From assembly GCA_964597445.1 (NCBI GenBank), contig CAZQXO010000001.1, positions 46,978 through 110,977 of the forward strand: a DNA stretch of 64,000 bases, written 5' to 3'. A model generated the notes under the pieces. It had not been told where the DNA came from. It ran no database searches and saw only the letters and a list, made by a program, of their open reading frames with translations. This document shows, piece after piece, positions 1-64,000 of the stretch (position 1 is its first letter; every line of letters starts with the position of its first letter). The stretch is from an uncultured Bifidobacteriaceae bacterium. GTDB lineage: Bacteria > Actinomycetota > Actinomycetes > S36-B12. A program made the position numbers and the translations under genes.

Positions 1-1
1 C

Positions 2-487
2 ATCGCCCCGCCGCGGCTCGATCACGTGCTCGTCACGGCCGAGGAGGTGGGTGACTCGGCGCAGTTCTACATGGATGTCTTCGGCTTCCGTCTCACCGAG
101 CAACTGGTCGACGGGGCCGGGCACCAGCTGGCCGTGTGGATGGAGACATCCCACCGCCCGCACGACCTCGCGATCGTGTCAGGGCCCAACGGTGGCCTGC
201 ATCACTTCGCGTGGTGGCTCGATGACTGGGACCATGTGCGCCGATCAGCCGACATCCTCGCCTACAACGGCATCCAGATCGATGTGGGTCCGACCCGGCA
301 TGGCATCACGCGTGGGAACACGATCTACTTCTTCGATCCGCTGGGCACCCGCAACGAGGTGTTCACGGGCGGATACCGACCGGATCCGGACTTCCCGACC
401 ATCACCTGGACCGAGGACAACATCGGTCGTGCCGTCTTCTACTACGAGGGTGAAGTGAACCAGCGCTTCATGACGGTGCACACGTGA
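2..487 (+). CDS. Extradiol ring-cleavage dioxygenase (catechol 2,3-dioxygenase type), C-terminal part; 5' end outside window
   Basis: The frame is open from nt 2 (IAPPRLDHVLVTAEEV...) to TGA 485-487, and ORF-track 26..487 is its in-frame remainder. VOC/extradiol motifs present: GLHHFAWW, GPTRHGITRGNTIYFFDP, NQRFMTVH. It aligns by eye along its whole length with residues ~150-303 of the next ORF. Confidence 0.85.
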   Translation: MAPPRLDHVLVTAEEVGDSAQFYMDVFGFRLTEQLVDGAGHQLAVWMETSHRPHDLAIVSGPNGGLHHFAWWLDDWDHVRRSADILAYNGIQIDVGPTRHGITRGNTIYFFDPLGTRNEVFTGGYRPDPDFPTITWTEDNIGRAVFYYEGEVNQRFMTVHT

Positions 488-1395
488 GCATCCTGCGACT
501 GTCCCATGTCGAGATCCGGGTTCCGGACCTCGAGCTCGCCACGGCCTACTACACCGAGGTCGTCGGAATGTACGAGACCGCACGCGAGCCTGATCGCGTC
601 TTCCTGAAGTGCTGGGACGAGCACCAGCATCACTCCCTCATCCTGACCTTCGCGCCGACCTACGGGCTGAACCACATGGGCTGGAAGGTGTCGGAGGCCT
701 CGGACCTCGATCACTACGCCGAGCGCCTCCGGGCGACGGGCGTCGACGTCGTGCGGTTCGCAGCGGGGGAGATCGGTCCGGGCCACGGAGAGGCGATTCG
801 CTTCACCATGCCGAGCGGGCATGTCATGGAGCTCGTCCACGGGATGGAGCAGGTCGGGAACCTGCTGCCGAACACCAATCCTCCGCCGAAGCCGCTCGGT
901 CTCGTGGGATTCGCTCCACCGCGTCTCGACCACATTTTCCTCACGTGTGAGGACGTTGCGGGGAACACGCGCTTTCTGACCGATGTCCTCGACTTCCACC
1001 TCACTGAGCAGGTCCTCGGCGACGATGGCTTCCAGATGGCGACGTGGCTGGAGCACTCCCATCACAGCCACGACATCGCGCTCGTCACCGGTCAGGATCG
1101 AGGGCTTCACCACTTCGCCTGGTGGGTCGACGACTGGAACCAGATCCGCGAGGTGGCCGATGTCCTGGCCTACCACGGCGTCCGCATCGAGACGAACCCC
1201 ACGCGGCACGGCGCGACCCGCGGGCACTGCATCTACTTCTTCGATCCGGCGGGCAACCGCAATGAGGCCTTCACGGGCGGGTACTGGGTCGATCCCGAGG
1301 AGCCACCCGTGACCTGGACGGAGGCCGAGATGGGGCGGGCGATCTTCTACTACGACGGCGTCGTGAACCAGCGGTTCCTGACGGTCCACAGCTGA
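484..1395 (+). CDS. Catechol 2,3-dioxygenase-like extradiol dioxygenase (two-domain VOC protein)
   Basis: 303-aa ORF with two VOC halves (LSHVEIRV...HMGWKV and LDHIFLT...LHHFAWW). The C-terminus GATRGHCIYFFDPAGNRNE...NQRFLTVHS is typical of catechol 2,3-dioxygenases. The GTG start overlaps the upstream stop (GTGA 484-487). Confidence 0.88.
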   Translation: MSILRLSHVEIRVPDLELATAYYTEVVGMYETAREPDRVFLKCWDEHQHHSLILTFAPTYGLNHMGWKVSEASDLDHYAERLRATGVDVVRFAAGEIGPGHGEAIRFTMPSGHVMELVHGMEQVGNLLPNTNPPPKPLGLVGFAPPRLDHIFLTCEDVAGNTRFLTDVLDFHLTEQVLGDDGFQMATWLEHSHHSHDIALVTGQDRGLHHFAWWVDDWNQIREVADVLAYHGVRIETNPTRHGATRGHCIYFFDPAGNRNEAFTGGYWVDPEEPPVTWTEAEMGRAIFYYDGVVNQRFLTVHS

Positions 1396-1403
1396 CGGAG
1401 GCG

Positions 1404-2522
1404 ATGATGACCACATCCGAGCTCCAGCCGCCACCGGCCCTGCCGCGCACCGAGCGACCTGATGCACCGGCCTACCTGCAGCGCTACCTCGATCGCGAGG
1501 GCCGCGGTGGCAAGCCGCATGAGGTGGTGGATCGGGGAGGCGATGGCGAGACGCCGCTGTACCTGAGGCGCTTCCGGGACCGTCGCAGCGGGGCCAATCC
1601 GCTCGAGGCGCCCGTTCCGGAGTGGGAGGGCGTCGATCTGGGCGTGACGCAGGCCCGTGCGCGCATCACGAAGACCAAGGAGATCGTGCCGGAGGACGCC
1701 GTCGCGGCAGGACCCTCCACGGTCACGCAGGTGCACATCATCCGTCACGGTGAGACGCAGGGGTACTCGACCGAGAGCGGACTCACCCCGCTGGGCAGCT
1801 GGCAGGCGCATCGTCGTGGGTTCGACATCAGCAAGGGTGTCCGGGAGGGCGAGCGGATCCGCATCGTGTGCGCGGAGACGAACCGGGCACGGCAGACCGC
1901 CGAGCACATCCGTCGCGGCCTGCTTGACGGGCTGACGATGTGGGGGCGCACGGCGGAGGTCTCCGAGATCGATGGCATGGAGGAGTTCCGGAACTTCCAG
2001 GTCTGGACTCCGGAGGGTCTGCGCGACGTCACAGGCGCCTTCCGGCTCTATCAGAAGGAGATGGAGAAGTACGAGCGAGTCGCCCACGGCGATCGCCCCC
2101 TGTGGCTCGTCGAGGTGGATCGGTTCTGGCGGACGCAGCAGGGCGGTGGGGATCCCATCACCTACTGGACGCAGATCCCGATGCTGTGCTTCGAGCCTCC
2201 GTCCGCAACCGTGCGTCGATTCTGGGCTGGGATCCGACGCATCCGCGAGGAGCATCCGGGTGACCGCATCATCGTGGCCACTCACTCAGGCCCGATCCGC
2301 GTGTTCGCCATGGCGGCTCACGGTTATGACCCGGGCGAGCCGTACAACACTGAAGAGGTCATCGTGAAGCTGCTGTCTGGAGACTCCGGGGCCTTCCTGG
2401 CCTACCGCAATCGGGTGTCCGAGGTTCAGGTGCCCACTCTCGACGAGCTTCCTGACTGGTGGGAGGGGCTCTCGGGAGAGGCGCTGCCACGATCCCGGCG
2501 GGAGCAGGAGGTGGGCTCATGA
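1404..2522 (+). CDS. Histidine phosphatase (phosphoglycerate-mutase-like) family protein with ~110-aa N-terminal extension
   Basis: 372-aa ORF with GGAGG just upstream of ATGATG. It has the catalytic RHG motif (VHIIRHGETQGY) and a distal His (VATHSGPIRVF). The first ~110 aa carry no motif I recognise. TGA 2520-2522 overlaps the next ATG. Confidence 0.75.
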   Translation: MMTTSELQPPPALPRTERPDAPAYLQRYLDREGRGGKPHEVVDRGGDGETPLYLRRFRDRRSGANPLEAPVPEWEGVDLGVTQARARITKTKEIVPEDAVAAGPSTVTQVHIIRHGETQGYSTESGLTPLGSWQAHRRGFDISKGVREGERIRIVCAETNRARQTAEHIRRGLLDGLTMWGRTAEVSEIDGMEEFRNFQVWTPEGLRDVTGAFRLYQKEMEKYERVAHGDRPLWLVEVDRFWRTQQGGGDPITYWTQIPMLCFEPPSATVRRFWAGIRRIREEHPGDRIIVATHSGPIRVFAMAAHGYDPGEPYNTEEVIVKLLSGDSGAFLAYRNRVSEVQVPTLDELPDWWEGLSGEALPRSRREQEVGS

Positions 2523-3598
2523 GCAGTCACATCATGTGGTTCGAGGGGTACTGGGAGGGCCTCAAGCCGGAGGTGGGGGGCAAGGCCGCAAGTCTGGGCG
2601 AGATGACGGGAGCCGGCCTGCCGGTTCCGCCGGGGTTCGCCCTCACCACTGCTGCCTACCGTGCCTCGCGAGACGCCTCCGACATCGATGCCACCCTGGC
2701 CCGGCTGCTCCATGGACTCGACACGAGCGACACCGACATGGTGTCGGACCGCTGTGGACGCATCCGACGGCACATCGCTGAGATGCCCATGGACCTGGAC
2801 GTCGAGGCGGACCTACGACAGGCCTACACCGAGCTGTGTCGCCGCAGCAGCACCGCGGATGTCCCCGTCGCCGTGCGATCGTCCGCCACGAGTGAGGACT
2901 CCCCGGATGCCTCCTTCGCCGGTGAGCACGACACGTACCTCTGGGTGCGAGGTTCGGACGCCGTCGTCGACGCCGTGCGCCGGTGCTGGGCCTCGCTCTT
3001 CACGGATCGCGCCACGTGCTACCGGGTCGAGATGGGCTACGAGCACCGTTCCGTGGAGATGAGCGTGGTCATCCAGAAGATGGTCCGCCCGGTCTCCGCG
3101 GGCGTCGCCTTCACGCTGAACCCCTCGGACGGGGATCGCTCGACGATCGCCATTGACGCGGCCTGGGGCTTCGGCGAGGGCGTGGTGTCCGGTGAGGTGA
3201 CTCCCGACAACTTCCTGGTCGACAAGGTGCTCTACGAGATCAGCCGACGGCGAGTGGCCACCAAGGAGGTCGAGTTCACGCTCAACGGAGGCGACAGCGT
3301 CGTCAAGGTACCCCTGGAGGGTGCCCGTGCCACCGACGCCTCCCTCACGGATGACCAGATCAAGGCCATCGCCAGGCTCGCCCGCACGGCCGAGCGGCAC
3401 TACGGGTGCCCCCAGGACGTCGAGTGGGCCGTCGACGCGGATCTGGCGGACGGCGAGAACATCGTGCTCCTGCAGTCGCGCCCGGAGACCGTGTGGAGCA
3501 AGAAGGCAGCCGAGAGGTCCGTGGCACCGGGGGGCACCGACATGATGGCGAGCATCGTGTCGACGCTCATGAATCCGCTCAACAGTCGCAAGTCCTAG
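2519..3598 (+). CDS. PPDK_N / ATP-grasp subunit of a split PEP-synthase-like phosphotransferase (PpsB-like)
   Basis: ORF-track gives 2459..3598; I prefer ATG 2519 (MSSHIMWFEG..., ATGA overlap with the upstream stop). Signatures present: GGKAASLGEM, VAVRSSATSEDSPDASFAGEHDTYL, VVIQKMV, GVAFTLNP, GFGEGVVSG, PQDVEWAV. The protein ends after the ATP-grasp domain, with no swivel-His and no TIM barrel. Confidence 0.8.
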   Translation: MSSHIMWFEGYWEGLKPEVGGKAASLGEMTGAGLPVPPGFALTTAAYRASRDASDIDATLARLLHGLDTSDTDMVSDRCGRIRRHIAEMPMDLDVEADLRQAYTELCRRSSTADVPVAVRSSATSEDSPDASFAGEHDTYLWVRGSDAVVDAVRRCWASLFTDRATCYRVEMGYEHRSVEMSVVIQKMVRPVSAGVAFTLNPSDGDRSTIAIDAAWGFGEGVVSGEVTPDNFLVDKVLYEISRRRVATKEVEFTLNGGDSVVKVPLEGARATDASLTDDQIKAIARLARTAERHYGCPQDVEWAVDADLADGENIVLLQSRPETVWSKKAAERSVAPGGTDMMASIVSTLMNPLNSRKS

Positions 3599-3650
3599 CA
3601 GCACGACCAGTTCCGTCCATCACCCGCAGCAGTCAAGAGAGGGAGTTCGC

Positions 3651-5459
3651 ATGGCAGATCGGTTCCCCAGCCCCTTTGAGATTCCGGCGCCTGCGGGTGC
3701 CGAGGGGTGGCAGCAGCTCTACACCTACTCGTCGCTGTTCTCCGAGGGTCGCCGTGCCTACGAGGACTCCATGTTCTGGTTCCAGGACGGCGTCCACTGG
3801 CCGACGGCCCTGCGTCCGTGGGATGCCACGCTCTTCGAGTACGCAATCACATCCCTGTCGCAGTACAACACCCGGCACCTGCAGGTGCCCCCGGCCAACG
3901 GGATCGACTTCCGGATCCTGAACGGGTACGTGTACCTCACGCCGGTGCCGGCTCCCGAGGCCGACATCGAGGGTCGAGTGGCCAACTTCATGGATCGCGC
4001 CGGGTTCTACTTCATGAACTGGAACGACCTGTACGACAAGTGGATGATCAAGATCCGGGATCTCGTCAAGGAACTCGAGACCATCGACTTCGACCCGCTC
4101 CCGGAGCTGGAGGATGCCGACGACGTCGTGAAGTCCGGCGCGGGCCTGGGGTCGGGCTGGAAGATCCAGGCGGACTACCACAAGCTGCTGGACCTGGCAC
4201 TCAAGCTCTGGCAGTACCACTTCGAGTTCCTGAACCTCGGCTATGCCGCCTACCTCGACTTCTTCGGCTTCTGCAAGCAGGCCTGGCCGAACATCCCGGA
4301 CCTCGCCATCGCGAAGATGGTGGCCGGCGTGGAAGTCGATCTCTTCCGTCCGGATGAGGAGCTGAAGCGGCTCGCGCGCATGGCCGTGGACTCAGGCGTG
4401 GCCGAGGCGTTCGCCACCGGGGATGTTGAGGCGACGTGCCAGATCCTCAAGGGAAGCGATGCCGGCAATGCGTGGATCGCCTCCTTCCAGGAGTCGGCTG
4501 AGCCGTGGTTCAACTTCTCCACCGGGTCGGGCTTCTACCACTCCGACAAGATCTGGATCGAGAACGTCGAGATCCCCTTCGAGTTCATCGGCAACTACAT
4601 CACCAAGCTCCAGAAGGGCGAGGACCTCGCACGTCCGATGGCCGCCATCCACGCGGAGCGCGATCGCATCGTCAGCGAGTACGCGGAGCTCCTTCCGACC
4701 GATGCGGATCGGGAGGCATTCCAGGGGAAGCTCGGCCTGGCGCGCGTGGTGTTCCCCTATGTCGAGAACCACAACTTCTATGTGGAGCACTGGAGCCACT
4801 CGGTCATCTGGCGCAAGATGCGCCAGCTGGGGGAGCTCTTCGTCAAGGAGGGCTTCTGGAGCGAGGCGAACGACATCTTCTTCCTCAAGCGGACCGAGGT
4901 CGAGGATGCCCTGTTCGACTACTTCCACTCGTGGGCCACGCCTGCGCCGGCAGCCGGTCCGAGCTACTGGCCCCAGGAGATCGAGCGGCGTCGCGCGATC
5001 CACTCGGCCCTGTCGGGCTGGAAGCCCACGCCCGCCATGGGCGTCCCGCCGGAGGTCATCACGGAGCCCTTCACGGTCATGCTCTGGGGGATCACGACCG
5101 AGAGTGTCGGTGCCTGGCTGGGCGGCGGCGCCGGAGAGGACGGCCAGCTCAAGGGCATGTCCGCCTCGCCGGGTGTCGTCGAGGGCCCTGCCCGGGTCAT
5201 CTTCAGCCCGGATCAGATCAGCGAGGTTCAGGAGGGCGAGATCCTCGTGGCCCCGCTGACGGCCCCGTCCTGGGCGCCGATCTTCGGCAAGATCCAGGCG
5301 ACGGTGACCGACACCGGCGGCATGATGAGCCACGCGGCCATCGTCTGTCGCGAGTACGGACTGCCGGCCGTGACCGGGACGGGATTCGCCACGTCGACGA
5401 TCAAGACCGGTGACCGGATCCGGGTCGACGGCTCCAACGGCGTGGTCACGGTCCTCTAG
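3651..5459 (+). CDS. Swivel phospho-His (PEP-utilising-enzyme mobile domain) protein with ~480-aa non-TIM N-terminal domain (PpsA-like / rifampicin-phosphotransferase-like acceptor subunit)
   Basis: 602-aa ORF with a GAGAGGGAG RBS. The C-terminal ~110 aa form the mobile domain (GVVEGPARVI, EGEILVAPLTAPSW, TDTGGMMSHAAIVCREYGLPAV) and the protein ends right after it. The N-terminal start FPSPFEIPAPAGAEGWQQLY...FWFQDGVHWP matches my unverified recollection of phenylphosphate synthase alpha-type proteins. Confidence 0.8.
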   Translation: MADRFPSPFEIPAPAGAEGWQQLYTYSSLFSEGRRAYEDSMFWFQDGVHWPTALRPWDATLFEYAITSLSQYNTRHLQVPPANGIDFRILNGYVYLTPVPAPEADIEGRVANFMDRAGFYFMNWNDLYDKWMIKIRDLVKELETIDFDPLPELEDADDVVKSGAGLGSGWKIQADYHKLLDLALKLWQYHFEFLNLGYAAYLDFFGFCKQAWPNIPDLAIAKMVAGVEVDLFRPDEELKRLARMAVDSGVAEAFATGDVEATCQILKGSDAGNAWIASFQESAEPWFNFSTGSGFYHSDKIWIENVEIPFEFIGNYITKLQKGEDLARPMAAIHAERDRIVSEYAELLPTDADREAFQGKLGLARVVFPYVENHNFYVEHWSHSVIWRKMRQLGELFVKEGFWSEANDIFFLKRTEVEDALFDYFHSWATPAPAAGPSYWPQEIERRRAIHSALSGWKPTPAMGVPPEVITEPFTVMLWGITTESVGAWLGGGAGEDGQLKGMSASPGVVEGPARVIFSPDQISEVQEGEILVAPLTAPSWAPIFGKIQATVTDTGGMMSHAAIVCREYGLPAVTGTGFATSTIKTGDRIRVDGSNGVVTVL

Positions 5460-5514
5460 GGGAGCCTCTCCGTAGAGTCCGATTCGGGACCATCGTCACA
5501 ACTTCACACGCGGT

Positions 5515-5552
5515 TCCGTCGGGCGGGACGCCACCGTTGCCCGCCCGACGGA
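5515..5552 (+). terminator. GC-rich hairpin downstream of the swivel-His gene (intrinsic-terminator-like, no U tract)
   Basis: CCGTCGGGCGGG (5516-5527) pairs perfectly with CCCGCCCGACGG (5540-5551), giving a 12-nt loop. A flanking T/A pair extends the stem to 13 bp. It lies in the 138-nt gap between the stop at 5459 and the Rieske start at 5598. Confidence 0.45.
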
Positions 5553-5597
5553 GTCCGAGCACCCTTGGATTCACCACTTTCAGGGAAGGATCTGCGA

Positions 5598-6857
5598 ATG
5601 CTGACGGTCGAGCAGAACGAGGAGCTCACCCGGGTAGGTCCGGGCACGCCCATGGGGGAGCTGCTGCGCCGGTACTGGTACCCCATCGCCTTCGAGCAGG
5701 ACTTCGATACCGTCCCCACCAAGACGGTTCGACTGCTGGGCGAGAACTGGACGCTCTTCAAGACCCCGGTCTCGGGCCGCTACGGCATCGTGGCCGAGGC
5801 CTGTCCGCATCGCAGTGCATCCCTCACCTACGGGGTCGTCCATGAGGACGGAATCCGCTGCGGCTACCACGGCTGGAAGTGGGACTTCGACGGCACCTGC
5901 CTCGAGCAGCCTGCGGAGGCCGACAACCAGAACTTCCGCGACCGGGTGAGGCAGAAGGCGGGCAAGGCGCAGGCCATGGGTGGCATGGTCTGGGTGTACG
6001 TGGGCCCCGACCCGGCGCCCGAGCTGCCCCGCTTCGACGTGTTCGTCATGGACGGGATCAAGGACTGCGGGTACTCGACGCTGCCCTGCAATTGGCTCCA
6101 GATCATGGAGAACTCGGTGGATCCGCACCACGTGGAGTGGCTGCACGGCTACTACTTCGAGTTCCTTGGACAGACGCAGGGGTTCGACGCCCCCAAGGCC
6201 TTCCAGAAGAAGCACATGAGGACCGGCTTCGAGGAGATGGAGTGGGGCATCCTCAAGCGCCGCGTCCTCGAGGGGAGCACCGAGGAGAACGACGACTGGA
6301 AGATCGGCCACCCGTTGGTGTTCCCGTTCTACATGCGCGTCGGTGGCGCCGGTATCGACCAGATGCAGATCCGCGTGCCCATCGACGACACCACGACCTG
6401 GAAGCTCTTCTACTCCAACCATGCCCCGAAGGGCGGGGAGTGGGAGCCCCAGGACCGCCCGGTGTTCTACGAGTACCTCTGGAGGGATGAGCAGGGTCGC
6501 TTCATCACCGACTACATCGAGGGCCAGGACATCATGGCCTGGGTGTCGCAAGGGCCGGTGACCGACCGTACGCAGGAGCACCTCGGTCGTTCGGACGCGG
6601 GGGTGGCGATGCTGCGGAAGATGTTCAAGGAGAACATGAAGAGGGTCCAGGACGGCGAGGACCCGATCGGCACCGTCCGGGAGAAGCACGACATCATCCC
6701 CCTGCCATGTGAACGCGACAAGTTCGGCGCGGAGCGGGAGTTCGCGGCGGCCTTCATCACCATGGGTTCCATGCGCTACAGCCCCCAGAAGCAGGCACTC
6801 CTGGATCTCCACGACCAGGCGTGGGCACGTATCGAGAAGGCGGGGGCCCGTGCCTGA
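5598..6857 (+). CDS. Rieske [2Fe-2S] non-haem-iron oxygenase, alpha3 (phthalate/KshA/carbazole-type) catalytic subunit
   Basis: I moved the start to ATG 5598 (GGGAAGGA RBS ~8 nt upstream; ORF-track gives 5565). Rieske motif: CPHRSASL...CGYHGWKW. Mononuclear Fe motif: NWLQIMENSVDPHHVEWLH. No beta-subunit gene is adjacent. Confidence 0.88.
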   Translation: MLTVEQNEELTRVGPGTPMGELLRRYWYPIAFEQDFDTVPTKTVRLLGENWTLFKTPVSGRYGIVAEACPHRSASLTYGVVHEDGIRCGYHGWKWDFDGTCLEQPAEADNQNFRDRVRQKAGKAQAMGGMVWVYVGPDPAPELPRFDVFVMDGIKDCGYSTLPCNWLQIMENSVDPHHVEWLHGYYFEFLGQTQGFDAPKAFQKKHMRTGFEEMEWGILKRRVLEGSTEENDDWKIGHPLVFPFYMRVGGAGIDQMQIRVPIDDTTTWKLFYSNHAPKGGEWEPQDRPVFYEYLWRDEQGRFITDYIEGQDIMAWVSQGPVTDRTQEHLGRSDAGVAMLRKMFKENMKRVQDGEDPIGTVREKHDIIPLPCERDKFGAEREFAAAFITMGSMRYSPQKQALLDLHDQAWARIEKAGARA

Positions 6858-6858
6858 G

Positions 6859-7110
6859 GTGGGATTGCCCCCCGATCCGCATCGGCTTCCGCCCCCGGGA
6901 GCATGGTTCGCACGCGATGCCGAGCGGCACCTGCTGGATCGGCCCCGCTTCTGCCCGATGTGCGGCGAGGGGCTCGACGCCGATGGTGGCATCAGCACGG
7001 AGTACTGGTCCGGTGATGCTCGGTGCTTCATGACGTGGTGTGGCGCCTGCGGCTGGTTCGGGGAGGTCGTGCGGTTCGACATGGTCACGATCACCGAGGT
7101 GGAGCACTGA
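6859..7110 (+). CDS. Small Cys-rich protein with two CxxCG knuckles (zinc-ribbon or rubredoxin-like), family unknown
   Basis: This is the in-frame part of ORF-track 6709..7110. GTG 6859 lies 1 nt after the Rieske stop (TGA 6855-6857). The protein is 83 aa, with FCPMCGEG and WCGACGWFG about 25 residues apart and an aromatic-rich spacer. Coding status rests on position and frame only. Confidence 0.5.
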   Translation: MGLPPDPHRLPPPGAWFARDAERHLLDRPRFCPMCGEGLDADGGISTEYWSGDARCFMTWCGACGWFGEVVRFDMVTITEVEH

Positions 7111-7775
7111 GCCTGGGCGCCGGCACCGCACGTGCGGTCGTCTTCGATTTCGGTGGGCCGGTTCTGCTGACCCCGTTCGAACTCAGGCACGTGGGGGAGC
7201 GCGACCTCGGCCTCCCTGACGGAAGTCTCGCCTGGACCGGCCCCTTCGACCCGGGGTCGGACGCGGACTGGCGAGTGTTCCAGTCCGGTGGGATGACCGA
7301 GCGCGACTACTGGGCCCGCCGCGCGGAGGAGTTCCACGTGCTGACGGGGGAGCCCGCCACGATGCCCGCGCTGTGCTCCCATCTGTACTCCGGCACCGAG
7401 GAGGAACTGGTGCGCCCGGCCGCGCGGCGTCTCATGGAGGATGCCCGAGCTGCCGGGATGCCGGTGGGCGCGCTCACGAATGACCTCACGGCGTTCCACG
7501 ACCGGGAATGGATCGACAGGATGCGCATCCTCGGGGAGTTCGACGTGCTCGTCGACGGACGCACCGAAGGCGTGATGAAGCCGGATCCCGCGGCGTACCG
7601 GCTCGTGCTGGACCGGCTCGGGGTGAGGGCCGAGGACACCGTCTTCATCGACGACCAGCCCATCAATCTGAGGGGGGCGGAGGTGGTGGGGCTCACACCT
7701 GTCCACTTGGACCCCACGGACCCCGCTCCAGGGTTTAGGTTGGCCAGGACATTACTTGGACTTCCACAGGAGTGA
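7023..7775 (+). CDS. HAD-superfamily hydrolase (subfamily IA, DxGG variant; probable phosphatase)
   Basis: Motif I variant AVVFDFGGPVL, motif II ALTND, motif IV VFIDDQ. The only canonical in-frame starts (ATG 7023, GTG 7035/7038) overlap the upstream ORF by 73-88 nt, while the conserved core begins ~7134. The start is therefore uncertain; CTG 7107 or 7113 is possible. Confidence 0.72.
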   Translation: MLHDVVWRLRLVRGGRAVRHGHDHRGGALSLGAGTARAVVFDFGGPVLLTPFELRHVGERDLGLPDGSLAWTGPFDPGSDADWRVFQSGGMTERDYWARRAEEFHVLTGEPATMPALCSHLYSGTEEELVRPAARRLMEDARAAGMPVGALTNDLTAFHDREWIDRMRILGEFDVLVDGRTEGVMKPDPAAYRLVLDRLGVRAEDTVFIDDQPINLRGAEVVGLTPVHLDPTDPAPGFRLARTLLGLPQE

Positions 7776-7778
7776 ATC

Positions 7779-9122
7779 ATGCGCGTCGCCGTCGTCGGTT
7801 CCGGTCCCTCTGGCATCTACGCGGCGGACGCCCTGGTCTCGCAGGAGGAGGTGCCCGTCGAGGTGGACATCCTCGACCGGCTCCCCGTGCCCTTCGGCCT
7901 GGTTCGCTACGGGGTCGCGCCCGACCACCTCAGCATCCGCTCGGTGCGGGACACCCTGAACAAGGTGCTCCAGAAGCCGGGGGTCCGCTTCCTCGGCAAC
8001 GTCACGGTGGGGGCGGATGTGTCCGCCGCCGATCTCCTGCGCTTCTACGACGCCGTGATCCTGACCTACGGCGCGTCGAGCGACCGTCGCCTCGGCATCC
8101 CCGGGGAGGACCTCGACGGCAGTGTCGCCGCCACGGACTTCGTCGCCTGGTACTGCGGCCATCCTGACGCCGATCGCGCTCGGTTCGAGCGGCTGATTCC
8201 CTCGGCGAGATCGGCCGTGGTCGTCGGGGTCGGCAACGTCGCGATCGATGTGACCCGGGTGCTGGGCAAGACCGTGGGGGAGCTCGATCACACGGACATG
8301 CCCCAGCACGTGCTCGACACCCTGGCCTCCTCGGGCATCACGGATGTGTACCTGCTCGGTCGACGTGGCCCAGCGCAGGCGACCTTCACGACCAAGGAGC
8401 TCAAGGAGCTGGGGGAGCTGCTCGAGGCTGACGTCATCGTCGATCCGGCGGATGTGCTCCTCGATGAGGGCAGTGCCGCGGCGGCTGCGGCCGATCGCAC
8501 CATCGCCCGCAATGTGGATGTCGTGACCGAGTGGTCCCAGCGCACCCCCGAGGGCAAGCCCCGGCGGATCCACGTGCGCTTCCTGTCCCGTCCGATCGAG
8601 TTGCGGGGCGACGGCCGGGTGAGTTCCGTCCTCGTCGAGCGCACGTGCCTGACGCCGGACGGCGGCGTCGAGGGCACAGGCGTGACGGAGGAAATCGCGG
8701 CCGACCTCGTCGTCCGCTCGGTCGGATACCGCGGCATCCAGCTCGACGGCCTGCCGTTCGATGAGCGTGGGAACGTCGTTCCCCACGTCGACGGCCGGGT
8801 GACGACCGAGGGTGCACCCGTGCCCGGGTTCTACGTCGCCGGGTGGATCAAGCGGGGCCCCACGGGGATCATCGGTACCAACAAGAAGGACGCGGTCGCC
8901 ACGGTGACCTCGCTCCTCGAGGACCACGCGGCCGGGCGGGTACCGGAGGCAGGGGAGCCGGGAGGTCTGCCCGACTACCTTGCGGCGCGGGGAGTCGACG
9001 TCGTCGAGACGTCGGGGTGGGATGCCATCGACGCTGCGGAGCGTGCCCTGGGAGCCAGCCGTGGACGCGACCGGACGACGATCCACGACCGAGACGACCT
9101 GCTCGCGGCCTCGCGCGGCTAG
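7779..9122 (+). CDS. fprA: FprA-type (adrenodoxin-reductase-like) NADPH:ferredoxin reductase
   Basis: 447 aa with an ACAGGAG RBS. Motifs: MRVAVVGSGPSGIYAA (FAD GxGxxG), LVRYGVAPDH, second dinucleotide fold VVVGVGNVAIDV, and GWIKRGPTGIIGTNK near the C-terminus. Confidence 0.87.
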   Translation: MRVAVVGSGPSGIYAADALVSQEEVPVEVDILDRLPVPFGLVRYGVAPDHLSIRSVRDTLNKVLQKPGVRFLGNVTVGADVSAADLLRFYDAVILTYGASSDRRLGIPGEDLDGSVAATDFVAWYCGHPDADRARFERLIPSARSAVVVGVGNVAIDVTRVLGKTVGELDHTDMPQHVLDTLASSGITDVYLLGRRGPAQATFTTKELKELGELLEADVIVDPADVLLDEGSAAAAAADRTIARNVDVVTEWSQRTPEGKPRRIHVRFLSRPIELRGDGRVSSVLVERTCLTPDGGVEGTGVTEEIAADLVVRSVGYRGIQLDGLPFDERGNVVPHVDGRVTTEGAPVPGFYVAGWIKRGPTGIIGTNKKDAVATVTSLLEDHAAGRVPEAGEPGGLPDYLAARGVDVVETSGWDAIDAAERALGASRGRDRTTIHDRDDLLAASRG

Positions 9123-10093
9123 AACCAGCGCGGCCCGGTCTGCAGGGGCGCAACCTCCCACTCGCGCAGGGGAACGAGATCACCCCCGCAGGACTCGCGC
9201 CGCTCGGCCGCGTGCTGGACGCGCCGAACGCGGGTATGCCAGGCGCGACCGTCGGCGTGCCGCAGCTCGAGTTCGACATCGTCCTGAGCCGGGACCCAGT
9301 CCTGCCCGACGGGCATGGGCCGCTCCGGGGTGCGCACGAGCACGTCGACCGAGGACGCTCCCTTCTCGGAGATGGCCTGCCGGAGGGCGACGTCAGCTGC
9401 CTGGAGCGGTGCGGGCAACGAGGTCCGGCCGCGCAGGTGGGTCGGCAGCACCTCATGGCGGGCGATCGCTCCACGCAGCTCTCCCGCCTCCTCCGGCCTC
9501 ACCCGACCGTGGACCGCGCCGCTGGGCAGGGCGAGCGTCACCGGTGCCAGGCGATGTCCGCCGATGTGCGAGCACTCCCAGATCTCCGGGGAGATGGTCT
9601 CCGGGGAGGTCGTCTCCGGTGCCGTGATCTCGAGAGCGGAGATGAGGGCGCGTCCATCCCGGGCGCAGCACGCGTCCCGGCGCCCCTGCGTGCAGATGAG
9701 GAGGACAGGCCGGTCATCGACATGGCCGATGGGCGGGAGGCTGCCCTGGGCGACCCGGTCGGGGTCCCAACGGGAGAGGCAGGCCAGGTCCAGGGCCTCG
9801 GCACGCCGCAGCAGCATGCCTCCGGAAGCCGTGCGGGCGATCAGCACCGTCGGGGCGGAGGCTGGCGGCTGCTCCTCACGCCGTCCGGGGCGGCGGGCGA
9901 GGAGGACACCCACACCGGCCGCGGCCAGTCGCTGGAGGGACGCGCGCACGCCGGCGTCGAGCTCCGCATCCTCGAGTGCGACGCGGCCCCAAGGGCCCGG
10001 ATGCTCGACGACCAGCCAGGTGAGCGCGGTGGGTGCTGTTCCACCGAGGCGCTCGCCCACGTTCGCCGACGACTCCGAGCAGGTCAGCGTCAC
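9119..10093 (-). CDS. Sucrase/ferredoxin-like (thioredoxin-like Fe-S) family protein
   Basis: 324 aa. GTG 10093 overlaps the parC stop (GTGA). [17 protein letters not shown] and [12 protein letters not shown] match my recollection of the family. Its stop overlaps the fprA stop on the opposite strand (CTAG 9119-9122). Confidence 0.65.
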
Positions 10094-12534
10094 AGGGTGC
10101 TGCCGATACCGTCGATGGGCGCCGACGCTGCCTGTCCTGTGCCGTCTCGCCGGTCATCCACCTCGGGCAGGGGTACGGGCACGCCGGAGGCACTGGCTGC
10201 GCGCGCGGGCGCACGGCCCGCCCACGCGAGCATGAGACGGTCCTCCCCGCTGCGGAACCGATGGCAGCGGACCCCGGAGGTACCCCGACCCTTGCGGGGA
10301 TAGGCCTCGAGCGCCGTCACCTTCACCGTTCCCGGCTCAGTGCCGGGGAGTGCCGAGTCAGCTCCAGCGACGGTCACGACCTCGGCTGGCGCTCCCGGGG
10401 GCACGACCGCGAAGGCGATCGCCCGGGAACCCGGCACCACGGAGATCCCGGCCATGCCACCCGCGGCCCGGCCCTGCGGGCGCACGGCCGACGCGGCGAG
10501 GCGCAGCAGCTGGGCGTCTGAGGTCAGGAACACGAGGTCCGCTCCCTCGGCCGCCGCCTCGGGAAGGGCGCCCGCGCCCACCACCTCGTCGCCGTCCTCC
10601 AGTCGGATAATCTCCCACGTCGCCTTGTTCTGGGGTGCATCCGGCACCACGCGCTTCACGACCCCGGCCGCCGTCCCGAGGGCGATCCCCTCCTCATCCG
10701 AGAGTCCGACGAGGGCGAGGGGGCGTTCGCCGGCGGGGAGATCGAGGAAGGCTCCGAGGGGCGCACCCGCGGACAGCACCGGGCCGCCGGCACGTGGGGG
10801 CACGCCGGGAAGGTCGAGCACGTGCAGCCTGTGCACGCGCCCCATCGACGTGACGAGACCGATGTCGCTTCGGGTGGTCGTGGCCACGGCGGACGTGATC
10901 ACGTCATGGGTGGACCGATCGTGGGCGCTGACGGTGGACGCCTCAGGCACACTGCTCGTCCGGGCGAGGAGACCCGTGCTGGACAGAAGCACGATGCAGG
11001 GCTCATCGCCGACCTCGAGCGGCACGGCCGAGGCGACAGAGGACGTCCCCTCCATGAGCAGAGTCCGACGCGGGGTGGCATGCGTCTGGGCGGTCTGCGC
11101 GAGCTCGGCAGCGATGGTGGATCGGAGGACCCCAGGATCATCGAGGATGGTGGTGAGTTCGTCGATCGCACGGCGGAGGTCGTCCGACTCCGCCTCGAGT
11201 TCGATGCGGGAGAAGCGAGTGAGGCGGCGAAGCGGCATGTCGAGGATGTAGGTCGCCTGCACCTCGCTCAGGTCGAACACCGTGATGAGACGCTCACGTG
11301 CGGCACCGGCATCATCGGACTCACGGATGAGTTGGATGACCTCGTCGATGTCGAGGATCGCCGTGAGGAGTCCCTCGACGAGATGAAGCCTCTCCTCGGC
11401 CCTGCGGCGTCGGAATGCACTTCGACGAAGCACGACATCCCGGCGATGGTCGAGCCACACCCGAAGCATGTCGATGAGGCCGAGTGTCTGGGGCTGTCCG
11501 TTGACCAGCGCCACCGCATTGATGTTGACGGTGTCCTCCATGGGCGTCAGCTTGAAGAGCTGCTCCAGCACTGCCTCCGGATGGAATCCGTTCTTGATCT
11601 CGATCACGAGCCGAAGTCCGGAGTCACCGTCGGTGAGGTCGACGACATCGGCGATCCCCTGGAGCTTCTTGGACTGGACGGCATCCTTGATGCGATCGAT
11701 GACGCGTTCGGGGCCGATGTTCAGGGGGAGCTCGGTGACGACGATGCCCTGACGCCTGGGGCTGACCTGCTCCACGCGTGTGCGAGCGCGTACCCGGAAG
11801 CTACCCCGACCGGTCTCATAGGCCTCGCGAATGCCGTCGAGCCCGATGATGACACCACCGGAGGGGAGGTCCGGGCCCGGGACGAAGGACATCAGGTCGG
11901 CCAGGGTGGCGTCTGGATTGTCGAGCAGGTGCCGCGCGGCATGGATGACCTCGGCGAGATTGTGCGGCACCAAGGTCGTGGCCATGCCCACGGCGATGCC
12001 GGACGCTCCGTTGACGAGCAGGTTCGGCACCGCGGAGGGGAGAACCTCGGGCTCAGTCTCCCTGCCGTCGTAGTTCGGAACGAAGTCGACGACGTCCTCG
12101 TCGAGGCTCGAGGTCATCTCGAGAGCGACAGCAGCGAGCCGGGCCTCGGTGTACCGCATGGCCGCTGGACCGTCGTCGAGACTGCCGAAGTTCCCGTGGC
12201 CGTCGACCATGGGCAGCCGCAGCGTGAAGGGCTGGGCCATGCGCACGAGGGCGTCGTAGATGGCGCTGTCGCCGTGCGGGTGCAGTCGACCCATCACCTC
12301 GCCCACGACGCGCGCGCTCTTCACGTGTCCGCGATCCGGCCTGAGGCCCATCTGCGCCATCTGGAACAGGATCCTGCGCTGGACCGGCTTGAGGCCATCG
12401 CGGGCATCGGGAAGGGCACGGGAGTAGATGACCGAGTACGCGTACTCGAGGAAGGACCCCCGCATCTCGGTCTCGACGTCCACATCCACGATGCGGCCGT
12501 GCTCCACGGGCTTGGGGGCCGATCGGCGTGCCAT
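10090..12534 (-). CDS. parC: DNA topoisomerase IV subunit A (type IIA topoisomerase A subunit)
   Basis: 814 aa. The N-terminus [37 protein letters not shown], together with [19 protein letters not shown] and the active-site region [10 protein letters not shown], is the actinobacterial ParC-type pattern rather than GyrA, as far as I can judge by eye. Confidence 0.85.
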
Positions 12535-12592
12535 GGATACCTCTCGTTAGCCGGTGCGGTGCTGCCCTGGGACAACGCTCGATTCTGACGGA

Positions 12593-13474
12593 TCAGGGGT
12601 GCAGGGGACTGGCTCCGACACGGCTGACGCAGCGGCTGGCTGTCCTCTGGCCCGACTCAAGGCTGCTGCGGAGCCCGGCGCCGTCCAGCCATGCCGGGAG
12701 AAATCCGGCCGCGAAGGCATCGCCGGCTCCCGTGGTGTCGGCGCACGGGACGACGAGGGCCGGAACGTGGACGGTGTCGTGCGCATCAGCGGCGATGACT
12801 CCGTGCGCGCCCCTCTTGATGATCACGACGGGTGCACACCTGCGCAGTTCTTCCAGCGCTGCCTCTGCCGTGGCCTGGCCGCTTAGCACGAGCGCCTCAT
12901 CCTCGTTGGAGAGGAGAACGTCGATGCCCGGCAGGAGGTCCTGGACGAGCGCACGCTGCCGGGCCAAGGGATGGGCGGATGCGGGGTCCAGACTGACGGT
13001 CGCACCCCGGCTGCGGGCCTCCACGCAGGCCTTGATCGCTGTCGCCTGCGTCACGGGATTGAGCAGCGTGTAGCCGGACATATGCAGGTGTGTGTCCGAG
13101 GTCAGGTGAGGCAGGATGTCGGCCAGCGTGAGCTCGCTGTTCGCCCCAGGATCGGGAAGCATCGTGCGCTCGCGATCCCGGTCCACGATGACGATGCAGG
13201 TACCCGTGGCTTGGGAGCCCTCGCGAACGGCGAGCCGGACTCCCGCCTCCTGGAGCTGTCGCCTCAGGGCCTGTCCGAAGGGATCGGATCCGATGCACGC
13301 GACCAAGGTCACCTCGTGACCCTCGACCGCCATCCACGAGGCGGTGTTCGCAGCGGCGCCACCCGGGACGAGAGAGATGCTCGCCGGGGTGTCACTGGCG
13401 TAGACGATGTCGGTGTCGATCACAGCACTGACATCCATCATCACGTCCCCGACGATGACGCAGTGTCGCCTCAC
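12593..13474 (-). CDS. PfkB-family carbohydrate kinase, probable pseudouridine kinase
   Basis: 293 aa. It has the PfkB C-terminal motif DTTGAGDAFAAGFL. The GTG start overlaps the psuG stop (GTGA 13471-13474). Confidence 0.7.
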   Translation of the reverse strand: MRRHCVIVGDVMMDVSAVIDTDIVYASDTPASISLVPGGAAANTASWMAVEGHEVTLVACIGSDPFGQALRRQLQEAGVRLAVREGSQATGTCIVIVDRDRERTMLPDPGANSELTLADILPHLTSDTHLHMSGYTLLNPVTQATAIKACVEARSRGATVSLDPASAHPLARQRALVQDLLPGIDVLLSNEDEALVLSGQATAEAALEELRRCAPVVIIKRGAHGVIAADAHDTVHVPALVVPCADTTGAGDAFAAGFLPAWLDGAGLRSSLESGQRTASRCVSRVGASPLHP

Positions 13475-14415
13475 GCCTGCGTGCTCTCCAGAGATGCGTG
13501 ACGAACGGCGATGTGAGCGGCCAACTCCGAGTTGCGCAGGATGATGCGCTCGTTGACCACGAGGCTTGCGCCATGTGTCGCGCGATGGAAGTGGTCGAGG
13601 AGGAAGGGGGTCACGTCCTTGCCCGCAACGTTTCGGGCGGACGCCATCGTGAGTCCCTCGTCCAGAACCGCATGGTGGATGTCGGGATCCAGCTGCTCTG
13701 CCTCCGGAAGGGGATTCGCCACGACGAGTGCCGATCGGACGGCGAGTGACTGACGGGCCTGCATGATCTGCGCGACCTGGTCGGCGGTGTCGACGGTCCA
13801 GTCGACGGCGTAGCCCGAGTCCGAGAGATAGAACCCGGGAAACCGGGATGTCGCGAAGCCCACGATGGCGACGTTCAGCGTCTCGAGACGCTCGAGCGTC
13901 GCTTGCACGTCGAGAATCGACTTGACACCGGAGCAGACGACGGTGACCGGCGTCTCCGACAGGGCTGTGAGGTCGGCTGATTCATCCCAGCTGTCTCGCG
14001 CCTGACGATGGACGCCACCGAGCCCGCCGGTGGCGAAGACGGAGATGCCGAAGAGATGAGCGAGGTGGCTCGTCGCGGCCACGGTCGTGGCTCCGCTGCC
14101 CGATCGGGCGACGAGACTCGCGAGGTCCCGGGTTGTGACCTTCACGATGTCGTCGCGATCGGCGACCTGCTCGAGACCGGACTGATCGAGGCCGATCCGG
14201 ATGACCCCGTCGAGGACGGCGATCGTGGCGGGGGTCGCGCCGTGGGACCGAACCAGACGCTCGACCTCCGAGGCGACGCGCAGGTTCTCGGGTCGGGGAA
14301 GCCCGTGACTGATGATGGTCGACTCCAGGGCCACGACGGGGAGGCGTCCCCGGAGCGCCTCCTCCACCTCGGGAGAGACGGAGAACAGGCGCCGGTCGAG
14401 TCGATCCAGGTGCAT
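13471..14415 (-). CDS. psuG: Pseudouridine-5'-phosphate glycosidase
   Basis: 314 aa. Motifs: PVVALESTIISHGLPRPENL, ATTVAATSHLA, VFATGGLGGVHR. Confidence 0.88.
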   Translation of the reverse strand: MHLDRLDRRLFSVSPEVEEALRGRLPVVALESTIISHGLPRPENLRVASEVERLVRSHGATPATIAVLDGVIRIGLDQSGLEQVADRDDIVKVTTRDLASLVARSGSGATTVAATSHLAHLFGISVFATGGLGGVHRQARDSWDESADLTALSETPVTVVCSGVKSILDVQATLERLETLNVAIVGFATSRFPGFYLSDSGYAVDWTVDTADQVAQIMQARQSLAVRSALVVANPLPEAEQLDPDIHHAVLDEGLTMASARNVAGKDVTPFLLDHFHRATHGASLVVNERIILRNSELAAHIAVRHASLESTQA

Positions 14416-14446
14416 GTCACGACCCTATCCGGACCACAATGCACGC

Positions 14447-14950
14447 ATGGCGACTCGGGACGATGGCCCTGGAGCAGCCCTCCGGGTGCGCCCGATCGAA
14501 CCCTCGGATGGTCCGTCGCTCGAGGCTTTCCACCGAACCCTGTCCGACCGAACCGTGCACCTGCGCTTCTTCGGTCCGCATCCGTCCCTGACGCCAGGCG
14601 ACGTGGCCTACTTCACGGGGGTGGACCACCTCGCCAGGGAGGCCCTGGTGGCGGTGGCGGAGGCCCGCATCGTCGGAGTCGCACGCTTCGACGCCGTGGG
14701 GGATGGTCGGGCGGAGATCGCCGTCGTCGTGACGGATGCCTGGCAGGGACGAGGCGTCGGGGGTCTCCTGCTGCGGGCGCTCGCCCACCGGGCGCTCGCG
14801 TGCGGGATCACGACATTCGTCGCCGAGGTGCTGCCGGGCAATGCGCGCATGCTGCGGCTGGTCCATGCCGGCGGGTGGCCGACCCGAGAGCAGCTGAGCC
14901 GGGGCGTGGTGACGGTCGAGATGGATCTGACCGGGTGGGTGGAAGGATGA
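14447..14950 (+). CDS. GNAT-family N-acetyltransferase
   Basis: Start taken at ATG 14447 (MATRDDG...), downstream of the psuG start at 14415; ORF-track gives 14312. The acetyl-CoA motif WQGRGVGGLLLRAL is present. Confidence 0.75.
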   Translation: MATRDDGPGAALRVRPIEPSDGPSLEAFHRTLSDRTVHLRFFGPHPSLTPGDVAYFTGVDHLAREALVAVAEARIVGVARFDAVGDGRAEIAVVVTDAWQGRGVGGLLLRALAHRALACGITTFVAEVLPGNARMLRLVHAGGWPTREQLSRGVVTVEMDLTGWVEG

Positions 14951-14954
14951 GCAC

Positions 14955-15542
14955 ATGACCGACACAGCCCTCGGCCGGCAGCTCCGCAAGGACATCCAGA
15001 GGTCCGGCTACTACCCCGACCTCGTGGCCGACGCGCTCGAGACCGCCTTGGCAGACGAACCGCTGCTGTCCTATGTCGTCCACCACGAGGCCATGTTCGA
15101 TCGGGACGAGCTGCGTCGCCATGTGACCGTGCTCGCCCTGACGCCGACCCGCCTGATCGTCGAGCACACGGATGAGCATCCTGCGGACGAGGCGCACCCG
15201 ACGGCCTCGGCCACCGCATCAACGGAGGCTGTCCGACTCGAACGTGTCGATTCGGTGGTGGTGTCCCGGGTCGTGACGGATCCGGAGCGCCATCGTCCCG
15301 GAGGTTCTGCTGCGGAGGTCGTCCTCACCATCGGATGGGGCGCGGTCAGTCGGCTCGACCTCGAACCAGCCACGTGCGGCGATCCCCAGTGCGATGCAGA
15401 TCATGGGTACACGGGTACCGCTAGCAATGACGATCTCTCGGTCCGCGTGTCGGAGGCTGCCGATGGCGCCGCCGTGGTGAGCCAGGTGCTGGCGTTCGCT
15501 TCGGCCCTCTCGCAGGCCACGGTCGCGCGCGCGGCTCGGTGA
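14955..15542 (+). CDS. Conserved actinobacterial protein (recalled as DUF5998 family)
   Basis: 195 aa, starting 2 nt after the end of the GNAT ORF. Its stop overlaps the next GTG. The N-terminus LRKDIQRSGYYPDLVADALETAL and its position next to an alkaline-phosphatase-family gene fit my recollection of this family. Confidence 0.55.
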   Translation: MTDTALGRQLRKDIQRSGYYPDLVADALETALADEPLLSYVVHHEAMFDRDELRRHVTVLALTPTRLIVEHTDEHPADEAHPTASATASTEAVRLERVDSVVVSRVVTDPERHRPGGSAAEVVLTIGWGAVSRLDLEPATCGDPQCDADHGYTGTASNDDLSVRVSEAADGAAVVSQVLAFASALSQATVARAAR

Positions 15543-16636
15543 TCCCCCGCGCTGCCCTCACCCTGGCCGACGTCGGAACGTCGGCGGGGTCCGCCCTGGG
15601 GGTGCCCGGGATGGTCGATCGACTGGGGCTCGGCCGGGCCCGCCATGTGGTCGTGTGCCTGGTCGACGGTCTGGGGTGGCAGGCCCTCCGCGACCACGCC
15701 GACCTGGCACCGAATCTCTCCGCGATGGCCGGTGCCCCGATCCAGGCGGCATTCCCGACGACCACCCCCGTGGGCCTCGGCTCCTTGGGAACCGGACTCC
15801 TCGCAGGCCAGCACGGTCTCGTGGGAGCTGCCTTCGAGTACCCGGAGACGGGTGAGGTGCTCATGCCGCTCCAGTGGGGCCACCATCCGACGCCCGTGGC
15901 GGTGCAGCCGGAGCCCACGGTGTTCGAGCGTGTCGAACGCCACGGAGTCCGGGTCACGACGCTCTCGCCGGGGGCCTACGCGAACTCCGGACTCACGCGA
16001 GCCGTTCTGCGTGGTGCCACCTATGTCGGGTGCGAGGACGTGGCTTCCCGCGTCAGCAACCTCACCATGATCGTCACGTCACCCGATCCGTCCTTCACCT
16101 ACGTGTACTGGCCTGAACTCGATCGAGTCGGGCACGAGTCAGGCGTGGACAGTGACGCCTGGCGTGGTGCCTTGGCACGGGTCGACGGCCTCGTGGAGCA
16201 GCTCTGCTCGGTGCTCGTCCCCGGGACCGTCCTCGTCGTGACGGCAGACCATGGGATGGTCGACTGCCCGCCGAATCGTCGCGTCGTCCTCGAGGATCAC
16301 GCGGAACTGGCGCGCGGTGTCCGTCGCTGGGCCGGGGAGCCGCGGGTGCGTCACGTCTACACGGATCTGGGGGCACTGCCGGACGTGCACCAGGCGTGGG
16401 CTGATGTCCTGTCCGATCATGCAGATGTGATGACGCGCGCCCAGGTGATCGACACAGGTCTGATGGGACCTGTCGACGAGGAGCTCGAGGCGCGCATCGG
16501 CGACCTCGTCGTGCTGGCGCGTGCGAATGTCGCCCTCGCGAGCAGTGTGGACCGCACGGTGTCCTCCCTGCTCGGTCAGCACGGGGGCCTGACGGCAGAG
16601 GAGCTCCTGATCCCCGCGCTGATCGCTCGGGTCTGA
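15539..16636 (+). CDS. Alkaline-phosphatase-superfamily protein (type I phosphodiesterase/nucleotide pyrophosphatase-like)
   Basis: 365 aa. Metal/nucleophile motifs: VVCLVDGLGWQAL, FPTTTPVGLGSLGTG, VVTADHGMV. Confidence 0.75.
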   Translation: MIPRAALTLADVGTSAGSALGVPGMVDRLGLGRARHVVVCLVDGLGWQALRDHADLAPNLSAMAGAPIQAAFPTTTPVGLGSLGTGLLAGQHGLVGAAFEYPETGEVLMPLQWGHHPTPVAVQPEPTVFERVERHGVRVTTLSPGAYANSGLTRAVLRGATYVGCEDVASRVSNLTMIVTSPDPSFTYVYWPELDRVGHESGVDSDAWRGALARVDGLVEQLCSVLVPGTVLVVTADHGMVDCPPNRRVVLEDHAELARGVRRWAGEPRVRHVYTDLGALPDVHQAWADVLSDHADVMTRAQVIDTGLMGPVDEELEARIGDLVVLARANVALASSVDRTVSSLLGQHGGLTAEELLIPALIARV

Positions 16637-16670
16637 GTCTGCTGCTGGGTGGATGCGGCAGGATGGCGGC

Positions 16671-17327
16671 GTGGCTGAACTGACCTTCTTCTCCGGGACG
16701 ATGGACTGCGGGAAGTCGACGCTCGCCCTGCAGACCGATCACACCCACGCGTCACGGGGGAGGGCGGGGATGGTGTTCACCCGTCTCGACCGCGCTGGGG
16801 AGGCCGTGCTCTCAAGTCGACTCGGGCTCTCCGTCCAGGCCATCGAGGTGGACGACGCACTCGACATCCGGCGCATGGTCGTCGAACGCCTCTCCCAGGG
16901 TGCCCGGGTGGACTACCTGATCTGCGACGAGGTCCAGTTCTACACGGAGGAGCAGATCGAGCAGCTGGCCACCGTGGTCGACGAGCTCAGCATCGATGTG
17001 TTCGCCTTCGGGATCCTGACGGACTTCCGTACACGCCTGTTCCCCGGCTCCGCCCGGCTGATGGAGCTGGCCGACCGCGTCCAGGTGCTGCAGGTGGAGG
17101 CGCTGTGCTGGTGCGGGTCCAAGGCGATCCACAACGCGCGGACGGTGGACGGCGAGATCGTCTTCGAGGGGGATCAGGTGGTCGTGGGCGACACCTCCCC
17201 GGGACTCTCGGGCACGGTGGCCTATGAGGTGCTCTGCCGACGCCACTACCGAGCGGGTCTCACCTCGGCTCAGGCGAAGCAGGAGCACATGTCCAGCCAG
17301 CCGCTCCCCTTCACGCTGGATGGCTGA
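16671..17327 (+). CDS. tdk: Thymidine kinase
   Basis: GTG 16671 (AELTFFSGTMDCGKST P-loop directly at the N-terminus, with AGGA 8 nt upstream) is preferred over ATG 16653. The C-terminal zinc motif region CWCGSKA...EVLCRRHY is present. Confidence 0.88.
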   Translation: MAELTFFSGTMDCGKSTLALQTDHTHASRGRAGMVFTRLDRAGEAVLSSRLGLSVQAIEVDDALDIRRMVVERLSQGARVDYLICDEVQFYTEEQIEQLATVVDELSIDVFAFGILTDFRTRLFPGSARLMELADRVQVLQVEALCWCGSKAIHNARTVDGEIVFEGDQVVVGDTSPGLSGTVAYEVLCRRHYRAGLTSAQAKQEHMSSQPLPFTLDG

Positions 17328-17339
17328 CGGAGTTGGGTC

Positions 17340-18062
17340 TCAGTCGTCCTGACGGCCGGCACCGAACAGGATCTCGTCCCAGCTGGGGATGCTGGTGCGC
17401 CCCTTGCGCCCCTTGCTCTTGCGCGGTGCAGTCGCAGCAGGTGACGTTGTGTCCTCGCGGGGCAGGGTGATGGTCTCCTGCTCGTACCGTGACGCTGGGG
17501 CGTCACTGGACTCGACGTCCTCGGAGCCGTGCTCGGTCGCTGCGGACTCGGAGGGGGCCTCCGCGATGGCCTCCTCCTCCTCGACCGGGACAGCGACGAG
17601 ATGCGGTCGCGTGCTCTCGCGGACGACCGGCACGGCAGCGGCCAGATCGAGGGCCTCCGCGATGTCGATCTCGACATCGGGACGAGGCTCCGCAACGGAT
17701 ACGCCCATCAGCACTCGTGACAGGTTGTCCACGGGATGCAGGTTGCGCCCGTGGTAGTCGTACGTCCAGGTGGCTGTTCCCTGGCCCGGGACCACGGCCG
17801 TGATGATCCAGCGTCCGTCCTCACGACGGTAGGAGTCCCAGACGATGCCCTCGGCGGCAGCGGCGCCGATGCTCTCGGCGCAGGCCTCCTCGAGCGTGGC
17901 GCCTCCGCCCGAGCGGCGAATCTCGACTGAGCGCGCCTGCTGGGCCATGAAGGCCCGTTCGTCGAGGAGCGGCTCCGCGTAGCGCAGGACCTTGGCGATG
18001 TCCCAGCCCGTCGACGAGGCGACGTCCGCGGCGGACTCGCCGGAACGCACGCGCGCCTGCAC
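17340..18062 (-). CDS. sepH: Septation protein SepH-like (DUF3071), apparently lacking the usual N-terminal segment
   Basis: Motifs: SPREVQARVRSGESAADVA, AKVLRYAEPLLDERAFMAQQA, DGRWIITAV...ATWTYDYHGRNLHPVDN, and the C-terminal RKSKGRKGRTSIPSWDEILFG. An in-frame stop sits at 18126-18128, only 21 codons upstream of GTG 18062. Confidence 0.65.
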   Translation of the reverse strand: MQARVRSGESAADVASSTGWDIAKVLRYAEPLLDERAFMAQQARSVEIRRSGGGATLEEACAESIGAAAAEGIVWDSYRREDGRWIITAVVPGQGTATWTYDYHGRNLHPVDNLSRVLMGVSVAEPRPDVEIDIAEALDLAAAVPVVRESTRPHLVAVPVEEEEAIAEAPSESAATEHGSEDVESSDAPASRYEQETITLPREDTTSPAATAPRKSKGRKGRTSIPSWDEILFGAGRQDD

Positions 18063-18200
18063 CTCGCGGGGGCTGAACGTCTCCAGAGCGGACTCCCAGG
18101 ACTCGAGGCGGGACCGTCCCGCTAGTCAGAACCTAGCGTGTTCGGCGCCACGTGGGCAGGGCTACCCTCCCGCCGACCGAGGACTCGAACGGCATGTCGT

Positions 18201-19394
18201 CTACTCATGCGCCCGGAAGGCGCGCTGGCCGACAACGCCCACGATCGCGGCAATCGTGGCACCCGCGATGGGCACGGCGAATCCCCAGTCGGTGCCCTGT
18301 GCGTCCACGATGATGCCCCCGAGTGCCGTGCCGGCGCTGAATCCCACGGCCAGGCCGGAGTTGGTCCAGGTGAGTCCCTCCGTCAGGCGCTCGGGTGGCA
18401 CCAGGCGCTGCGTCAGGCTGAAGGACGTGATGAGCGAGGGCGCGATCGCCCCTCCGGCGATCGTGGTGATGACCGCGAGCGCGATGATCGATCCCGCGAA
18501 GGGGGCAGGAAGCAAGGCCACGGCGAGGATCCCCGGCAGGAGGGCCATCTGGCGACCCAACGTCAGTGGCCACGTGCGTGAACCGAACCAGATGCCCCCG
18601 AGCATGCTTCCGAACGCCCACAGGGCCAGGACGATCCCGGATGCGCCGGGGGATCCCGCTTCCTGGGTGAAGGCGACGACTGCGACCTCGAAGCTGCCGA
18701 ACACCGAGCCCACGCCGAGCGCAGCGGTGACCACGAAGATCATGCCCGGGTAACGAAGAACATTGCGACGCCCGGCAGTCGCAGCCGCCGAATGGTGCGT
18801 CGGTGCCGGCTGCGTGCGCCTCTGGAGGGCGAGGACCAGGCCTCCGACCAGGCCGAGGATCGCTCCGACGATGAGGGGAAGCGGGAGAGCCACCTGGAAG
18901 GCCAGCACCGCAGTGAGCAGGGGTCCCACCGTGAAGACGAACTCGTCGATGATGCTCTCGAGGGCGAAGGCGCTGCGGAGCGTGCCCTCCTGCGTGGTCG
19001 CGGCGGCCCAGCGCGCTCGCACCATGGCACCGATGGCCGGCTGGCTCAGGCCCGCTCCTGCCACGACGAGAGCCTGAAGCGCGATCGGTGCGGACTGCTC
19101 GACGGCCGCCACGAACCCGATCAGGAAGATGGCGTTGAGGGTGACCAGCACGGGGAGCATGCGTCCTTGGCCGACCCGGTCCGCCCAGCGACTCGTGATC
19201 ACGGCGCCCAGCGCGGCCGGAAGCTGGAAGGCTGCCGAGAGAACGCCGGCGAGGGCGTAGGACCCCGTGCGCTCGCTGACGAGGATCACGATGCCGAGGC
19301 CGACCATGGCGACAGGCAGGCGCGCCACGAGCCCGGTGCTGGAGAAGGCAAGAGCTCCGGGGAGTCGGAGGGCTTCGCGGTACGTGTGGAGCAC
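18201..19394 (-). CDS. MFS transporter
   Basis: 397 aa, about 12 hydrophobic segments, typical MFS loop motifs (e.g. WADRVGQGRM). Confidence 0.8.
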   Translation of the reverse strand: MLHTYREALRLPGALAFSSTGLVARLPVAMVGLGIVILVSERTGSYALAGVLSAAFQLPAALGAVITSRWADRVGQGRMLPVLVTLNAIFLIGFVAAVEQSAPIALQALVVAGAGLSQPAIGAMVRARWAAATTQEGTLRSAFALESIIDEFVFTVGPLLTAVLAFQVALPLPLIVGAILGLVGGLVLALQRRTQPAPTHHSAAATAGRRNVLRYPGMIFVVTAALGVGSVFGSFEVAVVAFTQEAGSPGASGIVLALWAFGSMLGGIWFGSRTWPLTLGRQMALLPGILAVALLPAPFAGSIIALAVITTIAGGAIAPSLITSFSLTQRLVPPERLTEGLTWTNSGLAVGFSAGTALGGIIVDAQGTDWGFAVPIAGATIAAIVGVVGQRAFRAHE

Positions 19395-19436
19395 GCGCCG
19401 ACGCTATCGGTCGGTCTGTGGGTGCAGGATGGAGGC

Positions 19437-20279
19437 ATGCAGGCACAGGAACGGAGCACCATCGCGCCCCTCGAGGCTGTGCTGGGCCACCATCCGTCAC
19501 TCGTGTGCGCGTGGCAGGCCGCATGGACGGCTGGACTGTTCCTGCGCGACCAGCGACCTCCGGCACTCGCCGTGGAGACGAAGAGCACGCCGACGGACGC
19601 GGTGTCGGAGATGGACCGCGGCGCTGAGGCGATGATCGTGCGGCACCTCCTGAGCGAGTACCCGGAGGACGGTCTCCTCGGCGAGGAGGGGGGTGAGAGG
19701 CCCGGGTCGAGTGGTCGTCGCTGGGTGGTCGATCCTCTCGATGGCACGGTCAACTACCTGTACGGGATTCCGCTCTGGGGTGTGTCCATCGCCCTCGAGG
19801 AGCAGGGCACTGCGACGCTGGGGGTAGTCGTGCTTCCCGCGGGCGACGAGGCATACGTCGCGTCCCAGGGACATGGTGCCTGGCATGTGACCCGTGGCGC
19901 GGCGAGACGAGTGGACGGGAGCCGGCAACGGTTACTCGAACAGGCCCTGGTCGGCACCGGCTTCGGCTACTCGTCCGAGCGCAGGTCCGCTCAGGCCGCC
20001 GTGGTGCAGCAGCTCATCCCTCGGGTGCGCGACGTCCGGCGTTCCGGGTGCGCCGTCGTGGATCTGTGCTGGCTGGCCGACGGACACCTGGACGCGCATT
20101 ACGAGTTCGGTCTGAACGCGTGGGATCTGGCGGCAGGAGCGCTGATCTGCCGCGAGGCCGGCATGGTGGTCAGCGGAGATCAGGGCACGGTCCCGGGTCT
20201 CGTCATCGCCTCGGCTCCGGCACTGGCGGGCGACCTCACGTCGCTGCTGATCCAGCTGGGTGCCGATCAGGTGCCGTGA
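19437..20279 (+). CDS. Inositol monophosphatase family protein
   Basis: Start at ATG 19437 (or GTG 19422); the long 5' extension in ORF-track (18792) is antisense to the MFS gene. Motifs: GLLGEEGG, WVVDPLDGTVNYLYG, WDLAAGALI. Confidence 0.82.
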   Translation: MQAQERSTIAPLEAVLGHHPSLVCAWQAAWTAGLFLRDQRPPALAVETKSTPTDAVSEMDRGAEAMIVRHLLSEYPEDGLLGEEGGERPGSSGRRWVVDPLDGTVNYLYGIPLWGVSIALEEQGTATLGVVVLPAGDEAYVASQGHGAWHVTRGAARRVDGSRQRLLEQALVGTGFGYSSERRSAQAAVVQQLIPRVRDVRRSGCAVVDLCWLADGHLDAHYEFGLNAWDLAAGALICREAGMVVSGDQGTVPGLVIASAPALAGDLTSLLIQLGADQVP

Positions 20280-20283
20280 GGGG

Positions 20284-20802
20284 TCAGTCGAGGCGCCGCA
20301 GCTCTGCCGCGTACCAGTGGGAGTTGCGCACGTAGACGGCAACGGCGGCGTCGAAGTCTCCCGGGGAGACCGCATCCTCGGTGATGCGGGCCGGAACGCC
20401 CAGGGCACGTGCCCGCGCGGGGACGACCTTGTCATTGCCCACCACAGCACCCGCACCCACGAGGGCGAAGGGGCCGACAACGGCCCGGTGCAGCACGACC
20501 GAACCGGATCCGATCAGGCTGTCGTCCTCGATTCGGCAACCCTCCAGGTGAGCGTTGTGCCCGATGACGCAGCGATCACCGATCACGGTGTCGAGAGTCG
20601 CCGTGCAGTGGACGACCGTGCCGTCCTGCACCGACGTCTGGGCGCCCACTCTGATCGCCCCGTGGTCCCCGCGCAGCACGGTGGTGGGCCAGATGCTCGA
20701 CTCGGGGCCGACGGTGACGTTGCCGATGATGACCGCATCGGGGTGGACGAACGCCTCAGGGTGGATGGTCGGTACACGGTCGCCGAGTGCGTAGAGGGGC
20801 AT
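20284..20802 (-). CDS. Gamma-carbonic-anhydrase-like hexapeptide-repeat protein
   Basis: Start at ATG 20802 (MPLYALGDRVPTIHPEAFVHPDAVIIGNV...). It has the left-handed beta-helix hexapeptide pattern and the IWPTTVLRGD motif. Confidence 0.8.
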   Translation of the reverse strand: MPLYALGDRVPTIHPEAFVHPDAVIIGNVTVGPESSIWPTTVLRGDHGAIRVGAQTSVQDGTVVHCTATLDTVIGDRCVIGHNAHLEGCRIEDDSLIGSGSVVLHRAVVGPFALVGAGAVVGNDKVVPARARALGVPARITEDAVSPGDFDAAVAVYVRNSHWYAAELRRLD

Positions 20803-20945
20803 GGAGCCATCCTTCCCATCCAGCCCACCCGGGCGGGGAGGCCGAGGAGGACCACCCTGCCATGCCAGCGCCACGCGGATGAGGCACAATGCCCGCGCAC
20901 CCTGTGGTGCACATCGGAGCGGACACCGAACAGGAGCGAGGACAC

Positions 20946-21242
20946 ATGGCCACCGACTACGACGCACCTCGGAAGACGGATGAGGAGCTCGCGGAGGACA
21001 GCCTCGAGGAGTTGAAGGCGCGTCGGGCGGACAAGGCCTCATCCGCGGTGGATGTCGACGAGGCCGAGCTGGCCGAGACCCTCGAGCTGCCCGGGGCCGA
21101 CCTGTCGGACGAGAGCCTCACGGTCCGGGTGCTGCCCCGCCAGTCAGACGAGTTCACCTGCGTGAAGTGCTTCCTGGTGCAGCACCGCAGCCAACTCGAC
21201 CACGATGGCAAGGGCGGGCCGGTGTGCGTGGAGTGCGCATGA
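20946..21242 (+). CDS. Conserved small protein (recalled as DUF4193) with C-terminal Cys pairs
   Basis: ATG 20946 is preceded by CAGGAGCGAGGA. Sequence MATDYDAPRKTDEE..., acidic, with C-terminal FTCVKCFLV...GPVCVECA. Confidence 0.68.
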   Translation: MATDYDAPRKTDEELAEDSLEELKARRADKASSAVDVDEAELAETLELPGADLSDESLTVRVLPRQSDEFTCVKCFLVQHRSQLDHDGKGGPVCVECA

Positions 21243-21270
21243 AGCCGCGCCCGGCCTGATCCCCCTCGGG

Positions 21271-21573
21271 TCAGTGCTGCCGGGGGCGATCGCCCCACTG
21301 GTTGGCCACGCGGTACACGGCCACTTCGACGACCGCGGCAGTGGCCGCGGTCACGGCCGTCCACACGAGTGCGCGACCGAAGGACACACGGGGATCCCTG
21401 GGCGCCGGCGCATCGCGGCCGGTGACGCGCTCGTAGCCCGAGGTCATGAGCTTCCGGACGAGCATCGTGGCTCCGATGGCGGCGATGGGAGCGATGAGAT
21501 GGGCCAGGGGATTGATCTCCACGGCTTGGTCCTCGATCGGGTCGATGCTCTGGTCCGCAGGCGTCGTCGTCAT
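21271..21573 (-). CDS. Small membrane-associated protein (recalled as DUF4235)
   Basis: 100 aa with two hydrophobic helices. Its start overlaps the stop of the upstream gene (21570-21573). Confidence 0.55.
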   Translation of the reverse strand: MTTTPADQSIDPIEDQAVEINPLAHLIAPIAAIGATMLVRKLMTSGYERVTGRDAPAPRDPRVSFGRALVWTAVTAATAAVVEVAVYRVANQWGDRPRQH

Positions 21574-22031
21574 GACGTCATGCTCTCAGTCAGCGCTGCG
21601 ATCAGTCGATCGGGGTGCCGAGAACTGATGAGCCAGGCCGAATGGGGGTCGACGGGGTCGTCGACGGGAACCAGGACCCCGCCCGGCGCCGACCCGGGCC
21701 GCAGTGCCGCGAAGACGGTCGCATCGGCTCCTGGTCCCCGCAGCCGACGGATGTCGGCGCGCGTCAGGGGTTCGGGGGTGCCCAGCACGGCACAGGGGAC
21801 GCATGCGCGCTCCACACGGAGAACGCCAGCGTTCACCTCGACCGTCGGCGTCGTCGCCCAGACGAGCGCTCCGGCGACGACGCAGCCCCCGAGGGCCACC
21901 ATCCAGCCCACGGTGGCACCGAGAGCGGCCCCGTAGGCGAGCGCGAGCATGAGCACCAGGCCCAGCGGCATGAGCCACATCACAGGTCGCGGCCACAGGC
22001 GCTCGCGGTAGTGCGACCCGGTGCGCGTCAT
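21570..22031 (-). CDS. Membrane protein (recalled as DUF3093), dut-neighbourhood gene
   Basis: 153 aa with two N-terminal TM helices (WLMPLGLVLMLALAYGAALG...), divergent from the thioesterase/dut operon. Confidence 0.62.
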   Translation of the reverse strand: MTRTGSHYRERLWPRPVMWLMPLGLVLMLALAYGAALGATVGWMVALGGCVVAGALVWATTPTVEVNAGVLRVERACVPCAVLGTPEPLTRADIRRLRGPGADATVFAALRPGSAPGGVLVPVDDPVDPHSAWLISSRHPDRLIAALTESMTS

Positions 22032-22092
22032 GCCGCCAGCCTCCCATGCGCTCTGTCGTCATGGGAGCCGGAGTCGGTCTAGGGTCAGGCAG

Positions 22093-22713
22093 GTGAGCAA
22101 CGGCCCAGCGGCACCGTCGTCCCAGTCGGCGACACCACCGATGGATGCCGTGCTGCCCGAACGGTCGGCTTCGGCGCCGCGTCCCGGGGAGATCATCCCC
22201 AGCCACTACCGCTGGTGCTTCGGCTGCGGCGTGGACCACCCGACGGGCCTTCACATGACGATGCTGGCGGGGGAGGGGCTCACGGTGTCGGGCGTCTTCC
22301 GGGTCACCGAGCACCATCAGGGCGCACCTGGACTCGCGCACGGGGGAGTCCTCAGCTCAGCCGTCGACGAGATCCTTGGATCCCTCAACTGGCTGCTGGG
22401 AGGCCCGGCCGTCACGGGGCGGCTGGAGGTCGACTTCCGTCGCCCCGTTCCGGTCGGATCGGATCTGGTGGTGCAGGCCGAGGTCGTCGGCATGAGAGGG
22501 CGCCGCGTCTACACACGGGCCACCGGCAGGCTCGACAGCGACTCGGGTCCCGTGGCCGTGACCGCGGCGGCCATCTTCGTCCAGGTTCCCCTCCAGCACT
22601 TCGTCGACAACGGTGCGCCGGACCAGGTGCGGGGTGCCATCGCCGACCGGGCAGCCGGTGGGCCCGCCTGGCGCCCCGAGGGCGAGACGCACACCGTCGA
22701 GCTGAACCCATGA
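22093..22713 (+). CDS. Hotdog-fold (PaaI-type) thioesterase
   Basis: The start is uncertain (GTG 22093 or ATG 22141). Motif HHQGAPGLAHGGVLSSAVDEILG is present. The stop overlaps the dut ATG. Confidence 0.7.
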   Translation: MSNGPAAPSSQSATPPMDAVLPERSASAPRPGEIIPSHYRWCFGCGVDHPTGLHMTMLAGEGLTVSGVFRVTEHHQGAPGLAHGGVLSSAVDEILGSLNWLLGGPAVTGRLEVDFRRPVPVGSDLVVQAEVVGMRGRRVYTRATGRLDSDSGPVAVTAAAIFVQVPLQHFVDNGAPDQVRGAIADRAAGGPAWRPEGETHTVELNP

Positions 22714-23174
22714 CGCCGGGCCCGGGGCGCGTGGATGCGCTCATCACGATGCTCGACGACGCGCTGCCCCTGCCTGCGTACGAGCATCCGGGAGATGCCG
22801 GCATGGACCTTCGGTCCAGGATCGATGTCGAACTGGCCCCCGGTGCGCGAGAGCTGGTGCCCACGGGCGTCAGCATCGCCCTGCCTCCGGGCTACGTGGC
22901 TCAGGTGTGCCCCCGGAGCGGGCTGGCCCTGCGCCATGGAATCGGCGTGGTCAATGCGCCCGGCATCATCGATGCGGGGTTCCGCGGTGAGATCGCCGCG
23001 ATCCTGGTGAACCACGACATTCACGAGCCCTTCCGGGTGCGGCGAGGCGATCGCATCGCGCAGCTCGTGGTCCTGCCCGTTACGGAGGTCGTGTGGCATC
23101 CCGTGGACGGCCTCCCCGGCACGCATCGCAGCTCCGGTGGTTTCGGGTCCACGGGGGGCTCGTCCCAGGCGTAG
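22710..23174 (+). CDS. dut: dUTP diphosphatase
   Basis: ATG 22710 (ATGA overlap). Motifs: GDAGMDL, PRSGLALRHGI, GIIDAGFRGEI, and C-terminal RSSGGFGSTG. Confidence 0.92.
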   Translation: MTPGPGRVDALITMLDDALPLPAYEHPGDAGMDLRSRIDVELAPGARELVPTGVSIALPPGYVAQVCPRSGLALRHGIGVVNAPGIIDAGFRGEIAAILVNHDIHEPFRVRRGDRIAQLVVLPVTEVVWHPVDGLPGTHRSSGGFGSTGGSSQA

Positions 23175-23255
23175 CCGGTGACCGGGGTGCCGGCGCCCCG
23201 GACTCAGCAGTACCGTTGGGTGTACCGCTTGACACGTCCGCGGAGAGGAACATGC

Positions 23256-23867
23256 ATGCCGTCCCGTGACAACGGACCCTGGGATCTCGCTGACGTTCCG
23301 GGCGACCCCTTCTCGGGACGACTCGACATGGGATCACTGCTCGTGACCCCCACCGCGGGAATCGATGTCCAGGCGCAGGCGGATGAGACCACCGGCGCCG
23401 TGGCCCAGCTGACGTTCCATCGTCCCGATTCCATGGTGCAGGTCCAGCCCTACGCGGCGCCGCGCAGCGGAGGGATGTGGGAGGACGTCCGAGGCCAGAT
23501 CGCGGCCTCCATCAACTCCTCCGGCGGCCTGGTCGAGACCGCTGAGGGTCCGTTCGGTCCGGAACTGCGTGCACAGGTCGTCCCGTCCGACGGCTCGGCT
23601 GGACTCCAGCCCGCTCGCTTCTGCGGCATTGATGGCCCGCGATGGTTCCTTCGTGCGGTGTTCCTCGGCGCCGCTGCTCGCCCGGGTGAGGCGGCGGACG
23701 CCTTCGAGGCCATGGTGCGCAGTCTCGTGGTGGTTCGCGGGCATGAGGCCATGCCCGTGGGTGCGCCGATCCCCATTCGCCTCCCACGCGTTCCGCAGCC
23801 GGAGCCCGGGCCCCCGCAGCTGCCGTCGCCCTTCGAGCGCGGCCCGGAGATCACCGAGACCCGCTGA
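23256..23867 (+). CDS. Conserved protein (recalled as DUF3710), dut-neighbourhood gene
   Basis: ATG 23256 with a GGAGAGGAA RBS. Motifs: GPWDLADVP, LQPARFCGIDGPRWFLRAVF. Confidence 0.62.
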   Translation: MPSRDNGPWDLADVPGDPFSGRLDMGSLLVTPTAGIDVQAQADETTGAVAQLTFHRPDSMVQVQPYAAPRSGGMWEDVRGQIAASINSSGGLVETAEGPFGPELRAQVVPSDGSAGLQPARFCGIDGPRWFLRAVFLGAAARPGEAADAFEAMVRSLVVVRGHEAMPVGAPIPIRLPRVPQPEPGPPQLPSPFERGPEITETR

Positions 23868-24268
23868 TGCCCGCGCCACGCATGGGGCAGGCCGAGTCCG
23901 ATCGCTCGGGCTGGTGGTCCCGCCTGACGCGCAGTCGATCCGAGGATGAGGCGGCGATGCTCCAGGAGCACACGCGGGCCATGGGGGACCCCGATGCGCT
24001 CCCGATCAACCGCTGTGTTCCGGGCGAGCCCGTCGTGGTGCGAGGCATCGTCCGCAGTGTGACCATCCCGGCCGCCGGCCAGGCGCCCTCCCTCGAGGCC
24101 GAGATCGACGACGGAACCGGCTCGGTTCGCGTGATCTGGCTGGGGCGGCGCCGGATCCCCGGTGTCGATCCCGGTCGATCGATGGTGATCCGAGGGCGCC
24201 TCACATGCCACACGGACCACCCCACGATCTACAACCCGCGCTATGAGTTGAAGCCGCGTCCGGCATGA
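23867..24268 (+). CDS. OB-fold domain protein
   Basis: 133 aa with TGATG overlap to the upstream gene. The segment VVVRGIVRSVTIPAAG...GSVRVIWLGRRRIPGVDPG...IRGRL matches the pattern I recall for the OB-fold protein in this conserved neighbourhood. Confidence 0.58.
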   Translation: MPAPRMGQAESDRSGWWSRLTRSRSEDEAAMLQEHTRAMGDPDALPINRCVPGEPVVVRGIVRSVTIPAAGQAPSLEAEIDDGTGSVRVIWLGRRRIPGVDPGRSMVIRGRLTCHTDHPTIYNPRYELKPRPA

Positions 24269-25005
24269 CCCACGAACCCCAGGAACCCCACGACGCCCGT
24301 GAGCCGGACCAGCCCCGAGTCGACGAGCCATCTCTGGATGTCGCGAGCACGGGAGCGGCCGGACCGGACGACCACGAGACCGTGGAGGACGTCCGGCAGG
24401 AGGCCCTCCTCCTCGAGAAGGCCCTCGGGGGGTGGCGTGGGGTCATCGACTCAGGCCTGCCCACGGTGGTCTTCATCACGGCCTATGTGCTGACGGGGAA
24501 TGATCTCGGGACGTCGCTCGTGGCTGCGATTGCCGCCGGAATCCTGGTCGTGGGCTGGCGACTCGTGCGGCGACAGCCTCTCCAGCAGGTCCTCGCGGGC
24601 TTCATCGGCCTGCTCATCGCTGCCTGGTTCTCCTCGCGCACGGGCAGGGCCGAGGACGTCTTCCTCCCCGGGCTCCTGCTGAACGTCGCCTACGGATCGG
24701 CCTTCCTCATCTCCATCCTGGTCCGGTGGCCACTGCTCGGGATCGCGATGGGCTATCTCACGGGTGAGGGGACGAGCTGGCGGCGGGATGTCGAGCTGCG
24801 ACGCGTCTATGCAGCGGCGTCATGGATCTGGGTTGGGGTCTTCACGCTGCGCATCGCCGTCCAGGTCCCGCTCTACCTCGCGGGCGCCGTGGCCGCTCTG
24901 GGCGTGGTGAAGATCGTGCTCGGATGGCCGCTCTACCTCGCTGGGGCGTACGTCACGTACCGCCTGCTGGCACCCGTCTACCGTGCTCGTCGAACTCAGA
25001 GGTGA
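24265..25005 (+). CDS. Integral membrane protein (recalled as DUF3159)
   Basis: 246 aa, multiple TM helices, ATGA overlap with the upstream gene. Confidence 0.62.
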   Translation: MTHEPQEPHDAREPDQPRVDEPSLDVASTGAAGPDDHETVEDVRQEALLLEKALGGWRGVIDSGLPTVVFITAYVLTGNDLGTSLVAAIAAGILVVGWRLVRRQPLQQVLAGFIGLLIAAWFSSRTGRAEDVFLPGLLLNVAYGSAFLISILVRWPLLGIAMGYLTGEGTSWRRDVELRRVYAAASWIWVGVFTLRIAVQVPLYLAGAVAALGVVKIVLGWPLYLAGAYVTYRLLAPVYRARRTQR

Positions 25006-25655
25006 CCGAGCATCTTCTGGAGGTCGGCCTCCATCTGCGGTGAGGCCACGAAGATGAGCTCGTCGCCCACGTCGAGCGGATCGTCCGCTGTCGGCGTGAT
25101 GACGCGGGGTCCCCGAACGATGGCGACAAGGGCGGTGTCCTGGGGCCAGTTCTGATCGCCCACGCGCTGGCCCACGACGGGGGAGTCGGCCGAGAGCGTG
25201 ATCTCCACGAGATCGGCGTCGCCCTGTCGGAACGAGAAGAGTCGAACGAGGTCTCCGACAGAGACGGCCTCCTCGACCAACGCCGACAGCATCCGGGGAG
25301 TGGAGACGGCGACGTCGACCCCCCAAGACTCGTCGAACATCCACTCGTTCTTCGGATGATTGACCCGCGCGACGACACGAGGCACGCCGTACTCGGTCTT
25401 GGCGAGGAGCGACACGACAAGGTTCACCTTGTCGTCGCCGGTTGCGGCCACGACGACCTGGCACGTGGAGAGGTCGGCCTCGTCGAGGGCGGAGATCTCG
25501 CATGCGTCGGCCATGAGCGTCGATGCACCCTCGACCACGCCGGGTCGCGCAAGCTCCGCGTCGCGGTCGATGAGGAGCACCTGATGGCCGTTACCGACGA
25601 GTTCTCGCGCGATCGCGCGCCCGACCTTGCCAGCTCCCGCGATCGCCACGCGCAT
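24996..25655 (-). CDS. trkA: TrkA-family K+ transport regulatory protein (RCK domain)
   Basis: 219 aa. MRVAIAGAGKVGRAIARELVGNGHQVLLIDRD forms the Rossmann motif, followed by a C-terminal TrkA_C domain. Confidence 0.85.
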   Translation of the reverse strand: MRVAIAGAGKVGRAIARELVGNGHQVLLIDRDAELARPGVVEGASTLMADACEISALDEADLSTCQVVVAATGDDKVNLVVSLLAKTEYGVPRVVARVNHPKNEWMFDESWGVDVAVSTPRMLSALVEEAVSVGDLVRLFSFRQGDADLVEITLSADSPVVGQRVGDQNWPQDTALVAIVRGPRVITPTADDPLDVGDELIFVASPQMEADLQKMLGHL

Positions 25656-26323
25656 CAGGTGTCTCCCTCGTCAGGCCCGTGCTCGCACACGCGCTCGACG
25701 CGCGTGCGCATGTCGTCAAGGAAGAGGAAGTGCACGAGGTCACCGTCCTGCAGGACGGTCTCATGGTCGGGGATAAGTGCCTGCCCGTAGCGGGTGATGA
25801 AGGCCACGCGGGCCCCGCTGGCGGCTCCGAGGGCGCTGCACCGTCGACCGAGCCAGTACTCGCCGACGTGGACCTCGGCGAGTACCACGGAGCCGCTGGG
25901 ATCGCGGTACTCGTCCTCGGCACCGAGAGGGAGCATGCGACGCAGGAACTGGCCTGCGGTCCACGAGACGGTCGCGACGGTCGGGATGCCCAGTCTCTCG
26001 TACACCTGCGCGCGACGCGGGTCGTAGATGCGGGCCACGACCTGCTCGACCCCGTAGGTCTCGCGGGCCACGCGGGCGGCCAGGATGTTCGAGTTGTCTC
26101 CGGAGCTCACCGCTGCGAAGGCATGAGCCCGCTTGATTCCCGCGCTCTCCAAGGTCTCGCGATCGAACCCCACTCCGGTCACCGTCTGGCCGGTGAAGTC
26201 CGGGCTGAGCTTGCGGAAGGCACCGGGGTCCTGATCGACGATCGCCACGGAGTGGCCCAGCTCGTCCAGGCGATGCGCCAGCAGGGCTCCCACTCGACCG
26301 CACCCGAGAATCACGATGTGCAC
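25655..26323 (-). CDS. trkA: TrkA-family K+ transport regulatory protein (RCK domain), second paralogue
   Basis: 222 aa, MHIVILGCGRVGALLAHRLDELGHSVAIVDQD. Its stop overlaps the downstream trkA start by 1 nt. Confidence 0.85.
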   Translation of the reverse strand: MHIVILGCGRVGALLAHRLDELGHSVAIVDQDPGAFRKLSPDFTGQTVTGVGFDRETLESAGIKRAHAFAAVSSGDNSNILAARVARETYGVEQVVARIYDPRRAQVYERLGIPTVATVSWTAGQFLRRMLPLGAEDEYRDPSGSVVLAEVHVGEYWLGRRCSALGAASGARVAFITRYGQALIPDHETVLQDGDLVHFLFLDDMRTRVERVCEHGPDEGDT

Positions 26324-26386
26324 GATGGAACGCTACACGCATGGCGCTCCGAGCCCGTGGCTCTCCCGGGAGTAGGCTCGCGAGAC

Positions 26387-28339
26387 GTGGCGGCGTCGGA
26401 TGTCGTGAAGCGCCTCTTCGTGGGTCGCGCCCTGACCAGTGAGCGCCTCTCGGAGACGATGCTTCCCAAGCGGATCGCTCTTCCGGTGTTCGCCAGTGAC
26501 GCCCTCTCGTCGAATGCCTACGCCACCCAGGAGATCCTGCTCGTCCTGTCCCTGGGTGGTTTCTCGCTCTACCAGTACGGCCCGTGGGTCGCCGGCGCCG
26601 TGATTCTGGTCTTCTTCACGGTGATCGCCTCCTACCGGCAGACCGTCTATGCCTATCCGAATGGCGGGGGCGACTACGAGGTCGTCGCGAGGAACCTCGG
26701 ACCCAACTGGGGCGTGTTCGTCGGCAGTGCACTTCTCATCGACTACGTGCTCACTGTGGCCGTGTCCATATCGGCTGCCGTGGCCAATCTCGGCTCCATC
26801 ATCCCCTTCGTGGAGCAGCACAGCGTCTGGTTCGCGGTGGCGCTCATCGCTCTGGTGACGGTCATCAATCTCCGGGGCGTCAAGGAATCGGGGGCGTTCT
26901 TCGCCATCCCCGTCTACCTCTTCATCGGATCCATCCTGCTGATGATGGGGTGGGCCATCATCGAGATCGTCGTGCTCGGGCAGGACTTGACTGCTGAGAG
27001 CGCTGGCTGGGACGTCGTTGCCGAGAACTCCTTCGCCGGTCTGGCGCTCGCGTTCCTCGTGGCGCGGGCCTTCTCGTCGGGTACGACGGCTCTCACCGGC
27101 ATCGAGGCGGTCGCGAACGGGGTGCCGGCGTTCCGTGAACCGAAGTCGAGGAACGCCGCGACGACCCTCGCCCTGCTGGGGATCATCTCCATGACGCTGT
27201 TCGCGGGCATCACCTGGCTGGCGATCCGAACGCAGGTCAAGATCACCGAGAACGACGCGGACCTCGTCGGGCTTCCGGCTGGCCAGGCTCAGAAGACGGT
27301 GATCGTGCAGGTCGCGGACGCAGTCTTCCACCGATCTGCCCTGCCCGTTCTCCTGATCGCCATCGTGACCGCCGTGATCCTGGCTCTCGCCGCGAACACG
27401 GCCTTCAACGGCTTCCCGGTGCTGGGGTCGGTCCTCGCCAGGGATGGATACCTGCCCCGACAGCTCCATACCCGCGGAGACCGCCTCGCCTACAGCAACG
27501 GCATCATCACTCTCGCTGCCCTGGCCATCGTGCTTGTCGTGGGATTCCAGGCTGATGTCAGCAGCCTGATCCAGCTGTACATCATCGGCGTCTTCGTCTC
27601 CTTCACCCTCAGTCAATGGGGCATGATCCGGCACTGGACCCGCGAGATACCCGCCTCCCCGGACGCCGTGGTCCGGCGGCGCATGCGACGCTCCCGCATC
27701 GTGAACAGCATCGGGCTGGTGATGACCGGGACCGTTCTCGTCATCGTGCTCACGACGAAGTTCACGAAGGGTGCCTGGATCGTCGTCGTGGCGATCCCCG
27801 TGATCTACCTCGTCATGCGCATCATCCATCGCCATTACGAGCGCGTCCGGACGGAGATGATGACCTTCGGCGACGCCAAGGTCACGCTCCCGGCCCGCGT
27901 CCACGTGATCGTGCTCGTGAGCAAGCTGCACAAGCCCACCATGCGTGCGCTGGCCTATGCGCGCGCGTCCCGCCCCACGGTTCTCGAGGCGATCACCGTC
28001 GACGTGGACCATGACGAGACACTCCAGCTCCAGCGGGAGTGGGAGCGCCAGCAGGTCCCCGTGACCTTGAAGATCCTTGCCTCGCCCTATCGGGAGATCA
28101 CGCGCCCCGTCCTCGACTATGTCGGCCAACTGCGCGCCGAGCATCCACAGGATCTCGTGACGATCTTCATCCCCGAGTACGTGGTCGGGCACTGGTGGGA
28201 GCAGCTGCTGCACAATCAATCGGCCCTGCGACTGAAGAGCCGGCTCCTGTTCGTGCCGGGCGTCATGGTCACAAGCGTCCCCTGGCAGCTCGATGCGGGC
28301 GATGATGCGGCGGAGTCGGTGCCTCGTGGGCGGAACTGA
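26387..28339 (+). CDS. APC-family permease with C-terminal cytoplasmic domain
   Basis: Start at GTG 26387 or 26405; the ORF-track 5' extension to 25679 is antisense to trkA. It has about 12 TM segments followed by a soluble ~200-aa tail, and is divergent from the trkA pair. Confidence 0.8.
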   Translation: MAASDVVKRLFVGRALTSERLSETMLPKRIALPVFASDALSSNAYATQEILLVLSLGGFSLYQYGPWVAGAVILVFFTVIASYRQTVYAYPNGGGDYEVVARNLGPNWGVFVGSALLIDYVLTVAVSISAAVANLGSIIPFVEQHSVWFAVALIALVTVINLRGVKESGAFFAIPVYLFIGSILLMMGWAIIEIVVLGQDLTAESAGWDVVAENSFAGLALAFLVARAFSSGTTALTGIEAVANGVPAFREPKSRNAATTLALLGIISMTLFAGITWLAIRTQVKITENDADLVGLPAGQAQKTVIVQVADAVFHRSALPVLLIAIVTAVILALAANTAFNGFPVLGSVLARDGYLPRQLHTRGDRLAYSNGIITLAALAIVLVVGFQADVSSLIQLYIIGVFVSFTLSQWGMIRHWTREIPASPDAVVRRRMRRSRIVNSIGLVMTGTVLVIVLTTKFTKGAWIVVVAIPVIYLVMRIIHRHYERVRTEMMTFGDAKVTLPARVHVIVLVSKLHKPTMRALAYARASRPTVLEAITVDVDHDETLQLQREWERQQVPVTLKILASPYREITRPVLDYVGQLRAEHPQDLVTIFIPEYVVGHWWEQLLHNQSALRLKSRLLFVPGVMVTSVPWQLDAGDDAAESVPRGRN

Positions 28340-29468
28340 CCAGGTCGGATCCTCGAGGACTGCCGTCCCACTCGCGCCGGGAGACGTTGTTCGCGTGCGG
28401 ACGGGCGTGATCGCCCACGGTGGTCATGTCATCGCGCACCACGATGGGCAGACCCTGTTCGTCCGCCATTCCCTCCCGGGTGAGCTGGTCGATGCGCAGG
28501 TGACCCACGTCAACCGCAAGATCGTGCGCGCAGACGCTGTTGCGATCGTGGAGCCGTCCCCGGCTCGCGTGGAGCCGCCGTGCCCCTGGGCCGGACCCGG
28601 GCTGTGCGGTGGCTGCGATTTCCAGCACATCGAGGTGGCAGTTCAGCGAGACCTCAAGTCGGAGGTCCTGCGGTCGAGCCTCGAGCGCTTCTCGGGACTT
28701 GCCTCAGAGGAGATCGACGAGCTCAAGCCCACGGTTCTTGAGCTCCCGGGTCATGCCGACGGCTTGCACTGGCGAACGCGAATCCGGTGGGCTGTCGATG
28801 AGGTGGGCCGGCCGGGGCTTCGGCGCCACCGATCACACGATGTCGTGACGGTCGACCGGTGCCTTCTGGCCGTCGAGGGCCGCGATCGCCCAGAGGTGCC
28901 GGCATCCGGAGGCAGCGGGCACGCTGTCCGGGGCCGAACGTGGCACGTCGACGGGTTCTGGCAGGCGCATGAGGCCCTTCCGGAGGCGTTGGTCGACACC
29001 GTGCTCGAGTGGGGGTCGCCAGAGCCGGGAGAGCGGTGGTGGGATCTCTATGCCGGCGCGGGGCTCTTCGCCGCCTTCCTCGCGGGTGACGTCGGTCCCG
29101 CCGGGAGGGTCACGGCGGTGGAGGCCGATCGTGCCGCCGTGGTCGCCGGCAGGCAAGCCCTGCAGGATCTCGCCCAGGTGACGTGGGTGAACCGCCCGGT
29201 CGAGGCGTGGCTGCGGGATCAGGATCATGACGCGCCCGACGGGGTCGTCCTCGATCCGCCACGCAGCGGAGCCGGCCAAACAACCATGGCCATGCTTGCC
29301 GGAGCGGCCATCCCGCGCCTCGTCTACGTGGCGTGCGATCCAGTGGCCTTGGCGCGGGACATCCGCGTCGCGCGGGACGCGGGCTACCGCGTGTCGCGGC
29401 TGCGGGCCTTCGATGCCTTCCCCATGACACATCACCTGGAGGCGGTGGCTCTTCTCGAGGCCGACTGA
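28326..29468 (+). CDS. TRAM-domain class I SAM-dependent RNA (uracil-5) methyltransferase
   Basis: The start is uncertain (ATG 28293 or GTG 28326). It has a TRAM-like N-terminus (VRVRTGVIAHGGHVIAHHDGQTLFV), a Cys cluster (CPWAGPGLCGGCDFQH), the SAM motif DLYAGAGLF, and DPPRSG. Confidence 0.8.
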   Translation: MGGTDQVGSSRTAVPLAPGDVVRVRTGVIAHGGHVIAHHDGQTLFVRHSLPGELVDAQVTHVNRKIVRADAVAIVEPSPARVEPPCPWAGPGLCGGCDFQHIEVAVQRDLKSEVLRSSLERFSGLASEEIDELKPTVLELPGHADGLHWRTRIRWAVDEVGRPGLRRHRSHDVVTVDRCLLAVEGRDRPEVPASGGSGHAVRGRTWHVDGFWQAHEALPEALVDTVLEWGSPEPGERWWDLYAGAGLFAAFLAGDVGPAGRVTAVEADRAAVVAGRQALQDLAQVTWVNRPVEAWLRDQDHDAPDGVVLDPPRSGAGQTTMAMLAGAAIPRLVYVACDPVALARDIRVARDAGYRVSRLRAFDAFPMTHHLEAVALLEAD

Positions 29469-29499
29469 CGACTGGGCCGCCCTCGAGGATGGCCATGCG

Positions 29500-29519
29500 A
29501 TATCTTGACGTCAAGATAT
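29500..29519. promoter_or_regulatory. Perfect 20-bp AT-rich palindrome ATATCTTGAC|GTCAAGATAT upstream of acn (candidate operator overlapping promoter elements)
   Basis: Read directly from the sequence at 29500-29519, 21 nt upstream of the preferred acn start (GTG 29541). It is AT-rich in GC-rich surroundings and contains TTGACG (-35-like) and TATCTT/GATATT (-10-like) hexamers. Confidence 0.45.
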
Positions 29520-29540
29520 TCAGTGGAGTGGAGGGGACCC

Positions 29541-32198
29541 GTGCCCAGCATCGACAGCTTCTCGTCTCGAGCGACTCTGACCGTGGGCGACCGCGAGTAC
29601 GAGATCTTCCGCATCGCGCAGGTTCCCGGTTCGGCTCGCCTGCCCTTCACCCACAAGGTCCTGCTCGAGAACCTGCTCCGTCACGAGGACGGTGCCAACG
29701 TGACGAGCGAGGGCATTGCCGCCCTCGGTGCATGGGATCCCTCCGCGGAACCGTCCGAGGAGATCCAGTTCACACCCGCTCGCGTCGTCATGCAGGACTT
29801 CACCGGCGTGCCGGTGGTCGTCGACCTCGCCACGATGCGTGAGGCGGTGAAGGATCTCGGAGGGGACCCCGCGCGTATCGAGCCGTTGAACCCCTCGGAG
29901 CTCGTGATCGACCACTCGGTCATCGCCGACTTCTTCGGAGCGCCCGACTCGGAGGAGCGCAACGTCGAGCTCGAGTACGAGCGCAATCGCGAGCGCTACC
30001 AGTTCCTGCGGTGGGGACAGAGCGCCTTCGACGAGTTCAAGGTCGTCCCCCCGGGGCAGGGCATCGTCCACCAGGTCAACATCGAGGCGCTGGCTCGCGT
30101 GGTCATGGCGCGCAGCGGTCAGGCCTATCCCGACACCGTCGTCGGCACGGACTCGCACACCACGATGGTGAACGGTCTCGGCGTCCTCGGCTGGGGAGTC
30201 GGCGGCATCGAGGCCGAGGCGGCCATGCTCGGCCAGCCGGTATCCATGCTCATCCCTCGTGTCGTGGGCTTCAAGCTGACGGGGGAGCTGCCCGCCGGGG
30301 CCACGGCCACGGACCTCGTCCTCACGATCACTCAGATGCTCCGCAAGCACGGTGTCGTCGGCAAGTTCGTGGAGTTCTACGGCGAGGGTGTCGGTTCCGT
30401 GCCCGTAGCCAACAGGGCGACCATCGGGAACATGTCTCCCGAGTACGGGTCGACCGTGGCCATCTTCCCGATCGATGACGAGACCCTGGAGTACCTGCGC
30501 CTCACCGGGCGCACCGAGGAGCAGATCGCGCTTGTCGAGGCCTACGCCCGGGAGCAGGGCCTCTGGCATGACCCGCACCATGAGGCGGCCTACTCGGAGT
30601 ACCTCGAGCTCGACGTGTCCACGGTGGTGCCGTCCCTCGCCGGACCGAAGCGGCCGCAGGATCGTGTGCTCCTCTCCGAGGCACGCGCCTCGTACGAGGC
30701 CGCTCTCGGCGACTACACCAAGAACCCGGCTGCAGCCGTCGAGACGACGATCGACGGTGCGCCAGTGACGATCGGCCACGGCGCGGTCACGATCGCTGCC
30801 ATCACCTCATGCACGAACACGTCGAACCCCTACGTGATGATCGGTGCGGGCCTGGTGGCCAAGAAGGCGGTCGAGCGGGGACTGGCTCGCAAGCCGTGGG
30901 TCAAGACGACGCTGGGTCCGGGGTCCCGTGTCGTGACCGACTACTACGAGAAGGCAGGTCTCCTGCCGTATCTCGACAAGCTCGGCTTCAACGTGGTCGG
31001 CTACGGATGCACGGTCTGCATCGGCAACTCCGGGCCGCTCATCCCCGAGGTGAGCGCGGCGGTCAACGAGGCGGACCTCGCCGTGGTCTCCGTTCTGTCC
31101 GGCAATCGGAACTTCGAGGGCCGGATCAATCCGGACGTGAAGATGAACTACCTGGCATCCCCGCCTCTCGTCGTGGCCTACGCCCTGGCGGGCACCATGG
31201 ACATCGATCTCATGAACGAGCCACTGGGCTTCGATGAGCAGGGCAACGGAGTCTTCCTGGCCGACATCTGGCCGTCGGCGCAGGAGATCCAGTCAGTGAT
31301 CGATCAGGCCGTGACGTCCGAGCAGTTCGTGCATCGCAACGCGGATGTCTTCACGGGAGATGCCCGCTGGCAGTCGCTCCAGACGCCCACGGGCGAGACC
31401 TTCGCGTGGGATCCCCAGAGCACCTATGTGCGCAAGCCCCCGTACTTCGAGAACATGGGACTCACCCCGGATCCCGTGCAGGACATCCTGGGGGCACGAG
31501 TCCTGCTCAAGCTGGGCGACTCGGTGACTACCGATCACATCTCGCCCGCAGGCTCGATCAAGCCCGACAGCCCCGCGGGTCTCTACCTCACCAGTCACGG
31601 CGTGGCCAAGAAGGACTTCAACTCGTATGGCTCTCGTCGCGGTAACCACGAGGTAATGATCCGAGGCACCTTCGCCAACATCCGGTTGCGCAACCTGATG
31701 CTCACGGACGTGGAGGGCGGCTTCACCGTTGACTTCACGACGCCGGACCAGCCGACCGTGCCCGTGTACGACGCCGCCATGGCCTATGCCGCTCATCGCA
31801 CCCCTCTCGTGATCCTCGCGGGCAAGGAGTACGGATCCGGCTCGAGCCGGGACTGGGCTGCCAAGGGAACGGCCCTGCTCGGCGTGCGGGCCGTGATCGC
31901 CGAGTCGTATGAGCGCATCCACCGGTCGAACCTGATCGGCATGGGAGTCCTGCCGCTGCAGTTCCCGTCCGGCATGTCAGCAGAGTCTCTCGGCCTTCAG
32001 GGCGACGAGGTCTTCACTATTCGTGGGATCACAGCGCTCAACGAGGGAGTCACGCCGCGGGAGGTCGAGGTGGAGGCGGTCGCAGCCGACGGTCGCACCG
32101 TCGAGTTCATGGCTCTCGTGCGGATCGACACGCCGGGCGAGGCGGAGTACTACCGCCACGGGGGGATCCTGCAGTACGTGCTCCGATCCCTCCTCTAG
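29541..32198 (+). CDS. acn: Aconitate hydratase A
   Basis: GTG 29541 ([10 protein letters not shown]..., GGAGTGGAGGGGA RBS) is preferred over TTG 29505. Motifs: [15 protein letters not shown], Fe-S cysteines [10 protein letters not shown] and [11 protein letters not shown], and SGNRNFEGR. Confidence 0.93.
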
Positions 32199-32202
32199 AC
32201 CG

Positions 32203-32553
32203 ATGGGCAAGCCCCGTCCCGCGGAGTGGCCAGCCGATCTTCCACCGGCGTCGTCAGCCGAGTTCGACTCGCGGGTGGTGGGGTGGCTGCTGGATCGGTC
32301 CCCGGGCGTCGTCCGCGGCTCGGAGCTGAGGCGTCAGCCGCTCGCTCTCGGCGTCGTGGCGCGCCATCTCGTGATGGGGGAGATCGAGGGCCTTCGTCGC
32401 GCGTACAGCACCGCCCGCACCGAACTGGGCGGGTCGTCCGCCGATCTGGCGACGACGCTGCCGGCCCTGGAGACCGTCGCCGCGGACCTGCTCCGGACGC
32501 AGCGGGAGATCGAGGCGGTCATCCAGGCGCTCCGGGACCGCGAAGGCGCATGA
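32203..32553 (+). CDS. Hypothetical protein
   Basis: ATG 32203 lies 4 nt after the acn stop. It is 116 aa (MGKPRPAEWPADLPP...) with no motif I recognise. Coding status is supported by position and frame only. Confidence 0.4.
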   Translation: MGKPRPAEWPADLPPASSAEFDSRVVGWLLDRSPGVVRGSELRRQPLALGVVARHLVMGEIEGLRRAYSTARTELGGSSADLATTLPALETVAADLLRTQREIEAVIQALRDREGA

Positions 32554-32615
32554 CCCGGGCTTCCGGACGCTGGTGTCGGGAGGTCGTGCTGACCGGATTC
32601 GCCTAGACTTCTGCA

Positions 32616-34532
32616 GTGCCCCTCCTGGACCAGATCCGCGGACCCGAGGACGTCCGCGCGCTGAGGCCGGAGGACATTCCGGTCCTTGCCGAGGAGATCC
32701 GCTCCTTCCTCGTGGAGAAGGTCTCGGCCACGGGCGGCCATCTCGGCCCGAATCTGGGTGTCGTGGAGCTCACGATCGCCCTCCACCGGGTCTTCTCCTC
32801 TCCTGAGGACGTGCTGCTCTGGGACACCGGCCATCAGGCCTACGTGCACAAGGTCCTCACCGGGCGGGCTGCGGAGTTCGACACCCTGCGGCAGGAGGGC
32901 GGCCTCTCGGGCTATCCCAGCCGCCAGGAGAGCCCGCACGATGTCATCGAGAACTCCCATGCCTCCACTGCCCTGTCGTACGCGGACGGAATCGCCAAGG
33001 GCTGGGAGCTCAGCGGTGAGGGCGATCGACGCCATGTCGTGGCGGTGGTCGGGGACGGAGCGCTGACGGGAGGCATGGCCTGGGAGGCGCTCAACAACAT
33101 CGCCGTGTCCGAACGTCCGATCGTGATCGTCGTGAACGACAACATGCGTTCCTATGCGCCCACCATCGGAGGCCTGGCGCACCACCTGTCGACCCTGCGC
33201 ACCACGCGGGGCTACGAGCGGGTCATGGGATGGGGCAAGCGGGTCCTGGGTCGCACCCCCCTCGTCGGGCCCCCCGTGTACGGAGCGCTGCACGGGATGA
33301 AGAAGGGGGTCAAGGACGTCCTGGCCCCGCAGGGGCTCTTCGAAGACCTCGGACTGAAGTACGTGGGCCCCGTGGACGGGCACGACGAGGCGGAGGTCGA
33401 GTACGCCCTGATGCGTGCGCGAGATTTCGGCGGTCCGGTCATCGTTCACGTGCTGACGCACAAGGGGCGTGGCTATCCGCCCGCCGAGAACGACGAGGCC
33501 GATCGCTTCCACGGTGTCGGCATCATCGATCCGGGCACGGGGCGGCCCGTCTCCCGATCCGGTCCGTCCTGGACATCGGCATTCTCGGACGAACTCGTGA
33601 GCATCGGGCGTGAGCGTCCGGATGTCGTGGCGATCACGGCGGCCATGCTGGGGCCTACCGGGCTCGATCGCTTCGCGCGGGAGTTCCCGGATCGCACCTT
33701 CGACGTGGGCATCGCCGAGCAGCATGCGGCGACGAGCGCCGCGGGACTCGCCTATGCGGGCATGCATCCCGTCGTGGCCCTCTACGCCACGTTCCTGAAC
33801 CGGGCGTTCGATCAGGTCCTCATGGACTGCGCGCTCCACGGCGCCGGGGTGACGTTCGTCCTGGACCGTGCCGGACTCACGGGCGACGACGGCGCCAGTC
33901 ACAACGGCATGTGGGATCTCTCCCTCCTGCAGGTCGTACCAGGGATTCGGATCGCTGCGCCGCGGGATGAGGAATCCCTGCGACGGCTGCTCCGGGAGGC
34001 CGTGGCCGTGTCCGACGGCCCGACCGTCGTTCGATTCCCCAAGGGCGCACTCGGACCCTCGGTACCGGCCCTCGAGCGCCGGGCGGGATTCGACGTGCTG
34101 GCGCAGTCGGGGGCGGATGACGTCCTCGTCCTCGGGGTGGGGGTGTTCGCCTCCCTCGCCGTTGAGGTATCGGCCCGACTGACCGCCCAGGGGATCGGCA
34201 GCACGGTCGTCGATCCCGGCTGGGTCACTCCGCTTCCGGAGACGCTCGTCTCGGCTGCCGCAGACTTCACCCTCGTCGTGGTGATCGAGGACGGCATCCG
34301 GGTCGGAGGCATCGGGTCCCGATTCACCCAGGCCCTTCAGGATGCGGGGATCGATGTCCCCGTCCGCGCCATGGGAGTGCCCCCCAGATTCCTCGAGCAC
34401 GGTCGGCGCGCCGATCTGCTGCAGTCCTGCGGTCTCACGGCACAGGACGTCTCGCGGGCCGTGGTCGAGACCATGGCAGGGCTCCAGGAGCCGTCAGCCG
34501 AGACGCCCAGCCGGGTGCCGGGGGCCTCCTGA
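32616..34532 (+). CDS. dxs: 1-deoxy-D-xylulose-5-phosphate synthase
   Basis: 638 aa. Motifs: [18 protein letters not shown], the ThDP motif [18 protein letters not shown], and IAEQHA. Confidence 0.93.
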
Positions 34533-34534
34533 GG

Positions 34535-36631
34535 TCACGCAGGCACGGATGCCAGCCCGACGGGCAGGAACCGCCCCCCGGCTGCCGCTGCGGATGCTCC
34601 ACTCCGGTCCAGGTACGGCGTCAGGCCGCCCAGCCAGAAGGGCCATCCGGCACCCATGATCATGCAGAGGTCGATGTCCTGAGCCTCCGCCACGACCCCC
34701 TCATCGAGCATCCGACGGACCTCGTCGGCGAGGGCTTGGGAGATCCGCGTGACCAGTGCCGCCTCGTCGATCGGGGCATCGCCCTGATCGAGAAGTGACG
34801 GGACCCGGGGGTCGAGGCTCTTCGTGCCGTCGTCCGCCTTCACCCACACCGACGAGACACCGGCATCCACGAGTCGTGCGAGGTTCGGTGACACCTGATA
34901 GCGATCGGGGAATGCGGCGTGCATCGTCTCCGACACATGCAGGGCGACAGCCGGTCCGACGAGGGCCAACAGATCGAAGGGGGACATCGGCAGGCCGAGG
35001 GTGTCTCCCGCCCGGTCCGCCACCTCGAGGGGAGTTCCCTCGTCCACGGCGGAGATGATCTCGTTGAGGTATCGCGTCAGCAGCCGGTTGACCACGAAGG
35101 CCGGTGCGTCCTTGACGAGCACGCACGTCTTCTTCAGCTGCTTGCCCACAGCGAAGGCGGTCGCGACCGTGGCATCGTCCGTGCGTTCGGCCCTGGCGAT
35201 CTCGAGCAGCGGCATGACGGCGACCGGATTGAAGAAGTGGAAGCCCACGACGCGCTCCGGGTGCTGCAGCCCGGCCGACATCTCGGTGACGGACAGCGAG
35301 GACGTGTTCGTCGCCAGAATGCAATCCGGACGGACGACGGCCTCCAGGCTGCCGAACACCTGCTTTTTGACCGAGAGATCCTCGAAGACCGCCTCGATGA
35401 CGAAGTCCGCATCCGCGAAGACGGAGGCATCGACGGACCCGGAGACGAGGCCGATGAGCCGGTTCGCGCGATCTCGGGTCAGGCGTCCCTTGGACACATC
35501 GGACTCGATCTGGTCGCGCACATACGCGACGCCCTTGTCGACGCGCGCCTGGTCCAGGTCGGTCATCACCACGGGTACCTGAAGGCGCCGCGCGAAGAGC
35601 AGGGCGAGCTGGCTGGCCATGAGGCCGGCACCGACGACGCCCACCTTGGTGATCCGACGAGCGAGGGACGTGTCGGGGACGCCCACCGGTCGCTTCGCCC
35701 GCTTCTGGACCAGGTCGAAGGAGTACAGCGAGGCACGGAGATCCTCACCCATGACGAGGTCGGCGAGGGCCTCATCCTCCGCCGCGAAACCCTCGTCCCG
35801 GGAGGCGGTGCGTGCCGCGCGCACGAGATCCAGCGCGCGGTAGGGCGCCGGAGTCGCGCCGTGGAGCTTGGCGTCGAGCATCCCCTGCGCGATGTCCACG
35901 ATGGCATCCCAGTTGGTCACGTCGATCTCCGGTCGCGCCACCGAGATCGTGCCGTTCAGCACCCCGGCCGCCCAGCGGAACGACTGCTCGAGGAAGTCGG
36001 GTGAGTCGAGCACCACGTCGACCACGCCGAGCCGGAGGGCATCCTTGGGCTTCATCTGCCGGTTCTGCGCGAGGGCATTGGCGACGATGACCTCGAGAGC
36101 GTTCGCCGGACCGACGAGGTGGGGCAGCAGCCAGGCTCCGCCCCATCCCGGGATGAGTCCGAGGAAGACCTCCGGGAGGGACATGGCGGCAGCGGCGGCC
36201 GACATCGTGCGGTAGGTGCAATGGAGCGCGAGCTCGGTGCCCCCGCCCATGGCAGCGCCGTTGACGAAGGCGAAGGACGGCACATCCAGCTCACCGAGGC
36301 GCCGGAAGACGTTGTGCCCGAGCTGTCCGAACTCCAGGATCACCTCCCGGTCGCTCACCAGGCCGATAGCCGACAGATCCGCGCCCACGGCGAAGATGAA
36401 GGGTTTGCCTGTCACGCCCACCGCAGCGATGTCGCCCATGCCCGCCACGCTGTCGAGGGCGGCATCGAGGGACGCCAGACCCGCTGGCCCGAATGTCGTC
36501 GGGCGGGTGTGGTCCCGATCGTTGTCGATCGTGATCAGAGCCATGATCCCCGCGCCATCGGGGAGCGTGATCCGCTGGACCCGAGCATGGGAGACGACCT
36601 CATCCGGGTTCGTCGAGGCCGTGTCAGTCAT
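34535..36631 (-). CDS. fadB: Fatty-acid oxidation complex alpha subunit (enoyl-CoA hydratase / 3-hydroxyacyl-CoA dehydrogenase)
   Basis: Start at ATG 36631 (MTDTASTNPDE...), with ATGA overlap to the fadA stop. It has an N-terminal crotonase fold, the central NAD motif VGVVGAGLMASQLA, and HFFNPV. Confidence 0.88.
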   Translation of the reverse strand: MTDTASTNPDEVVSHARVQRITLPDGAGIMALITIDNDRDHTRPTTFGPAGLASLDAALDSVAGMGDIAAVGVTGKPFIFAVGADLSAIGLVSDREVILEFGQLGHNVFRRLGELDVPSFAFVNGAAMGGGTELALHCTYRTMSAAAAAMSLPEVFLGLIPGWGGAWLLPHLVGPANALEVIVANALAQNRQMKPKDALRLGVVDVVLDSPDFLEQSFRWAAGVLNGTISVARPEIDVTNWDAIVDIAQGMLDAKLHGATPAPYRALDLVRAARTASRDEGFAAEDEALADLVMGEDLRASLYSFDLVQKRAKRPVGVPDTSLARRITKVGVVGAGLMASQLALLFARRLQVPVVMTDLDQARVDKGVAYVRDQIESDVSKGRLTRDRANRLIGLVSGSVDASVFADADFVIEAVFEDLSVKKQVFGSLEAVVRPDCILATNTSSLSVTEMSAGLQHPERVVGFHFFNPVAVMPLLEIARAERTDDATVATAFAVGKQLKKTCVLVKDAPAFVVNRLLTRYLNEIISAVDEGTPLEVADRAGDTLGLPMSPFDLLALVGPAVALHVSETMHAAFPDRYQVSPNLARLVDAGVSSVWVKADDGTKSLDPRVPSLLDQGDAPIDEAALVTRISQALADEVRRMLDEGVVAEAQDIDLCMIMGAGWPFWLGGLTPYLDRSGASAAAAGGRFLPVGLASVPA

Positions 36632-37827
36632 GCCTTGCTCCCGTCGTGGTTGAGGTTCTCCCAGATCACGGTTCCGCCCATGCCGAGACCGATGCACATG
36701 GTGGTGATGCCGTAGCGAGCCTCCGGATGGCGCTCGAAGTCACGGGACAGGTAGGTCATCAGCCGGATGCCGCTCGAGGCCAGCGGGTGACCCACGGCGA
36801 TCGCTCCGCCCATGGGGTTGACGCGTGGGTCGTCATCGGCGATGCCGAAGTGCTCGAGGAAGGCAAGTACCTGAACCGCGAACGCCTCGTTCACCTCGAA
36901 AAGATCGATGTCATCGATCGACAGCCCGGCTCGAGAGAGTGCCTTGACCGTGCTGGGGATGGGGCCAGCGCCCATGAACTCCGGCTCGACACCGGCGAAC
37001 GCGAATCCGACCATGCGCATGCGCTTGGCCAGTCCGAGCCTGTCGGCCATCGCCTCGGACGCGAGCAGGGCGCCGGTGGCGCCGTCGTTCAGCCCCGAGG
37101 CGTTTCCTGCGGTCACGCGCCCATGGGGCCGGAAGGGCGTCTTCAAGGAGGACAGTCCCTCCATCGTGGTCTCCGGTCGCATCGACTCGTCACGATCCAG
37201 GAGTCCCCAGCCCCGTTCTGAGGAGCGCGTCGCGATCGGGACGAGATCCGGCTGGATCCACCCCTGCGCATACGCCTCGGCTGTCTTTCGCTGGGACGCC
37301 AGGGCGTAGGCGTCTGACCGCTCCTTCGTGAGCGTCGGGAATCGGTCGTGCAGGTTCTCCGCGGTTGCACCCATCACCAGGGCATCGGTGTCGACGAGGC
37401 GCTCGGAGAGGAATCGCGGGTTGGGGTCCATGCCGTCACCCATGGGATGACGGGACATGCTCTCGACACCTCCCGCCAGGACGACGTCGTAGGCACCCGC
37501 CATGATGCCGGAGCTCAGCGTCGTCACGGCGGTCATGGCGCCAGCGCACATGCGGTCGATCGCGTAGCCCGGCACGGTAAACGGCAGCCCGGCGAGCAGG
37601 GAGGCCGTGCGGCCCAGGGTCATGCCCTGATCGCCAACCTGCGTCGTCGCCGCGACCGCCACATCGTCGATCTGCTCGGGGGGCAGGGCGGGGTTGCGGC
37701 GCAGCAGTTCACGGAAGACGTTCACGACGAGATCGTCTGCACGCGTCTCGGCGAGAGCGCTCCCCGCCTTGCCGAAGGGCGTGCGGACACCGTCCACGAA
37801 CACGACGTCCTGGATCGATCGGGTCAC
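36628..37827 (-). CDS. fadA: Acetyl-CoA C-acyltransferase (3-ketoacyl-CoA thiolase)
   Basis: 399 aa. The active-site Cys sits in IDRMCAGAM. Also present: NEAFAVQV, GGAIAVGHPLASSG, and the C-terminal CIGLGMG. Confidence 0.9.
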   Translation of the reverse strand: MTRSIQDVVFVDGVRTPFGKAGSALAETRADDLVVNVFRELLRRNPALPPEQIDDVAVAATTQVGDQGMTLGRTASLLAGLPFTVPGYAIDRMCAGAMTAVTTLSSGIMAGAYDVVLAGGVESMSRHPMGDGMDPNPRFLSERLVDTDALVMGATAENLHDRFPTLTKERSDAYALASQRKTAEAYAQGWIQPDLVPIATRSSERGWGLLDRDESMRPETTMEGLSSLKTPFRPHGRVTAGNASGLNDGATGALLASEAMADRLGLAKRMRMVGFAFAGVEPEFMGAGPIPSTVKALSRAGLSIDDIDLFEVNEAFAVQVLAFLEHFGIADDDPRVNPMGGAIAVGHPLASSGIRLMTYLSRDFERHPEARYGITTMCIGLGMGGTVIWENLNHDGSKA

Positions 37828-37863
37828 GGGGACTCCCCACTCTCGGCTTCGCGGTCTGCCGAA

Positions 37864-37906
37864 ATACTACTCGCCGGTAACTTGCGTGACTACTCGCGAG
37901 TAACTT
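37864..37906 (-). promoter_or_regulatory. Two 18-bp direct repeats (16/18 identical, 23-bp period), each with a dyad core, overlapping -35/-10-like hexamers upstream of fadA
   Basis: ACTACTCGCCGGTAACTT lies at 37866-37883 and ACTACTCGCGAGTAACTT at 37889-37906. The second contains the perfect 12-bp palindrome TACTCGCGAGTA. On the fadA strand the region reads TAGTCA-N17-TAGTAT, with the -10-like hexamer at 37864-37869. The distal repeat overlaps the last codons and stop of rnd. Confidence 0.45.
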
Positions 37907-39161
37907 CCGGCGCGGCGAGCGCCGGCAGGAGCACCGGCAGGGTCACGTTCACCTGCCATGACCGTGCGCCCAGGGACAGGAGCTGTGCGGACACCGTGTC
38001 CGGGTCGACCGGGTCCGGAGGCGACCAGCACAGCCGCCGAACGGTCTCCGGAGACAGGAGGTTCTCCACGGGCATTCCCAGGGAGTCCGCCAGGTCGGCC
38101 AACCCCGCCCGCGCGGTGGACAGCCGTGCATGCGCCGCGGGGTCTCGATCCGCCCAGGCCCGTGCGGGCGGGGGGCCCTCCGACCGCGCTGCGGGCGGCG
38201 GCCAGTCCGACTCCGGGCAGGTGCGACCGCGCTCCAGGGCGGCCCACCAGCGGGGGAGGTACCTCTGCGCCCCGCGTCCGTGGAAGCCGTCGACCCGGAG
38301 GAGCTCCTGCCGCGAGGAGGCCGCGGATTGAGCCGCCGCGATGATCGCTGAGTCGGGAATCAACCGCCCCACGGCAATGTCCCGCTCCTGACCGAGAGTG
38401 TCACGCTCCCTCCAGAGCTCGCGCACGATGGCCAGGACTCGGCCCTGACGCACGCGATGCAGCCCGGATGTTCGGCGCCAGTCGTCATCGCTTCGCTCCC
38501 GTGCCCGGAAGGTGAGCAGAGACGCGAACTCCTCGCGCGCCATATCGGACTTCCCGGCTCGGTCGAGCTCGCGCGCGAGTGCTTCGCGGAGCTCGATCAG
38601 AAGCTCGACGTCCAGCGCCGCGTAACGCAACTGGGCGGGGGAGAGGGGCCTCGCGGACCAGTCGGTTGCTCCATGACCCTTCTCGAGGACCTCGCCCAGC
38701 TCGCTCAGCACCAGAGCCGCGAGCCCGACGCGTTCACGCCCGAGAAGACGGCCGGCCAACTCGGTGTCGAACAGCGTGTCCGGGACAAGCCCCACCTCGG
38801 CGAGGCAGGGAAGGTCCTGCGTGGCGGCATGGAGGATCCACTCCGTGCCGCGCAGTGCCTCCTGAAGAGCCGTCAGATCCGGCACCTCGATCGGATCGAT
38901 GAGCCCTGTTCCCGATCCCTTCCGACGCAGCTGGATGAGGTAGGCGCGCTGGCCGTAGCGGAACCCGGATGCGCGTTCGGCATCGATGGCGACGGGGCCC
39001 GTGCCCTGCGCCAGACGCCTGCAGTACTCGTCCAGCGCTTCCCGGGTCACGATGAGGGGTGGGACGCCCTCCCGGGGTTCGAAGGGTGCTCGAATCGACT
39101 CACCGGAAGCCTCACGCACCTCATCTGAGGACTCCACGGAGGATCCAGCCTCATCCGTCAT
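37890..39161 (-). CDS. rnd: Ribonuclease D-like 3'-5' exonuclease with HRDC domain
   Basis: Start at ATG 39161 (MTDEAGSS...; ATGA overlap with the upstream stop). Exonuclease motifs: VAIDAERASGFRY, YLIQL, WILHAATQDL. An HRDC-like region follows. Confidence 0.82.
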   Translation of the reverse strand: MTDEAGSSVESSDEVREASGESIRAPFEPREGVPPLIVTREALDEYCRRLAQGTGPVAIDAERASGFRYGQRAYLIQLRRKGSGTGLIDPIEVPDLTALQEALRGTEWILHAATQDLPCLAEVGLVPDTLFDTELAGRLLGRERVGLAALVLSELGEVLEKGHGATDWSARPLSPAQLRYAALDVELLIELREALARELDRAGKSDMAREEFASLLTFRARERSDDDWRRTSGLHRVRQGRVLAIVRELWRERDTLGQERDIAVGRLIPDSAIIAAAQSAASSRQELLRVDGFHGRGAQRYLPRWWAALERGRTCPESDWPPPAARSEGPPPARAWADRDPAAHARLSTARAGLADLADSLGMPVENLLSPETVRRLCWSPPDPVDPDTVSAQLLSLGARSWQVNVTLPVLLPALAAPEVTRE

Positions 39162-39757
39162 GAGCGAGCACGAGCACGACGGTGCGGAACGATTCCGACG
39201 TCGCTCGGCAGGGGCGGCAGCCCTGCCGACAGGGCCATGAGATCCAGCCAGGCGCTCGCATGCGCGGCCATGTCGTCCAGAAGCACGCCGTCGGAGCCCT
39301 CCGAGGGAGTCCACGAGGCTCGGATCTCCACGTAGCCCTCATCAGGTCTCTCAGCCATCGTCCCGAAGGACCGACCGGCCGTGCGGGTGACGGTGCCGCC
39401 CAACTGCGTGACGTGGCATTCGCGGAGCGACAGGGACTCCGTGACCCAGCTCCATCCGACATCGTGGAGCAGGTCATCGTGGAGCAGGTCGACCTCGAGC
39501 TCGGCACGGACGAACACCACGGCGCGGAACGAGCCCTCCCACTCATCCACCCCATCGGGGTCATGCAGCAGCACGAAGCGGCCGCTGACGAGATCGGACT
39601 CGGGATCCGCCATCTCGGCCGTGACGGCGACGGTCGACGGCGCGAGCCGTGCGGGCGCAGGCGCCTCTCGCAGGACGAAATCCGGTCGAACAGGCACGCT
39701 CGCCAGTCGAGACACCACGTCCTCGAACGTGCCCTCACCTGGAGATACCGGTCTCAC
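39158..39757 (-). CDS. Conserved protein (recalled as DUF3000)
   Basis: 199 aa, translationally coupled to rnd. The pattern GRFVLLHDPDGVDEWEGSFRAVVFVRAELE is present. Confidence 0.62.
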   Translation of the reverse strand: MRPVSPGEGTFEDVVSRLASVPVRPDFVLREAPAPARLAPSTVAVTAEMADPESDLVSGRFVLLHDPDGVDEWEGSFRAVVFVRAELEVDLLHDDLLHDVGWSWVTESLSLRECHVTQLGGTVTRTAGRSFGTMAERPDEGYVEIRASWTPSEGSDGVLLDDMAAHASAWLDLMALSAGLPPLPSDVGIVPHRRARARS

Positions 39758-39804
39758 TCGGGCAGGTTACGACGGGTCGGTGCCCGCCGCCGACTGCCGC
39801 GCCG

Positions 39805-39828
39805 CGGGGTCCCGTCCGCGGGACCCCG
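39805..39828 (-). terminator. Perfect 10-bp GC hairpin downstream of msrB
   Basis: CGGGGTCCCG (39805-39814), loop TCCG, CGGGACCCCG (39819-39828). It lies 4 nt past the msrB stop and has no U tract. Confidence 0.45.
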
Positions 39829-39831
39829 GAC

Positions 39832-40290
39832 TCAGCCTCGGTCCTGCGCCTCGAAAGTCATGCTCACCGAGTTGATGCAGTAGCGCTGGTTCGTGGGGGT
39901 GTCGTATCCCTCACCGGAGAAGACGTGTCCCAGATGACCACCGCAGGAGGCGCAGCGCACCTCGACGCGGGCCATCCCGAGTGAGGTGTCCGGCAGGAGG
40001 ATGACGGAGTCTGCGGCGAGGGGCGTGAAGAAGCTGGGCCAACCGCAGTGGGAGTCGAACTTCGCCTCGCTGCGGAAGAGCTCCGAGTCGCAGGCGCGGC
40101 AGCGGTACACGCCGACCTCGTGGTTGTCGGTGTACTGACCGGTGAAGGGCGCCTCCGTTCCCGCGGCTCGCAGGATCCGGTACTCCTCAGGCGTGAGCCG
40201 TGAGCGCCATTCCTCCTCCGTCCGGACCACGGGGTACGGAGTGCCATCCGGTCTCGATCCACCGTCCGAGGCGGGTGTGCTGTGCGACAT
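39832..40290 (-). CDS. msrB: Peptide-methionine (R)-S-oxide reductase
   Basis: 152 aa. Zinc CxxC pairs: YRCRACDSELF and VRCASCGGHLGHVF. Catalytic region: RYCINS. Confidence 0.92.
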   Translation of the reverse strand: MSHSTPASDGGSRPDGTPYPVVRTEEEWRSRLTPEEYRILRAAGTEAPFTGQYTDNHEVGVYRCRACDSELFRSEAKFDSHCGWPSFFTPLAADSVILLPDTSLGMARVEVRCASCGGHLGHVFSGEGYDTPTNQRYCINSVSMTFEAQDRG

Positions 40291-40346
40291 GCCGTCACTG
40301 TAGGTGCGTCTGCAGATTCCCGCTTCGGGACGGCTACCCTCGTCGC

Positions 40347-40883
40347 GTGAGCGAGATCCTGGACACCAGGGGCGCGTGGCTCGCCGAGGACGACCTCGCG
40401 TCCGCGCGCGACCGGCTGCCGATCGTGTACGTCGACGCCGTGCCCGTGCGCACCGACGAGCGCGGGCAGGTGGTCCAGATCGGCCTTCTCCTGCGTGCCA
40501 TGCCGGACGGCACGATCTCCCGCGCCGTGGTCTCCGGTCGAGTCCTCTACGGCGAGCGGGTCAGGGACGCGCTGATGCGTCACCTCGAGAAGGATCTGGG
40601 CACCATGGCCCTGCCCCGGGTAGCACCCTCACCCCAGCCCTTCACCATCGTCGAGTACTTTCCCGATCCGACGGTCACGGGATTCCACGATCCCCGACAG
40701 CACGCCGTGTCGCTTGCCTTCATCGTTCCGCTCGAGGGCGACTGCGCTCCCTCGCAGGAGGCTCTGGACCTCGTCTGGGTCTCACCGGCGGAGGCGGTGA
40801 GTCCCCAGTTCGAGGCCGAGATGTCCGGTGGGCAGGGGCGTCTCGTGCGCATGGCGCTCGCCCACTGCGGGCTTCTCGCCTGA
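40347..40883 (+). CDS. NUDIX-fold-like protein (recalled as DUF4916)
   Basis: GTG 40347 (VSEILDTRGAW...); ORF-track 40200 would overlap msrB. It has the pattern LPIVYVDAVPVRTDERGQVVQIGLLLR, but I could not identify a clear canonical NUDIX box. Confidence 0.5.
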   Translation: MSEILDTRGAWLAEDDLASARDRLPIVYVDAVPVRTDERGQVVQIGLLLRAMPDGTISRAVVSGRVLYGERVRDALMRHLEKDLGTMALPRVAPSPQPFTIVEYFPDPTVTGFHDPRQHAVSLAFIVPLEGDCAPSQEALDLVWVSPAEAVSPQFEAEMSGGQGRLVRMALAHCGLLA

Positions 40884-40890
40884 CGTCGAT

Positions 40891-41358
40891 TCACTCGTCG
40901 TAGGGATCGATGCCCAGAAGGGTCTCGTCCTCCGGCGTCAGGTCTTCCGGGCGACCATCGAACTGGTCGTAGAAGGGATCAGCCCGTTCGGCGTCCGTCT
41001 CGTCGTCCGCATACGCGTGATCGGACGGGTTCTCCAGGTCGACGATGTGCATGGCGGACACCTCGGCGCTCACCCACGTGCGCGGGGTCAGGCCGCCGGC
41101 ATGCATGGGATCGTCACTGGCATCCTCGGCATCCTCCATCGCGAGGGTGGACTCGAGGTCCTCGAGTGGGTAGGGCGAGCCCTCGAAACCGCCCTCACCG
41201 CCCCCGCTTCCGTGAAGCGCATTGCGCGCGGCCTCCGCCTCCATGATCATCGTCAGGCGCTCGGCTTGGTCGGCCGCGTCGCCTGCGGGGTCGACACCAT
41301 CGAATGTGGCACGCGCGACCTGATCCGGGGCGCTCGCTCCGGCAACCTCCTTCGTCAT
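40891..41358 (-). CDS. Highly acidic hypothetical protein (possibly DUF5709)
   Basis: ATG 41358 with an AAGGGAGAG RBS. 155 aa, Asp/Glu-rich, no catalytic motif. Confidence 0.5.
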   Translation of the reverse strand: MTKEVAGASAPDQVARATFDGVDPAGDAADQAERLTMIMEAEAARNALHGSGGGEGGFEGSPYPLEDLESTLAMEDAEDASDDPMHAGGLTPRTWVSAEVSAMHIVDLENPSDHAYADDETDAERADPFYDQFDGRPEDLTPEDETLLGIDPYDE

Positions 41359-41536
41359 GGCGCTCTCCCTTCGGCCTTCCGCCGTCATGTGGCTCCTGCT
41401 CACCACGGTAGCCGCCTGCAGGCGCCGACGGGCGATCCAGAGCGTCTCCCCTCCACGCGTACCTGGATCGGGCCTCGCGTGGAATCAGAGAGGTGGCGCG
41501 GCGACTTCCCTCAGGCGCATATGTCAGGCTGACGAC

Positions 41537-42475
41537 ATGAGTCCCCGCACCCTCCCCGACGAGGCCCTCGCCGCCGAACTCGAGCCTGTGGTCGATCGAG
41601 AGCTGTCACGCCATCTCGTCACGGCTCGAGACTGGTACCCGCATGAGTACATCCCGTGGAGCGAGGGTCGGGATTTCGAGGGACCTCTCGAGGGACAGGC
41701 ATGGACACCGGAAGAGCAGCGGTTCTCCGATGCGGCACGCACCAGCCTCATCATCAACCTGCTGACCGAGGACAATCTCCCCAGCTACCACACGGAGATC
41801 GCGCTCAATGTGAGCGGGGAGGGAGCCTGGGGGGCGTGGCTCGGACGGTGGACGGCTGAGGAGGCCAGACACGGTGCGGCCATTCGCGACTACCTGCTGA
41901 CCACGCGATCGGTGGATCCGCGGGCACTCGAGGACGCGCGCATGACCCACATGCAGGAGGGCTTCCACGCCATCAACCCCGGACTTCTGGCGGGCCTCGC
42001 GTACGTCTCCTTCCAGGAGTTGGCCACCAGGGTCTCCCACCGCAACACCGGAGAGGCGACAGGCGATCCCGTCGCTGAGCAGCTCATGGCCCGCATCGCC
42101 CTCGACGAGAACCTGCACATGCTCTTCTATCGCAACGTCATCGAGGCAGCATTCGAGGTCGCCCCGGACCAGACGATGGTGGCCGTCTGGGGAGCTGTGC
42201 GGGACTTCGCCATGCCGGGTCACGGCATCGAGGGCTTCGGCCGCATGGCGGTGCAGATCGCCGTGGAGGGCATCTACGACCTGCGACTCCATCGCGATGA
42301 CGTCGTCATGCCCGTCCTCCGCAAGTGGCGTGTCTTCGATCGCACCGATCTCGGCCCAGTGGGGGAGGCCGCACGCGATGAGCTGGCCGCCTTCGTTGCT
42401 GGACTCGACGAGCAGGCGCTGCGCTTCGAGGAGAAGCGTGACGCGCTCAAGGCACGCCTCGCAGCGCGATCCTGA
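41537..42475 (+). CDS. Soluble acyl-ACP desaturase (di-iron, DesA-type)
   Basis: ATG 41537 (MSPRTLPDE...). Di-iron motifs: TEDNLPSYH, WTAEEARHG, ENLHMLFY. Confidence 0.85.
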   Translation: MSPRTLPDEALAAELEPVVDRELSRHLVTARDWYPHEYIPWSEGRDFEGPLEGQAWTPEEQRFSDAARTSLIINLLTEDNLPSYHTEIALNVSGEGAWGAWLGRWTAEEARHGAAIRDYLLTTRSVDPRALEDARMTHMQEGFHAINPGLLAGLAYVSFQELATRVSHRNTGEATGDPVAEQLMARIALDENLHMLFYRNVIEAAFEVAPDQTMVAVWGAVRDFAMPGHGIEGFGRMAVQIAVEGIYDLRLHRDDVVMPVLRKWRVFDRTDLGPVGEAARDELAAFVAGLDEQALRFEEKRDALKARLAARS

Positions 42476-42495
42476 CCACGCCTGGCCAGGGTCAC

Positions 42496-43359
42496 TCACA
42501 CGGGCAGCCCGATCGCGTTCCCCAGCGTGGTCGCCAGTTCCGCGATGCGCTCGCGCTGCTCCTCCGTTCGCGGAAGCGGCTCATGGCGTCCGAGCTGCGA
42601 CTTGGACAGCTTGGCCGCGTCAGGACCCGTCAGGAGCGGGTGGTGACGGATGTCGGCGGCCACGAACGCGTCGTCCGACAGGTGGCGCGCGAGGAACATT
42701 TGGGCAGCCGTCGACACCCGTAAGTCCTCGCCGCGAAGGATGTGGGTCATGCCTGCGTCGCTGTCATCGACCACGGACGTCCATTGGTAGGCCGGGAGAT
42801 CATCCCGCCGCCAGATGACAAAGTCGCCCAGCTCCCGCGCGACATCGATGTCACGTCCGTCTACGCGGACGACAGTGTCTTCAGGGACCATGACGCGCAT
42901 CGACGTCCCACCGGGAACGAACGCACGTTGCTTCGTCCGGCACCCGCCCGGGCAGCCGCCGGGCGATGCGGCGGTCCCGGAAGCGCGGGTGCAGGTGCAG
43001 GCATACGCGACGAGGCCTCGGCGCTGGGCCTCGCCGAGCCCCTTCCTCGCCCGAGCGATGCGACGGTCGCGCTCTGACCACGCCTCCTCGTGGGACCGGG
43101 GGCCCTGCACGTAGGAGATCCCGAGCCAGGACATCGCCTCGAAGATGTCCTCGACATACTCCGGCCGTACGCGAGCCGCATCGATGCTGTCGACCCGGAG
43201 ATGAACATCGGCACCCAACGCGGTGGCCCACTGGTGGGTGAGCAGCATGTTCGCCAGGTTCCCCTCGTGCAGGTACCCGCTGGGGGTGGGTGCTATCCGG
43301 GTGCGCACGAGCCCTCCCTTGCCCTGCGGTGTGGTGCTCTGCCGACGTCGGCCAACCAT
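42496..43359 (-). CDS. gluQ: Glutamyl-Q tRNA(Asp) synthetase-like (truncated GluRS catalytic domain)
   Basis: 287 aa. RIAPTPSGYLHEGNL is the HIGH-like motif, followed by THILRGEDL and the KMSKS-like KLSKSQ. There is no anticodon-binding domain. Confidence 0.78.
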   Translation of the reverse strand: MVGRRRQSTTPQGKGGLVRTRIAPTPSGYLHEGNLANMLLTHQWATALGADVHLRVDSIDAARVRPEYVEDIFEAMSWLGISYVQGPRSHEEAWSERDRRIARARKGLGEAQRRGLVAYACTCTRASGTAASPGGCPGGCRTKQRAFVPGGTSMRVMVPEDTVVRVDGRDIDVARELGDFVIWRRDDLPAYQWTSVVDDSDAGMTHILRGEDLRVSTAAQMFLARHLSDDAFVAADIRHHPLLTGPDAAKLSKSQLGRHEPLPRTEEQRERIAELATTLGNAIGLPV

Positions 43360-43373
43360 GGCACAGTGGTGCC

Positions 43374-44792
43374 ATGCTTCCCCGCTTGGCTGCGCTGTGT
43401 GCCGCTGCGGTCACGGGGACCCTCCTCACGACCACGGCCGCGCCTGCGGCGGCCGTCCGTGGTGCCGACTGGACTCCATCCACGTGGACGGGGTTCGCAG
43501 CTGGGGCGCCTGTTCCCGACGTGAGCCTGACGGGCCCCCAGCCTGCTCCGCTGACCCCCGCCCCCTACCTCCCGATCACCTACGAGGGGCAGTCGACGTG
43601 CGACCCCACGCCGAAGCCCGGCGCCATCGCGATGGCCGACGTCATCAGGGCCACGTACGGATCGCAGCAGGTCATCGGGATTCCCCGCGGCTGCGATGTC
43701 GGTGGTCGAAGCGAGCACAAGGAGGGTCGGGCTGTCGACTGGATGATCGACGTGCGCAAGCCGGGGGAGCGCGCGCTCGCGGAGGCGTATCTCAACTGGC
43801 TGCTGGGACCCGATCAGGCAGGTCGTCAGCACGGCCACGCCTACCAACTGGGTGTCATGTACATCGGATGGCACGATCGGATGTGGCGGGCATACCGCCC
43901 GGAGTCCGGCTGGACAGAGCTGAAGGGCTGCTTCAGCAAGTCGGAGTCGCGGTACGACAACTACTGTCATCGCAATCACATCCACATCTCACTGACGTGG
44001 GCGGGCGCCAACGGGAACACCGCCCCGGGAATCCCGGTCGTTCCCTCCGAGCCGCCGGCCGCGCCTCCCCGGCCCCCAGCCCCCGCGCAGCCCGGTGAGG
44101 ACGCCGACGACTTCATGTCCATCGGCTCGGAGATCGGCTTCGCCACGGGCCCCGACCTGCCGATGGGTCCCGGTGAGATACGCAGCGTCAATCTGGCATC
44201 CGTTCCTCTCGATGCCACATCCGCACTGGTGCACGTCACGACCAGGCAGGCCACGCGCAGGGGAACCCTGCGCATCGGCATGGTGGACGAGGCGGCGGCG
44301 GTGTCCCTTCGAGTGCCCAAGCGTCGCATCCGGACGTCGGTCATCCAGGTGCCCGTCGCCCAGGGAGTTGTCCAGATCGCAGCGCCCCGATCGGGTCCGG
44401 TCGACGTTCGCGTCGACGTCCTGGGCTACACGACAGACGCCGGCGCCCATCCGGCCGTGGGTGGGCCGCCGGCCGAACTCGTGCGAGATCTCGTCACCCC
44501 GGACGCACCCCAGCGGCTGGAGGTGACCGGCGTGGGACCGGTTCCCAAGCGTCTCGGGAGGACGACGGCCGTCATCCTCAAGGTCCAGACAAAGGGGCGT
44601 GGATCCGAGGGTCGCGTGACGGCCTACCCCTCGACAGGAGTGGATCTGGGGACCACCTCGGCACCCGTCCTCGCCCGTGGAGCACGCACGAGTGTCCTGT
44701 CCGCCGATGTGGGATCCGACGGAGCCATTCTTCTGAGCTCCTCGGTGCCGGCGCGCGTGATCGTCGAGATCGTGGGCTTCGTCCGCCGTTGA
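43374..44792 (+). CDS. Secreted LAS-type (VanY/M15-like) zinc peptidase with two C-terminal ~100-aa repeat modules
   Basis: ATG 43374 gives a signal peptide (MLPRLAALCAAAVTGTLLTTTAAPAAA). Metal motifs: RSEHKEGRAVDW (SxHxxGxAxD) and HRNHIHIS. A Pro-rich linker is followed by two modules ending VDVRVDVLGYT and RVIVEIVGFV. Confidence 0.62.
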   Translation: MLPRLAALCAAAVTGTLLTTTAAPAAAVRGADWTPSTWTGFAAGAPVPDVSLTGPQPAPLTPAPYLPITYEGQSTCDPTPKPGAIAMADVIRATYGSQQVIGIPRGCDVGGRSEHKEGRAVDWMIDVRKPGERALAEAYLNWLLGPDQAGRQHGHAYQLGVMYIGWHDRMWRAYRPESGWTELKGCFSKSESRYDNYCHRNHIHISLTWAGANGNTAPGIPVVPSEPPAAPPRPPAPAQPGEDADDFMSIGSEIGFATGPDLPMGPGEIRSVNLASVPLDATSALVHVTTRQATRRGTLRIGMVDEAAAVSLRVPKRRIRTSVIQVPVAQGVVQIAAPRSGPVDVRVDVLGYTTDAGAHPAVGGPPAELVRDLVTPDAPQRLEVTGVGPVPKRLGRTTAVILKVQTKGRGSEGRVTAYPSTGVDLGTTSAPVLARGARTSVLSADVGSDGAILLSSSVPARVIVEIVGFVRR

Positions 44793-44833
44793 GGTGCGGC
44801 TGGGAGGCGCCTTAACGGGCGAGTCCGCTGACA

Positions 44834-44866
44834 GGTGAGCGCCGCTCCAGGGAAGCGGCGCTCACC
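44834..44866. terminator. Perfect 13-bp hairpin between convergent peptidase gene and tRNA-Leu (bidirectional terminator candidate)
   Basis: GGTGAGCGCCGCT (44834-44846), loop CCAGGGA, AGCGGCGCTCACC (44854-44866). Confidence 0.5.
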
Positions 44867-44871
44867 GTACG

Positions 44872-44955
44872 TGTCCGAGGGGGGACTTGAACCCCCATGC
44901 CCCTAAGGGCACTAGCACCTCAAGCTAGCGCGTCTGCCAATTCCGCCACCCGGAC
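44872..44955 (-). tRNA. tRNA-Leu (anticodon GAG), class II with long variable arm, no encoded CCA
   Basis: The reverse complement folds by hand as follows: acceptor GTCCGGG/CTCGGAC; anticodon stem CTAGC/GCTAG with loop TTGAGGT; variable arm GCCC-TTA-GGGC; T arm GGGGG-TTCAAGT-CCCCC; discriminator A. Confidence 0.9.
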
Positions 44956-44967
44956 GAGTGCGCGCTC

Positions 44968-44973
44968 ACTATA
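44968..44973 (-). promoter_or_regulatory. -10-like hexamer TATAGT upstream of tRNA-Leu
   Basis: On the minus strand TATAGT lies 12 nt upstream of the tRNA 5' end. I see no convincing -35 element. Confidence 0.3.
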
Positions 44974-45011
44974 CAAGTGCAGCGCGAGGGCGATACCGGC
45001 AGGATGCAGGC

Positions 45012-46352
45012 ATGGGCGAACCGACGCAGACGCACGCCGATGCCGTGGCCGAGGCCGAGCGTGAGGTCGTCGACCTGACATCGGAGTTGATCCGAATCGA
45101 CACCTCCAACTTCGGAGAGTCGGAAGCGACGGTGGGTGAGATCTCGGCGGCCGAGTGGGCAGCCGGTCGGCTGGCCGAGGTCGGGTGGTCCCCAGAGGTG
45201 TTCACGACGACGGGTTCGCGTCGCGCAGGTGTGATGCTGCGCATTCCGGGCACGGATCCCCAAGCCCCGGCCTTGCTGCTTCACGGACACCTCGATGTGG
45301 TCCCAGCGGTCGCCGCGGATTGGACCCACGATCCGTTCGGAGGCGAGGTATCCGAGGGCTACGTGTGGGGCCGAGGCGCTGTCGACATGAAGGACATGAA
45401 CGCCATGATCCTCGCGATCGCCCGGGCCTGGGCTCGCTCAGGCACGGCTCCTCGACGAGACATCGTGGTCCTGCTCCTGCCCGACGAGGAGGCCGGTGGC
45501 CGACATGGTGGCCACTGGCTCGTCGAGAATCGACCTGACATCTTCGACGGTGTCTCCGATGCCGTCGGCGAGGTGGGCGGCTTCTCGGTGACGGTGCGTG
45601 ACGACCTCAGGCTGTATCCCATCCAGACCGCGGAGAAGGGCATCCGGTGGCTCACCCTGCGCGCGAAGGAGCGCGCCGGCCACGGGTCCATGATCCATCC
45701 TGACAACGCCGTCACAGCTGTAGCGGAGGCGGTGGCAGCGATCGGCCGGCACCCGTGGCCCCGACGACGCACGCCGACCGTGGATCGATTCCTGACCGAA
45801 CTGGCGGATGTCTACGACGTTCCACTCGACATCGATGACCCCAGCGCGCTTCTCGAACGCCTCGGAACGTTGGGGTTCCTGGTCGGGGCCACGCTTCAGA
45901 ACACGGCCAATCCGACCATGCTGGAGGCCGGCTACAAGCACAACGTCATCCCGGGTTCGGCGAGCGCCGGTGTCGATGGGCGAGTGCTTCCGGGGTACGA
46001 GGATGAGTTCGACGAGACGCTCCGCCAGTTGGTGGGGGACGCAGTCGAGATCACGGTCGTGAACAGCGACATCGCCCTCGAGGCTCCTCTCGACGCACTG
46101 TTGGTCGATCACATGGCGAGTGTTCTTCGGGCCGAGGATCCCGGCGCTCGGCCCGTTCCCTACATGATCAGCGGTGGAACGGACGCCAAGGCCTTCGCTC
46201 GACTCGGGATCGACTGCTACGGATTCAGTCCGCTGCGGATGCCGGCGGGGCTGGACTACTGGCGCCTGTTCCACGGAGTTGATGAACGTGTCCCTGTCGA
46301 GGGACTCGCATTCGGCGTCCGGGTTCTCGATCGTTTCCTGCGTGAGTGCTGA
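45012..46352 (+). CDS. M20/M25/M40-family metallopeptidase (dipeptidase-like)
   Basis: ATG 45012. Motifs: LLLHGHLDVVPA, WGRGAVDMKD, LLLPDEEAGG. Confidence 0.82.
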   Translation: MGEPTQTHADAVAEAEREVVDLTSELIRIDTSNFGESEATVGEISAAEWAAGRLAEVGWSPEVFTTTGSRRAGVMLRIPGTDPQAPALLLHGHLDVVPAVAADWTHDPFGGEVSEGYVWGRGAVDMKDMNAMILAIARAWARSGTAPRRDIVVLLLPDEEAGGRHGGHWLVENRPDIFDGVSDAVGEVGGFSVTVRDDLRLYPIQTAEKGIRWLTLRAKERAGHGSMIHPDNAVTAVAEAVAAIGRHPWPRRRTPTVDRFLTELADVYDVPLDIDDPSALLERLGTLGFLVGATLQNTANPTMLEAGYKHNVIPGSASAGVDGRVLPGYEDEFDETLRQLVGDAVEITVVNSDIALEAPLDALLVDHMASVLRAEDPGARPVPYMISGGTDAKAFARLGIDCYGFSPLRMPAGLDYWRLFHGVDERVPVEGLAFGVRVLDRFLREC

Positions 46353-46550
46353 TCAGGCCGTGCGCTGCATGCGGTAGACCCGCCGACGAAGTCGGATGAC
46401 TCGCCGTCCGTCCGGGAGAAGGTGCAGACGGTCGAGCTCCCATCGACCGGTGTCAGCCGCATCCGTGAGCCGCTGTCGGGCGTCCTCCCGACTCGTGTCC
46501 CGCGGCAGCGAGACCTCTCGGAACTCCCACTGGGCGGTCGACTGATGCAC
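46353..46550 (-). CDS. Small conserved protein (recalled as DUF5703)
   Basis: 65 aa, MHQSTAQWEFREVSLPRDTSREDARQRL...RLRRRVYRMQR, directly abutting the M20 gene stop. Confidence 0.58.
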   Translation of the reverse strand: MHQSTAQWEFREVSLPRDTSREDARQRLTDAADTGRWELDRLHLLPDGRRVIRLRRRVYRMQRTA

Positions 46551-46553
46551 GGG

Positions 46554-47534
46554 TCACCGCCTCTGAGCCCATCCGGCCTCGGGATACCCGAGACAGGGGG
46601 CCGAGGCATCGTCCAGGGCCGCCGTGATCTCGTCAGGCAGCTCGAGCTCATCGGATCCCAACGCCGCCACGAGCTGGTGCACCGTGCGCGCCCCGAGAAT
46701 GGGCGCCACGACTCCTGGGCGGTCGCGCAGCCAGGCAAGGGAGACCTCGGCAGGCGAGGCTCCCAGGCCCTCCGCCGCCGTGGCGACCGCATCGACGATC
46801 CGACGGGCCCGATCGTCGAGGTACGCCTGCACGAAGCCCGCGGTCTCAGGATGGGCACCTCGTGAGTCCAGGGGCAGACTGTGCCGGTACTTTCCGGTCA
46901 AGACACCACGTCCCAGCGGTGACCACGCCAGGATCCCGAGTCCCAGTGCTTGAGCTGCGGGAACGATCTCGCGCTCGATTCCCCGCTCCAGCAGCGAGTA
47001 CTCCATCTGGGCGCTGATCACAGGAGTGCGACCGCTCGCCTCCTGATAGGTGCACGCCCGAGCCGTCTGCCAGCCCGAGAAGTTGGAGATGCCGACGTAG
47101 CGCACCTTCCCCGAGGCGACCGCCGCATCAGCGGCCGCGAGCGTCTCCTCCATCGGCGTCCACGGATCCCATGCGTGCAGCGTCCACAGGTCGATGGTGT
47201 CTGTGCGAAGACGGGTCAGGGACCCTTCGAGGCTGCGGAGGAGGTGGACCCGCGACGTGTTGACGCGGCGCCCCGGGCCCGGCACGGCGCCCGCCTTCGT
47301 CGAGACGATGACGTCATCGCGCACCTCGTACTCCTCGAGGAGCTCGCCCAGCAGTGCCTCAGCGCCCCCGTCGGAGTAGCTGTCAGCGGTGTCGATCAGG
47401 GTTCCGCCGGCGTCCAGGAAGGCCGCAAGCTGATCGCGCGCGTCGTACTCGTCGGTGCCGCGTGTCCAGGTGCCGGTGCCGAGTGCCATCCGGCCCACCC
47501 AGACACCGGACCTTCCCAGAGGCCGCTTCTGCAT
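46554..47534 (-). CDS. Aldo/keto reductase
   Basis: 326 aa. Motifs: LGRSGVWVGRMALGTGTW, IDTADSYSDGGAE, DLWTLHAWD, GISNFSGWQ. Confidence 0.85.
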   Translation of the reverse strand: MQKRPLGRSGVWVGRMALGTGTWTRGTDEYDARDQLAAFLDAGGTLIDTADSYSDGGAEALLGELLEEYEVRDDVIVSTKAGAVPGPGRRVNTSRVHLLRSLEGSLTRLRTDTIDLWTLHAWDPWTPMEETLAAADAAVASGKVRYVGISNFSGWQTARACTYQEASGRTPVISAQMEYSLLERGIEREIVPAAQALGLGILAWSPLGRGVLTGKYRHSLPLDSRGAHPETAGFVQAYLDDRARRIVDAVATAAEGLGASPAEVSLAWLRDRPGVVAPILGARTVHQLVAALGSDELELPDEITAALDDASAPCLGYPEAGWAQRR

Positions 47535-47601
47535 ACCGGCACGCTACCTCGCGCGCGAGGCCTCAACCCCTAGGCTCGCGGTGTCGAGAAGGGACGTGCG
47601 C

Positions 47602-48648
47602 ATGAAACTCGGGCTCAATCTCGGGTACTGGGGTGCTGGCAATGACGCCGACAACCTCGTGCTCGCACAGGATGCTGACCAGCTGGGCTACTCGGTCGTG
47701 TGGGCTGCCGAGGCCTACGGATCGGACGCCGCCACCGTCCTCACCTGGGTCGCCGCGCAGACGAGTCGGATCGATGTCGGCTCGGCCGTCTTCCAGATCC
47801 CGGGCCGCACTCCGGCCAACACGGCCATGACCGCCGCCACACTGGACACCCTGTCGGGAGGACGGTTCCGGCTCGGCTTGGGCGTGTCCGGTCCCCAGGT
47901 GTCCGAGGGGTGGCACGGGGTCCGCTTCGACAAGCCGCTCGGACGCACCCGCGAGTACGTCGACATCGTGCGCATGGCACTGGCGCGTGAGCGGGTCCGC
48001 TACGACGGGGAATTCTTCACCCTGCCGTTGCCGGATGGTCCCGGCAAGGCGCTCACCCTGACGGTCCATCCGGTTCGCGACCGCATTCCGATCTATCTGG
48101 CGGCGATCGGACCCAAGAACATGGAACTCGCCGGTGAGATCGCCGATGGCTGGCTCGCCATCTTCTTCTCGCCCGAGCATGCGAGCGAGATCATGGCGCC
48201 GCTGATCGCCGGTCGGGCGAAGTCGGGACAGGACATGGCGGGCTACGACGTCGTTCCGACTGTGCCGGTGGTCCTCGGAGACGATCCTGTTGCTTGCGCA
48301 GACCCGGTTCGCTTCTACTCCGCCCTGTACATAGGAGGCATGGGCAGTCGCGAGCGGAACTTCTACCACCAGCTCGCCTGTCGAATGGGCTATGAGGACG
48401 CCGCCGGCCAGATCCAGGATCACTACCTGGCGAAGGAGTACGACCAGGCCATGGCCTCCGTTCCCTTCGAGTTCATGGACCGCACGTCACTGCTCGGCCC
48501 GCCCGAGAGGGTCCGGGGGCGACTCCACGCCTACGCGGATGCCGGTGTCACCACGCTGAGCCTGGGTCTGTACGCGGGCGATCTCGAGGAGCGTCGCCGA
48601 ACCCTGCGCGTCATGGCCGAGCTGCTGGACGAGTCCGGGCTGGCCTGA
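47602..48648 (+). CDS. LLM-class (luciferase-like) F420-dependent oxidoreductase
   Basis: ATG 47602 (MKLGLNLGYWGAG...). Motifs: GYSVVWAAEAYGSDA, RFRLGLGVSGPQV. Confidence 0.8.
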   Translation: MKLGLNLGYWGAGNDADNLVLAQDADQLGYSVVWAAEAYGSDAATVLTWVAAQTSRIDVGSAVFQIPGRTPANTAMTAATLDTLSGGRFRLGLGVSGPQVSEGWHGVRFDKPLGRTREYVDIVRMALARERVRYDGEFFTLPLPDGPGKALTLTVHPVRDRIPIYLAAIGPKNMELAGEIADGWLAIFFSPEHASEIMAPLIAGRAKSGQDMAGYDVVPTVPVVLGDDPVACADPVRFYSALYIGGMGSRERNFYHQLACRMGYEDAAGQIQDHYLAKEYDQAMASVPFEFMDRTSLLGPPERVRGRLHAYADAGVTTLSLGLYAGDLEERRRTLRVMAELLDESGLA

Positions 48649-48650
48649 CG

Positions 48651-49469
48651 GTGACCTGGTTCGAGGCAATCGTCCTCGGCGTGGTGCAGGGCCTGACCGA
48701 GTTCCTCCCCATCTCGTCCAGCGGGCACCTGCTGGTTCTGTCCCAGTTGCTCGGCTGGGATGATCCGGGAGCGGCCTTCACCGCCGTGACGCAGATCGGC
48801 ACCGAGACGGCCGTGATCCTGTACTTCCGCCGGGAGATCGCCGCGATCGTCCGGGCCTGGGCACGATCCATCGTGAACGCGGACGCGCGCCAGGATCCCG
48901 ATGCGCGCATGGGGTGGCTCGTCATCATCGGGACGCTGCCCATCGGTGTCCTGGGTCTCGTCTTCGCCCACCAGATCGAGACGGTCGCGCGGAATCTCTG
49001 GCTCACGGCCACCATGATGATCGTCTTCGGTGTCGTCCTCGGTCTCGCGGATGCACTGGGTCGGCGCGTCAAGACCGAGCGAGACATCACCCTCCGAGAC
49101 GGACTGGTCTTCGGATTCGCCCAGGCCCTCGCCTTGATCCCCGGGGTCTCCCGATCCGGAGCCACCATCTCCGCCGGGCTTGCCATGGGCTACACCCGTG
49201 GCGCAGCTGCCCGGTATGCCTTCCTGCTGGCCATCCCGGCCGTCCTCGCTTCAGGACTGTTCGAGGCTCGCAAGATCGGCACCGAGACCGCCGTCGAGTG
49301 GGGACCGACACTCCTCGCGACCGCCATCGCCTTCGTCATTGGCCTCGGCGTCATCGCCTGGCTCATGCGCTGGCTCACGACGCGGACGTACCTTCCCTTC
49401 GTCATCTACCGCATCGGCCTGGGTGTGGTCCTGATCGTTCTCCTCATGACCGGGGTCCTGCAGGCCTGA
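48651..49469 (+). CDS. uppP: Undecaprenyl-diphosphate phosphatase
   Basis: 272 aa. Motifs: GVVQGLTEFLPISSSGHL, IPGVSRSGATI. Confidence 0.92.
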   Translation: MTWFEAIVLGVVQGLTEFLPISSSGHLLVLSQLLGWDDPGAAFTAVTQIGTETAVILYFRREIAAIVRAWARSIVNADARQDPDARMGWLVIIGTLPIGVLGLVFAHQIETVARNLWLTATMMIVFGVVLGLADALGRRVKTERDITLRDGLVFGFAQALALIPGVSRSGATISAGLAMGYTRGAAARYAFLLAIPAVLASGLFEARKIGTETAVEWGPTLLATAIAFVIGLGVIAWLMRWLTTRTYLPFVIYRIGLGVVLIVLLMTGVLQA

Positions 49470-50477
49470 TCAGAGCCAGCCGGACTTGCGGAAACCCCGG
49501 TAGAGGAGCACACAGGCTGTTCCCATGAGCGCCAGCACAGCTGGGTAGCCGAAGGTCCAGTGCAGCTCCGGCATGGTGTCGAAGTTCATGCCGTAGATGG
49601 CGGCGATGGCGGTGGGCACCACGCCGATGGCGACCCACGCGGAGATCTTCCGCATGTCACGGTTCTGCTGCAGGTCCTGGAGACTCGTGGATGCCATGAG
49701 CATGGCCAGCAGGAGACTGTCGTGCGTCTCTGTCGCGTCGTGGGCCCGCAGCAGGTGGTCTCCGATGTCCCGGAAATGGGGGCGCAGGCCCGGCGAAAGC
49801 CAGGAGAGCTCCTCGGTGACCGCATCGTGCGCCCATTCCACAAGCGGCTGCACGGCTCGTCGAATCTCCACATTCTCCCGCTTGAGGCGGTAGATCCTGT
49901 TGGTCATCTCGCTGGACGGGTCTTGCGAGAAGATCTCGGTCTCAAGGGCCTCCACGTCTACGGTGACCTCGGATGTCACCTCCAGGTAGCCATCGACCAC
50001 TCGGTCCAGGACTGTGTAGAGCACCGAGACTGCCCCCATCGCGCGCAACTCGGCATCCGACTCCAGCCGGTGGCGCATGTCCGTGAGATCGGCGGTGCGC
50101 CCGTGTCGGATGGTGAGGGCGAACCCGCGTCCGAGAATCACGGAGATCTGTCCGGTGAGGACGTCCGAGGTCGAGTCGACGTAGTCGAGCACCTTCAGCA
50201 CGGCCAGGCCGTGCCCGGTGTCACCGATCTCGAACTTGGGACGCTGCTCCGCGTTCGCCGCGTCCTCCATCTGGAAGCGAGGCACCTGAAAGATGTCACC
50301 CACCATGTCCAGTTCGCCCTGGGTCGGCTCGAAGAGTCCGACCCAGACGAAGCCATCGTCCTGGCCGATGCGAGCATGCAGCTCTCGGAGCAGGATCTCC
50401 GGTCGGGCATCGTCCGGCCGCTCCCCGCTGTCTGCCTCCGATACCGGAAGCACCTCGTGGGAGGTGTACCAGCCCAT
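49470..50477 (-). CDS. corA: CorA-family Mg2+/Co2+ transporter
   Basis: Start at ATG 50477 (GTG 50489 is the alternative); the ORF-track extension to 51098 is antisense to the next gene. The C-terminus has two TM helices and the YGMNFDTMPE motif. Confidence 0.85.
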   Translation of the reverse strand: MGWYTSHEVLPVSEADSGERPDDARPEILLRELHARIGQDDGFVWVGLFEPTQGELDMVGDIFQVPRFQMEDAANAEQRPKFEIGDTGHGLAVLKVLDYVDSTSDVLTGQISVILGRGFALTIRHGRTADLTDMRHRLESDAELRAMGAVSVLYTVLDRVVDGYLEVTSEVTVDVEALETEIFSQDPSSEMTNRIYRLKRENVEIRRAVQPLVEWAHDAVTEELSWLSPGLRPHFRDIGDHLLRAHDATETHDSLLLAMLMASTSLQDLQQNRDMRKISAWVAIGVVPTAIAAIYGMNFDTMPELHWTFGYPAVLALMGTACVLLYRGFRKSGWL

Positions 50478-50534
50478 GCCCCTGATCACACGGGCATTCT
50501 GCCCCCTCGACCGCGTCAACCTAGGCTGGAGCCC

Positions 50535-51218
50535 ATGACGACGGTCCTCCTGATCCGGCATGGACGCACCACGGCCAACACCACGGGGGTCCTCGCCGGA
50601 TGGACCCCAGGGGTCCTCCTCGATGACCGGGGTCGCGAGCAGGCACGAGCCCTGGCCGATCGCCTCGCCCTCGTCCCGGTCTCCACCGCTGTGGTCTCCC
50701 CACTCGACCGCACCCGGGAGACAGCCGACATCATCCTGGCCGGCCGCGATGTCGTGACACGGCACCTCGACGACCGCATCGGCGAGTGTCACTACGGGAC
50801 ATGGACGGGAATGACTCTGAAGGAGCTGGCGCGGGATCCTCTCTGGAAGGTCGTCCAGTCCCACCCGACGGCCGCCGTGTTCCCCGAGGGCGAGTCCCTC
50901 CCAGCCATGCAGCATCGCGCAGTGGCGTGCGTTCGCGACTGGAACCGGACACTGGGGCCGGAAGCCATCTACGCTGTGGTGAGTCACGGCGACGTGATCA
51001 AGGCCATCCTCGCGGATGCTCTGGGTCTTCACTTGGATCACTTCCAGCGCATCAGCGTCGATCCCTGCTCGGTGAGCGTCATCCACTACACCGAGCACCG
51101 ACCCTTCGTGGAGCGCATGAACGACACCGGGGGATCCCTCGCCGGCCTGGCACCGAAGAAGGCTCGTCGATCGCGTCGTCGCAGCGACGCTGCTGTCGGA
51201 GGAGGAGCCGGGTCATGA
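50535..51218 (+). CDS. Histidine phosphatase family protein (recalled as MSMEG_4193-type putative phosphomutase)
   Basis: ATG 50535 (MTTVLLIRHGRTTANT...). Motifs: SPLDRTRETA, VVSHGDVIKA. The C-terminal tail is basic. Confidence 0.8.
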   Translation: MTTVLLIRHGRTTANTTGVLAGWTPGVLLDDRGREQARALADRLALVPVSTAVVSPLDRTRETADIILAGRDVVTRHLDDRIGECHYGTWTGMTLKELARDPLWKVVQSHPTAAVFPEGESLPAMQHRAVACVRDWNRTLGPEAIYAVVSHGDVIKAILADALGLHLDHFQRISVDPCSVSVIHYTEHRPFVERMNDTGGSLAGLAPKKARRSRRRSDAAVGGGAGS

Positions 51219-51778
51219 CTCGACACGTCATCGACTACCAGGCTCCGGATCGGGCTGTCGTCGGCACCGTGGGGCAGCCCGGCGAGCGCACCTTCTTCCT
51301 CCAGGTCCGCGAGGGCTCCTCCCTCACCAGCGTGGTCCTCGAGAAGTCGCAGGCAGCCGCGCTGGCGGACCGCCTCGACCAGTTGCTGGACGAGGCGCGG
51401 GATCGGGGCCATGCCTCGGCCATCCCGTCCGCTGCCTCTGCCCTGGACCGCGATTCCGCGGCCCTCGACGCGCCTATCGTCGAGGAGTTCCGGGTCGGTG
51501 CGATGGCCCTGGGATGGGACGAGGCGCATGAGCAGGTGGTCGTCGAGGCCCACAGTGTCATGACCGACCAGCAGAGCATCCCCGAGATCGGAGACGATTC
51601 CGAGGAGGGTCCCGACACCCTCCGGTTCCGGCTCACGGCCTCGGCAGCGCGCGCGTTCGCCGAGCGCACGCGCACCGTGGTCGCGGCTGGTCGGCCACCG
51701 TGCCCCTTCTGCAGCCAGCCACTCGATCCCGAGGGTCACATCTGCCCCCGTGCGAACGGCTACCGGCGTCGGGCATGA
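51215..51778 (+). CDS. Conserved protein (recalled as DUF3090) with C-terminal CxxC...HxC knuckle
   Basis: ATG 51215 (ATGA overlap). Motifs: GQPGERTFFLQV, and C-terminal GRPPCPFCSQPLDPEGHICPRANGY. Confidence 0.68.
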   Translation: MTRHVIDYQAPDRAVVGTVGQPGERTFFLQVREGSSLTSVVLEKSQAAALADRLDQLLDEARDRGHASAIPSAASALDRDSAALDAPIVEEFRVGAMALGWDEAHEQVVVEAHSVMTDQQSIPEIGDDSEEGPDTLRFRLTASAARAFAERTRTVVAAGRPPCPFCSQPLDPEGHICPRANGYRRRA

Positions 51779-52587
51779 GCCCGTCCGCCACGTTGGGCCC
51801 CCTGGATCCCGGCGCACGCGAGGTCCTGTCCTCTGGAGAGATCTCGGTCCTGGGTCAGGTGTCGACCGCGTCGAACGCCACTCTCCTGTGCGATGTCACC
51901 GAGGGAGGCGTGACGATGCGCTGCGTTGTCAAGCCTGTCCGTGGGGAACGCCCGCTGTGGGACTTCCCCGCGTGGACGCTCAGCGGGCGCGAGGTGAGCA
52001 CGTACGCCATGGCCCGACACCTCGGATGGCCGCACGTCCCCACCACCGTCTGGCGCGAGGACACACCGGTGGGACCGGCCATGTGCCAGGCCTGGATCGA
52101 GCAGGAGCCCGACAGTCGGCCGGTCGGGGTGTTCGACCCGGACGGCGTCCCCGACTCGTGGATTCCGATCCTCCGCGCTGAGGACGGTGACGGCAGGCCG
52201 GTCATCCTCGCTCACAGTGGCGAGCCGGATCTGCTTCGCATGGCCCTCTTCGACGCGGTCGTCAACAATGCCGACCGCAAGGGCGGGCACGTCCTCGCAG
52301 ACGGCATGGGAGGCGTGTGGGCGATCGACCACGGGGTCTGCTTCTCGGAGGAGCCGAAGCTGCGCACGGTCCTGTGGGGTTGGGCGGGTGACCCGATTCC
52401 GGATGCCCTTCTCGAGGAACTCGTGCGCCTGTCGCAGGATCTCGCATCCGGCTTGGACGACGTGGACCGGTGGCTGCTTCCTCCGGAGCGGATCGCGCTG
52501 CGGGAACGGGTGGGGGAGTTGATCCGGACGGAGCGGTTCCCGGAGCCGAGTGGGGAGTGGCCTGCGGTTCCCTGGCCGGTCTTCTGA
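51775..52587 (+). CDS. SCO1664-family protein (kinase-like catalytic-loop motifs)
   Basis: ATG 51775 (ATGA overlap). Motifs: VVKPVRGERPLWDFP, DAVVNNADRKGGHVL, WAIDHGVCF. Confidence 0.68.
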   Translation: MSPSATLGPLDPGAREVLSSGEISVLGQVSTASNATLLCDVTEGGVTMRCVVKPVRGERPLWDFPAWTLSGREVSTYAMARHLGWPHVPTTVWREDTPVGPAMCQAWIEQEPDSRPVGVFDPDGVPDSWIPILRAEDGDGRPVILAHSGEPDLLRMALFDAVVNNADRKGGHVLADGMGGVWAIDHGVCFSEEPKLRTVLWGWAGDPIPDALLEELVRLSQDLASGLDDVDRWLLPPERIALRERVGELIRTERFPEPSGEWPAVPWPVF

Positions 52588-52620
52588 GAAGACCGGTCCG
52601 TGGGTTGGCCGGTCTTCTGA
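52573..52620 (+). repeat. 15-nt direct repeat TGGCCGGTCTTCTGA (x2, 33 nt apart, in frame) flanking the inverted copy GAAGACCGG; the first stop codon sits in a hairpin loop
   Basis: Copy 1 is at 52573-52587 (the last 4 codons plus the TGA of the SCO1664-family gene) and copy 2 at 52606-52620. CCGGTCTTC (52576-84)-TGA-GAAGACCGG (52588-96) forms a perfect 9-bp stem. GAAGACCGG can alternatively pair with CCGGTCTTC at 52609-17. Confidence 0.6.
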
Positions 52621-52651
52621 CGGCGGGGTGCGGCCGAACTAGGCTGCCCCT

Positions 52652-53881
52652 GTGAAGGCCTGGCCGATGCCCGAGGTTCCCCGACTGCCCGGGCAGGGAC
52701 CGGCACTGACGCTGTTCGACACGCGTGACCAGCGCGAAAGAGCCACCAATCCCGGCCCGACCGCTCGCATGTACGTCTGCGGCATCACCCCGTACGACGC
52801 CACCCACATGGGGCATGCCTTCACCTATGTCACGTTCGATCTGATCCACCGCTACTGGCGGGACGCGGGCCATGACGTCCACTACGTGCAGAACGTGACC
52901 GACATCGATGACCCGCTCCTCGAGCGAGCGGTGGCCACCGGCGAGGACTGGCGCTCGATTGCCGACCGGGAGACGGCCCTCTTCCGCGAGGACATGGAAG
53001 CGCTTCGGGTGCTGCCCCCTCGCGACTACATCGGCGCCGTCGAGTCCATACCCTCCGTCGCCCGATACGTGCAGGAGCTTCAGTCAAGCGGAGCCGTGTA
53101 CGCCGTGGACGACGACCTGTACTTCCGGGTCAGCAAGGACCCCGGTTTCGGCTCGGTCAGCAGGGCAACGCGAGAGGCCATGGAGACCGTCTTCGCGGAA
53201 CGCGGGGGTGATCCCCATCGACCCGGCAAGGAGGATCCGCTCGACTGCCTCGTCTGGCAGTCGGAGCGTCCGGATGAGCCGGCATGGGACACGCCCCTGG
53301 GACATGGCCGGCCTGGATGGCACATCGAGTGCACCGCCATCGCCCTCGACCATCTGGGCATGGGCTTCGATGTGCAGGGCGGTGGCTCGGACCTCGTCTT
53401 CCCCCACCACGAGATGTGCGCGGCCGAGGCACATGTGATCACGGGCACCACCCCGTTCGCGCACCACTACGTGCACTCGGGCATGGTGGCCTGGCAAGGT
53501 CACAAGATGTCCAAGTCCCGCGGCAACCTCGTCTTCGTCTCTCAGCTTCGGCACGAGGGCGTGGATCCCGCGGCCATCCGACTGGCCCTGCTGGCGCACC
53601 ACTATCGATCCGATTGGGCCTGGACCCCTCAGGGACTTCAGGGCGCCGTCGACCGGCTGGCCCTCTGGCGATCCGCCGCCGAGCGCGATCGCGGACCTGA
53701 GGGCCACGCACTCGTGGCGAGGATCCGCACCGCGCTCGCCAACGACCTACGCACGCCCGCTGCTCTCGACGCGCTCGACGACTGGGCCGTGGCCGCATCC
53801 CGCGGGCAGGGGGATGATCCTCAGGCCCCCACAGTCATGCGGAACGCGTGCGATGCGCTGTTGGGCGTGGCGCTCTCCTGA
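52652..53881 (+). CDS. mshC: L-cysteine:1D-myo-inositol 2-amino-2-deoxy-alpha-D-glucopyranoside ligase (mycothiol biosynthesis)
   Basis: GTG 52652 ([23 protein letters not shown]...). [16 protein letters not shown] is the HIGH motif and KMSKSRGN the KMSKS motif. At ~409 aa it lacks the CysRS anticodon domain, which fits the MshC pattern. Confidence 0.9.
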
Positions 53882-53884
53882 CGC

Positions 53885-54934
53885 TCAGTCGCTCTTCTCA
53901 TCGTGCCCGCCGAACTCCTTGCGCATGGCACTGAGCACCCGTCCGGCGAACACACCTGACCCCTGTGATTCGAAGCGCTCGTAGAGGGCCGACGTCAGGA
54001 CCGGCGCGGGCACGCCCTCCTCGATGGCAGCGATCGAGGTCCATCGTCCTTCTCCGGAATCGGAGACGCGTCCGGAGAAGCCCTCGAGCTCAGGAGAGGC
54101 ATGAAGGGCGCTGGCCGTGAGGTCGAGAAGCCAGGATCCCACGACGCTTCCTCTGCGCCACACCTCGGCGATGGCGGGGATGTCGAGGTCGTACTGGTAG
54201 TACTGCGGGTCCGACAGAGGAGCTGTCTCGGCGTCGGCGTCACGTGTGACCTTGCCCGCGTTCGCGTGCTTGAGGATGTTGAGCCCCTCGGCGTAGGCCG
54301 CCATGAGTCCGTACTCGATCCCGTTATGGACCATCTTCACGAAGTGGCCGGCTCCTGACGGCCCGCAGTGGAGCCAGCCCTGCTCCTCAGGCGTCGGTTC
54401 TCCTGTCCGTCCTGGTGTGCGCTCGGCGGACTGGATCCCGGGAGCGAGGGCGTCCCACAGCGGCGACAGGCGTGTGACCGTCGCCGTGGGGCCGCCGATC
54501 ATCAGGCAGTACCCGCGCTCGAGACCCCACACGCCGCCCGAGGTTCCGACATCGAGGTAGTCGATGCCGCGACCCGCGGCTGATGCGGAGCGCCGGATGT
54601 CGTCGCGGTAGTACGAGTTGCCGCCATCGATGATGCAGTCGCCGGGGGACAGGAGCCCGATCAGGTCCGTCACGACGCTTTCGGTGATGTGTCCTGCAGG
54701 CACCATGACCCACACCGTTCTCGGGGCCGGCAGCGCCTCCACAAGGGCGGCCAGGCTGTCCGCGCCGGTGGCCCCCTCCGACGCCAGAGCAGCCACCGCA
54801 GCCGGTTGCGGATCGAAGACCACCGCGTCATGGCCAGCAGCCATCGCACGCCGCACGAGGTTGGCACCCATGCGGCCCAGCCCGACCATGCCCAACGTCA
54901 CGCTCTTCTGCTCGGGCACCGTCTGCTCCTTCAT
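53885..54934 (-). CDS. gnd: 6-phosphogluconate dehydrogenase, short-form (decarboxylating, Gnd-like)
   Basis: The start is uncertain (ATG 54934, GTG 54919/54901, ATG 54889); the ORF-track extension to 55732 is antisense to pgi. Motifs: [37 protein letters not shown]. Confidence 0.82.
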
Positions 54935-55018
54935 CCTCAGGGTCCGGTCGTACGGCACTGTAGTGCTGCCACGAACCATCTGGTGGCATCGAGTCACGCT
55001 GTCGTGCAAGGCTGGGGC

Positions 55019-56635
55019 ATGACCGTCATCGATCCCACCAGCACCGAGGCATGGCGTGAGCTCACCGCACTCGCGGACGCATTCCAGGGCACGACGATCC
55101 GCCAGCTGATCCTCGGCGATTCGGCTCGCCCGGCGGCATTCTCGTTCGAGGGTGCGGGGCTCCACCTGGACCTCACCCGTCAGCGGGTCGACACGCGTGT
55201 TGTCGCAGCACTTCTCACGCTGGCGGGCGAGACCCGGGTGCTCGAGCGTCGAGACGAGATGCTCGCTGGCGCGCACATCAACACCTCGGAGGATCGCGCA
55301 GTCCTGCACACCGCGCTGCGCCTGCCCCGCGGTGCCAGCCTTGTGGTGGACGGCACGGATGTGGCCACCGACGTGCACGAGGTTCTCGACCGCATGGGCG
55401 CCTTCGCCGACGCTGTGCGGGAGGGCGTCTGGCGAGGAGCCACAGGGGAGCGCATCCGCTCGGTCGTCAACATCGGCATAGGCGGCTCCGATCTCGGCCC
55501 CGCTATGGCCCATCAGGCACTGGAGGCGTTCGCCGATCCCGGAATCCACTTCTATTTCGTCTCCAATGTCGACCCCACGGACATCGCTGTCGCGCTCTCG
55601 CGGTGCGACCCCGCCTCGACCCTCGTGATAGTCGCGAGCAAGACCTTCACGACCCTCGAGACCATGACGAACGCGGGCGTCGCGCGCGCCTGGCTCGTCG
55701 GTGCCCTGGGCGATCAGGCCGTCGCGCAGCACTTCGTGGCTGTGTCCACCAACGCTTCAGCGGTTGCTGACTTCGGCATCGACACCGCGAACATGTTCGG
55801 CTTCTGGGACTGGGTGGGCGGTCGCTACTCCATGGACTCCTCCATCGGGCTCAGCACCATGATCGCCATCGGCTCCGACGGCTTCCGGCAGCTTCTGGAG
55901 GGCTTCCACGCCATGGATCGCCACTTCGCCACGGCTCCGGCGCAGTCCAACCTTCCGCTGCTCATGGGCCTGGTGGCAGTCTGGAACCGGGATTTCCTCG
56001 GTATCGAGACCACAGCGGTGCTCCCGTACTCCGAATACCTCGCGCGATTCCCGGCCTACCTCCAGCAACTCACCATGGAGAGCAACGGCAAGTCGGTAAG
56101 GCTGGACGGCCAACCCGTCACCTACCCGACCGGCGCGATCTACTGGGGTGAACCAGGCACCAACGGGCAGCACTCCTTCTACCAACTGCTCCACCAGGGC
56201 ACCGACGACGTTGCCTGCGACATCATCGTGATCGCCCGCAGCGAGAACCCGCTCGGAATCCAGCAGGACATGCTGGTGGCGAACGCCCTGGCCCAAGCGG
56301 CCGTCCTGTCACTGGGGCGGACGGCCGAGGAGGTGCGGGCCGACGGCACGCCTCCCGAACTGGTTCCGCACAAGGTGATGCCCGGCAACCGGCCGACGAG
56401 CCTTGTCACCGCCAGCCGGCTCGAACCGCGAACACTGGGTGCCCTCATCGCCCTCTACGAGCACAGCGTGTTCGTTCAGGGCGCCGTGTGGGGGATCGAC
56501 TCGTTCGATCAGTGGGGTGTCGAACTGGGCAAGAAGACGGCCATGGGCATCCTCGATGACCTCGTGGGTCGGGGTACGACGACATTCGATGCCGCAACCC
56601 AGGCATCCATCGATCTGTATCGCCGGCTGCGATGA
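55019..56635 (+). CDS. pgi: Glucose-6-phosphate isomerase
   Basis: ATG 55019 ([12 protein letters not shown]...). Motifs: [45 protein letters not shown]. Confidence 0.93.
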
Positions 56636-56961
56636 GCACGAACGCCGACCTCGAAGCACTCGCGTCGCAGGCCGAGAGGGAATTGGAGGATGCGCTGCGT
56701 GGGTCATCGCTGTGCTCCGCGTCTCGGCGGCCCGGACAGGGCACGGCGGATGTCAAGGGCAAGGAGGGTCGCTGGTTCGCCCTGAGGGATGTCCAACGCA
56801 ATCTCGCCCAGGGCCGCCCAGCAGACGAGGCCGTCCGCGAAGCGGAGGAGGCGCTCAGGCGGCGGACCCCATCAGGTCCTGCCTGGAGCTCCTACCGCGA
56901 GGGGGGCGAGTCGGCCCTGCGAGAAGCGCGATCCTGCCTTGGCCTCGACCCCATGACCTGA
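56632..56961 (+). CDS. Hypothetical protein translationally coupled to pgi
   Basis: 109 aa, with ATGA overlap to the pgi stop. It looks helical and charged, and no family is recognised. It does not resemble AroQ chorismate mutase, which I recall occupying this position in mycobacteria. Confidence 0.4.
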
Positions 56962-57004
56962 TGTCACGGGCAAGCGCTCAGCCGGCAGGTGCGAGAAGCC
57001 CCCG

Positions 57005-57853
57005 TCAGCCCTGAGAGCCACGACGTCGCAGGTAGCGCTCGAACTCCCGCGCGATGGCCTCCCCACTCGCCTCCGGAAGATCGGCGGCATCGCGGGCCTC
57101 CTCGAGCTGCTGGACGTACTCGGCTACCTCGTCATCCTCGGCCGCGAGCTCGTCGACGCCGATCTCCCAGGCTCGTGCCTCGTCCACCAGGTCACCGAGA
57201 GGGACGGGAACATCGAGGATGTCCTCGATGCGTCGCACGAGTGCCAGTGTCGCCTTCGGACATGGAGGCTGGGCCACATAGTGCGGGACGGCGGCCCACA
57301 GTGACACCGCGGAGATCCCGAACCGGGTGCAGGCGTCCTGCAGGACACCCACGATCCCGGTGGGACCCTCGTAGGTCGACGCCTCCAGCCCGAGCTCGGC
57401 CTGCATGGCCGCGTCCGACGTCGTGCCCGTCACCGGTACGGGCCGCGTGTGGGGGATGTCCGACAGAAGGGCACCCAGGGTGATGACGGTGGATACGTCC
57501 AACTCGGCCGCGAGCCCGAGGATCTCCCGGGTGAACTGCTGCCATTTCATGTTCGGCTCGATGCCCTGGACGAGGACGACATCCCGCGGGAACAAGGGAA
57601 CCCGCGCGATGTAGATCCTCGTGGCTGGCCATGTCAGGCTCCGGACTCCCGTCTCGTCGACCGAGATCATCGGTCGGTTGACCTGGTAGTCGTAGTACTC
57701 CTCGGAGTCGAGGTCCGCGAGCGGTTGGGCGTCCCAGACGGTGCGAAGGTGGGCAATGGCACCCGACGCAGACTCACCCGCGTCATTCCAGCCCTCGAAG
57801 GCCGCAACCATCACAGGGTCGACCAGGACCGGGAACTCCTCAAGTTCGATCAC
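57005..57853 (-). CDS. PAC2 (proteasome assembly chaperone 2-like) family protein
   Basis: 282 aa. Motifs: PVMVAAFEGWNDAGESASGA, EEYYDYQVNRP, GPTGIVGVL. Confidence 0.78.
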   Translation of the reverse strand: MIELEEFPVLVDPVMVAAFEGWNDAGESASGAIAHLRTVWDAQPLADLDSEEYYDYQVNRPMISVDETGVRSLTWPATRIYIARVPLFPRDVVLVQGIEPNMKWQQFTREILGLAAELDVSTVITLGALLSDIPHTRPVPVTGTTSDAAMQAELGLEASTYEGPTGIVGVLQDACTRFGISAVSLWAAVPHYVAQPPCPKATLALVRRIEDILDVPVPLGDLVDEARAWEIGVDELAAEDDEVAEYVQQLEEARDAADLPEASGEAIAREFERYLRRRGSQG

Positions 57854-57954
57854 GGTTCCCCTTCCGCCCTACACCTGCCCGTGACCCCAGCGTAGGCCCA
57901 TCCCGGCATGGCGTCGGGCTGCACGGCGTCGTCCGATCGGTAGGCTCACGGATC

Positions 57955-60900
57955 ATGGCTGCAACGCTCAATCCGCATTCGCCTCACCCCACGTCCGGAC
58001 CGGGCTCACTCCGTCACGCCGTGCGCTCGCGGGTCGTGGTCGCCGACGGGGCGATGGGGACGATGCTCCAGGCGGCCGACCCGTCACTCGAGGACTTTCA
58101 GGGCTTCGAGGGATGCAACGAGATTCTCAATGTGACGCGACCGGAGTTGGTGGCCAGCGTCCACGACGCGTACTTCGCCGCGGGTGTGGATTGTGTCGAG
58201 ACGAACACGTTCGGGGCGAATCTCGCCAATCTCGGTGAGTACGACATCCCCGAGCGCATCTTCGAGCTGGCCGAGGCCGGTGCAGCCGTCGCCCGACGGT
58301 CCGCTGATGCGTGGTCGACACCCGATCATCCACGCTGGGTCCTCGGCTCTGTCGGACCCGGGACGAAGCTCCCCAGCCTGGGCCACGCCCCCTATGCGGT
58401 CCTCCGGGATGCGTACCGGGAGCAGGTGTCGGGACTCATCTCCGGGGGTGCTGATGCCATCCTCATCGAGACATCTCAGGACCTCCTGCAGGCCAAGGCC
58501 GCGATCGTCGGTGCCCGTCGCGCCCTCGACGCAGCGGGCATCGATCTCCCGATCTTCGCCCAGGTGACCGTGGAGACCACCGGCACCATGCTCCTCGGGA
58601 GCGAGATCGGCGCGGCCCTCACGGCACTGGAACCACTCGGCATCGAGATGATCGGACTTAACTGCGCGACCGGCCCAGCCGAGATGAGTGAGCACCTGCG
58701 CACCCTCGCTCGATCGGCGACGGTGGGGATCTCGTGTATGCCGAACGCCGGGCTCCCGGTCCTGACGTCTGACGGGGCGCACTATCCGCTCTCGCCGGCC
58801 GAACTTGCCGACGCACACGAGACCTTCACACGCGAGTACGGACTCGGACTGGTCGGGGGATGCTGCGGCACGACCCCGGCGCACCTCCAGGCGGTCGTCG
58901 AGCGCGTCCGCGCCCATGACGTCGCACCGCGTGAGGTCGTGCATGAGCCGTCCTCGGCCTCTCTCTACCAATCGGTTCCCTTCCGGCAGGACACGACGTA
59001 CCTGTCGATCGGAGAGCGCACGAACGCCAACGGTTCCAAGGCCTTCCGGGAGGCCATGCTCGAGGGGCGCTGGGAGGACTGCATCGAGATTGCCCGCGAG
59101 CAGATCCGCGATGGCGCTCATCTCCTGGATCTGTGTGTCGACTACGTCGGACGCGATGGTGTCGCCGACATGCGAGAGCTTGCCGGTCGCCTGGCCACGG
59201 CATCGACGCTGCCCATCGTCCTCGACAGCACCGAACCCGCCGTCCTGGAGGCGGGGCTCGAGATGCTGGGGGGCCGCGCGATCGTCAACTCCGTCAACTA
59301 CGAGGACGGCGATGGACCCGATTCGCGCATTCGCCGCATCATGCCTCTGGTCATGGAGCACGGAGCTGCCGTCGTGGCGCTCACGATCGACGAGGAGGGC
59401 CAGGCGAGGACGGCCGACTGGAAGGTCCGCGTCGCTGATCGTCTCGTTCAGGATCTCACGGCGAACTGGGGCATGGACGTGGCAGACATCCTCGTCGACA
59501 CCCTGACGTTCCCGATCGCGACCGGCCAGGAGGAGACTCGTCGCGACGCGATCGAGACGCTGGAGGCGATTCGCCGCCTCAAGGAGATCCATCCCCGAGT
59601 CCAGACGACGCTGGGACTCTCGAATGTCTCCTTCGGGCTCAACCCCGCGGCCCGTCAAGTGCTCAACAGCGTGTTCCTGCATGAGGCCATGGCTGCCGGA
59701 CTCGATTCGGCGATCGTCCATGCATCGAAGATCCTCCCCATGGCGAAGATCCCCGAGGAGCAGCGTCAGGTGGCCCTCGACCTCGTCTACGACCGCCGGG
59801 AGTTCGACGCCCAAGGCAACGTCACCTACGACCCCCTGCAGCGCTTCCTCCAGCTGTTCGAGGGGGTCGAGGCGCGGAGCCTCTCGGCATCCAAGGCGGA
59901 GGAGCTTGCCGCGCTTCCCCTCTTCGAGCGCCTCGAGCGGCGCATCATCGATGGTGAGCGCAACGGCCTCGAGTCCGACCTGACCGAGGCGCTCTCGCAG
60001 AAGCCGGCTCTCGACATCGTCAACGACACGCTCCTCGCAGGGATGAAGGTCGTGGGGGAGCTCTTCGCCTCGGGCGAGATGCAGCTGCCGTTCGTCCTGC
60101 AGAGCGCCGAGGTCATGAAGACGGCGGTGGCGTATCTCGAGCCGCACATGGAGCGAACGGACGAGGCCGGCAAGGGGACCATGGTCCTCGCCACCGTCAA
60201 GGGTGATGTCCATGACATCGGGAAGAACCTCGTCGACATCATCCTGTCGAACAACGGCTACAACGTGGTGAACATCGGCATCAAGCAGCCGGTCAACTCC
60301 ATCATCGAGGCGGCTGAGCAGCACGAAGCAGACGTGATCGGTATGAGCGGCCTGCTCGTCAAGAGCACCGTCATCATGAAGGAGAACCTGGAGGAGATGA
60401 ACTCCCGCGGCATTGCCGAGAGGTTCCCCGTCATCCTCGGTGGTGCGGCGCTCACACGCTCCTTCGTCGAGGAGGATCTCGCCTCGATGTACAAGGGCGA
60501 CGTGCGCTACGCCCGCGACGCCTTCGAGGGACTGCGTCTCATGGACTCCATGATGGCCGTGAAGCGCGGTGATCCCGGGGCAGCACTGCCGGAGCTCCGC
60601 ACCCGCCGGGTGCGCGCGACCCCTCGTGCAGAGCGAGACGACGCCGGCGATGTTCCTGCCCGCTCGGACGTGGCGGTCGATGTCGACGTCCCACAGCCCC
60701 CGTTCTGGGGCGACCGCGTGGTCAAGGGCATCGCGTTGGCGGAGTACCTGCCCTACCTGGACGAGCGGGCCCTCTTCCTCGGCCAGTGGGGCCTCAAGCC
60801 GGGACGGGGCGACGACGGTGCCTCCTACGACGAACTCGTCGAGACGGAGGGTCGCCCTCGACTTCGGTCCTGGATCGACCGCATCCAGACCGAGGGCATC

Positions 60901-61497
60901 ATCACGCCCGCCGTTGCCTACGGGTACTTCCCCTGCTACTCGGAGGGAGACGACCTTGTCGTCCTGTGGCACGAGGGAGACCGCGAGGGCTCGGAGCGGG
61001 CCCGGTTCACCTTCCCTCGGCAGCGTCGGGATCGGCACCTCTGCCTGGCCGACTTCTACCGGCCGCGCGACTCCGGCGAGATCGACGTCGTGCCCTTCAC
61101 GATCGTCACCATGGGGCAGTCCGCCTCGGACGCCACTGCCCGCCTGTTCGAGGCCGACGCCTACCGCGACTACCTCGAACTCCATGGCCTGTCTGTTCAG
61201 CTCACGGAGGCCCTCGCGGAATTCTGGCATGCCCGGGTTCGCGAGGAACTGGGCCTTGCGGATCGGGACAGTCCCGACATGGAGCACCTGATCGCCAAGC
61301 AGGGGTATCAGGGGTCTCGCTACTCCTTCGGCTACCCCGCCTGCCCCGACCTTGAGCAGCAGGTGGCACTCATGGATCTTCTGCAGCCCGGACGCATCGG
61401 GGTGGAGCTGTCCGAGGAGTTCCAACTCCATCCCGAGCAGTCGACCAGTGCGATCATCGCCCACCACCCCGAGGCTCGTTACTTCAACGCCACATGA
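57955..61497 (+). CDS. metH: Cobalamin-dependent methionine synthase
   Basis: 1180 aa. Hcy-binding region: GLNCATGP, VGGCCGTTP. Pterin-binding domain present. B12-binding motif GDVHDIGKN. C-terminal AdoMet activation domain: RYSFGYPACPD. Confidence 0.95.
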   Translation: MAATLNPHSPHPTSGPGSLRHAVRSRVVVADGAMGTMLQAADPSLEDFQGFEGCNEILNVTRPELVASVHDAYFAAGVDCVETNTFGANLANLGEYDIPERIFELAEAGAAVARRSADAWSTPDHPRWVLGSVGPGTKLPSLGHAPYAVLRDAYREQVSGLISGGADAILIETSQDLLQAKAAIVGARRALDAAGIDLPIFAQVTVETTGTMLLGSEIGAALTALEPLGIEMIGLNCATGPAEMSEHLRTLARSATVGISCMPNAGLPVLTSDGAHYPLSPAELADAHETFTREYGLGLVGGCCGTTPAHLQAVVERVRAHDVAPREVVHEPSSASLYQSVPFRQDTTYLSIGERTNANGSKAFREAMLEGRWEDCIEIAREQIRDGAHLLDLCVDYVGRDGVADMRELAGRLATASTLPIVLDSTEPAVLEAGLEMLGGRAIVNSVNYEDGDGPDSRIRRIMPLVMEHGAAVVALTIDEEGQARTADWKVRVADRLVQDLTANWGMDVADILVDTLTFPIATGQEETRRDAIETLEAIRRLKEIHPRVQTTLGLSNVSFGLNPAARQVLNSVFLHEAMAAGLDSAIVHASKILPMAKIPEEQRQVALDLVYDRREFDAQGNVTYDPLQRFLQLFEGVEARSLSASKAEELAALPLFERLERRIIDGERNGLESDLTEALSQKPALDIVNDTLLAGMKVVGELFASGEMQLPFVLQSAEVMKTAVAYLEPHMERTDEAGKGTMVLATVKGDVHDIGKNLVDIILSNNGYNVVNIGIKQPVNSIIEAAEQHEADVIGMSGLLVKSTVIMKENLEEMNSRGIAERFPVILGGAALTRSFVEEDLASMYKGDVRYARDAFEGLRLMDSMMAVKRGDPGAALPELRTRRVRATPRAERDDAGDVPARSDVAVDVDVPQPPFWGDRVVKGIALAEYLPYLDERALFLGQWGLKPGRGDDGASYDELVETEGRPRLRSWIDRIQTEGIITPAVAYGYFPCYSEGDDLVVLWHEGDREGSERARFTFPRQRRDRHLCLADFYRPRDSGEIDVVPFTIVTMGQSASDATARLFEADAYRDYLELHGLSVQLTEALAEFWHARVREELGLADRDSPDMEHLIAKQGYQGSRYSFGYPACPDLEQQVALMDLLQPGRIGVELSEEFQLHPEQSTSAIIAHHPEARYFNAT

Positions 61498-62198
61498 TCG
61501 ACAAGCGCGGGCCGGAGGGTCACCTGCCGGCTGCGGTCCTCTTCGACATGGACGGAACCCTCGTCGACACCGAGGGGCACTGGGTGGACGCGGAGCGAGA
61601 GATCATGCGCTCGCTCGGTGGGGAGTGGACGACGGAGGACCAGGTCCATTGTCTGGGGGGACCACTGGAGCGGGTGACCGCGCACATGAGGGCTCGATCC
61701 GGAGCCGCTCTGACGACCGAGGCCATCGGCGGGATGCTTCTCGATGCCATGGCAGAACGGCTCCACGAGCATGATCTGGTCTGGCGCCCGGGCGCCCGTG
61801 ACCTTCTGGCGCAGTGCCACGATCTGGGGATTCCCACCGCGCTCGTCTCCGCCTCGTGGTCGAGGCTGATCAGCGCCGTCCGCACGCGCATGAGCGCCGA
61901 TCTCGGACGGGATCCCTTCACTCTCGTCGTCTCGGGCGATGCCGTCACCCGCAGCAAGCCACACCCCGAGCCCTACCTGCTGGCGGCCTCCACCCTCGGC
62001 CATAGGCCGCACCAGTGCCTCGCCCTCGAGGACTCGCCCACGGGAGTCACCTCCGCGCGCGACGCCGGGTGCACCGTCGTGGGTGTGCCGCACCTGGCCG
62101 ACCTGTCCCATCTCGGGACCGCACTCATCGACTCACTGGAGGACTGGTCAGTGGCGACCCTCTGGGCCTTCGCGACCGCGCCCTCTGCGGGTAGGTAG
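61494..62198 (+). CDS. HAD-IA family hydrolase (phosphatase)
   Basis: ATGA overlap with metH. Motif I AVLFDMDGTLVDTE, motif II LVSASW, KPHPEPY, and LALEDSPTG. Confidence 0.8.
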   Translation: MIDKRGPEGHLPAAVLFDMDGTLVDTEGHWVDAEREIMRSLGGEWTTEDQVHCLGGPLERVTAHMRARSGAALTTEAIGGMLLDAMAERLHEHDLVWRPGARDLLAQCHDLGIPTALVSASWSRLISAVRTRMSADLGRDPFTLVVSGDAVTRSKPHPEPYLLAASTLGHRPHQCLALEDSPTGVTSARDAGCTVVGVPHLADLSHLGTALIDSLEDWSVATLWAFATAPSAGR

Positions 62199-62228
62199 CG
62201 TTCGCCGCAGCCGAGTGAGGAGCACACG

Positions 62229-63137
62229 TTGTCGATAGCCGCCAGCAGGCGCCGCGGACCTTTCGCGCCAGGAGATCTGGTGCAGTTGACCGACCCTCGA
62301 GGCAAGATGCACACGATCACCCTCGAGCCCGGCTCGGCCTATCACACGCATCGAGGATCCCTGCCGCACGATGAGATCCTCGGCCGACCCGAGGGCATCG
62401 TGGTCACGTCGAGCAACGGCACCGCTTTCCTCGCCTTGCGGCCCATCCTCGATGACTTCGTCCTGTCCATGCCGCGTGGGGCGCAGGTCATCTATCCGAA
62501 GGATGCGGCACGCATCATCGGCCTCGCCAACCTCGGCGCCGGTGCCTGGGTGGCCGAGGCTGGAGTCGGCTCGGGTGCGCTGACCTGCTCCCTGCTGCGG
62601 GCTGTCGGCGATGACGGATGCGTCATCAGCTACGAGAGGCGTCCGGAGTTCGCCGAGGTCGCCGAGCGCAATGTCGAGCGATGGTTCGGGCTGCGCCCGG
62701 AGAACTGGCAGCTTCGTCTGGGTGACATGGCCGTCGATCTCACCGAGCGGGACCTGGACGCCATCGTCCTCGACATGCTCGCCCCGTGGGAGTGCCTGGA
62801 GAGCGTCGCCGCTGCGCTGGCTCCCGGAGGAGTGCTGGTCGCCTATGTCGCGACCACGACGCAGCTGTCCCGCCTCGTCGAGAGCATGCGGGTCACGGGC
62901 CACTGGACGGAGCCGCGGGCCGAGGAGACGCTTCTGCGCACATGGCACCTCGAGGGCCTCGCGGTACGCCCGGACCACCGCATGAACGGCCACACTGCCT
63001 TCCTCGTCACAGCCAGGAGGCTTGCACCCGGCACCGTCCTGCCACCCCGTAGGCGCCGGCCGGCGCCCGGGGCCTACGGAGCCGACTACACCGGCCCGGG
63101 AGCCGAGGCGGAGGCCCCGACGCGTCAGGACGGGTAG
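62229..63137 (+). CDS. trmI: tRNA (adenine-N1)-methyltransferase
   Basis: TTG 62229 with an AGGAG RBS. Motifs: MPRGAQVIYPKDAARI, the SAM motif VAEAGVGSGALT, and MLAPWE. Confidence 0.85.
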   Translation: MSIAASRRRGPFAPGDLVQLTDPRGKMHTITLEPGSAYHTHRGSLPHDEILGRPEGIVVTSSNGTAFLALRPILDDFVLSMPRGAQVIYPKDAARIIGLANLGAGAWVAEAGVGSGALTCSLLRAVGDDGCVISYERRPEFAEVAERNVERWFGLRPENWQLRLGDMAVDLTERDLDAIVLDMLAPWECLESVAAALAPGGVLVAYVATTTQLSRLVESMRVTGHWTEPRAEETLLRTWHLEGLAVRPDHRMNGHTAFLVTARRLAPGTVLPPRRRRPAPGAYGADYTGPGAEAEAPTRQDG

Positions 63138-63189
63138 CTTCGGCGTTGCCGGGTTACAGTGAGGAGTCCATCGACGAGCGGGAGTTGCC

Positions 63190-64000
63190 ATGACCGAGGC
63201 ACCGGGTTGGCCCGCTCGCGTGCACGCCCTGGAGACGGCCCTCACCGAGGTCCGGGGCGAGCTGGCGGCTCAGAAGGACCACAACGCCCGCCTGATCAGG
63301 ACCCTCCGCGACGCGCGGGATCAGATCGTGACGCTGAAGGAGCAGGTCGACCGGCTGGGCGACCCGCCGCAGACCTTCGGCACGCTCATCTCCCTCGATG
63401 AGGACGGCCACGCGACCATCACCAGCTCGGGACGCAAGCTCCGTGTGGCCGTGAGCCCGGCGGTCGATCGCTCCGTCCTCTCCCCGGGCCGGGAACTCGT
63501 GCTCAATGAGTCCCTGACGGTGGTCGACGCCCTCGCCTTCGAGAACGTTGGGGAGCTCGTCGTCTTCAAGGAGCTGCTGGAAGGCGGCGACCGAGGACTT
63601 GTCGTGGGGCACACGGACGAGGAGCGCGTCGTCCGCATCGCCGAGCCGCTGCGGGCCCTGCGACTTCGGGCCGGTGACTCGCTCCTGTGCGATATGCGGA
63701 CGGGGGTCGCGTACGAGCGCATTCCCAAGTCCGAGGTCGAGGAACTGGTCCTCGAGGAGGTCCCGGACATTCGCTACGAGGACATCGGCGGACTCCGCGA
63801 CCAGATCGAGGCGATCCGCGACGCGGTGGAACTGCCGTTCCTGCACCCGGATCTCTATGCCGAGCACCAGCTCAAGCCGCCCAAGGGCATCCTCCTCTAC
63901 GGGCCGCCCGGGTGCGGCAAGACGCTGATCGCCAAGGCTGTGGCGAACTCCCTGGCCAAGAAGGTCGCCGAACGGACAGGCGTGTCGGAGTCGAAGTCGT
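63190..64000 (+). CDS. arc: Proteasome-associated AAA ATPase (ARC/Mpa), 5' part; 3' end outside window
   Basis: This ORF is not in the ORF track because there is no stop before the window end. ATG 63190 opens with an N-terminal coiled coil ([43 protein letters not shown]), followed by OB-type interdomains and the Walker A motif [18 protein letters not shown]. Confidence 0.88.

Follow-up and report, generated by a model that had tools for sequence, protein, structure and literature searches.

Two-component dikinases acting on phenolic compounds are known as PpsAB, CreHI and HpeHI/AcvAB. CreHI of Corynebacterium glutamicum phosphorylates 4-cresol and HpeHI of Rhodococcus rhodochrous phosphorylates hydroxyphenylethanones; both belong to aerobic pathways, and each kinase is paired with an oxygenase or carboxylase and a phosphatase (PMC12167813, PMC9618137). 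CreJ and HpeCBA are active on phosphorylated intermediates only, and CreD and HpeD strip the phosphate later. AcvAB phosphorylates guaiacol, and in all characterised two-component members the acceptor is a phenolic hydroxyl. The Km of HpeHI is sub-micromolar, and its authors therefore proposed a scavenging role. We analysed a 64-kb stretch of DNA, referred to here as the window, which contains a dikinase pair of this family within the following series of features:

1–487, + strand: first member of a tandem pair of catechol 2,3-dioxygenase genes, 3' part, cut by the window start
484–1395, + strand: second catechol 2,3-dioxygenase, type I extradiol, 303 aa
1404–2522, + strand: histidine-phosphatase superfamily protein, 372 aa (Pfam His_Phos_1, E 5.4e-14)
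2519–3598, + strand: dikinase I (beta) subunit, 359 aa, the ATP-grasp, ATP-binding component (PPDK_N)
3651–5459, + strand: dikinase H (alpha) subunit, 602 aa, with a helical, predicted acceptor-binding domain and a C-terminal swivel domain (PF00391)
5511–5557, + strand: GC-rich stem-loop within the 138-nt spacer that separates the H gene from the Rieske oxygenase gene
5598–6857, + strand: Rieske non-haem iron oxygenase, alpha subunit only, 419 aa from the ATG at 5598 (the reading frame opens with TTG at 5565)
6850–7110, + strand: small 4-Cys zinc-ribbon or rubredoxin-like protein, ~86 aa
7023–7775, + strand: HAD-superfamily hydrolase, start codon uncertain, relatives 192–215 aa (Pfam Hydrolase, E 4.2e-15)
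7779–9122, + strand: adrenodoxin-reductase/FprA-like NAD(P)H flavoprotein, 447 aa (Pfam Pyr_redox_2, NAD_binding_9)

Both dikinase reading frames lie where the first-pass annotation had placed them, and all of the motifs that it quoted are present. The single Pfam match of the I subunit is a PF01326-type PPDK_N domain (residues 17–333, E 8.9e-111) and that of the H subunit is the PEP-utilizers domain PF00391 (residues 527–597, E 3.6e-25), both E-values being well outside chance. H also matches the NCBIfam PRK08296 'hypothetical protein' models over its full length (850 bits, cut-off 650). Its phospho-histidine motif reads T553-D-T-G-G-M-M-S-H561, with 41 residues following His561 to the C-terminus; a Ser before the His and a Met at the regulatory-Thr position of the T/SxxGGxxxH motif are as described for PpsA and CreH. 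Over the full length, H is 55% identical to a Rhodococcus Cre-type H subunit, 48% to HpeH and 47% to PpsA orthologues, and I is 44–48% identical to its counterparts (48% to PpsB and CreI-like orthologues), the reference Cre and Pps sequences being orthologues picked by gene context and not the characterised proteins. The best PDB sequence match of I, 9goj_A (E 2.3e-78), is very probably HpeI, since it shares 98% identity with the I subunit encoded at a Rhodococcus hpe locus. In a phylogeny the pair forms its own clade with 100% bootstrap, the sister group being Rhodococcus Cre-like enzymes, and a natural I-H fusion is found within the same clade.

An AlphaFold2 model of H (pLDDT 82, pTM 0.82) is all-helical from residue 1 to ~460, followed by a beta-rich swivel domain, and contains no alternating beta/alpha barrel. 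Residues 469–485 are of low confidence (pLDDT < 50) and may form a flexible linker. A Foldseek search with this model returned rifampin phosphotransferase (RPH; 5fbu, E 4e-17) as the sole full-length structural match, over ~630 columns at ~17% identity; PPDK matches cover ~119 columns only. The model thus agrees with an earlier suggestion that the acceptor would bind in the N-terminal ~480 residues of H, here predicted to be a helical RPH-like domain. Domain content, sequence identities, the 9goj_A match, the structural match to RPH, the histidine motif and the I-H fusion together show that I and H constitute a two-component small-molecule dikinase of the PpsAB/CreHI/HpeHI family. The likenesses to phenylphosphate synthase in subunit logic and to RPH in domain logic, both drawn in the first-pass annotation, are borne out, and by homology the pair is probably a phosphotransferase that acts on a hydroxylated small molecule and forms AMP and Pi. 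The same annotation had called such an enzyme unexpected in an aerobic actinobacterial oxygenase cluster; that view is not supported, because CreHI and HpeHI are themselves both aerobic and actinobacterial. It is the particular combination of partner enzymes that is unusual, and not the presence of the kinase.

Upstream of the pair, the first dioxygenase gene ends in a stop codon that overlaps the start of the second. The fragment is 94% identical to residues ~142–302 of an orthologue (L001) that scores 371.8 bits against TIGR03211 catechol_2_3 (cut-off 320), and it carries LDH, HD, LHH, TRHG, IYFFDP and TRNE motifs. The second dioxygenase scores 366.9 bits against the same model and has complete Fe-ligand and catalytic motifs; a PDB search, run with this second protein, gave the monocyclic catechol 2,3-dioxygenases 5znh (E 9e-77) and 1mpy as best matches. 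These scores and matches suggest catechol as the ring-cleavage substrate, as does the complete dehydrogenative meta pathway found directly downstream in Nocardioides-type loci. The histidine-phosphatase protein has the RHG catalytic motif and a conserved N-terminal extension of ~100 aa, and its LPRTERxDAPAYL motif is kept in 17 relatives. It is a candidate aryl-phosphate phosphatase, and its stop codon is overlapped by the ATG of the I gene by 4 nt (ATGA).

Downstream, the spacer at 5460–5597 folds with a predicted energy of -58.4 kcal/mol (z = -2.2), and three relatives (L011, L001, L026) share the stem but differ in the loop. The Rieske oxygenase belongs to the phthalate/LigXa family (Pfam Rieske, E 8.8e-16; LigXa_C, E 7.6e-15; VanA_C below its cut-off). 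Its nearest PDB entries are 7fjl, 7fhr and 9ina (E 5e-48 to 1e-37), which we take to be phthalate and isophthalate dioxygenases of Comamonas, 7fhr having been deposited as a putative phthalate 4,5-dioxygenase alpha subunit; the substrates of these relatives are aromatic dianions. Residues 188–263, within the substrate-binding part, do not align with the solved relatives, and mono-oxygenation, demethylation and dioxygenation therefore cannot be told apart from the sequence. The start of the 4-Cys protein gene overlaps the oxygenase stop by 8 nt; the CPxC...WCxxC pattern and a C-terminal ExEH are kept in 17 relatives, and all Pfam zinc-ribbon matches are sub-threshold. The HAD hydrolase, a candidate second phosphatase, scores 79.9 bits against TIGR02247 (epoxide-hydrolase N-terminal-like phosphatase), below the cut-off of 125.4. 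Its motif I is D-F-G-G, with DxGG conserved, and the Asp+2 general acid/base that HAD phosphatases typically have is missing. The FprA-like gene follows the HAD gene at a distance of 3 nt; it occurs in most Nanopelagicales-type loci, was not detected in any Nocardioides-type locus, and is thus outside the universally conserved core. In this lineage its product probably acts as the reductase of the oxygenase. In relatives, a gene for a Rieske-type ferredoxin is part of the divergent operon, outside the window.

We surveyed the neighbourhood in 80 loci from distinct species (65–93% identity). The I subunit is next to H in 75 of 76 loci and the histidine phosphatase lies upstream in 73 of 75; the two catechol 2,3-dioxygenase genes are nearby in 73/74 and 70/71, and the Rieske oxygenase (downstream in 71/72), zinc-ribbon (69/70) and HAD (62/68) genes complete a fixed module that adjoins meta-cleavage genes in ~70 species. 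These include Nanopelagicales-type MAGs, Nocardioides, Micromonospora, Blastococcus, Nostocoides, Longivirga and Acidimicrobiia. An IclR regulator is present in the catechol meta-cleavage regulon around the pair, and a His-rich protein of ~215 aa is also conserved. The recurrence of the same neighbours, with gene ends that overlap or almost abut, argues for functional coupling. The module contains no P450, HD phosphohydrolase or carboxylase; there is also no cis-dihydrodiol dehydrogenase in the module.

The pathway that we favour, and regard as reasonably probable from gene content and homology, is phosphorylation of a phenolic compound by the dikinase, oxygenation of the aryl phosphate by the Rieske enzyme, dephosphorylation to catechol and meta-cleavage. 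The I subunit would bind ATP, and His561 of H would attack the beta-phosphate, with release of the gamma-phosphate as Pi and departure of AMP. The phospho-His swivel domain would then return to the helical RPH-like domain and pass the phosphate to the hydroxyl of the bound phenolic (net ArOH + ATP + H2O -> ArO-PO3 + AMP + Pi). The conserved operon suggests that the aryl phosphate, and not the free phenol, would be the substrate of the oxygenase, which would receive electrons from a Rieske ferredoxin and the FprA-type reductase and place a further oxygen function at the position ortho to the phosphate ester, either by ring hydroxylation of phenyl or cresyl phosphate or by O-demethylation of a guaiacol-type 2-methoxyphenyl phosphate. 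Removal of the phosphate by the histidine phosphatase, the HAD hydrolase or both would leave catechol or a 4-substituted catechol, which the tandem dioxygenases would cleave, the nearby meta-pathway genes leading on to pyruvate and acetyl-CoA. The proposal draws on the precedents of CreJ and HpeCBA acting before CreD and HpeD, of scavenging by HpeHI and of guaiacol phosphorylation by AcvAB, and for the oxygenase step on the dianionic substrates of its solved relatives and the missing cis-dihydrodiol dehydrogenase. Several observations count against it. One phosphatase is needed and two are conserved, the HAD protein lacking Asp+2; no 2-hydroxymuconic-semialdehyde dehydrogenase was detected in the 10 kb examined upstream in window-type loci or in the 64-kb window; and the His-rich and zinc-ribbon proteins fit no step.

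Alternatively, with the same kinase, the oxygenase could be a true dioxygenase making a 1,2- or 'ipso' attack on the phosphate-bearing carbon and its neighbour, giving a gem-hydroxy phosphate ester that sheds phosphate spontaneously to yield catechol, the phosphatases serving as safety valves that recycle excess aryl phosphate. The aniline dioxygenase system offers a documented precedent, in which an ATP-dependent glutamyl tag is freed by a Rieske dioxygenase as catechol forms, a hydrolase reverses tagging and catechol cleavage follows. The nearest solved oxygenase relatives, as identified here, are cis-dihydroxylating, no cis-diol dehydrogenase is found in the module, and the odd HAD motif and presence of two hydrolases suit an accessory or proof-reading role better than one obligatory step. 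However, the two aerobic homologous pathways that have been characterised, Cre and Hpe, retain the phosphate through the second step and use a dedicated phosphatase to remove it; mono-oxygenases and O-demethylases also occur in the same Rieske family; and the phosphatase gene, translationally coupled to the kinase gene and present in 73/75 loci, suggests a stoichiometric step. We consider this route unlikely.

It is much less probable that the acceptor is not a simple phenol at all. An aromatic amine would give a phosphoamidate, as in anaerobic aniline activation, where Pps-like enzymes of Desulfatiglans anilini reportedly produce phenylphosphoamidate; a hydroxylated antibiotic or signal molecule would imply detoxification or resistance, as for RPH, whose fold H shares. 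Yet identity to RPH is ~17% against 47–55% to the phenol-specific enzymes, phenolic hydroxyls are the target throughout the characterised family, and the catechol meta-cleavage regulon with its IclR regulator, in ~70 species, is a catabolic and not a resistance context. That the dikinase is merely adjacent to these genes and serves an unrelated process is very improbable: one distant homologue, L090 at 65% identity, lies among different neighbours, but co-occurrence in 70 or more of 72 loci, fixed gene order, overlapping gene ends and wide taxon range speak against it. Finally, a split PEP synthase or pyruvate phosphate dikinase with a separately encoded PEP-binding domain, which the shared ATP-grasp and swivel domains and the automatic 'pyruvate, water dikinase' labels of relatives might suggest, is effectively refuted, in keeping with the first-pass annotation, by the lack of the PEP/pyruvate TIM barrel PF02896 in I, H, any operon gene or 20 further large window ORFs, by PEP synthase NCBIfam scores far under cut-off (350 against 598 bits, a partial match to profile positions 5–344 of 798) and by the helical, RPH-like 460-residue N-terminal domain of H.

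If the dikinase does phosphorylate a phenol ahead of the Rieske oxygenase, the phosphate would act as the oxygenase's handle on its substrate and would also trap a scarce, membrane-permeant phenol in the cell. The kinase family is already known; its gene context here appears to be undescribed, and the pair sits in a widely conserved actinobacterial operon.

Both genes of the dikinase pair were confirmed as open reading frames, at 2519-3598 and 3651-5459, and every motif that the first-pass annotation had quoted is found in the two proteins. They lie among the following features of the window, in which gene ends overlap between the two dioxygenases, between the phosphatase and the I subunit (stop and start share ATGA, 2519-2522) and between the Rieske oxygenase and the four-cysteine protein, and in which the HAD and FprA-like genes are 3 nt apart.

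1-487 and 484-1395: tandem catechol 2,3-dioxygenase (C23O) genes
1404-2522 (+): histidine phosphatase, with an N-terminal extension of ~100 residues at 1404-1760
2519-3598 (+): I subunit, ATP-grasp protein, 359 aa
3651-5459 (+): H subunit, 602 aa
5511-5557 (+): GC-rich stem-loop, 14-17-bp stem
5598-6857: Rieske oxygenase
6850-7110 (+): four-cysteine protein, ~86 aa
~7023-7775: HAD hydrolase
7779-9122: FprA-like reductase
44871-44955: one tRNA-Leu(GAG)

The only Pfam domain of the I subunit is the PPDK_N ATP-grasp domain (residues 17-333, E 8.9e-111), and that of the H subunit is the PEP-utilizers mobile (swivel) domain PF00391 (residues 527-597, E 3.6e-25). The phospho-carrier His561 lies in T553-D-T-G-G-M-M-S-H561, with 41 residues remaining after it (the family places this histidine within ~50 residues of the C-terminus), and in M559-S560-H561 a methionine replaces the regulatory threonine at His-2; both features agree with the T/SxxGGxxxH motif and the Met-for-Thr exchange published for H subunits of the two-component phenolic dikinases (PMC12167813). 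A Pfam search of both proteins returned no PF02896, in line with the earlier claim that the pair has no PEP/pyruvate TIM barrel, and the domain was not detected in the other operon genes or in 20 further large ORFs of the window that were scanned. The NCBIfam models for PEP synthase and for rifampin phosphotransferase (RPH) match shared domains only and stay below their cut-offs (PEP synthase equivalogs NF005057, 350 bits against 598, and TIGR01418, 333 against 739.75; RPH model NF041857, 277 and 110 bits for the two proteins against 999). The PRK08296 'hypothetical protein' NCBIfam models cover the H subunit end to end and score above cut-off.

An AlphaFold2 model of the H subunit built from 30 homologues (mean pLDDT 82, pTM 0.82) is mainly helical from residue 1 to ~460, passes through a low-confidence stretch at 469-485 and ends in a beta-rich C-terminal domain. 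When this model was compared with the PDB by Foldseek, the only protein-spanning matches were to Listeria RPH (5fbu, 5fbt and 5hv1; E ~1e-16 to 1e-17, ~630 aligned columns, TM 0.6, 17% identity), whereas for PPDK, PEP synthase, enzyme I and pyruvate kinase the alignment is confined to the swivel domain (~119 residues); a PDB sequence search of the H subunit agrees. The acceptor site is thus expected in the RPH-type domain, and the model would place it, as first proposed, in the N-terminal region and not in a TIM barrel, within an RPH-like helical fold. PEP synthase and PPDK share with the pair the ATP-grasp domain, the phospho-His swivel and AMP-forming dikinase chemistry, but not the regulatory threonine, which Met replaces; a split form of either is rejected because PF02896 is absent from both proteins, the operon and the other large ORFs scanned, the PEP synthase scores fall far under their cut-offs and the acceptor domain is of a different, RPH-like helical kind. 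RPH has the same three functional domains and swivel mechanism, but it is a single chain serving antibiotic resistance, whereas the window enzyme consists of two polypeptides in a catabolic context, at only ~17% identity.

Judged by sequence, I and H together are a new member of the known family of two-component phenolic dikinases, PpsAB/CreHI/HpeHI/AcvAB. As published, this family comprises PpsAB (anaerobic phenol metabolism, Thauera), CreHI (aerobic 4-cresol metabolism, Corynebacterium glutamicum) and the aerobic hydroxyphenylethanone enzymes HpeHI and AcvAB of Rhodococcus and Sphingobium; a crystal structure of HpeI and an RPH-like model of HpeH are available, and H subunits are ~45% identical in pairwise comparison (PMC12167813, PMC9618137). 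In the published mechanism ATP bound on the small subunit pyrophosphorylates the histidine, Pi and AMP leave, and the beta-phosphate passes to the phenolic oxygen (PMC12167813, PMC9618137). The pair has the architecture of the family, a separate ~40-kDa subunit with an ATP-grasp domain only and a ~65-71-kDa subunit with a C-terminal swivel domain, whose acceptor domain is a homologue of the domain with which RPH binds rifampin, and no TIM barrel. Over its full length the H subunit is 55% identical to the Cre-type, 48% to the Hpe and 47% to the Pps H subunit, reaching the level seen among the characterised members, and the corresponding values for the I subunit are 48%, 44% and 48%. Homology therefore predicts the reaction ArOH + ATP -> aryl phosphate + AMP + Pi via phospho-His, and the functional conclusion drawn at first, an AMP + Pi-forming phosphotransferase for a hydroxylated small molecule, appears on the same grounds to be essentially right. 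Its companion remark, that such an enzyme is unexpected in an aerobic actinobacterial setting, rests on a premise that is out of date, since the aerobic actinobacterial members CreHI and HpeHI have already been characterised.

The reference loci for these comparisons were drawn from annotated plasmids, with the Cre and Pps references assigned by gene context only. The Pps reference, from Azoarcus sp. KH32C (L006), is a textbook ppsA-ppsB-CBS-ppcBDAG cluster, and the Cre-type reference, on plasmid pRB98 of Rhodococcus oxybenzonivorans (L005), encodes IclR, P450, I, H, SDR, ferredoxin, reductase, HD phosphohydrolase and aldehyde dehydrogenase. The hpe locus of Rhodococcus sp. JS3073 (L007) is verified by an I subunit 98% identical to PDB 9goj and by S573, C580 and H581 of its H subunit, which match the published HpeH numbering.

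Searched exhaustively with HMMER, 1.84 billion cluster representatives yielded 743 relatives at E <= 1e-30, of which ~56 are full-length 50%-identity clusters; the substrate is known for only three or four of these. MarK, an aromatic kinase described in 2025, is not a relative and belongs to the unrelated family UPF0261. In distance-based (neighbour-joining) trees, the window H subunit and its close relatives form one clade with 100% bootstrap once the rogue sequence P0155 is removed; this 561-aa protein on a long branch, probably defective, had broken the monophyly of the clade in the first bootstrap. Its sister is the Rhodococcus Cre-type protein (85%), and it stands apart from the groupings with the Hpe (55%) and Pps (72%) references, whose own support is only moderate. 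One member of the window clade, P0121 (970 aa), is a natural fusion that shares 54% identity with I at residues 2-350 and 63% with H at residues 361-962. This protein, which recreates the single-chain domain order of RPH, provides independent evidence that I and H act together.

The closest sequence relative of the pair is thus the proxy for CreHI, the 4-cresol and alkylphenol system of C. glutamicum. The two have in common a two-subunit ATP-grasp and swivel-His dikinase in an aerobic actinobacterium, the gene order I then H, and the sequence of an oxygenase that uses (in the window, would use) the phosphorylated substrate followed by a phosphatase. They differ in that Cre has the P450 CreJ with CreEF, the HD-domain phosphatase CreD and the alcohol and aldehyde dehydrogenases CreG and CreC, whereas the window module has an alpha-only Rieske oxygenase, candidate phosphatases of the His_Phos_1 and HAD types and no counterpart of the dehydrogenases in its core. 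A homologue search found no P450 or HD-domain protein in the window or in 80 related loci; SDR matches were weak (26-36% identity, 3 loci), and an aldehyde dehydrogenase, seen in some loci, is confined to the far end of their meta-pathway genes. The window module is tied to C23Os and the meta pathway, so its chemistry is expected at the ring or an ortho-methoxy group and not, as in Cre, at a para-alkyl side chain.

HpeHI (Rhodococcus rhodochrous GD02) and AcvAB (Sphingobium SYK-6) share family and predicted mechanism with the window pair. Among solved structures the I subunit is matched best by 9goj, very probably the crystal structure of HpeI; our model of H resembles RPH, as does the published one of HpeH; and a HAD-type phosphatase (in the window a candidate) is encoded in both the Hpe and the window operon. 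Hpe H nevertheless falls in a separate clade and has Cys before the catalytic His where window H has Ser, and Hpe and Acv carry a biotin-dependent carboxylase (HpeCBA/AcvCDE) and a CoA ligase/hydrolase, which the window module does not; a biotin-carboxylase homologue was found in 1 of the 80 loci (weak, 41% identity) and none in the window. PpsABC of anaerobic phenol metabolism (Thauera/Aromatoleum) has ~70- and ~40-kDa subunits with the same domains, and PpsA and CreH share with window H both the Ser before the catalytic His and the Met at His-2, but the Pps proxy is 47-48% identical to the window pair and lies in a different clade. The CBS-domain PpsC and UbiD-type PpcABCD present in L006 are absent from the window and from the gene lists of its relatives, and Pps is anaerobic whereas the Rieske oxygenase and extradiol dioxygenases make the window context O2-dependent.

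The window begins inside the operon, and an exact search of the assembly index with the 602-aa protein gave no match; relatives with 82-93% identity in the H subunit were therefore used to view the whole operon. In four of these (L001-L004, H subunits 82-88% identical) the genes form two divergent operons. One side encodes a Rieske-type ferredoxin, 4-oxalocrotonate tautomerase, two FAA-hydrolase-family enzymes (decarboxylase and hydratase), DmpG and DmpF, together with an IclR regulator and a protein of ~215-230 aa of no known family. The other encodes two C23Os, the histidine phosphatase, I, H and a Rieske oxygenase with a LigXa-type C-terminal domain, followed by the four-cysteine protein (~85 aa), the HAD hydrolase and the FprA-like reductase. 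When one genome per species was scanned, 80 loci at 65-93% identity were obtained, nearly all from Actinomycetota, and the partner genes are almost invariant among those with enough flanking DNA. Cultured carriers include Longivirga aurantiaca, Micromonospora globispora, Nostocoides sp. Soil756, Blastococcus jejuensis and six Nocardioides isolates (five named species and strain PD653-B2).

Conservation of neighbouring genes, given as loci with the gene / loci with enough flanking DNA.
I subunit gene: 75/76
Histidine phosphatase gene: 73/75
Second dioxygenase (C23O_2): 73/74
First dioxygenase (C23O_1): 70/71
Rieske oxygenase: 71/72
Four-cysteine protein: 69/70
HAD hydrolase: 62/68
His-rich protein (gene between the IclR regulator and the first dioxygenase): 62/69

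The stem-loop in the 138-nt spacer between H and the Rieske gene has no U-tract after it, and in the three closest relatives (L011, L001 and L026) its stem is conserved and its loop variable. A consensus RNA fold of the spacer, for which several input segments reached into coding sequence, gave no structure. Attenuation between the two cistrons, RNA processing and mRNA stabilisation are possible roles of the element.

On the footing of this family membership, architecture and tight genetic linkage, we infer a pathway in which I and H would turn a phenolic compound into an aryl phosphate at the cost of ATP -> AMP + Pi. The Rieske oxygenase would then take the aryl phosphate and add or unmask an ortho oxygen, by ring hydroxylation or by O-demethylation of a guaiacol-type substrate; the histidine phosphatase and/or the HAD hydrolase would free the catechol; and the tandem dioxygenases and the meta pathway would consume it. 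We hold tentatively, with slightly less than even confidence, that the module is a previously unrecognised aerobic phenolic route, running from a Cre-related dikinase through a phthalate-family Rieske oxygenase acting on the aryl phosphate and through phosphatases to catechol meta-cleavage, and that its two ATP equivalents buy high-affinity, trapping uptake of scarce phenolics. The module belongs to the core chromosome of freshwater Nanopelagicales-type actinobacteria and occurs also in soil genera such as Nocardioides and Micromonospora.

Related systems offer direct precedents. Du and colleagues (PNAS 2017) are said to have found that in Cre the phosphate acts as a directing group for the P450 CreJ and is removed afterwards by CreD. 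The carboxylase HpeCBA accepts phosphorylated intermediates only, with HpeD dephosphorylating afterwards and preferring the carboxylated product, and guaiacol is phosphorylated by AcvAB. In the HpeHI study, phosphorylation is proposed as a means of trapping phenols that are scarce and permeant, an idea that by analogy would fit oligotrophic freshwater actinobacteria. To our knowledge, a phosphate ester has not been reported as the handle of any Rieske oxygenase. In the haloarchaeon Haladaptatus salinisoli, a plasmid-borne dikinase pair (L010, 2416-11948; 41% identity) adjoins a Rieske alpha/beta dioxygenase, with alcohol dehydrogenase, aldehyde dehydrogenase and metallophosphoesterase genes as further neighbours; this association involves a different Rieske family and seems to have arisen independently.

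Both dioxygenases exceed the TIGR03211 C23O cut-off and retain all metal-ligand and catalytic motifs, the second being closest to solved C23Os that act on monocyclic catechols, and Nocardioides-type loci carry, directly after the module, genes for hydratase, DmpF, DmpG, decarboxylase, tautomerase and aldehyde dehydrogenase, a full dehydrogenative meta pathway. The C23O matches and this downstream pathway together point to catechol, or a 4-substituted catechol, as the compound whose ring is cleaved. Among solved structures, those nearest to the Rieske oxygenase are 7fjl, 7fhr and 9ina (7fhr deposited as a putative phthalate 4,5-dioxygenase alpha subunit), which we take from the literature to be Comamonas phthalate and isophthalate dioxygenases that bind aromatic dianions. 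In a comparison with phthalate dioxygenase aimed at the phosphate-binding residues, the substrate-binding segment of the window enzyme did not align; a cis-diol dehydrogenase is not present in the module.

The main rival keeps the same kinase and has the oxygenase dioxygenate the phosphate-bearing carbon, the phosphate then leaving spontaneously and the phosphatases serving as safety valves. The aniline dioxygenase system (AtdA1-A5/TdnQTA1A2B) does likewise with a glutamyl tag. Its proteins are unrelated to the window module, and the likeness is one of pathway logic: an ATP-dependent tag on a ring heteroatom, a tag-only Rieske oxygenase yielding catechol, a tag-removing hydrolase, and then meta or ortho cleavage. 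The aniline tag is a gamma-glutamyl group placed on nitrogen by a glutamine-synthetase-like enzyme, whereas that of the window would be a phosphate placed on oxygen by a dikinase. Against our preferred route, in which phosphatases release the catechol, two phosphatases are conserved where one would suffice, and the HAD protein has motif I V-F-D-F-G-G (at about 7140-7160; D-x-G-G in 15 relatives) instead of D-x-D, and so is without the Asp at nucleophile+2, the general acid/base of HAD phosphatases. This motif could suit good leaving groups such as phenolates or could mean a non-phosphatase role. The N-terminal extension of the histidine phosphatase matches no family and contains a strongly conserved LPRTERxDAPAYL motif.

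Two further conserved proteins have no place in the preferred route, which also counts against it. The four-cysteine protein (conserved CPxC...WCxxC and C-terminal E-x-E-H) is translationally coupled to the Rieske oxygenase, its start overlapping that gene by 8 nt; permissive searches of Pfam and NCBIfam gave sub-threshold zinc-ribbon matches only and no curated family, and a zinc-ribbon or rubredoxin-like protein that assists the oxygenase is one possibility. The His-rich protein, which is soluble, ~215-245 aa long and carries the motif YHLxVxPGxxLxxHHAxHxGxxLAxxH (L001 5058-5795, minus strand, just upstream of window base 1), has no Pfam or NCBIfam match at permissive thresholds and may bind metal.

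A last difficulty for the preferred route is the semialdehyde dehydrogenase. When L001-L004 and window 1-9122 were compared with L054, L064, L052, L078 and L079, the aldehyde dehydrogenase that converts the semialdehyde to 4-oxalocrotonate was absent from the Nanopelagicales-type loci (L001-L004 and the window), although tautomerase and decarboxylase are kept. In these genomes either the dehydrogenase gene lies elsewhere, or the compound cleaved is different, for example of the pyrogallol type, which gives 2-hydroxymuconate directly and would explain the missing enzyme. Pyrogallol is thus a possible substrate in the Nanopelagicales-type loci; as the general ring-cleavage substrate we set it aside because Nocardioides-type loci end the meta pathway with the aldehyde dehydrogenase.

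The rest of the window (9119-64000) is ordinary chromosomal DNA, encoding sucrase/ferredoxin-like and topoisomerase IV/gyrase-A-like proteins, PfkB kinase, thymidine kinase, aconitase, DXP synthase, a FadB-like enzyme, thiolase, an acyl-ACP-type desaturase, CorA, a class I Cys-type tRNA synthetase homologue, phosphoglucose isomerase, B12-dependent methionine synthase and an Indigoidine_A-family protein that is probably pseudouridine-5'-phosphate glycosidase. The downstream flank is common to the relatives (Suc_Fer-like and topoisomerase-IV/gyrase-A-like genes, and PfkB in L001; an Indigoidine_A-family gene, a phosphodiesterase and DUF3071 in L002-L004), and the closest genome fragment, from a Nanopelagicales MAG (L011), is 75-83% identical to the window in DNA. 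These housekeeping genes and the shared synteny show that in this lineage the operon is core chromosome and not an island.

No account of the module turned up in literature searches that paired the dikinase, or phenylphosphate synthase, with Rieske oxygenases, with meta-cleavage, with Nocardioides or with aryl phosphates. The enzyme family is known; the conserved module is new, apparently an uncharacterised variant of 'phosphorylate first' phenol catabolism, in a well-supported clade of at least ~70 species whose partner enzymes form a fixed set of another kind. Actinomycetota of fresh water and soil carry it widely. Cultured carriers exist (Longivirga aurantiaca, several Nocardioides, Micromonospora globispora and Blastococcus jejuensis), so the idea is directly testable. 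The system might also find use in lignin-stream biocatalysis. If the proposed route is right, phosphate as a directing and trapping group, known so far for side-chain oxidation (Cre) and carboxylation (Hpe), would serve ring oxygenation as well, and aryl phosphates would be a new substrate class for Rieske oxygenases. The route would also give a testable account of the way in which oligotrophic actinobacteria, abundant in fresh water, draw on dilute phenolics of plant and humic origin.

Follow-up and report, generated by a model that had tools for sequence, protein, structure and literature searches.

A conserved operon with a putative phenol dikinase and a Rieske oxygenase, and its probably separate FprA neighbour, in an uncultured Bifidobacteriaceae bacterium

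Introduction

The Cre pathway, whose original study is reportedly that of Du et al. (2016, JBC), and the Hpe pathway both phosphorylate their substrate before transforming it. In Cre, which is actinobacterial and aerobic, a two-subunit PpsAB-type dikinase phosphorylates the phenol, a P450 acts on the aryl phosphate through an NAD(P)H-driven redox chain, and a phosphohydrolase restores the hydroxyl group on the way to 4-hydroxybenzoate. In Corynebacterium glutamicum, the components of the pathway are the CreHI dikinase, the CreJEF P450 system and the CreD phosphohydrolase (PMC12167813, PMC9549646, PMC7764795). In the Hpe pathway of Rhodococcus rhodochrous GD02 (HpeHI, HpeCBA and HpeD; PMC9618137, PMC12167813), the kinase is followed by a phosphate-ester-requiring transformation of hydroxyphenylethanones and then by a phosphatase, and the closest characterised homologue of HpeD is E. 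coli NagD (PMC9618137).

Phthalate dioxygenase and its reductase (PDR) form a class IA two-component system, in which an alpha-only oxygenase with a Rieske domain and a mononuclear iron site takes an anionic aromatic substrate. The classical docking partner of phthalate-family oxygenases is a plant-type Fer2 domain, and the partners of FprA and adrenodoxin reductase are ferredoxins that serve P450s. Apd1/Aim32 thioredoxin-like ferredoxins hold a bis-His [2Fe-2S] cluster (Stegmaier et al. 2019, cited by PMC8482512). Here we describe a locus in which elements of these systems meet, within a window that comprises the whole 64,000-nucleotide stretch analysed (contig CAZQXO010000001.1 of GCA_964597445.1). 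The Rieske oxygenase is part of a larger operon that is apparently still uncharacterised, the literature searched having yielded no paper on it.

Results

Re-reading of the open reading frames found the packed genes for the Rieske oxygenase, an 83-aa Cys protein, a HAD phosphatase and FprA where the first-pass annotation had placed them (Table 1). The first three form the distal half of a conserved operon, which has about ten genes and begins before window position 1. The order IclR regulator (minus strand), dioxygenase 1, dioxygenase 2, His_Phos, PPDK_N, PEP-utilizers, Rieske, small protein and HAD was found in 80 genome loci, with a 2-oxopent-4-enoate hydratase-family gene inserted in many relatives; since the order recurs in dozens of genomes, the arrangement is not due to chance. 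Gene identities, synteny, the variation of the reductase slot and the absence of a ferredoxin are direct observations. Both dioxygenases exceed the TIGR03211 cutoff of 320.2 bits, paralogue 1 through the corresponding L001 protein (358.9 bits). The histidine-phosphatase protein, which is extended by about 95 aa at its N-terminus, has a conserved position in the operon. On folding of the strand, the hairpin in the gap before the Rieske gene has a 14-bp stem, with z = -2.5 for the 138-nt gap.

Table 1. Features at the operon and the adjoining block (window positions)
Feature	Position	Strand	Basis or remark
Catechol 2,3-dioxygenase paralogue 1, 3' part, cut by window edge	1..487	+	tblastn, 83% identity to first dioxygenase of L001
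Catechol 2,3-dioxygenase paralogue 2, 303 aa	484..1395	+	TIGR03211 catechol_2_3, 366.9 bits
Histidine-phosphatase-superfamily protein, 372 aa	1404..2522	+	Pfam His_Phos_1, E 5.4e-14
ATP-grasp subunit, two-component phenol dikinase (HpeI/CreI/PpsB-like)	2459..3598	+	Pfam PPDK_N, E 1.1e-110
Substrate-binding and swivel-His dikinase subunit (HpeH/CreH/PpsA-like), 602 aa	3651..5459	+	Pfam PEP-utilizers, residues 527-597
GC-rich hairpin in 138-nt gap between dikinase and Rieske genes	5511..5557	+	strand folding
Rieske non-haem-iron oxygenase, alpha-only, phthalate-dioxygenase/LigXa-like, 419 aa	5598..6857	+	Pfam Rieske and LigXa_C
Operon-specific Cys4 protein, zinc-ribbon-like, 83 aa	6859..7110	+	GTG start, 1 nt past Rieske stop
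HAD-superfamily phosphatase, motif I FDFGG	7107..7775	+	Pfam Hydrolase/HAD_2; start uncertain
FprA-type NADPH-ferredoxin reductase, 447 aa	7779..9122	+	ATG start; M. tuberculosis FprA 1LQT, E 1.9e-106
Suc_Fer-like thioredoxin-like-ferredoxin protein	9119..10093	-	Pfam PF06999, E 9.7e-19
ParC/GyrA-like topoisomerase subunit A	10090-12534	-	Pfam
PfkB kinase	12593-13474	-	Pfam
Indigoidine_A-like (IndA)	13471-14415	-	Pfam

The true start of the ATP-grasp subunit may lie later than 2459; its top solved-structure match is HpeI (9GOJ, E 1.4e-78; PMC12167813). The 602-aa subunit scores 849.6 bits on NCBIfam PRK08296, and its swivel His is preceded by Ser (GGMMSHAAIV), as in the Ser-His dipeptide described for CreH and PpsA (PMC12167813). 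Because this HpeHI/CreHI-type phenol dikinase is encoded directly upstream, a phosphorylated intermediate is very likely; a phosphorylated substrate or product had been suspected from the embedded phosphatase.

The Rieske protein carries the motifs CPHRSASL...CGYHGW and ENSVDPHHVEWLH, and its orthologues across Actinomycetota are 65-92% identical. Its closest solved structures are those of phthalate dioxygenase (7FJL/7FHR, E 4.5e-48; PDO_KF1, PMC8649396), although the strong similarity is mainly confined to the N-terminal 190 residues. The 83-aa protein always follows directly behind the Rieske gene, whichever reductase the operon ends with, and none of its 103 homologues has a Pfam domain. 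Invariant are C32, C35, C61 and C64 and an N-terminal LPPDPHRLP..WF..DAERHLLDRP; of the five cysteines present only these four are conserved, and the second of the two CxxCG knuckles noted earlier does not always have that form. Its AF2 model (pLDDT 72.8) resembles a zinc ribbon rather than a ferredoxin, with Rpp21 and NrdR as top fold matches (E>0.3). The HAD protein matches TIGR02247 and the HAD-IA family. Downstream of 7038, the start-codon scan of its gene gave no ATG, GTG or TTG ahead of the catalytic FDFGG motif, so the start should be either GTG 7038, with the small ORF overlapped by 73 nt, or a CTG near 7107.

The assignment of FprA to the FprA/adrenodoxin-reductase family is solid, with full-length homology to 1LQT and to bovine 1CJC (E 8.6e-77) and both dinucleotide-binding motifs (GSGPSG, GVGNVA). 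Only 3 nt separate the HAD stop from the FprA start (4-16 nt in close relatives), and the Shine-Dalgarno sequence AGGAG, 6 nt upstream, lies within the last HAD codons, which argues that fprA is probably co-transcribed with the operon in the window. Nevertheless, FprA opens a conserved housekeeping block and is probably not operon cargo. The Suc_Fer-like, ParC, PfkB and IndA genes follow on the opposite strand, the first converging on fprA with a 4-nt overlap, and this order is repeated in L086-L092. L086 has ParE, beta-CA, PadR, PspC, FprA, Suc_Fer, ParC, PfkB and IndA with no aromatic genes; in L090 tautomerase and FAA_hydrolase genes alone precede FprA; and L087 has the dikinase but not the Rieske, small and HAD genes. 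FprA of L086 is 73% identical to that of the window, higher than many operon-adjacent FprAs (58-65%). The survey of orthologous Rieske neighbourhoods called for in the first-pass annotation showed a recurrent gene order, and among its informative loci FprA adjoins the operon only where Suc_Fer/ParC follow.

Neither a ferredoxin motif nor a small Cys-rich ORF of ferredoxin type nor a PDR-type homologue was found in the 64-kb window. The operon lacks a ferredoxin gene, as had been noticed before, and a classical reductase gene. Of 67 informative orthologous operons, 38 adjoin the FprA block; those located elsewhere end with a classical PDR-type reductase (NAD_binding_1 (FNR) plus C-terminal Fer2 domain) in the reductase slot in 16 cases and without a reductase there in 13. 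The operon in the window's lineage is without a reductase of its own, and sister lineages fill the slot with the PDR-type FNR and [2Fe-2S] protein. Orthologous operons in Nocardioides, Micromonospora and Actinokineospora carry a PDR-like FNR reductase with a C-terminal Fer2 domain.

Discussion

On balance we favour reading the region 5598-9122 as the end of a catabolic operon (5598-7775) joined to a separate backbone gene, FprA (7779-9122). The operon shares with Cre and Hpe the dikinase, with HpeI as the closest solved relative of its ATP-grasp subunit, and would share the order of kinase, phosphate-ester transformation and phosphatase. It differs from Cre in that the oxygenase is a Rieske non-haem-iron enzyme rather than a P450, that neither a ferredoxin reductase nor a ferredoxin is encoded, as CreE and CreF are in the cre cluster, that its product would pass to extradiol ring cleavage, and that its phosphatase belongs to the HAD superfamily, as does NagD. 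In Hpe the middle step is a biotin-dependent carboxylase, with no oxygenase and no redox partners. Unlike phthalate dioxygenase, the Rieske protein stands in the context of a phosphorylation pathway, not of phthalate catabolism, and the operon of the window and its clade lacks a PDR-type partner.

With no reductase in the operon, the Rieske oxygenase must be reduced by partners encoded elsewhere. Since the HAD gene runs directly on into fprA, electron flow from NADPH through FprA and an unlinked ferredoxin, or the adjacent thioredoxin-like [2Fe-2S] protein, to the Rieske centre is a plausible if tentative route; about equally likely is an unlinked PDR-type reductase, the existence of such a reductase or ferredoxin in the FprA-type lineage being assumed. 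The stronger proposal, that by non-orthologous displacement FprA replaced the PDR-type reductase as physiological NADPH entry point, with an unlinked ferredoxin or the Suc_Fer-like bis-His [2Fe-2S] protein as carrier, seems to us rather unlikely. FprA does occupy the exact slot of the PDR-type reductase in the 16 other operons, no alternative reductase or ferredoxin lies within 64 kb, in about 25 genomes 3-16 nt lie between HAD and FprA, the Shine-Dalgarno sequence of fprA is embedded in the HAD gene, and at three loci with insertions (L051, L057, L058) FprA remains with the operon and not with Suc_Fer. The tight junction, kept over Rieske identities of 75-92%, could reflect selection for co-expression, i.e. 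functional recruitment of FprA, and the state of L086, L087 and L090 could have arisen by secondary loss from an ancestral unit of operon and FprA, FprA being kept even then. Against this, FprA and Suc_Fer hold the same chromosomal position where the Rieske gene is absent, so that FprA as the operon's own reductase was not borne out, and FprA never accompanies an operon located elsewhere, including the 13 reductase-less loci, several with a Rieske protein 84-91% identical to that of the window. In L044, HAD and FprA are 2.2 kb apart, with minus-strand genes between them, and the literature searched yielded no link between FprA-type reductases and Rieske oxygenases. For PDO, docking is of the Fer2 type (PMC8649396). 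The Suc_Fer-like neighbour, named earlier as a candidate, is a credible [2Fe-2S] protein, with the Apd1/Aim32 motif CX8C...HX3H (as defined in PMC8482512) in 34/34 orthologues, but this bacterial protein of 324 aa is linked to the backbone and not to the oxygenase, adjoining parC and fprA with or without the Rieske operon.

The 83-aa protein had likewise been named as a candidate. In favour of a rubredoxin-like Fe(Cys)4 carrier between FprA and the Rieske centre are its four invariant cysteines in two knuckles (CPxC...WCxxC), its constant place behind the Rieske gene, its absence where that gene is missing (L087, L090) and the lack of any other known function. Such a role is very improbable, as the protein is equally present beside PDR-type reductases with their own [2Fe-2S] domain and would thus not compensate for an absent ferredoxin; its second knuckle is not CPxCG, Pfam and NCBIfam give no rubredoxin match, and the model's nearest, non-significant matches are zinc ribbons. 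Only somewhat less improbable is an ordinary O-demethylase or hydroxylase role of the Rieske protein, acting on a phenol or aromatic acid in free form and functionally unrelated to the dikinase, phosphatases and FprA. Automated annotation labels its homologues 5,5'-dehydrodivanillate O-demethylase, and it has a Pfam LigXa_C match and a weak one to VanA_C, but it does not attain an NCBIfam equivalog level. Moreover, the dikinase-Rieske-small-HAD order with gaps of 1-3 nt is kept in about 80 genomes over Rieske identities of 65-92%, and the logic of kinase, transformation and phosphatase has two experimentally proven precedents, Cre and Hpe.

From the gene content we infer the substrate class, the reaction order and any role of FprA. 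The HpeI-like ATP-grasp and HpeH/CreH-like swivel-His subunits would convert ArOH and ATP to aryl phosphate, AMP and Pi, and the anionic aryl phosphate could then be oxidised by the phthalate-dioxygenase-like Rieske oxygenase, most likely by hydroxylation at the carbon that bears the phosphate or ortho to it, or by O-demethylation of a neighbouring methoxy group. Phosphate would be removed by the HAD phosphatase, perhaps together with the His-phosphatase, to give a catechol, whose ring may be opened by the two catechol 2,3-dioxygenases. This simple scheme of four steps accounts neither for the presence of two phosphatases nor for that of the small protein. If FprA did displace the PDR-type reductase, it would form part of a three-component system of a type so far undescribed for Rieske oxygenases. 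The operon as a whole seems to serve the breakdown of a phenol via prior phosphorylation, as a Rieske-based variant of the "phosphorylate first" pathways Cre and Hpe.

Gene organization of the operon

The gene arrangement reported in the first-pass annotation was recovered in the window, whose GC content is about 68%, including all of its open reading frames, the gaps of 1 nt between the Rieske gene and the small ORF and of 3 nt between the HAD and FprA genes, and the Suc_Fer-like gene that converges on fprA. Gene order and tight packing were confirmed in this way, but the start of the HAD gene is ambiguous and one of the five Cys residues of the small ORF is not conserved. The ribosome-binding site of fprA (AGGAG) lies within the final HAD codons. 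Within the HAD region 7023-7200, no ATG, GTG or TTG was found beyond 7038 as far as the catalytic FDFGG motif, which leaves two options for the start: GTG 7038, with a 73-nt overlap with the small ORF, or a CTG near 7107, a non-canonical codon. For L089, whose sequence is identical, the public HAD gene call begins 3′ of the codon for the nucleophile Asp and is probably erroneous.

The dikinase-Rieske gap is the sole sizeable intergenic gap of the operon (MFE -58.4 kcal/mol, z = -2.5) and contains a GC-rich hairpin without a T-tract, which could serve in mRNA processing, in mRNA stability or as an attenuator at the divide between the kinase and oxygenase halves. A promoter and terminator scan of 1-10200 returned no sigma-70-like sites and one terminator-like site below background, and such a scan is uninformative for an actinobacterium of 68% GC.

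Features of the operon, its surroundings and one gene found in related loci (window coordinates unless a locus is named)
Feature	Position	Strand	Remarks
Dioxygenase, partial	up to 487	+	
Dioxygenase	484-1395	+	
His_Phos_1 protein	1404-2522	+	372 aa
PPDK_N (ATP-grasp) protein	2459-3598	+	
PEP-utilizers (swivel-His) protein	3651-5459	+	602 aa
Dikinase-Rieske gap	5460-5597		138 nt
Hairpin	5511-5557		14 bp
Rieske/LigXa_C oxygenase	5598-6857	+	
Cys-rich small ORF	6859-7110	+	83 aa
HAD hydrolase	ending 7775	+	
FprA flavoprotein	7779-9122	+	447 aa
Suc_Fer-like gene	9119-10093	-	convergent with fprA, 4-nt overlap
Acidic protein, C-terminal CxxC...CxxC pair	20889-21242	+	117 aa, distant from operon
Extra gene of relatives	L019 11520-12275		equivalents in L025, L028, L031, L042, L049, L055, L062, L072, L088, L091

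A Rieske oxygenase within a kinase and phosphatase frame

The operon as a whole is a more interesting result than the question of its reductase. Its gene order, namely an IclR regulator on the opposite strand, two dioxygenases, His_Phos_1, PPDK_N, PEP-utilizers, Rieske, small ORF and HAD, was seen in 80 genome loci and several metagenome contigs. Homology and synteny show a single operon under the IclR regulator that encodes a dikinase of two subunits, a Rieske oxygenase of the phthalate family together with its own Cys4 accessory protein, one or two phosphatases, and two catechol 2,3-dioxygenases. Several MAG contigs carrying the operon (L031, L041, L043, L050, L054, L056, and L061) bear the titles "Bifidobacterium breve", "Rubrivirga sp.", "Actinomyces sp." or "Bifidobacteriaceae" in public records; since they share 80-90% identity with Nanopelagicales-like sequences, such titles appear to reflect wrong taxonomy or faulty binning.

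Among solved structures, the PPDK_N protein comes closest to 9GOJ (E 1.4e-78), the structure of HpeI; in HpeHI, a phenol dikinase of two components, HpeI is the ATP-grasp subunit (PMC12167813). The 602-aa protein ends in a PEP-utilizers swivel domain with a Ser-His dipeptide that likewise occurs in CreH and PpsA (PMC12167813), and the pair is predicted from sequence to supply both the ATP-grasp subunit and the substrate-binding/swivel-His subunit of such a dikinase. Phosphohydrolase genes of two families, HAD and His_Phos_1, are conserved in the operon, and both dioxygenases score above the NCBIfam cutoff for catechol 2,3-dioxygenase. The His_Phos_1 protein, encoded by a second phosphatase-type gene conserved immediately 5′ of the dikinase, carries some 95 additional N-terminal residues that match no family and might act as a phosphatase or phosphomutase, or assist the dikinase.

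Many relatives carry an extra gene (about 250 aa), absent from the window, between the small ORF and the HAD gene. Considered as a possible redox gene, it was rejected as such: its product had no match in Pfam and is a distant relative of the 2-oxopent-4-enoate hydratase/4-oxalocrotonate decarboxylase family (TIGR03220, E 2.4e-21, far under cutoff).

The oxygenase matches the Pfam Rieske family (E 8.4e-16) and contains the [2Fe-2S] motif CPHRSASL...CGYHGW, whose C69, H71, C88, and H91 are invariant among 14 sequences. Residues D175, H177, H178, and H183 of ENSVDPHHVEWLH are also invariant and mark a mononuclear iron site of the 2-His-1-carboxylate type, whose carboxylate ligand is only putative. 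The protein matches LigXa_C, VanA_C, and Ring_hydroxyl_A, in line with a C-terminal catalytic domain. Class IA oxygenase components of the alpha-only phthalate family have no beta subunit and are served by a single FNR+[2Fe-2S] reductase (PDR/VanB type); no beta-subunit gene accompanies the present oxygenase. Homologues number thousands, the best of them (65-92% identity) coming from Actinomycetota, namely Nanopelagicales-like MAGs, Longivirga, Nocardioides, Micromonospora, Actinokineospora, and Acidimicrobiia. The annotation of this family as "DDVA O-demethylase" is probably incorrect. The nearest solved structure is phthalate dioxygenase (7FJL/7FHR), and since the substrate of that enzyme is an anionic aromatic compound (PMC8649396), an aryl phosphate would be a fitting substrate here.

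From this gene content, we infer a pathway in which a phenol would be phosphorylated with conversion of ATP to AMP and Pi, and the resulting aryl phosphate would serve as the Rieske enzyme's substrate for oxygenation; dephosphorylation would then give a catechol, whose ring would be opened by meta-cleavage. The first-pass annotation had taken the embedded phosphatase as a sign of a phosphorylated substrate or product, and this suggestion is upheld by the kinase ... phosphatase frame. The same frame is common to two known aerobic actinobacterial pathways that begin with phosphorylation. In the Cre pathway of Corynebacterium glutamicum, as summarised in secondary reports, CreHI phosphorylates 4-cresol, the P450 system CreJEF (CreE being the ferredoxin reductase and CreF the ferredoxin) oxidises the aryl phosphate, and CreD removes the phosphate (PMC12167813, PMC9549646, PMC7764795). 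In the Hpe pathway of Rhodococcus rhodochrous GD02, the step after HpeHI belongs to the carboxylase HpeCBA, which takes the phosphorylated substrate only, and the last enzyme is the phosphatase HpeD, which among characterised proteins is most closely related to NagD (PMC9618137). The present operon differs from both in having a Rieske oxygenase in the middle of the frame and extradiol dioxygenases at its end. A literature search for a dikinase plus Rieske pathway found no paper on this operon, which is apparently an undescribed Rieske-based variant of Cre/Hpe-type phosphorylation-initiated phenol catabolism and occurs widely among environmental Actinomycetota.

FprA as a backbone gene

The flavoprotein is a clear member of the FprA/AdR family, matching M. 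tuberculosis FprA (1LQT, E 1.9e-106, residues 3-443) and bovine AdR (1CJC, E 8.6e-77), with both dinucleotide-binding motifs (GSGPSG and GVGNVA) and no extra domain. The first-pass annotation had regarded it as the operon's own reductase and had proposed a neighbourhood survey of Rieske orthologues. Among the 67 orthologous loci with enough downstream sequence, the 3′ end of the operon proved variable: FprA follows in 38, a classical PDR/VanB-type reductase takes its place in 16 and neither is present in 13, where unrelated genes come next. Examples are L055 of Longivirga aurantiaca CGMCC 4.7317 (contig NZ_JBHSTI010000008.1) for the FprA-adjacent form and L016 for the form with no reductase. 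The PDR/VanB-type reductase (323 aa, NAD_binding_1 plus C-terminal Fer2) is encoded 0-126 nt past HAD in Nocardioides, Micromonospora, Actinokineospora, and others. Across the same 67 loci, FprA stands beside the operon solely at sites that continue into Suc_Fer-like and ParC genes, and operons sited elsewhere are without it.

The block of FprA, Suc_Fer-like, ParC, PfkB, and Indigoidine_A genes also exists without the Rieske module, as was uncovered by a search seeded with FprA homologues in place of Rieske homologues. In one such locus (L086), FprA is preceded by ParE, beta-carbonic anhydrase, PadR, and PspC, and aromatic genes are absent; another (L090) has just a tautomerase and two FAA_hydrolase genes there; a third (L087) has the dikinase genes directly 5′ of FprA, together with tautomerase and FAA_hydrolase genes, and is devoid of Rieske, small ORF, and HAD; and the full operon sits at the block in L088, L091, and L092. 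The FprA of the operon-less L086 is 73% identical to that of the window, whereas many operon-adjacent FprAs are lower, at 58-65%; L086, window, and operon-adjacent FprAs are orthologues at one chromosomal site. As FprA is constant while the upstream content varies, the space between PspC or beta-carbonic anhydrase and FprA can be viewed as a variable slot for aromatic-catabolism cargo. The slot contents (none in L086, 1-9350; L090, 1-7401; L087, 1-9362; full operon elsewhere) look like stepwise gain or loss at one site. Depending on the lineage, the beta-carbonic anhydrase gene is found either 3′ of FprA on the minus strand or 5′ of it on the plus strand (L044, L048, L049, L051, L055, L057-L060, and L066-L069 versus L086, L087, and L090), indicating local inversions or rearrangements around fprA.

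Three synteny lines, namely the variable operon end, the linkage to Suc_Fer/ParC, and the block without Rieske, identify FprA as a backbone gene. It was not co-inherited with the oxygenase genes, and comparative genomics thus gave no support to its reading as the operon's dedicated reductase, the block living without Rieske and FprA being missing where the operon is elsewhere.

Candidate carriers and electron supply

The absence of a ferredoxin gene, claimed in the first-pass annotation for the operon, was borne out over the whole 64 kb. A six-frame scan for 4Fe-4S, 7Fe, plant-type, adrenodoxin-type, Rieske-type, rubredoxin, and TLF patterns returned the Rieske oxygenase itself and one spurious match, and among the likely coding ORFs of the window the only other Cys-rich small ORF was an unrelated 117-aa protein. 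Three-component Rieske systems of class II/III combine a flavoprotein reductase and an oxygenase with a separate ferredoxin, and the dedicated gene for the latter ([2Fe-2S] Rieske-type, adrenodoxin-type or [3Fe-4S]) in or near the operon is lacking in these 64 kb. In no locus does a ferredoxin gene occupy the space from FprA to Suc_Fer, the inserts in relatives being beta-carbonic anhydrase or unrelated genes.

The 83-aa protein had been named in the first-pass annotation as one of two nearby ferredoxin candidates. It has just 103 detectable homologues, all short, hypothetical, operon-linked, and without a Pfam domain, and Pfam and NCBIfam searches of the protein itself gave no match. Four Cys (CPxC...WCxxC) and an N-terminal LPPDPHRLP..WF..DAERHLLDRP are invariant. 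The AF2 model (pLDDT 72.8; 86-92 in the Cys region) has a three-stranded sheet, and its best Foldseek matches against the PDB are the zinc ribbons Rpp21 and NrdR, both non-significant. A rubredoxin (CxxCG...CPxCG, PF00301) was considered and rejected, given the second knuckle WCxxC[GSRK]W, the lack of a family match, and the zinc-ribbon folds, themselves of non-significant E. The small ORF always lies 3′ of the Rieske gene, including in PDR-type operons and in the HAD-less locus L005, and is absent where Rieske is absent. Since it tracks the Rieske gene even beside PDR-type reductases, it is better viewed as a Rieske-associated accessory than as a stand-in for a ferredoxin.

The Suc_Fer-like protein (PF06999, E 9.7e-19; motif ending HIGGH) keeps CX8C...HX3H in all 34 orthologues. 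In the thioredoxin-like ferredoxins Apd1 and Aim32, this motif supplies the ligands of a bis-His [2Fe-2S] cluster (PMC8482512), and the Suc_Fer-like protein is thus a credible Fe-S protein with predicted cluster binding. Its gene likewise belongs to the backbone, being in every genome examined convergent to fprA and immediately 5′ of a co-oriented parC, and also exists without the Rieske operon. The conserved neighbourhood reads FprA/TLF-ferredoxin/topoisomerase IV.

In Nocardioides-type operons, the PDR-type reductase would, from its position, feed the Rieske oxygenase. In the window, tblastn of the L001 reductase, from an orthologous locus, found no PDR-type gene. As the operon of the window's clade has no dedicated reductase, electrons should come from partners outside it. 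An unlinked PDR-type reductase is a real possibility, though short of a probable one. About equally likely, or slightly less so, is a route in which a co-transcribed FprA feeds the oxygenase via an unlinked ferredoxin or the Suc_Fer-like protein. The HAD-FprA junction of 3-16 nt in about 25 genomes implies that fprA is very probably co-transcribed with the operon here, and in three loci (L051, L057, and L058) FprA remains by the operon where insertions part it from Suc_Fer, which favours a functional link; against this stand the synteny of FprA and the locus L044, where HAD and FprA are 2.2 kb apart with minus-strand genes between them. The remaining probability falls to some other electron route. 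It seems unlikely that the clade's aryl-phosphate Rieske oxygenase lost its PDR partner and is driven by the co-transcribed housekeeping FprA specifically via the Suc_Fer-like [2Fe-2S] protein or the Cys4 mini-protein; if true, both the electron-transfer chain, as a class among Rieske systems, and the Rieske-based phosphate-tagged phenol pathway containing it would be new. No publication on FprA-type reductase/Rieske oxygenase coupling was found in the library searched, so that an FprA route would be new if proven.

Implications

The case carries a warning for annotation, as the backbone gene FprA resembled an operon member through tight adjacency alone. The variable reductase slot, whether PDR-type, FprA-adjacent or empty, represents a natural experiment on the partner promiscuity of Rieske oxygenases. 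If the inferred pathway is right, Rieske oxygenation would be a third chemistry in phosphorylation-initiated aerobic phenol catabolism, beside P450 oxidation (Cre) and carboxylation (Hpe), and the operon could yield oxygenases that accept phosphate-protected phenols for biocatalysis. Since abundant Actinomycetota of fresh water and soil, among them Nanopelagicales-like MAGs, Longivirga, Nocardioides, and Micromonospora, widely carry the operon, such a pathway could affect the turnover of humic- or lignin-derived phenols.
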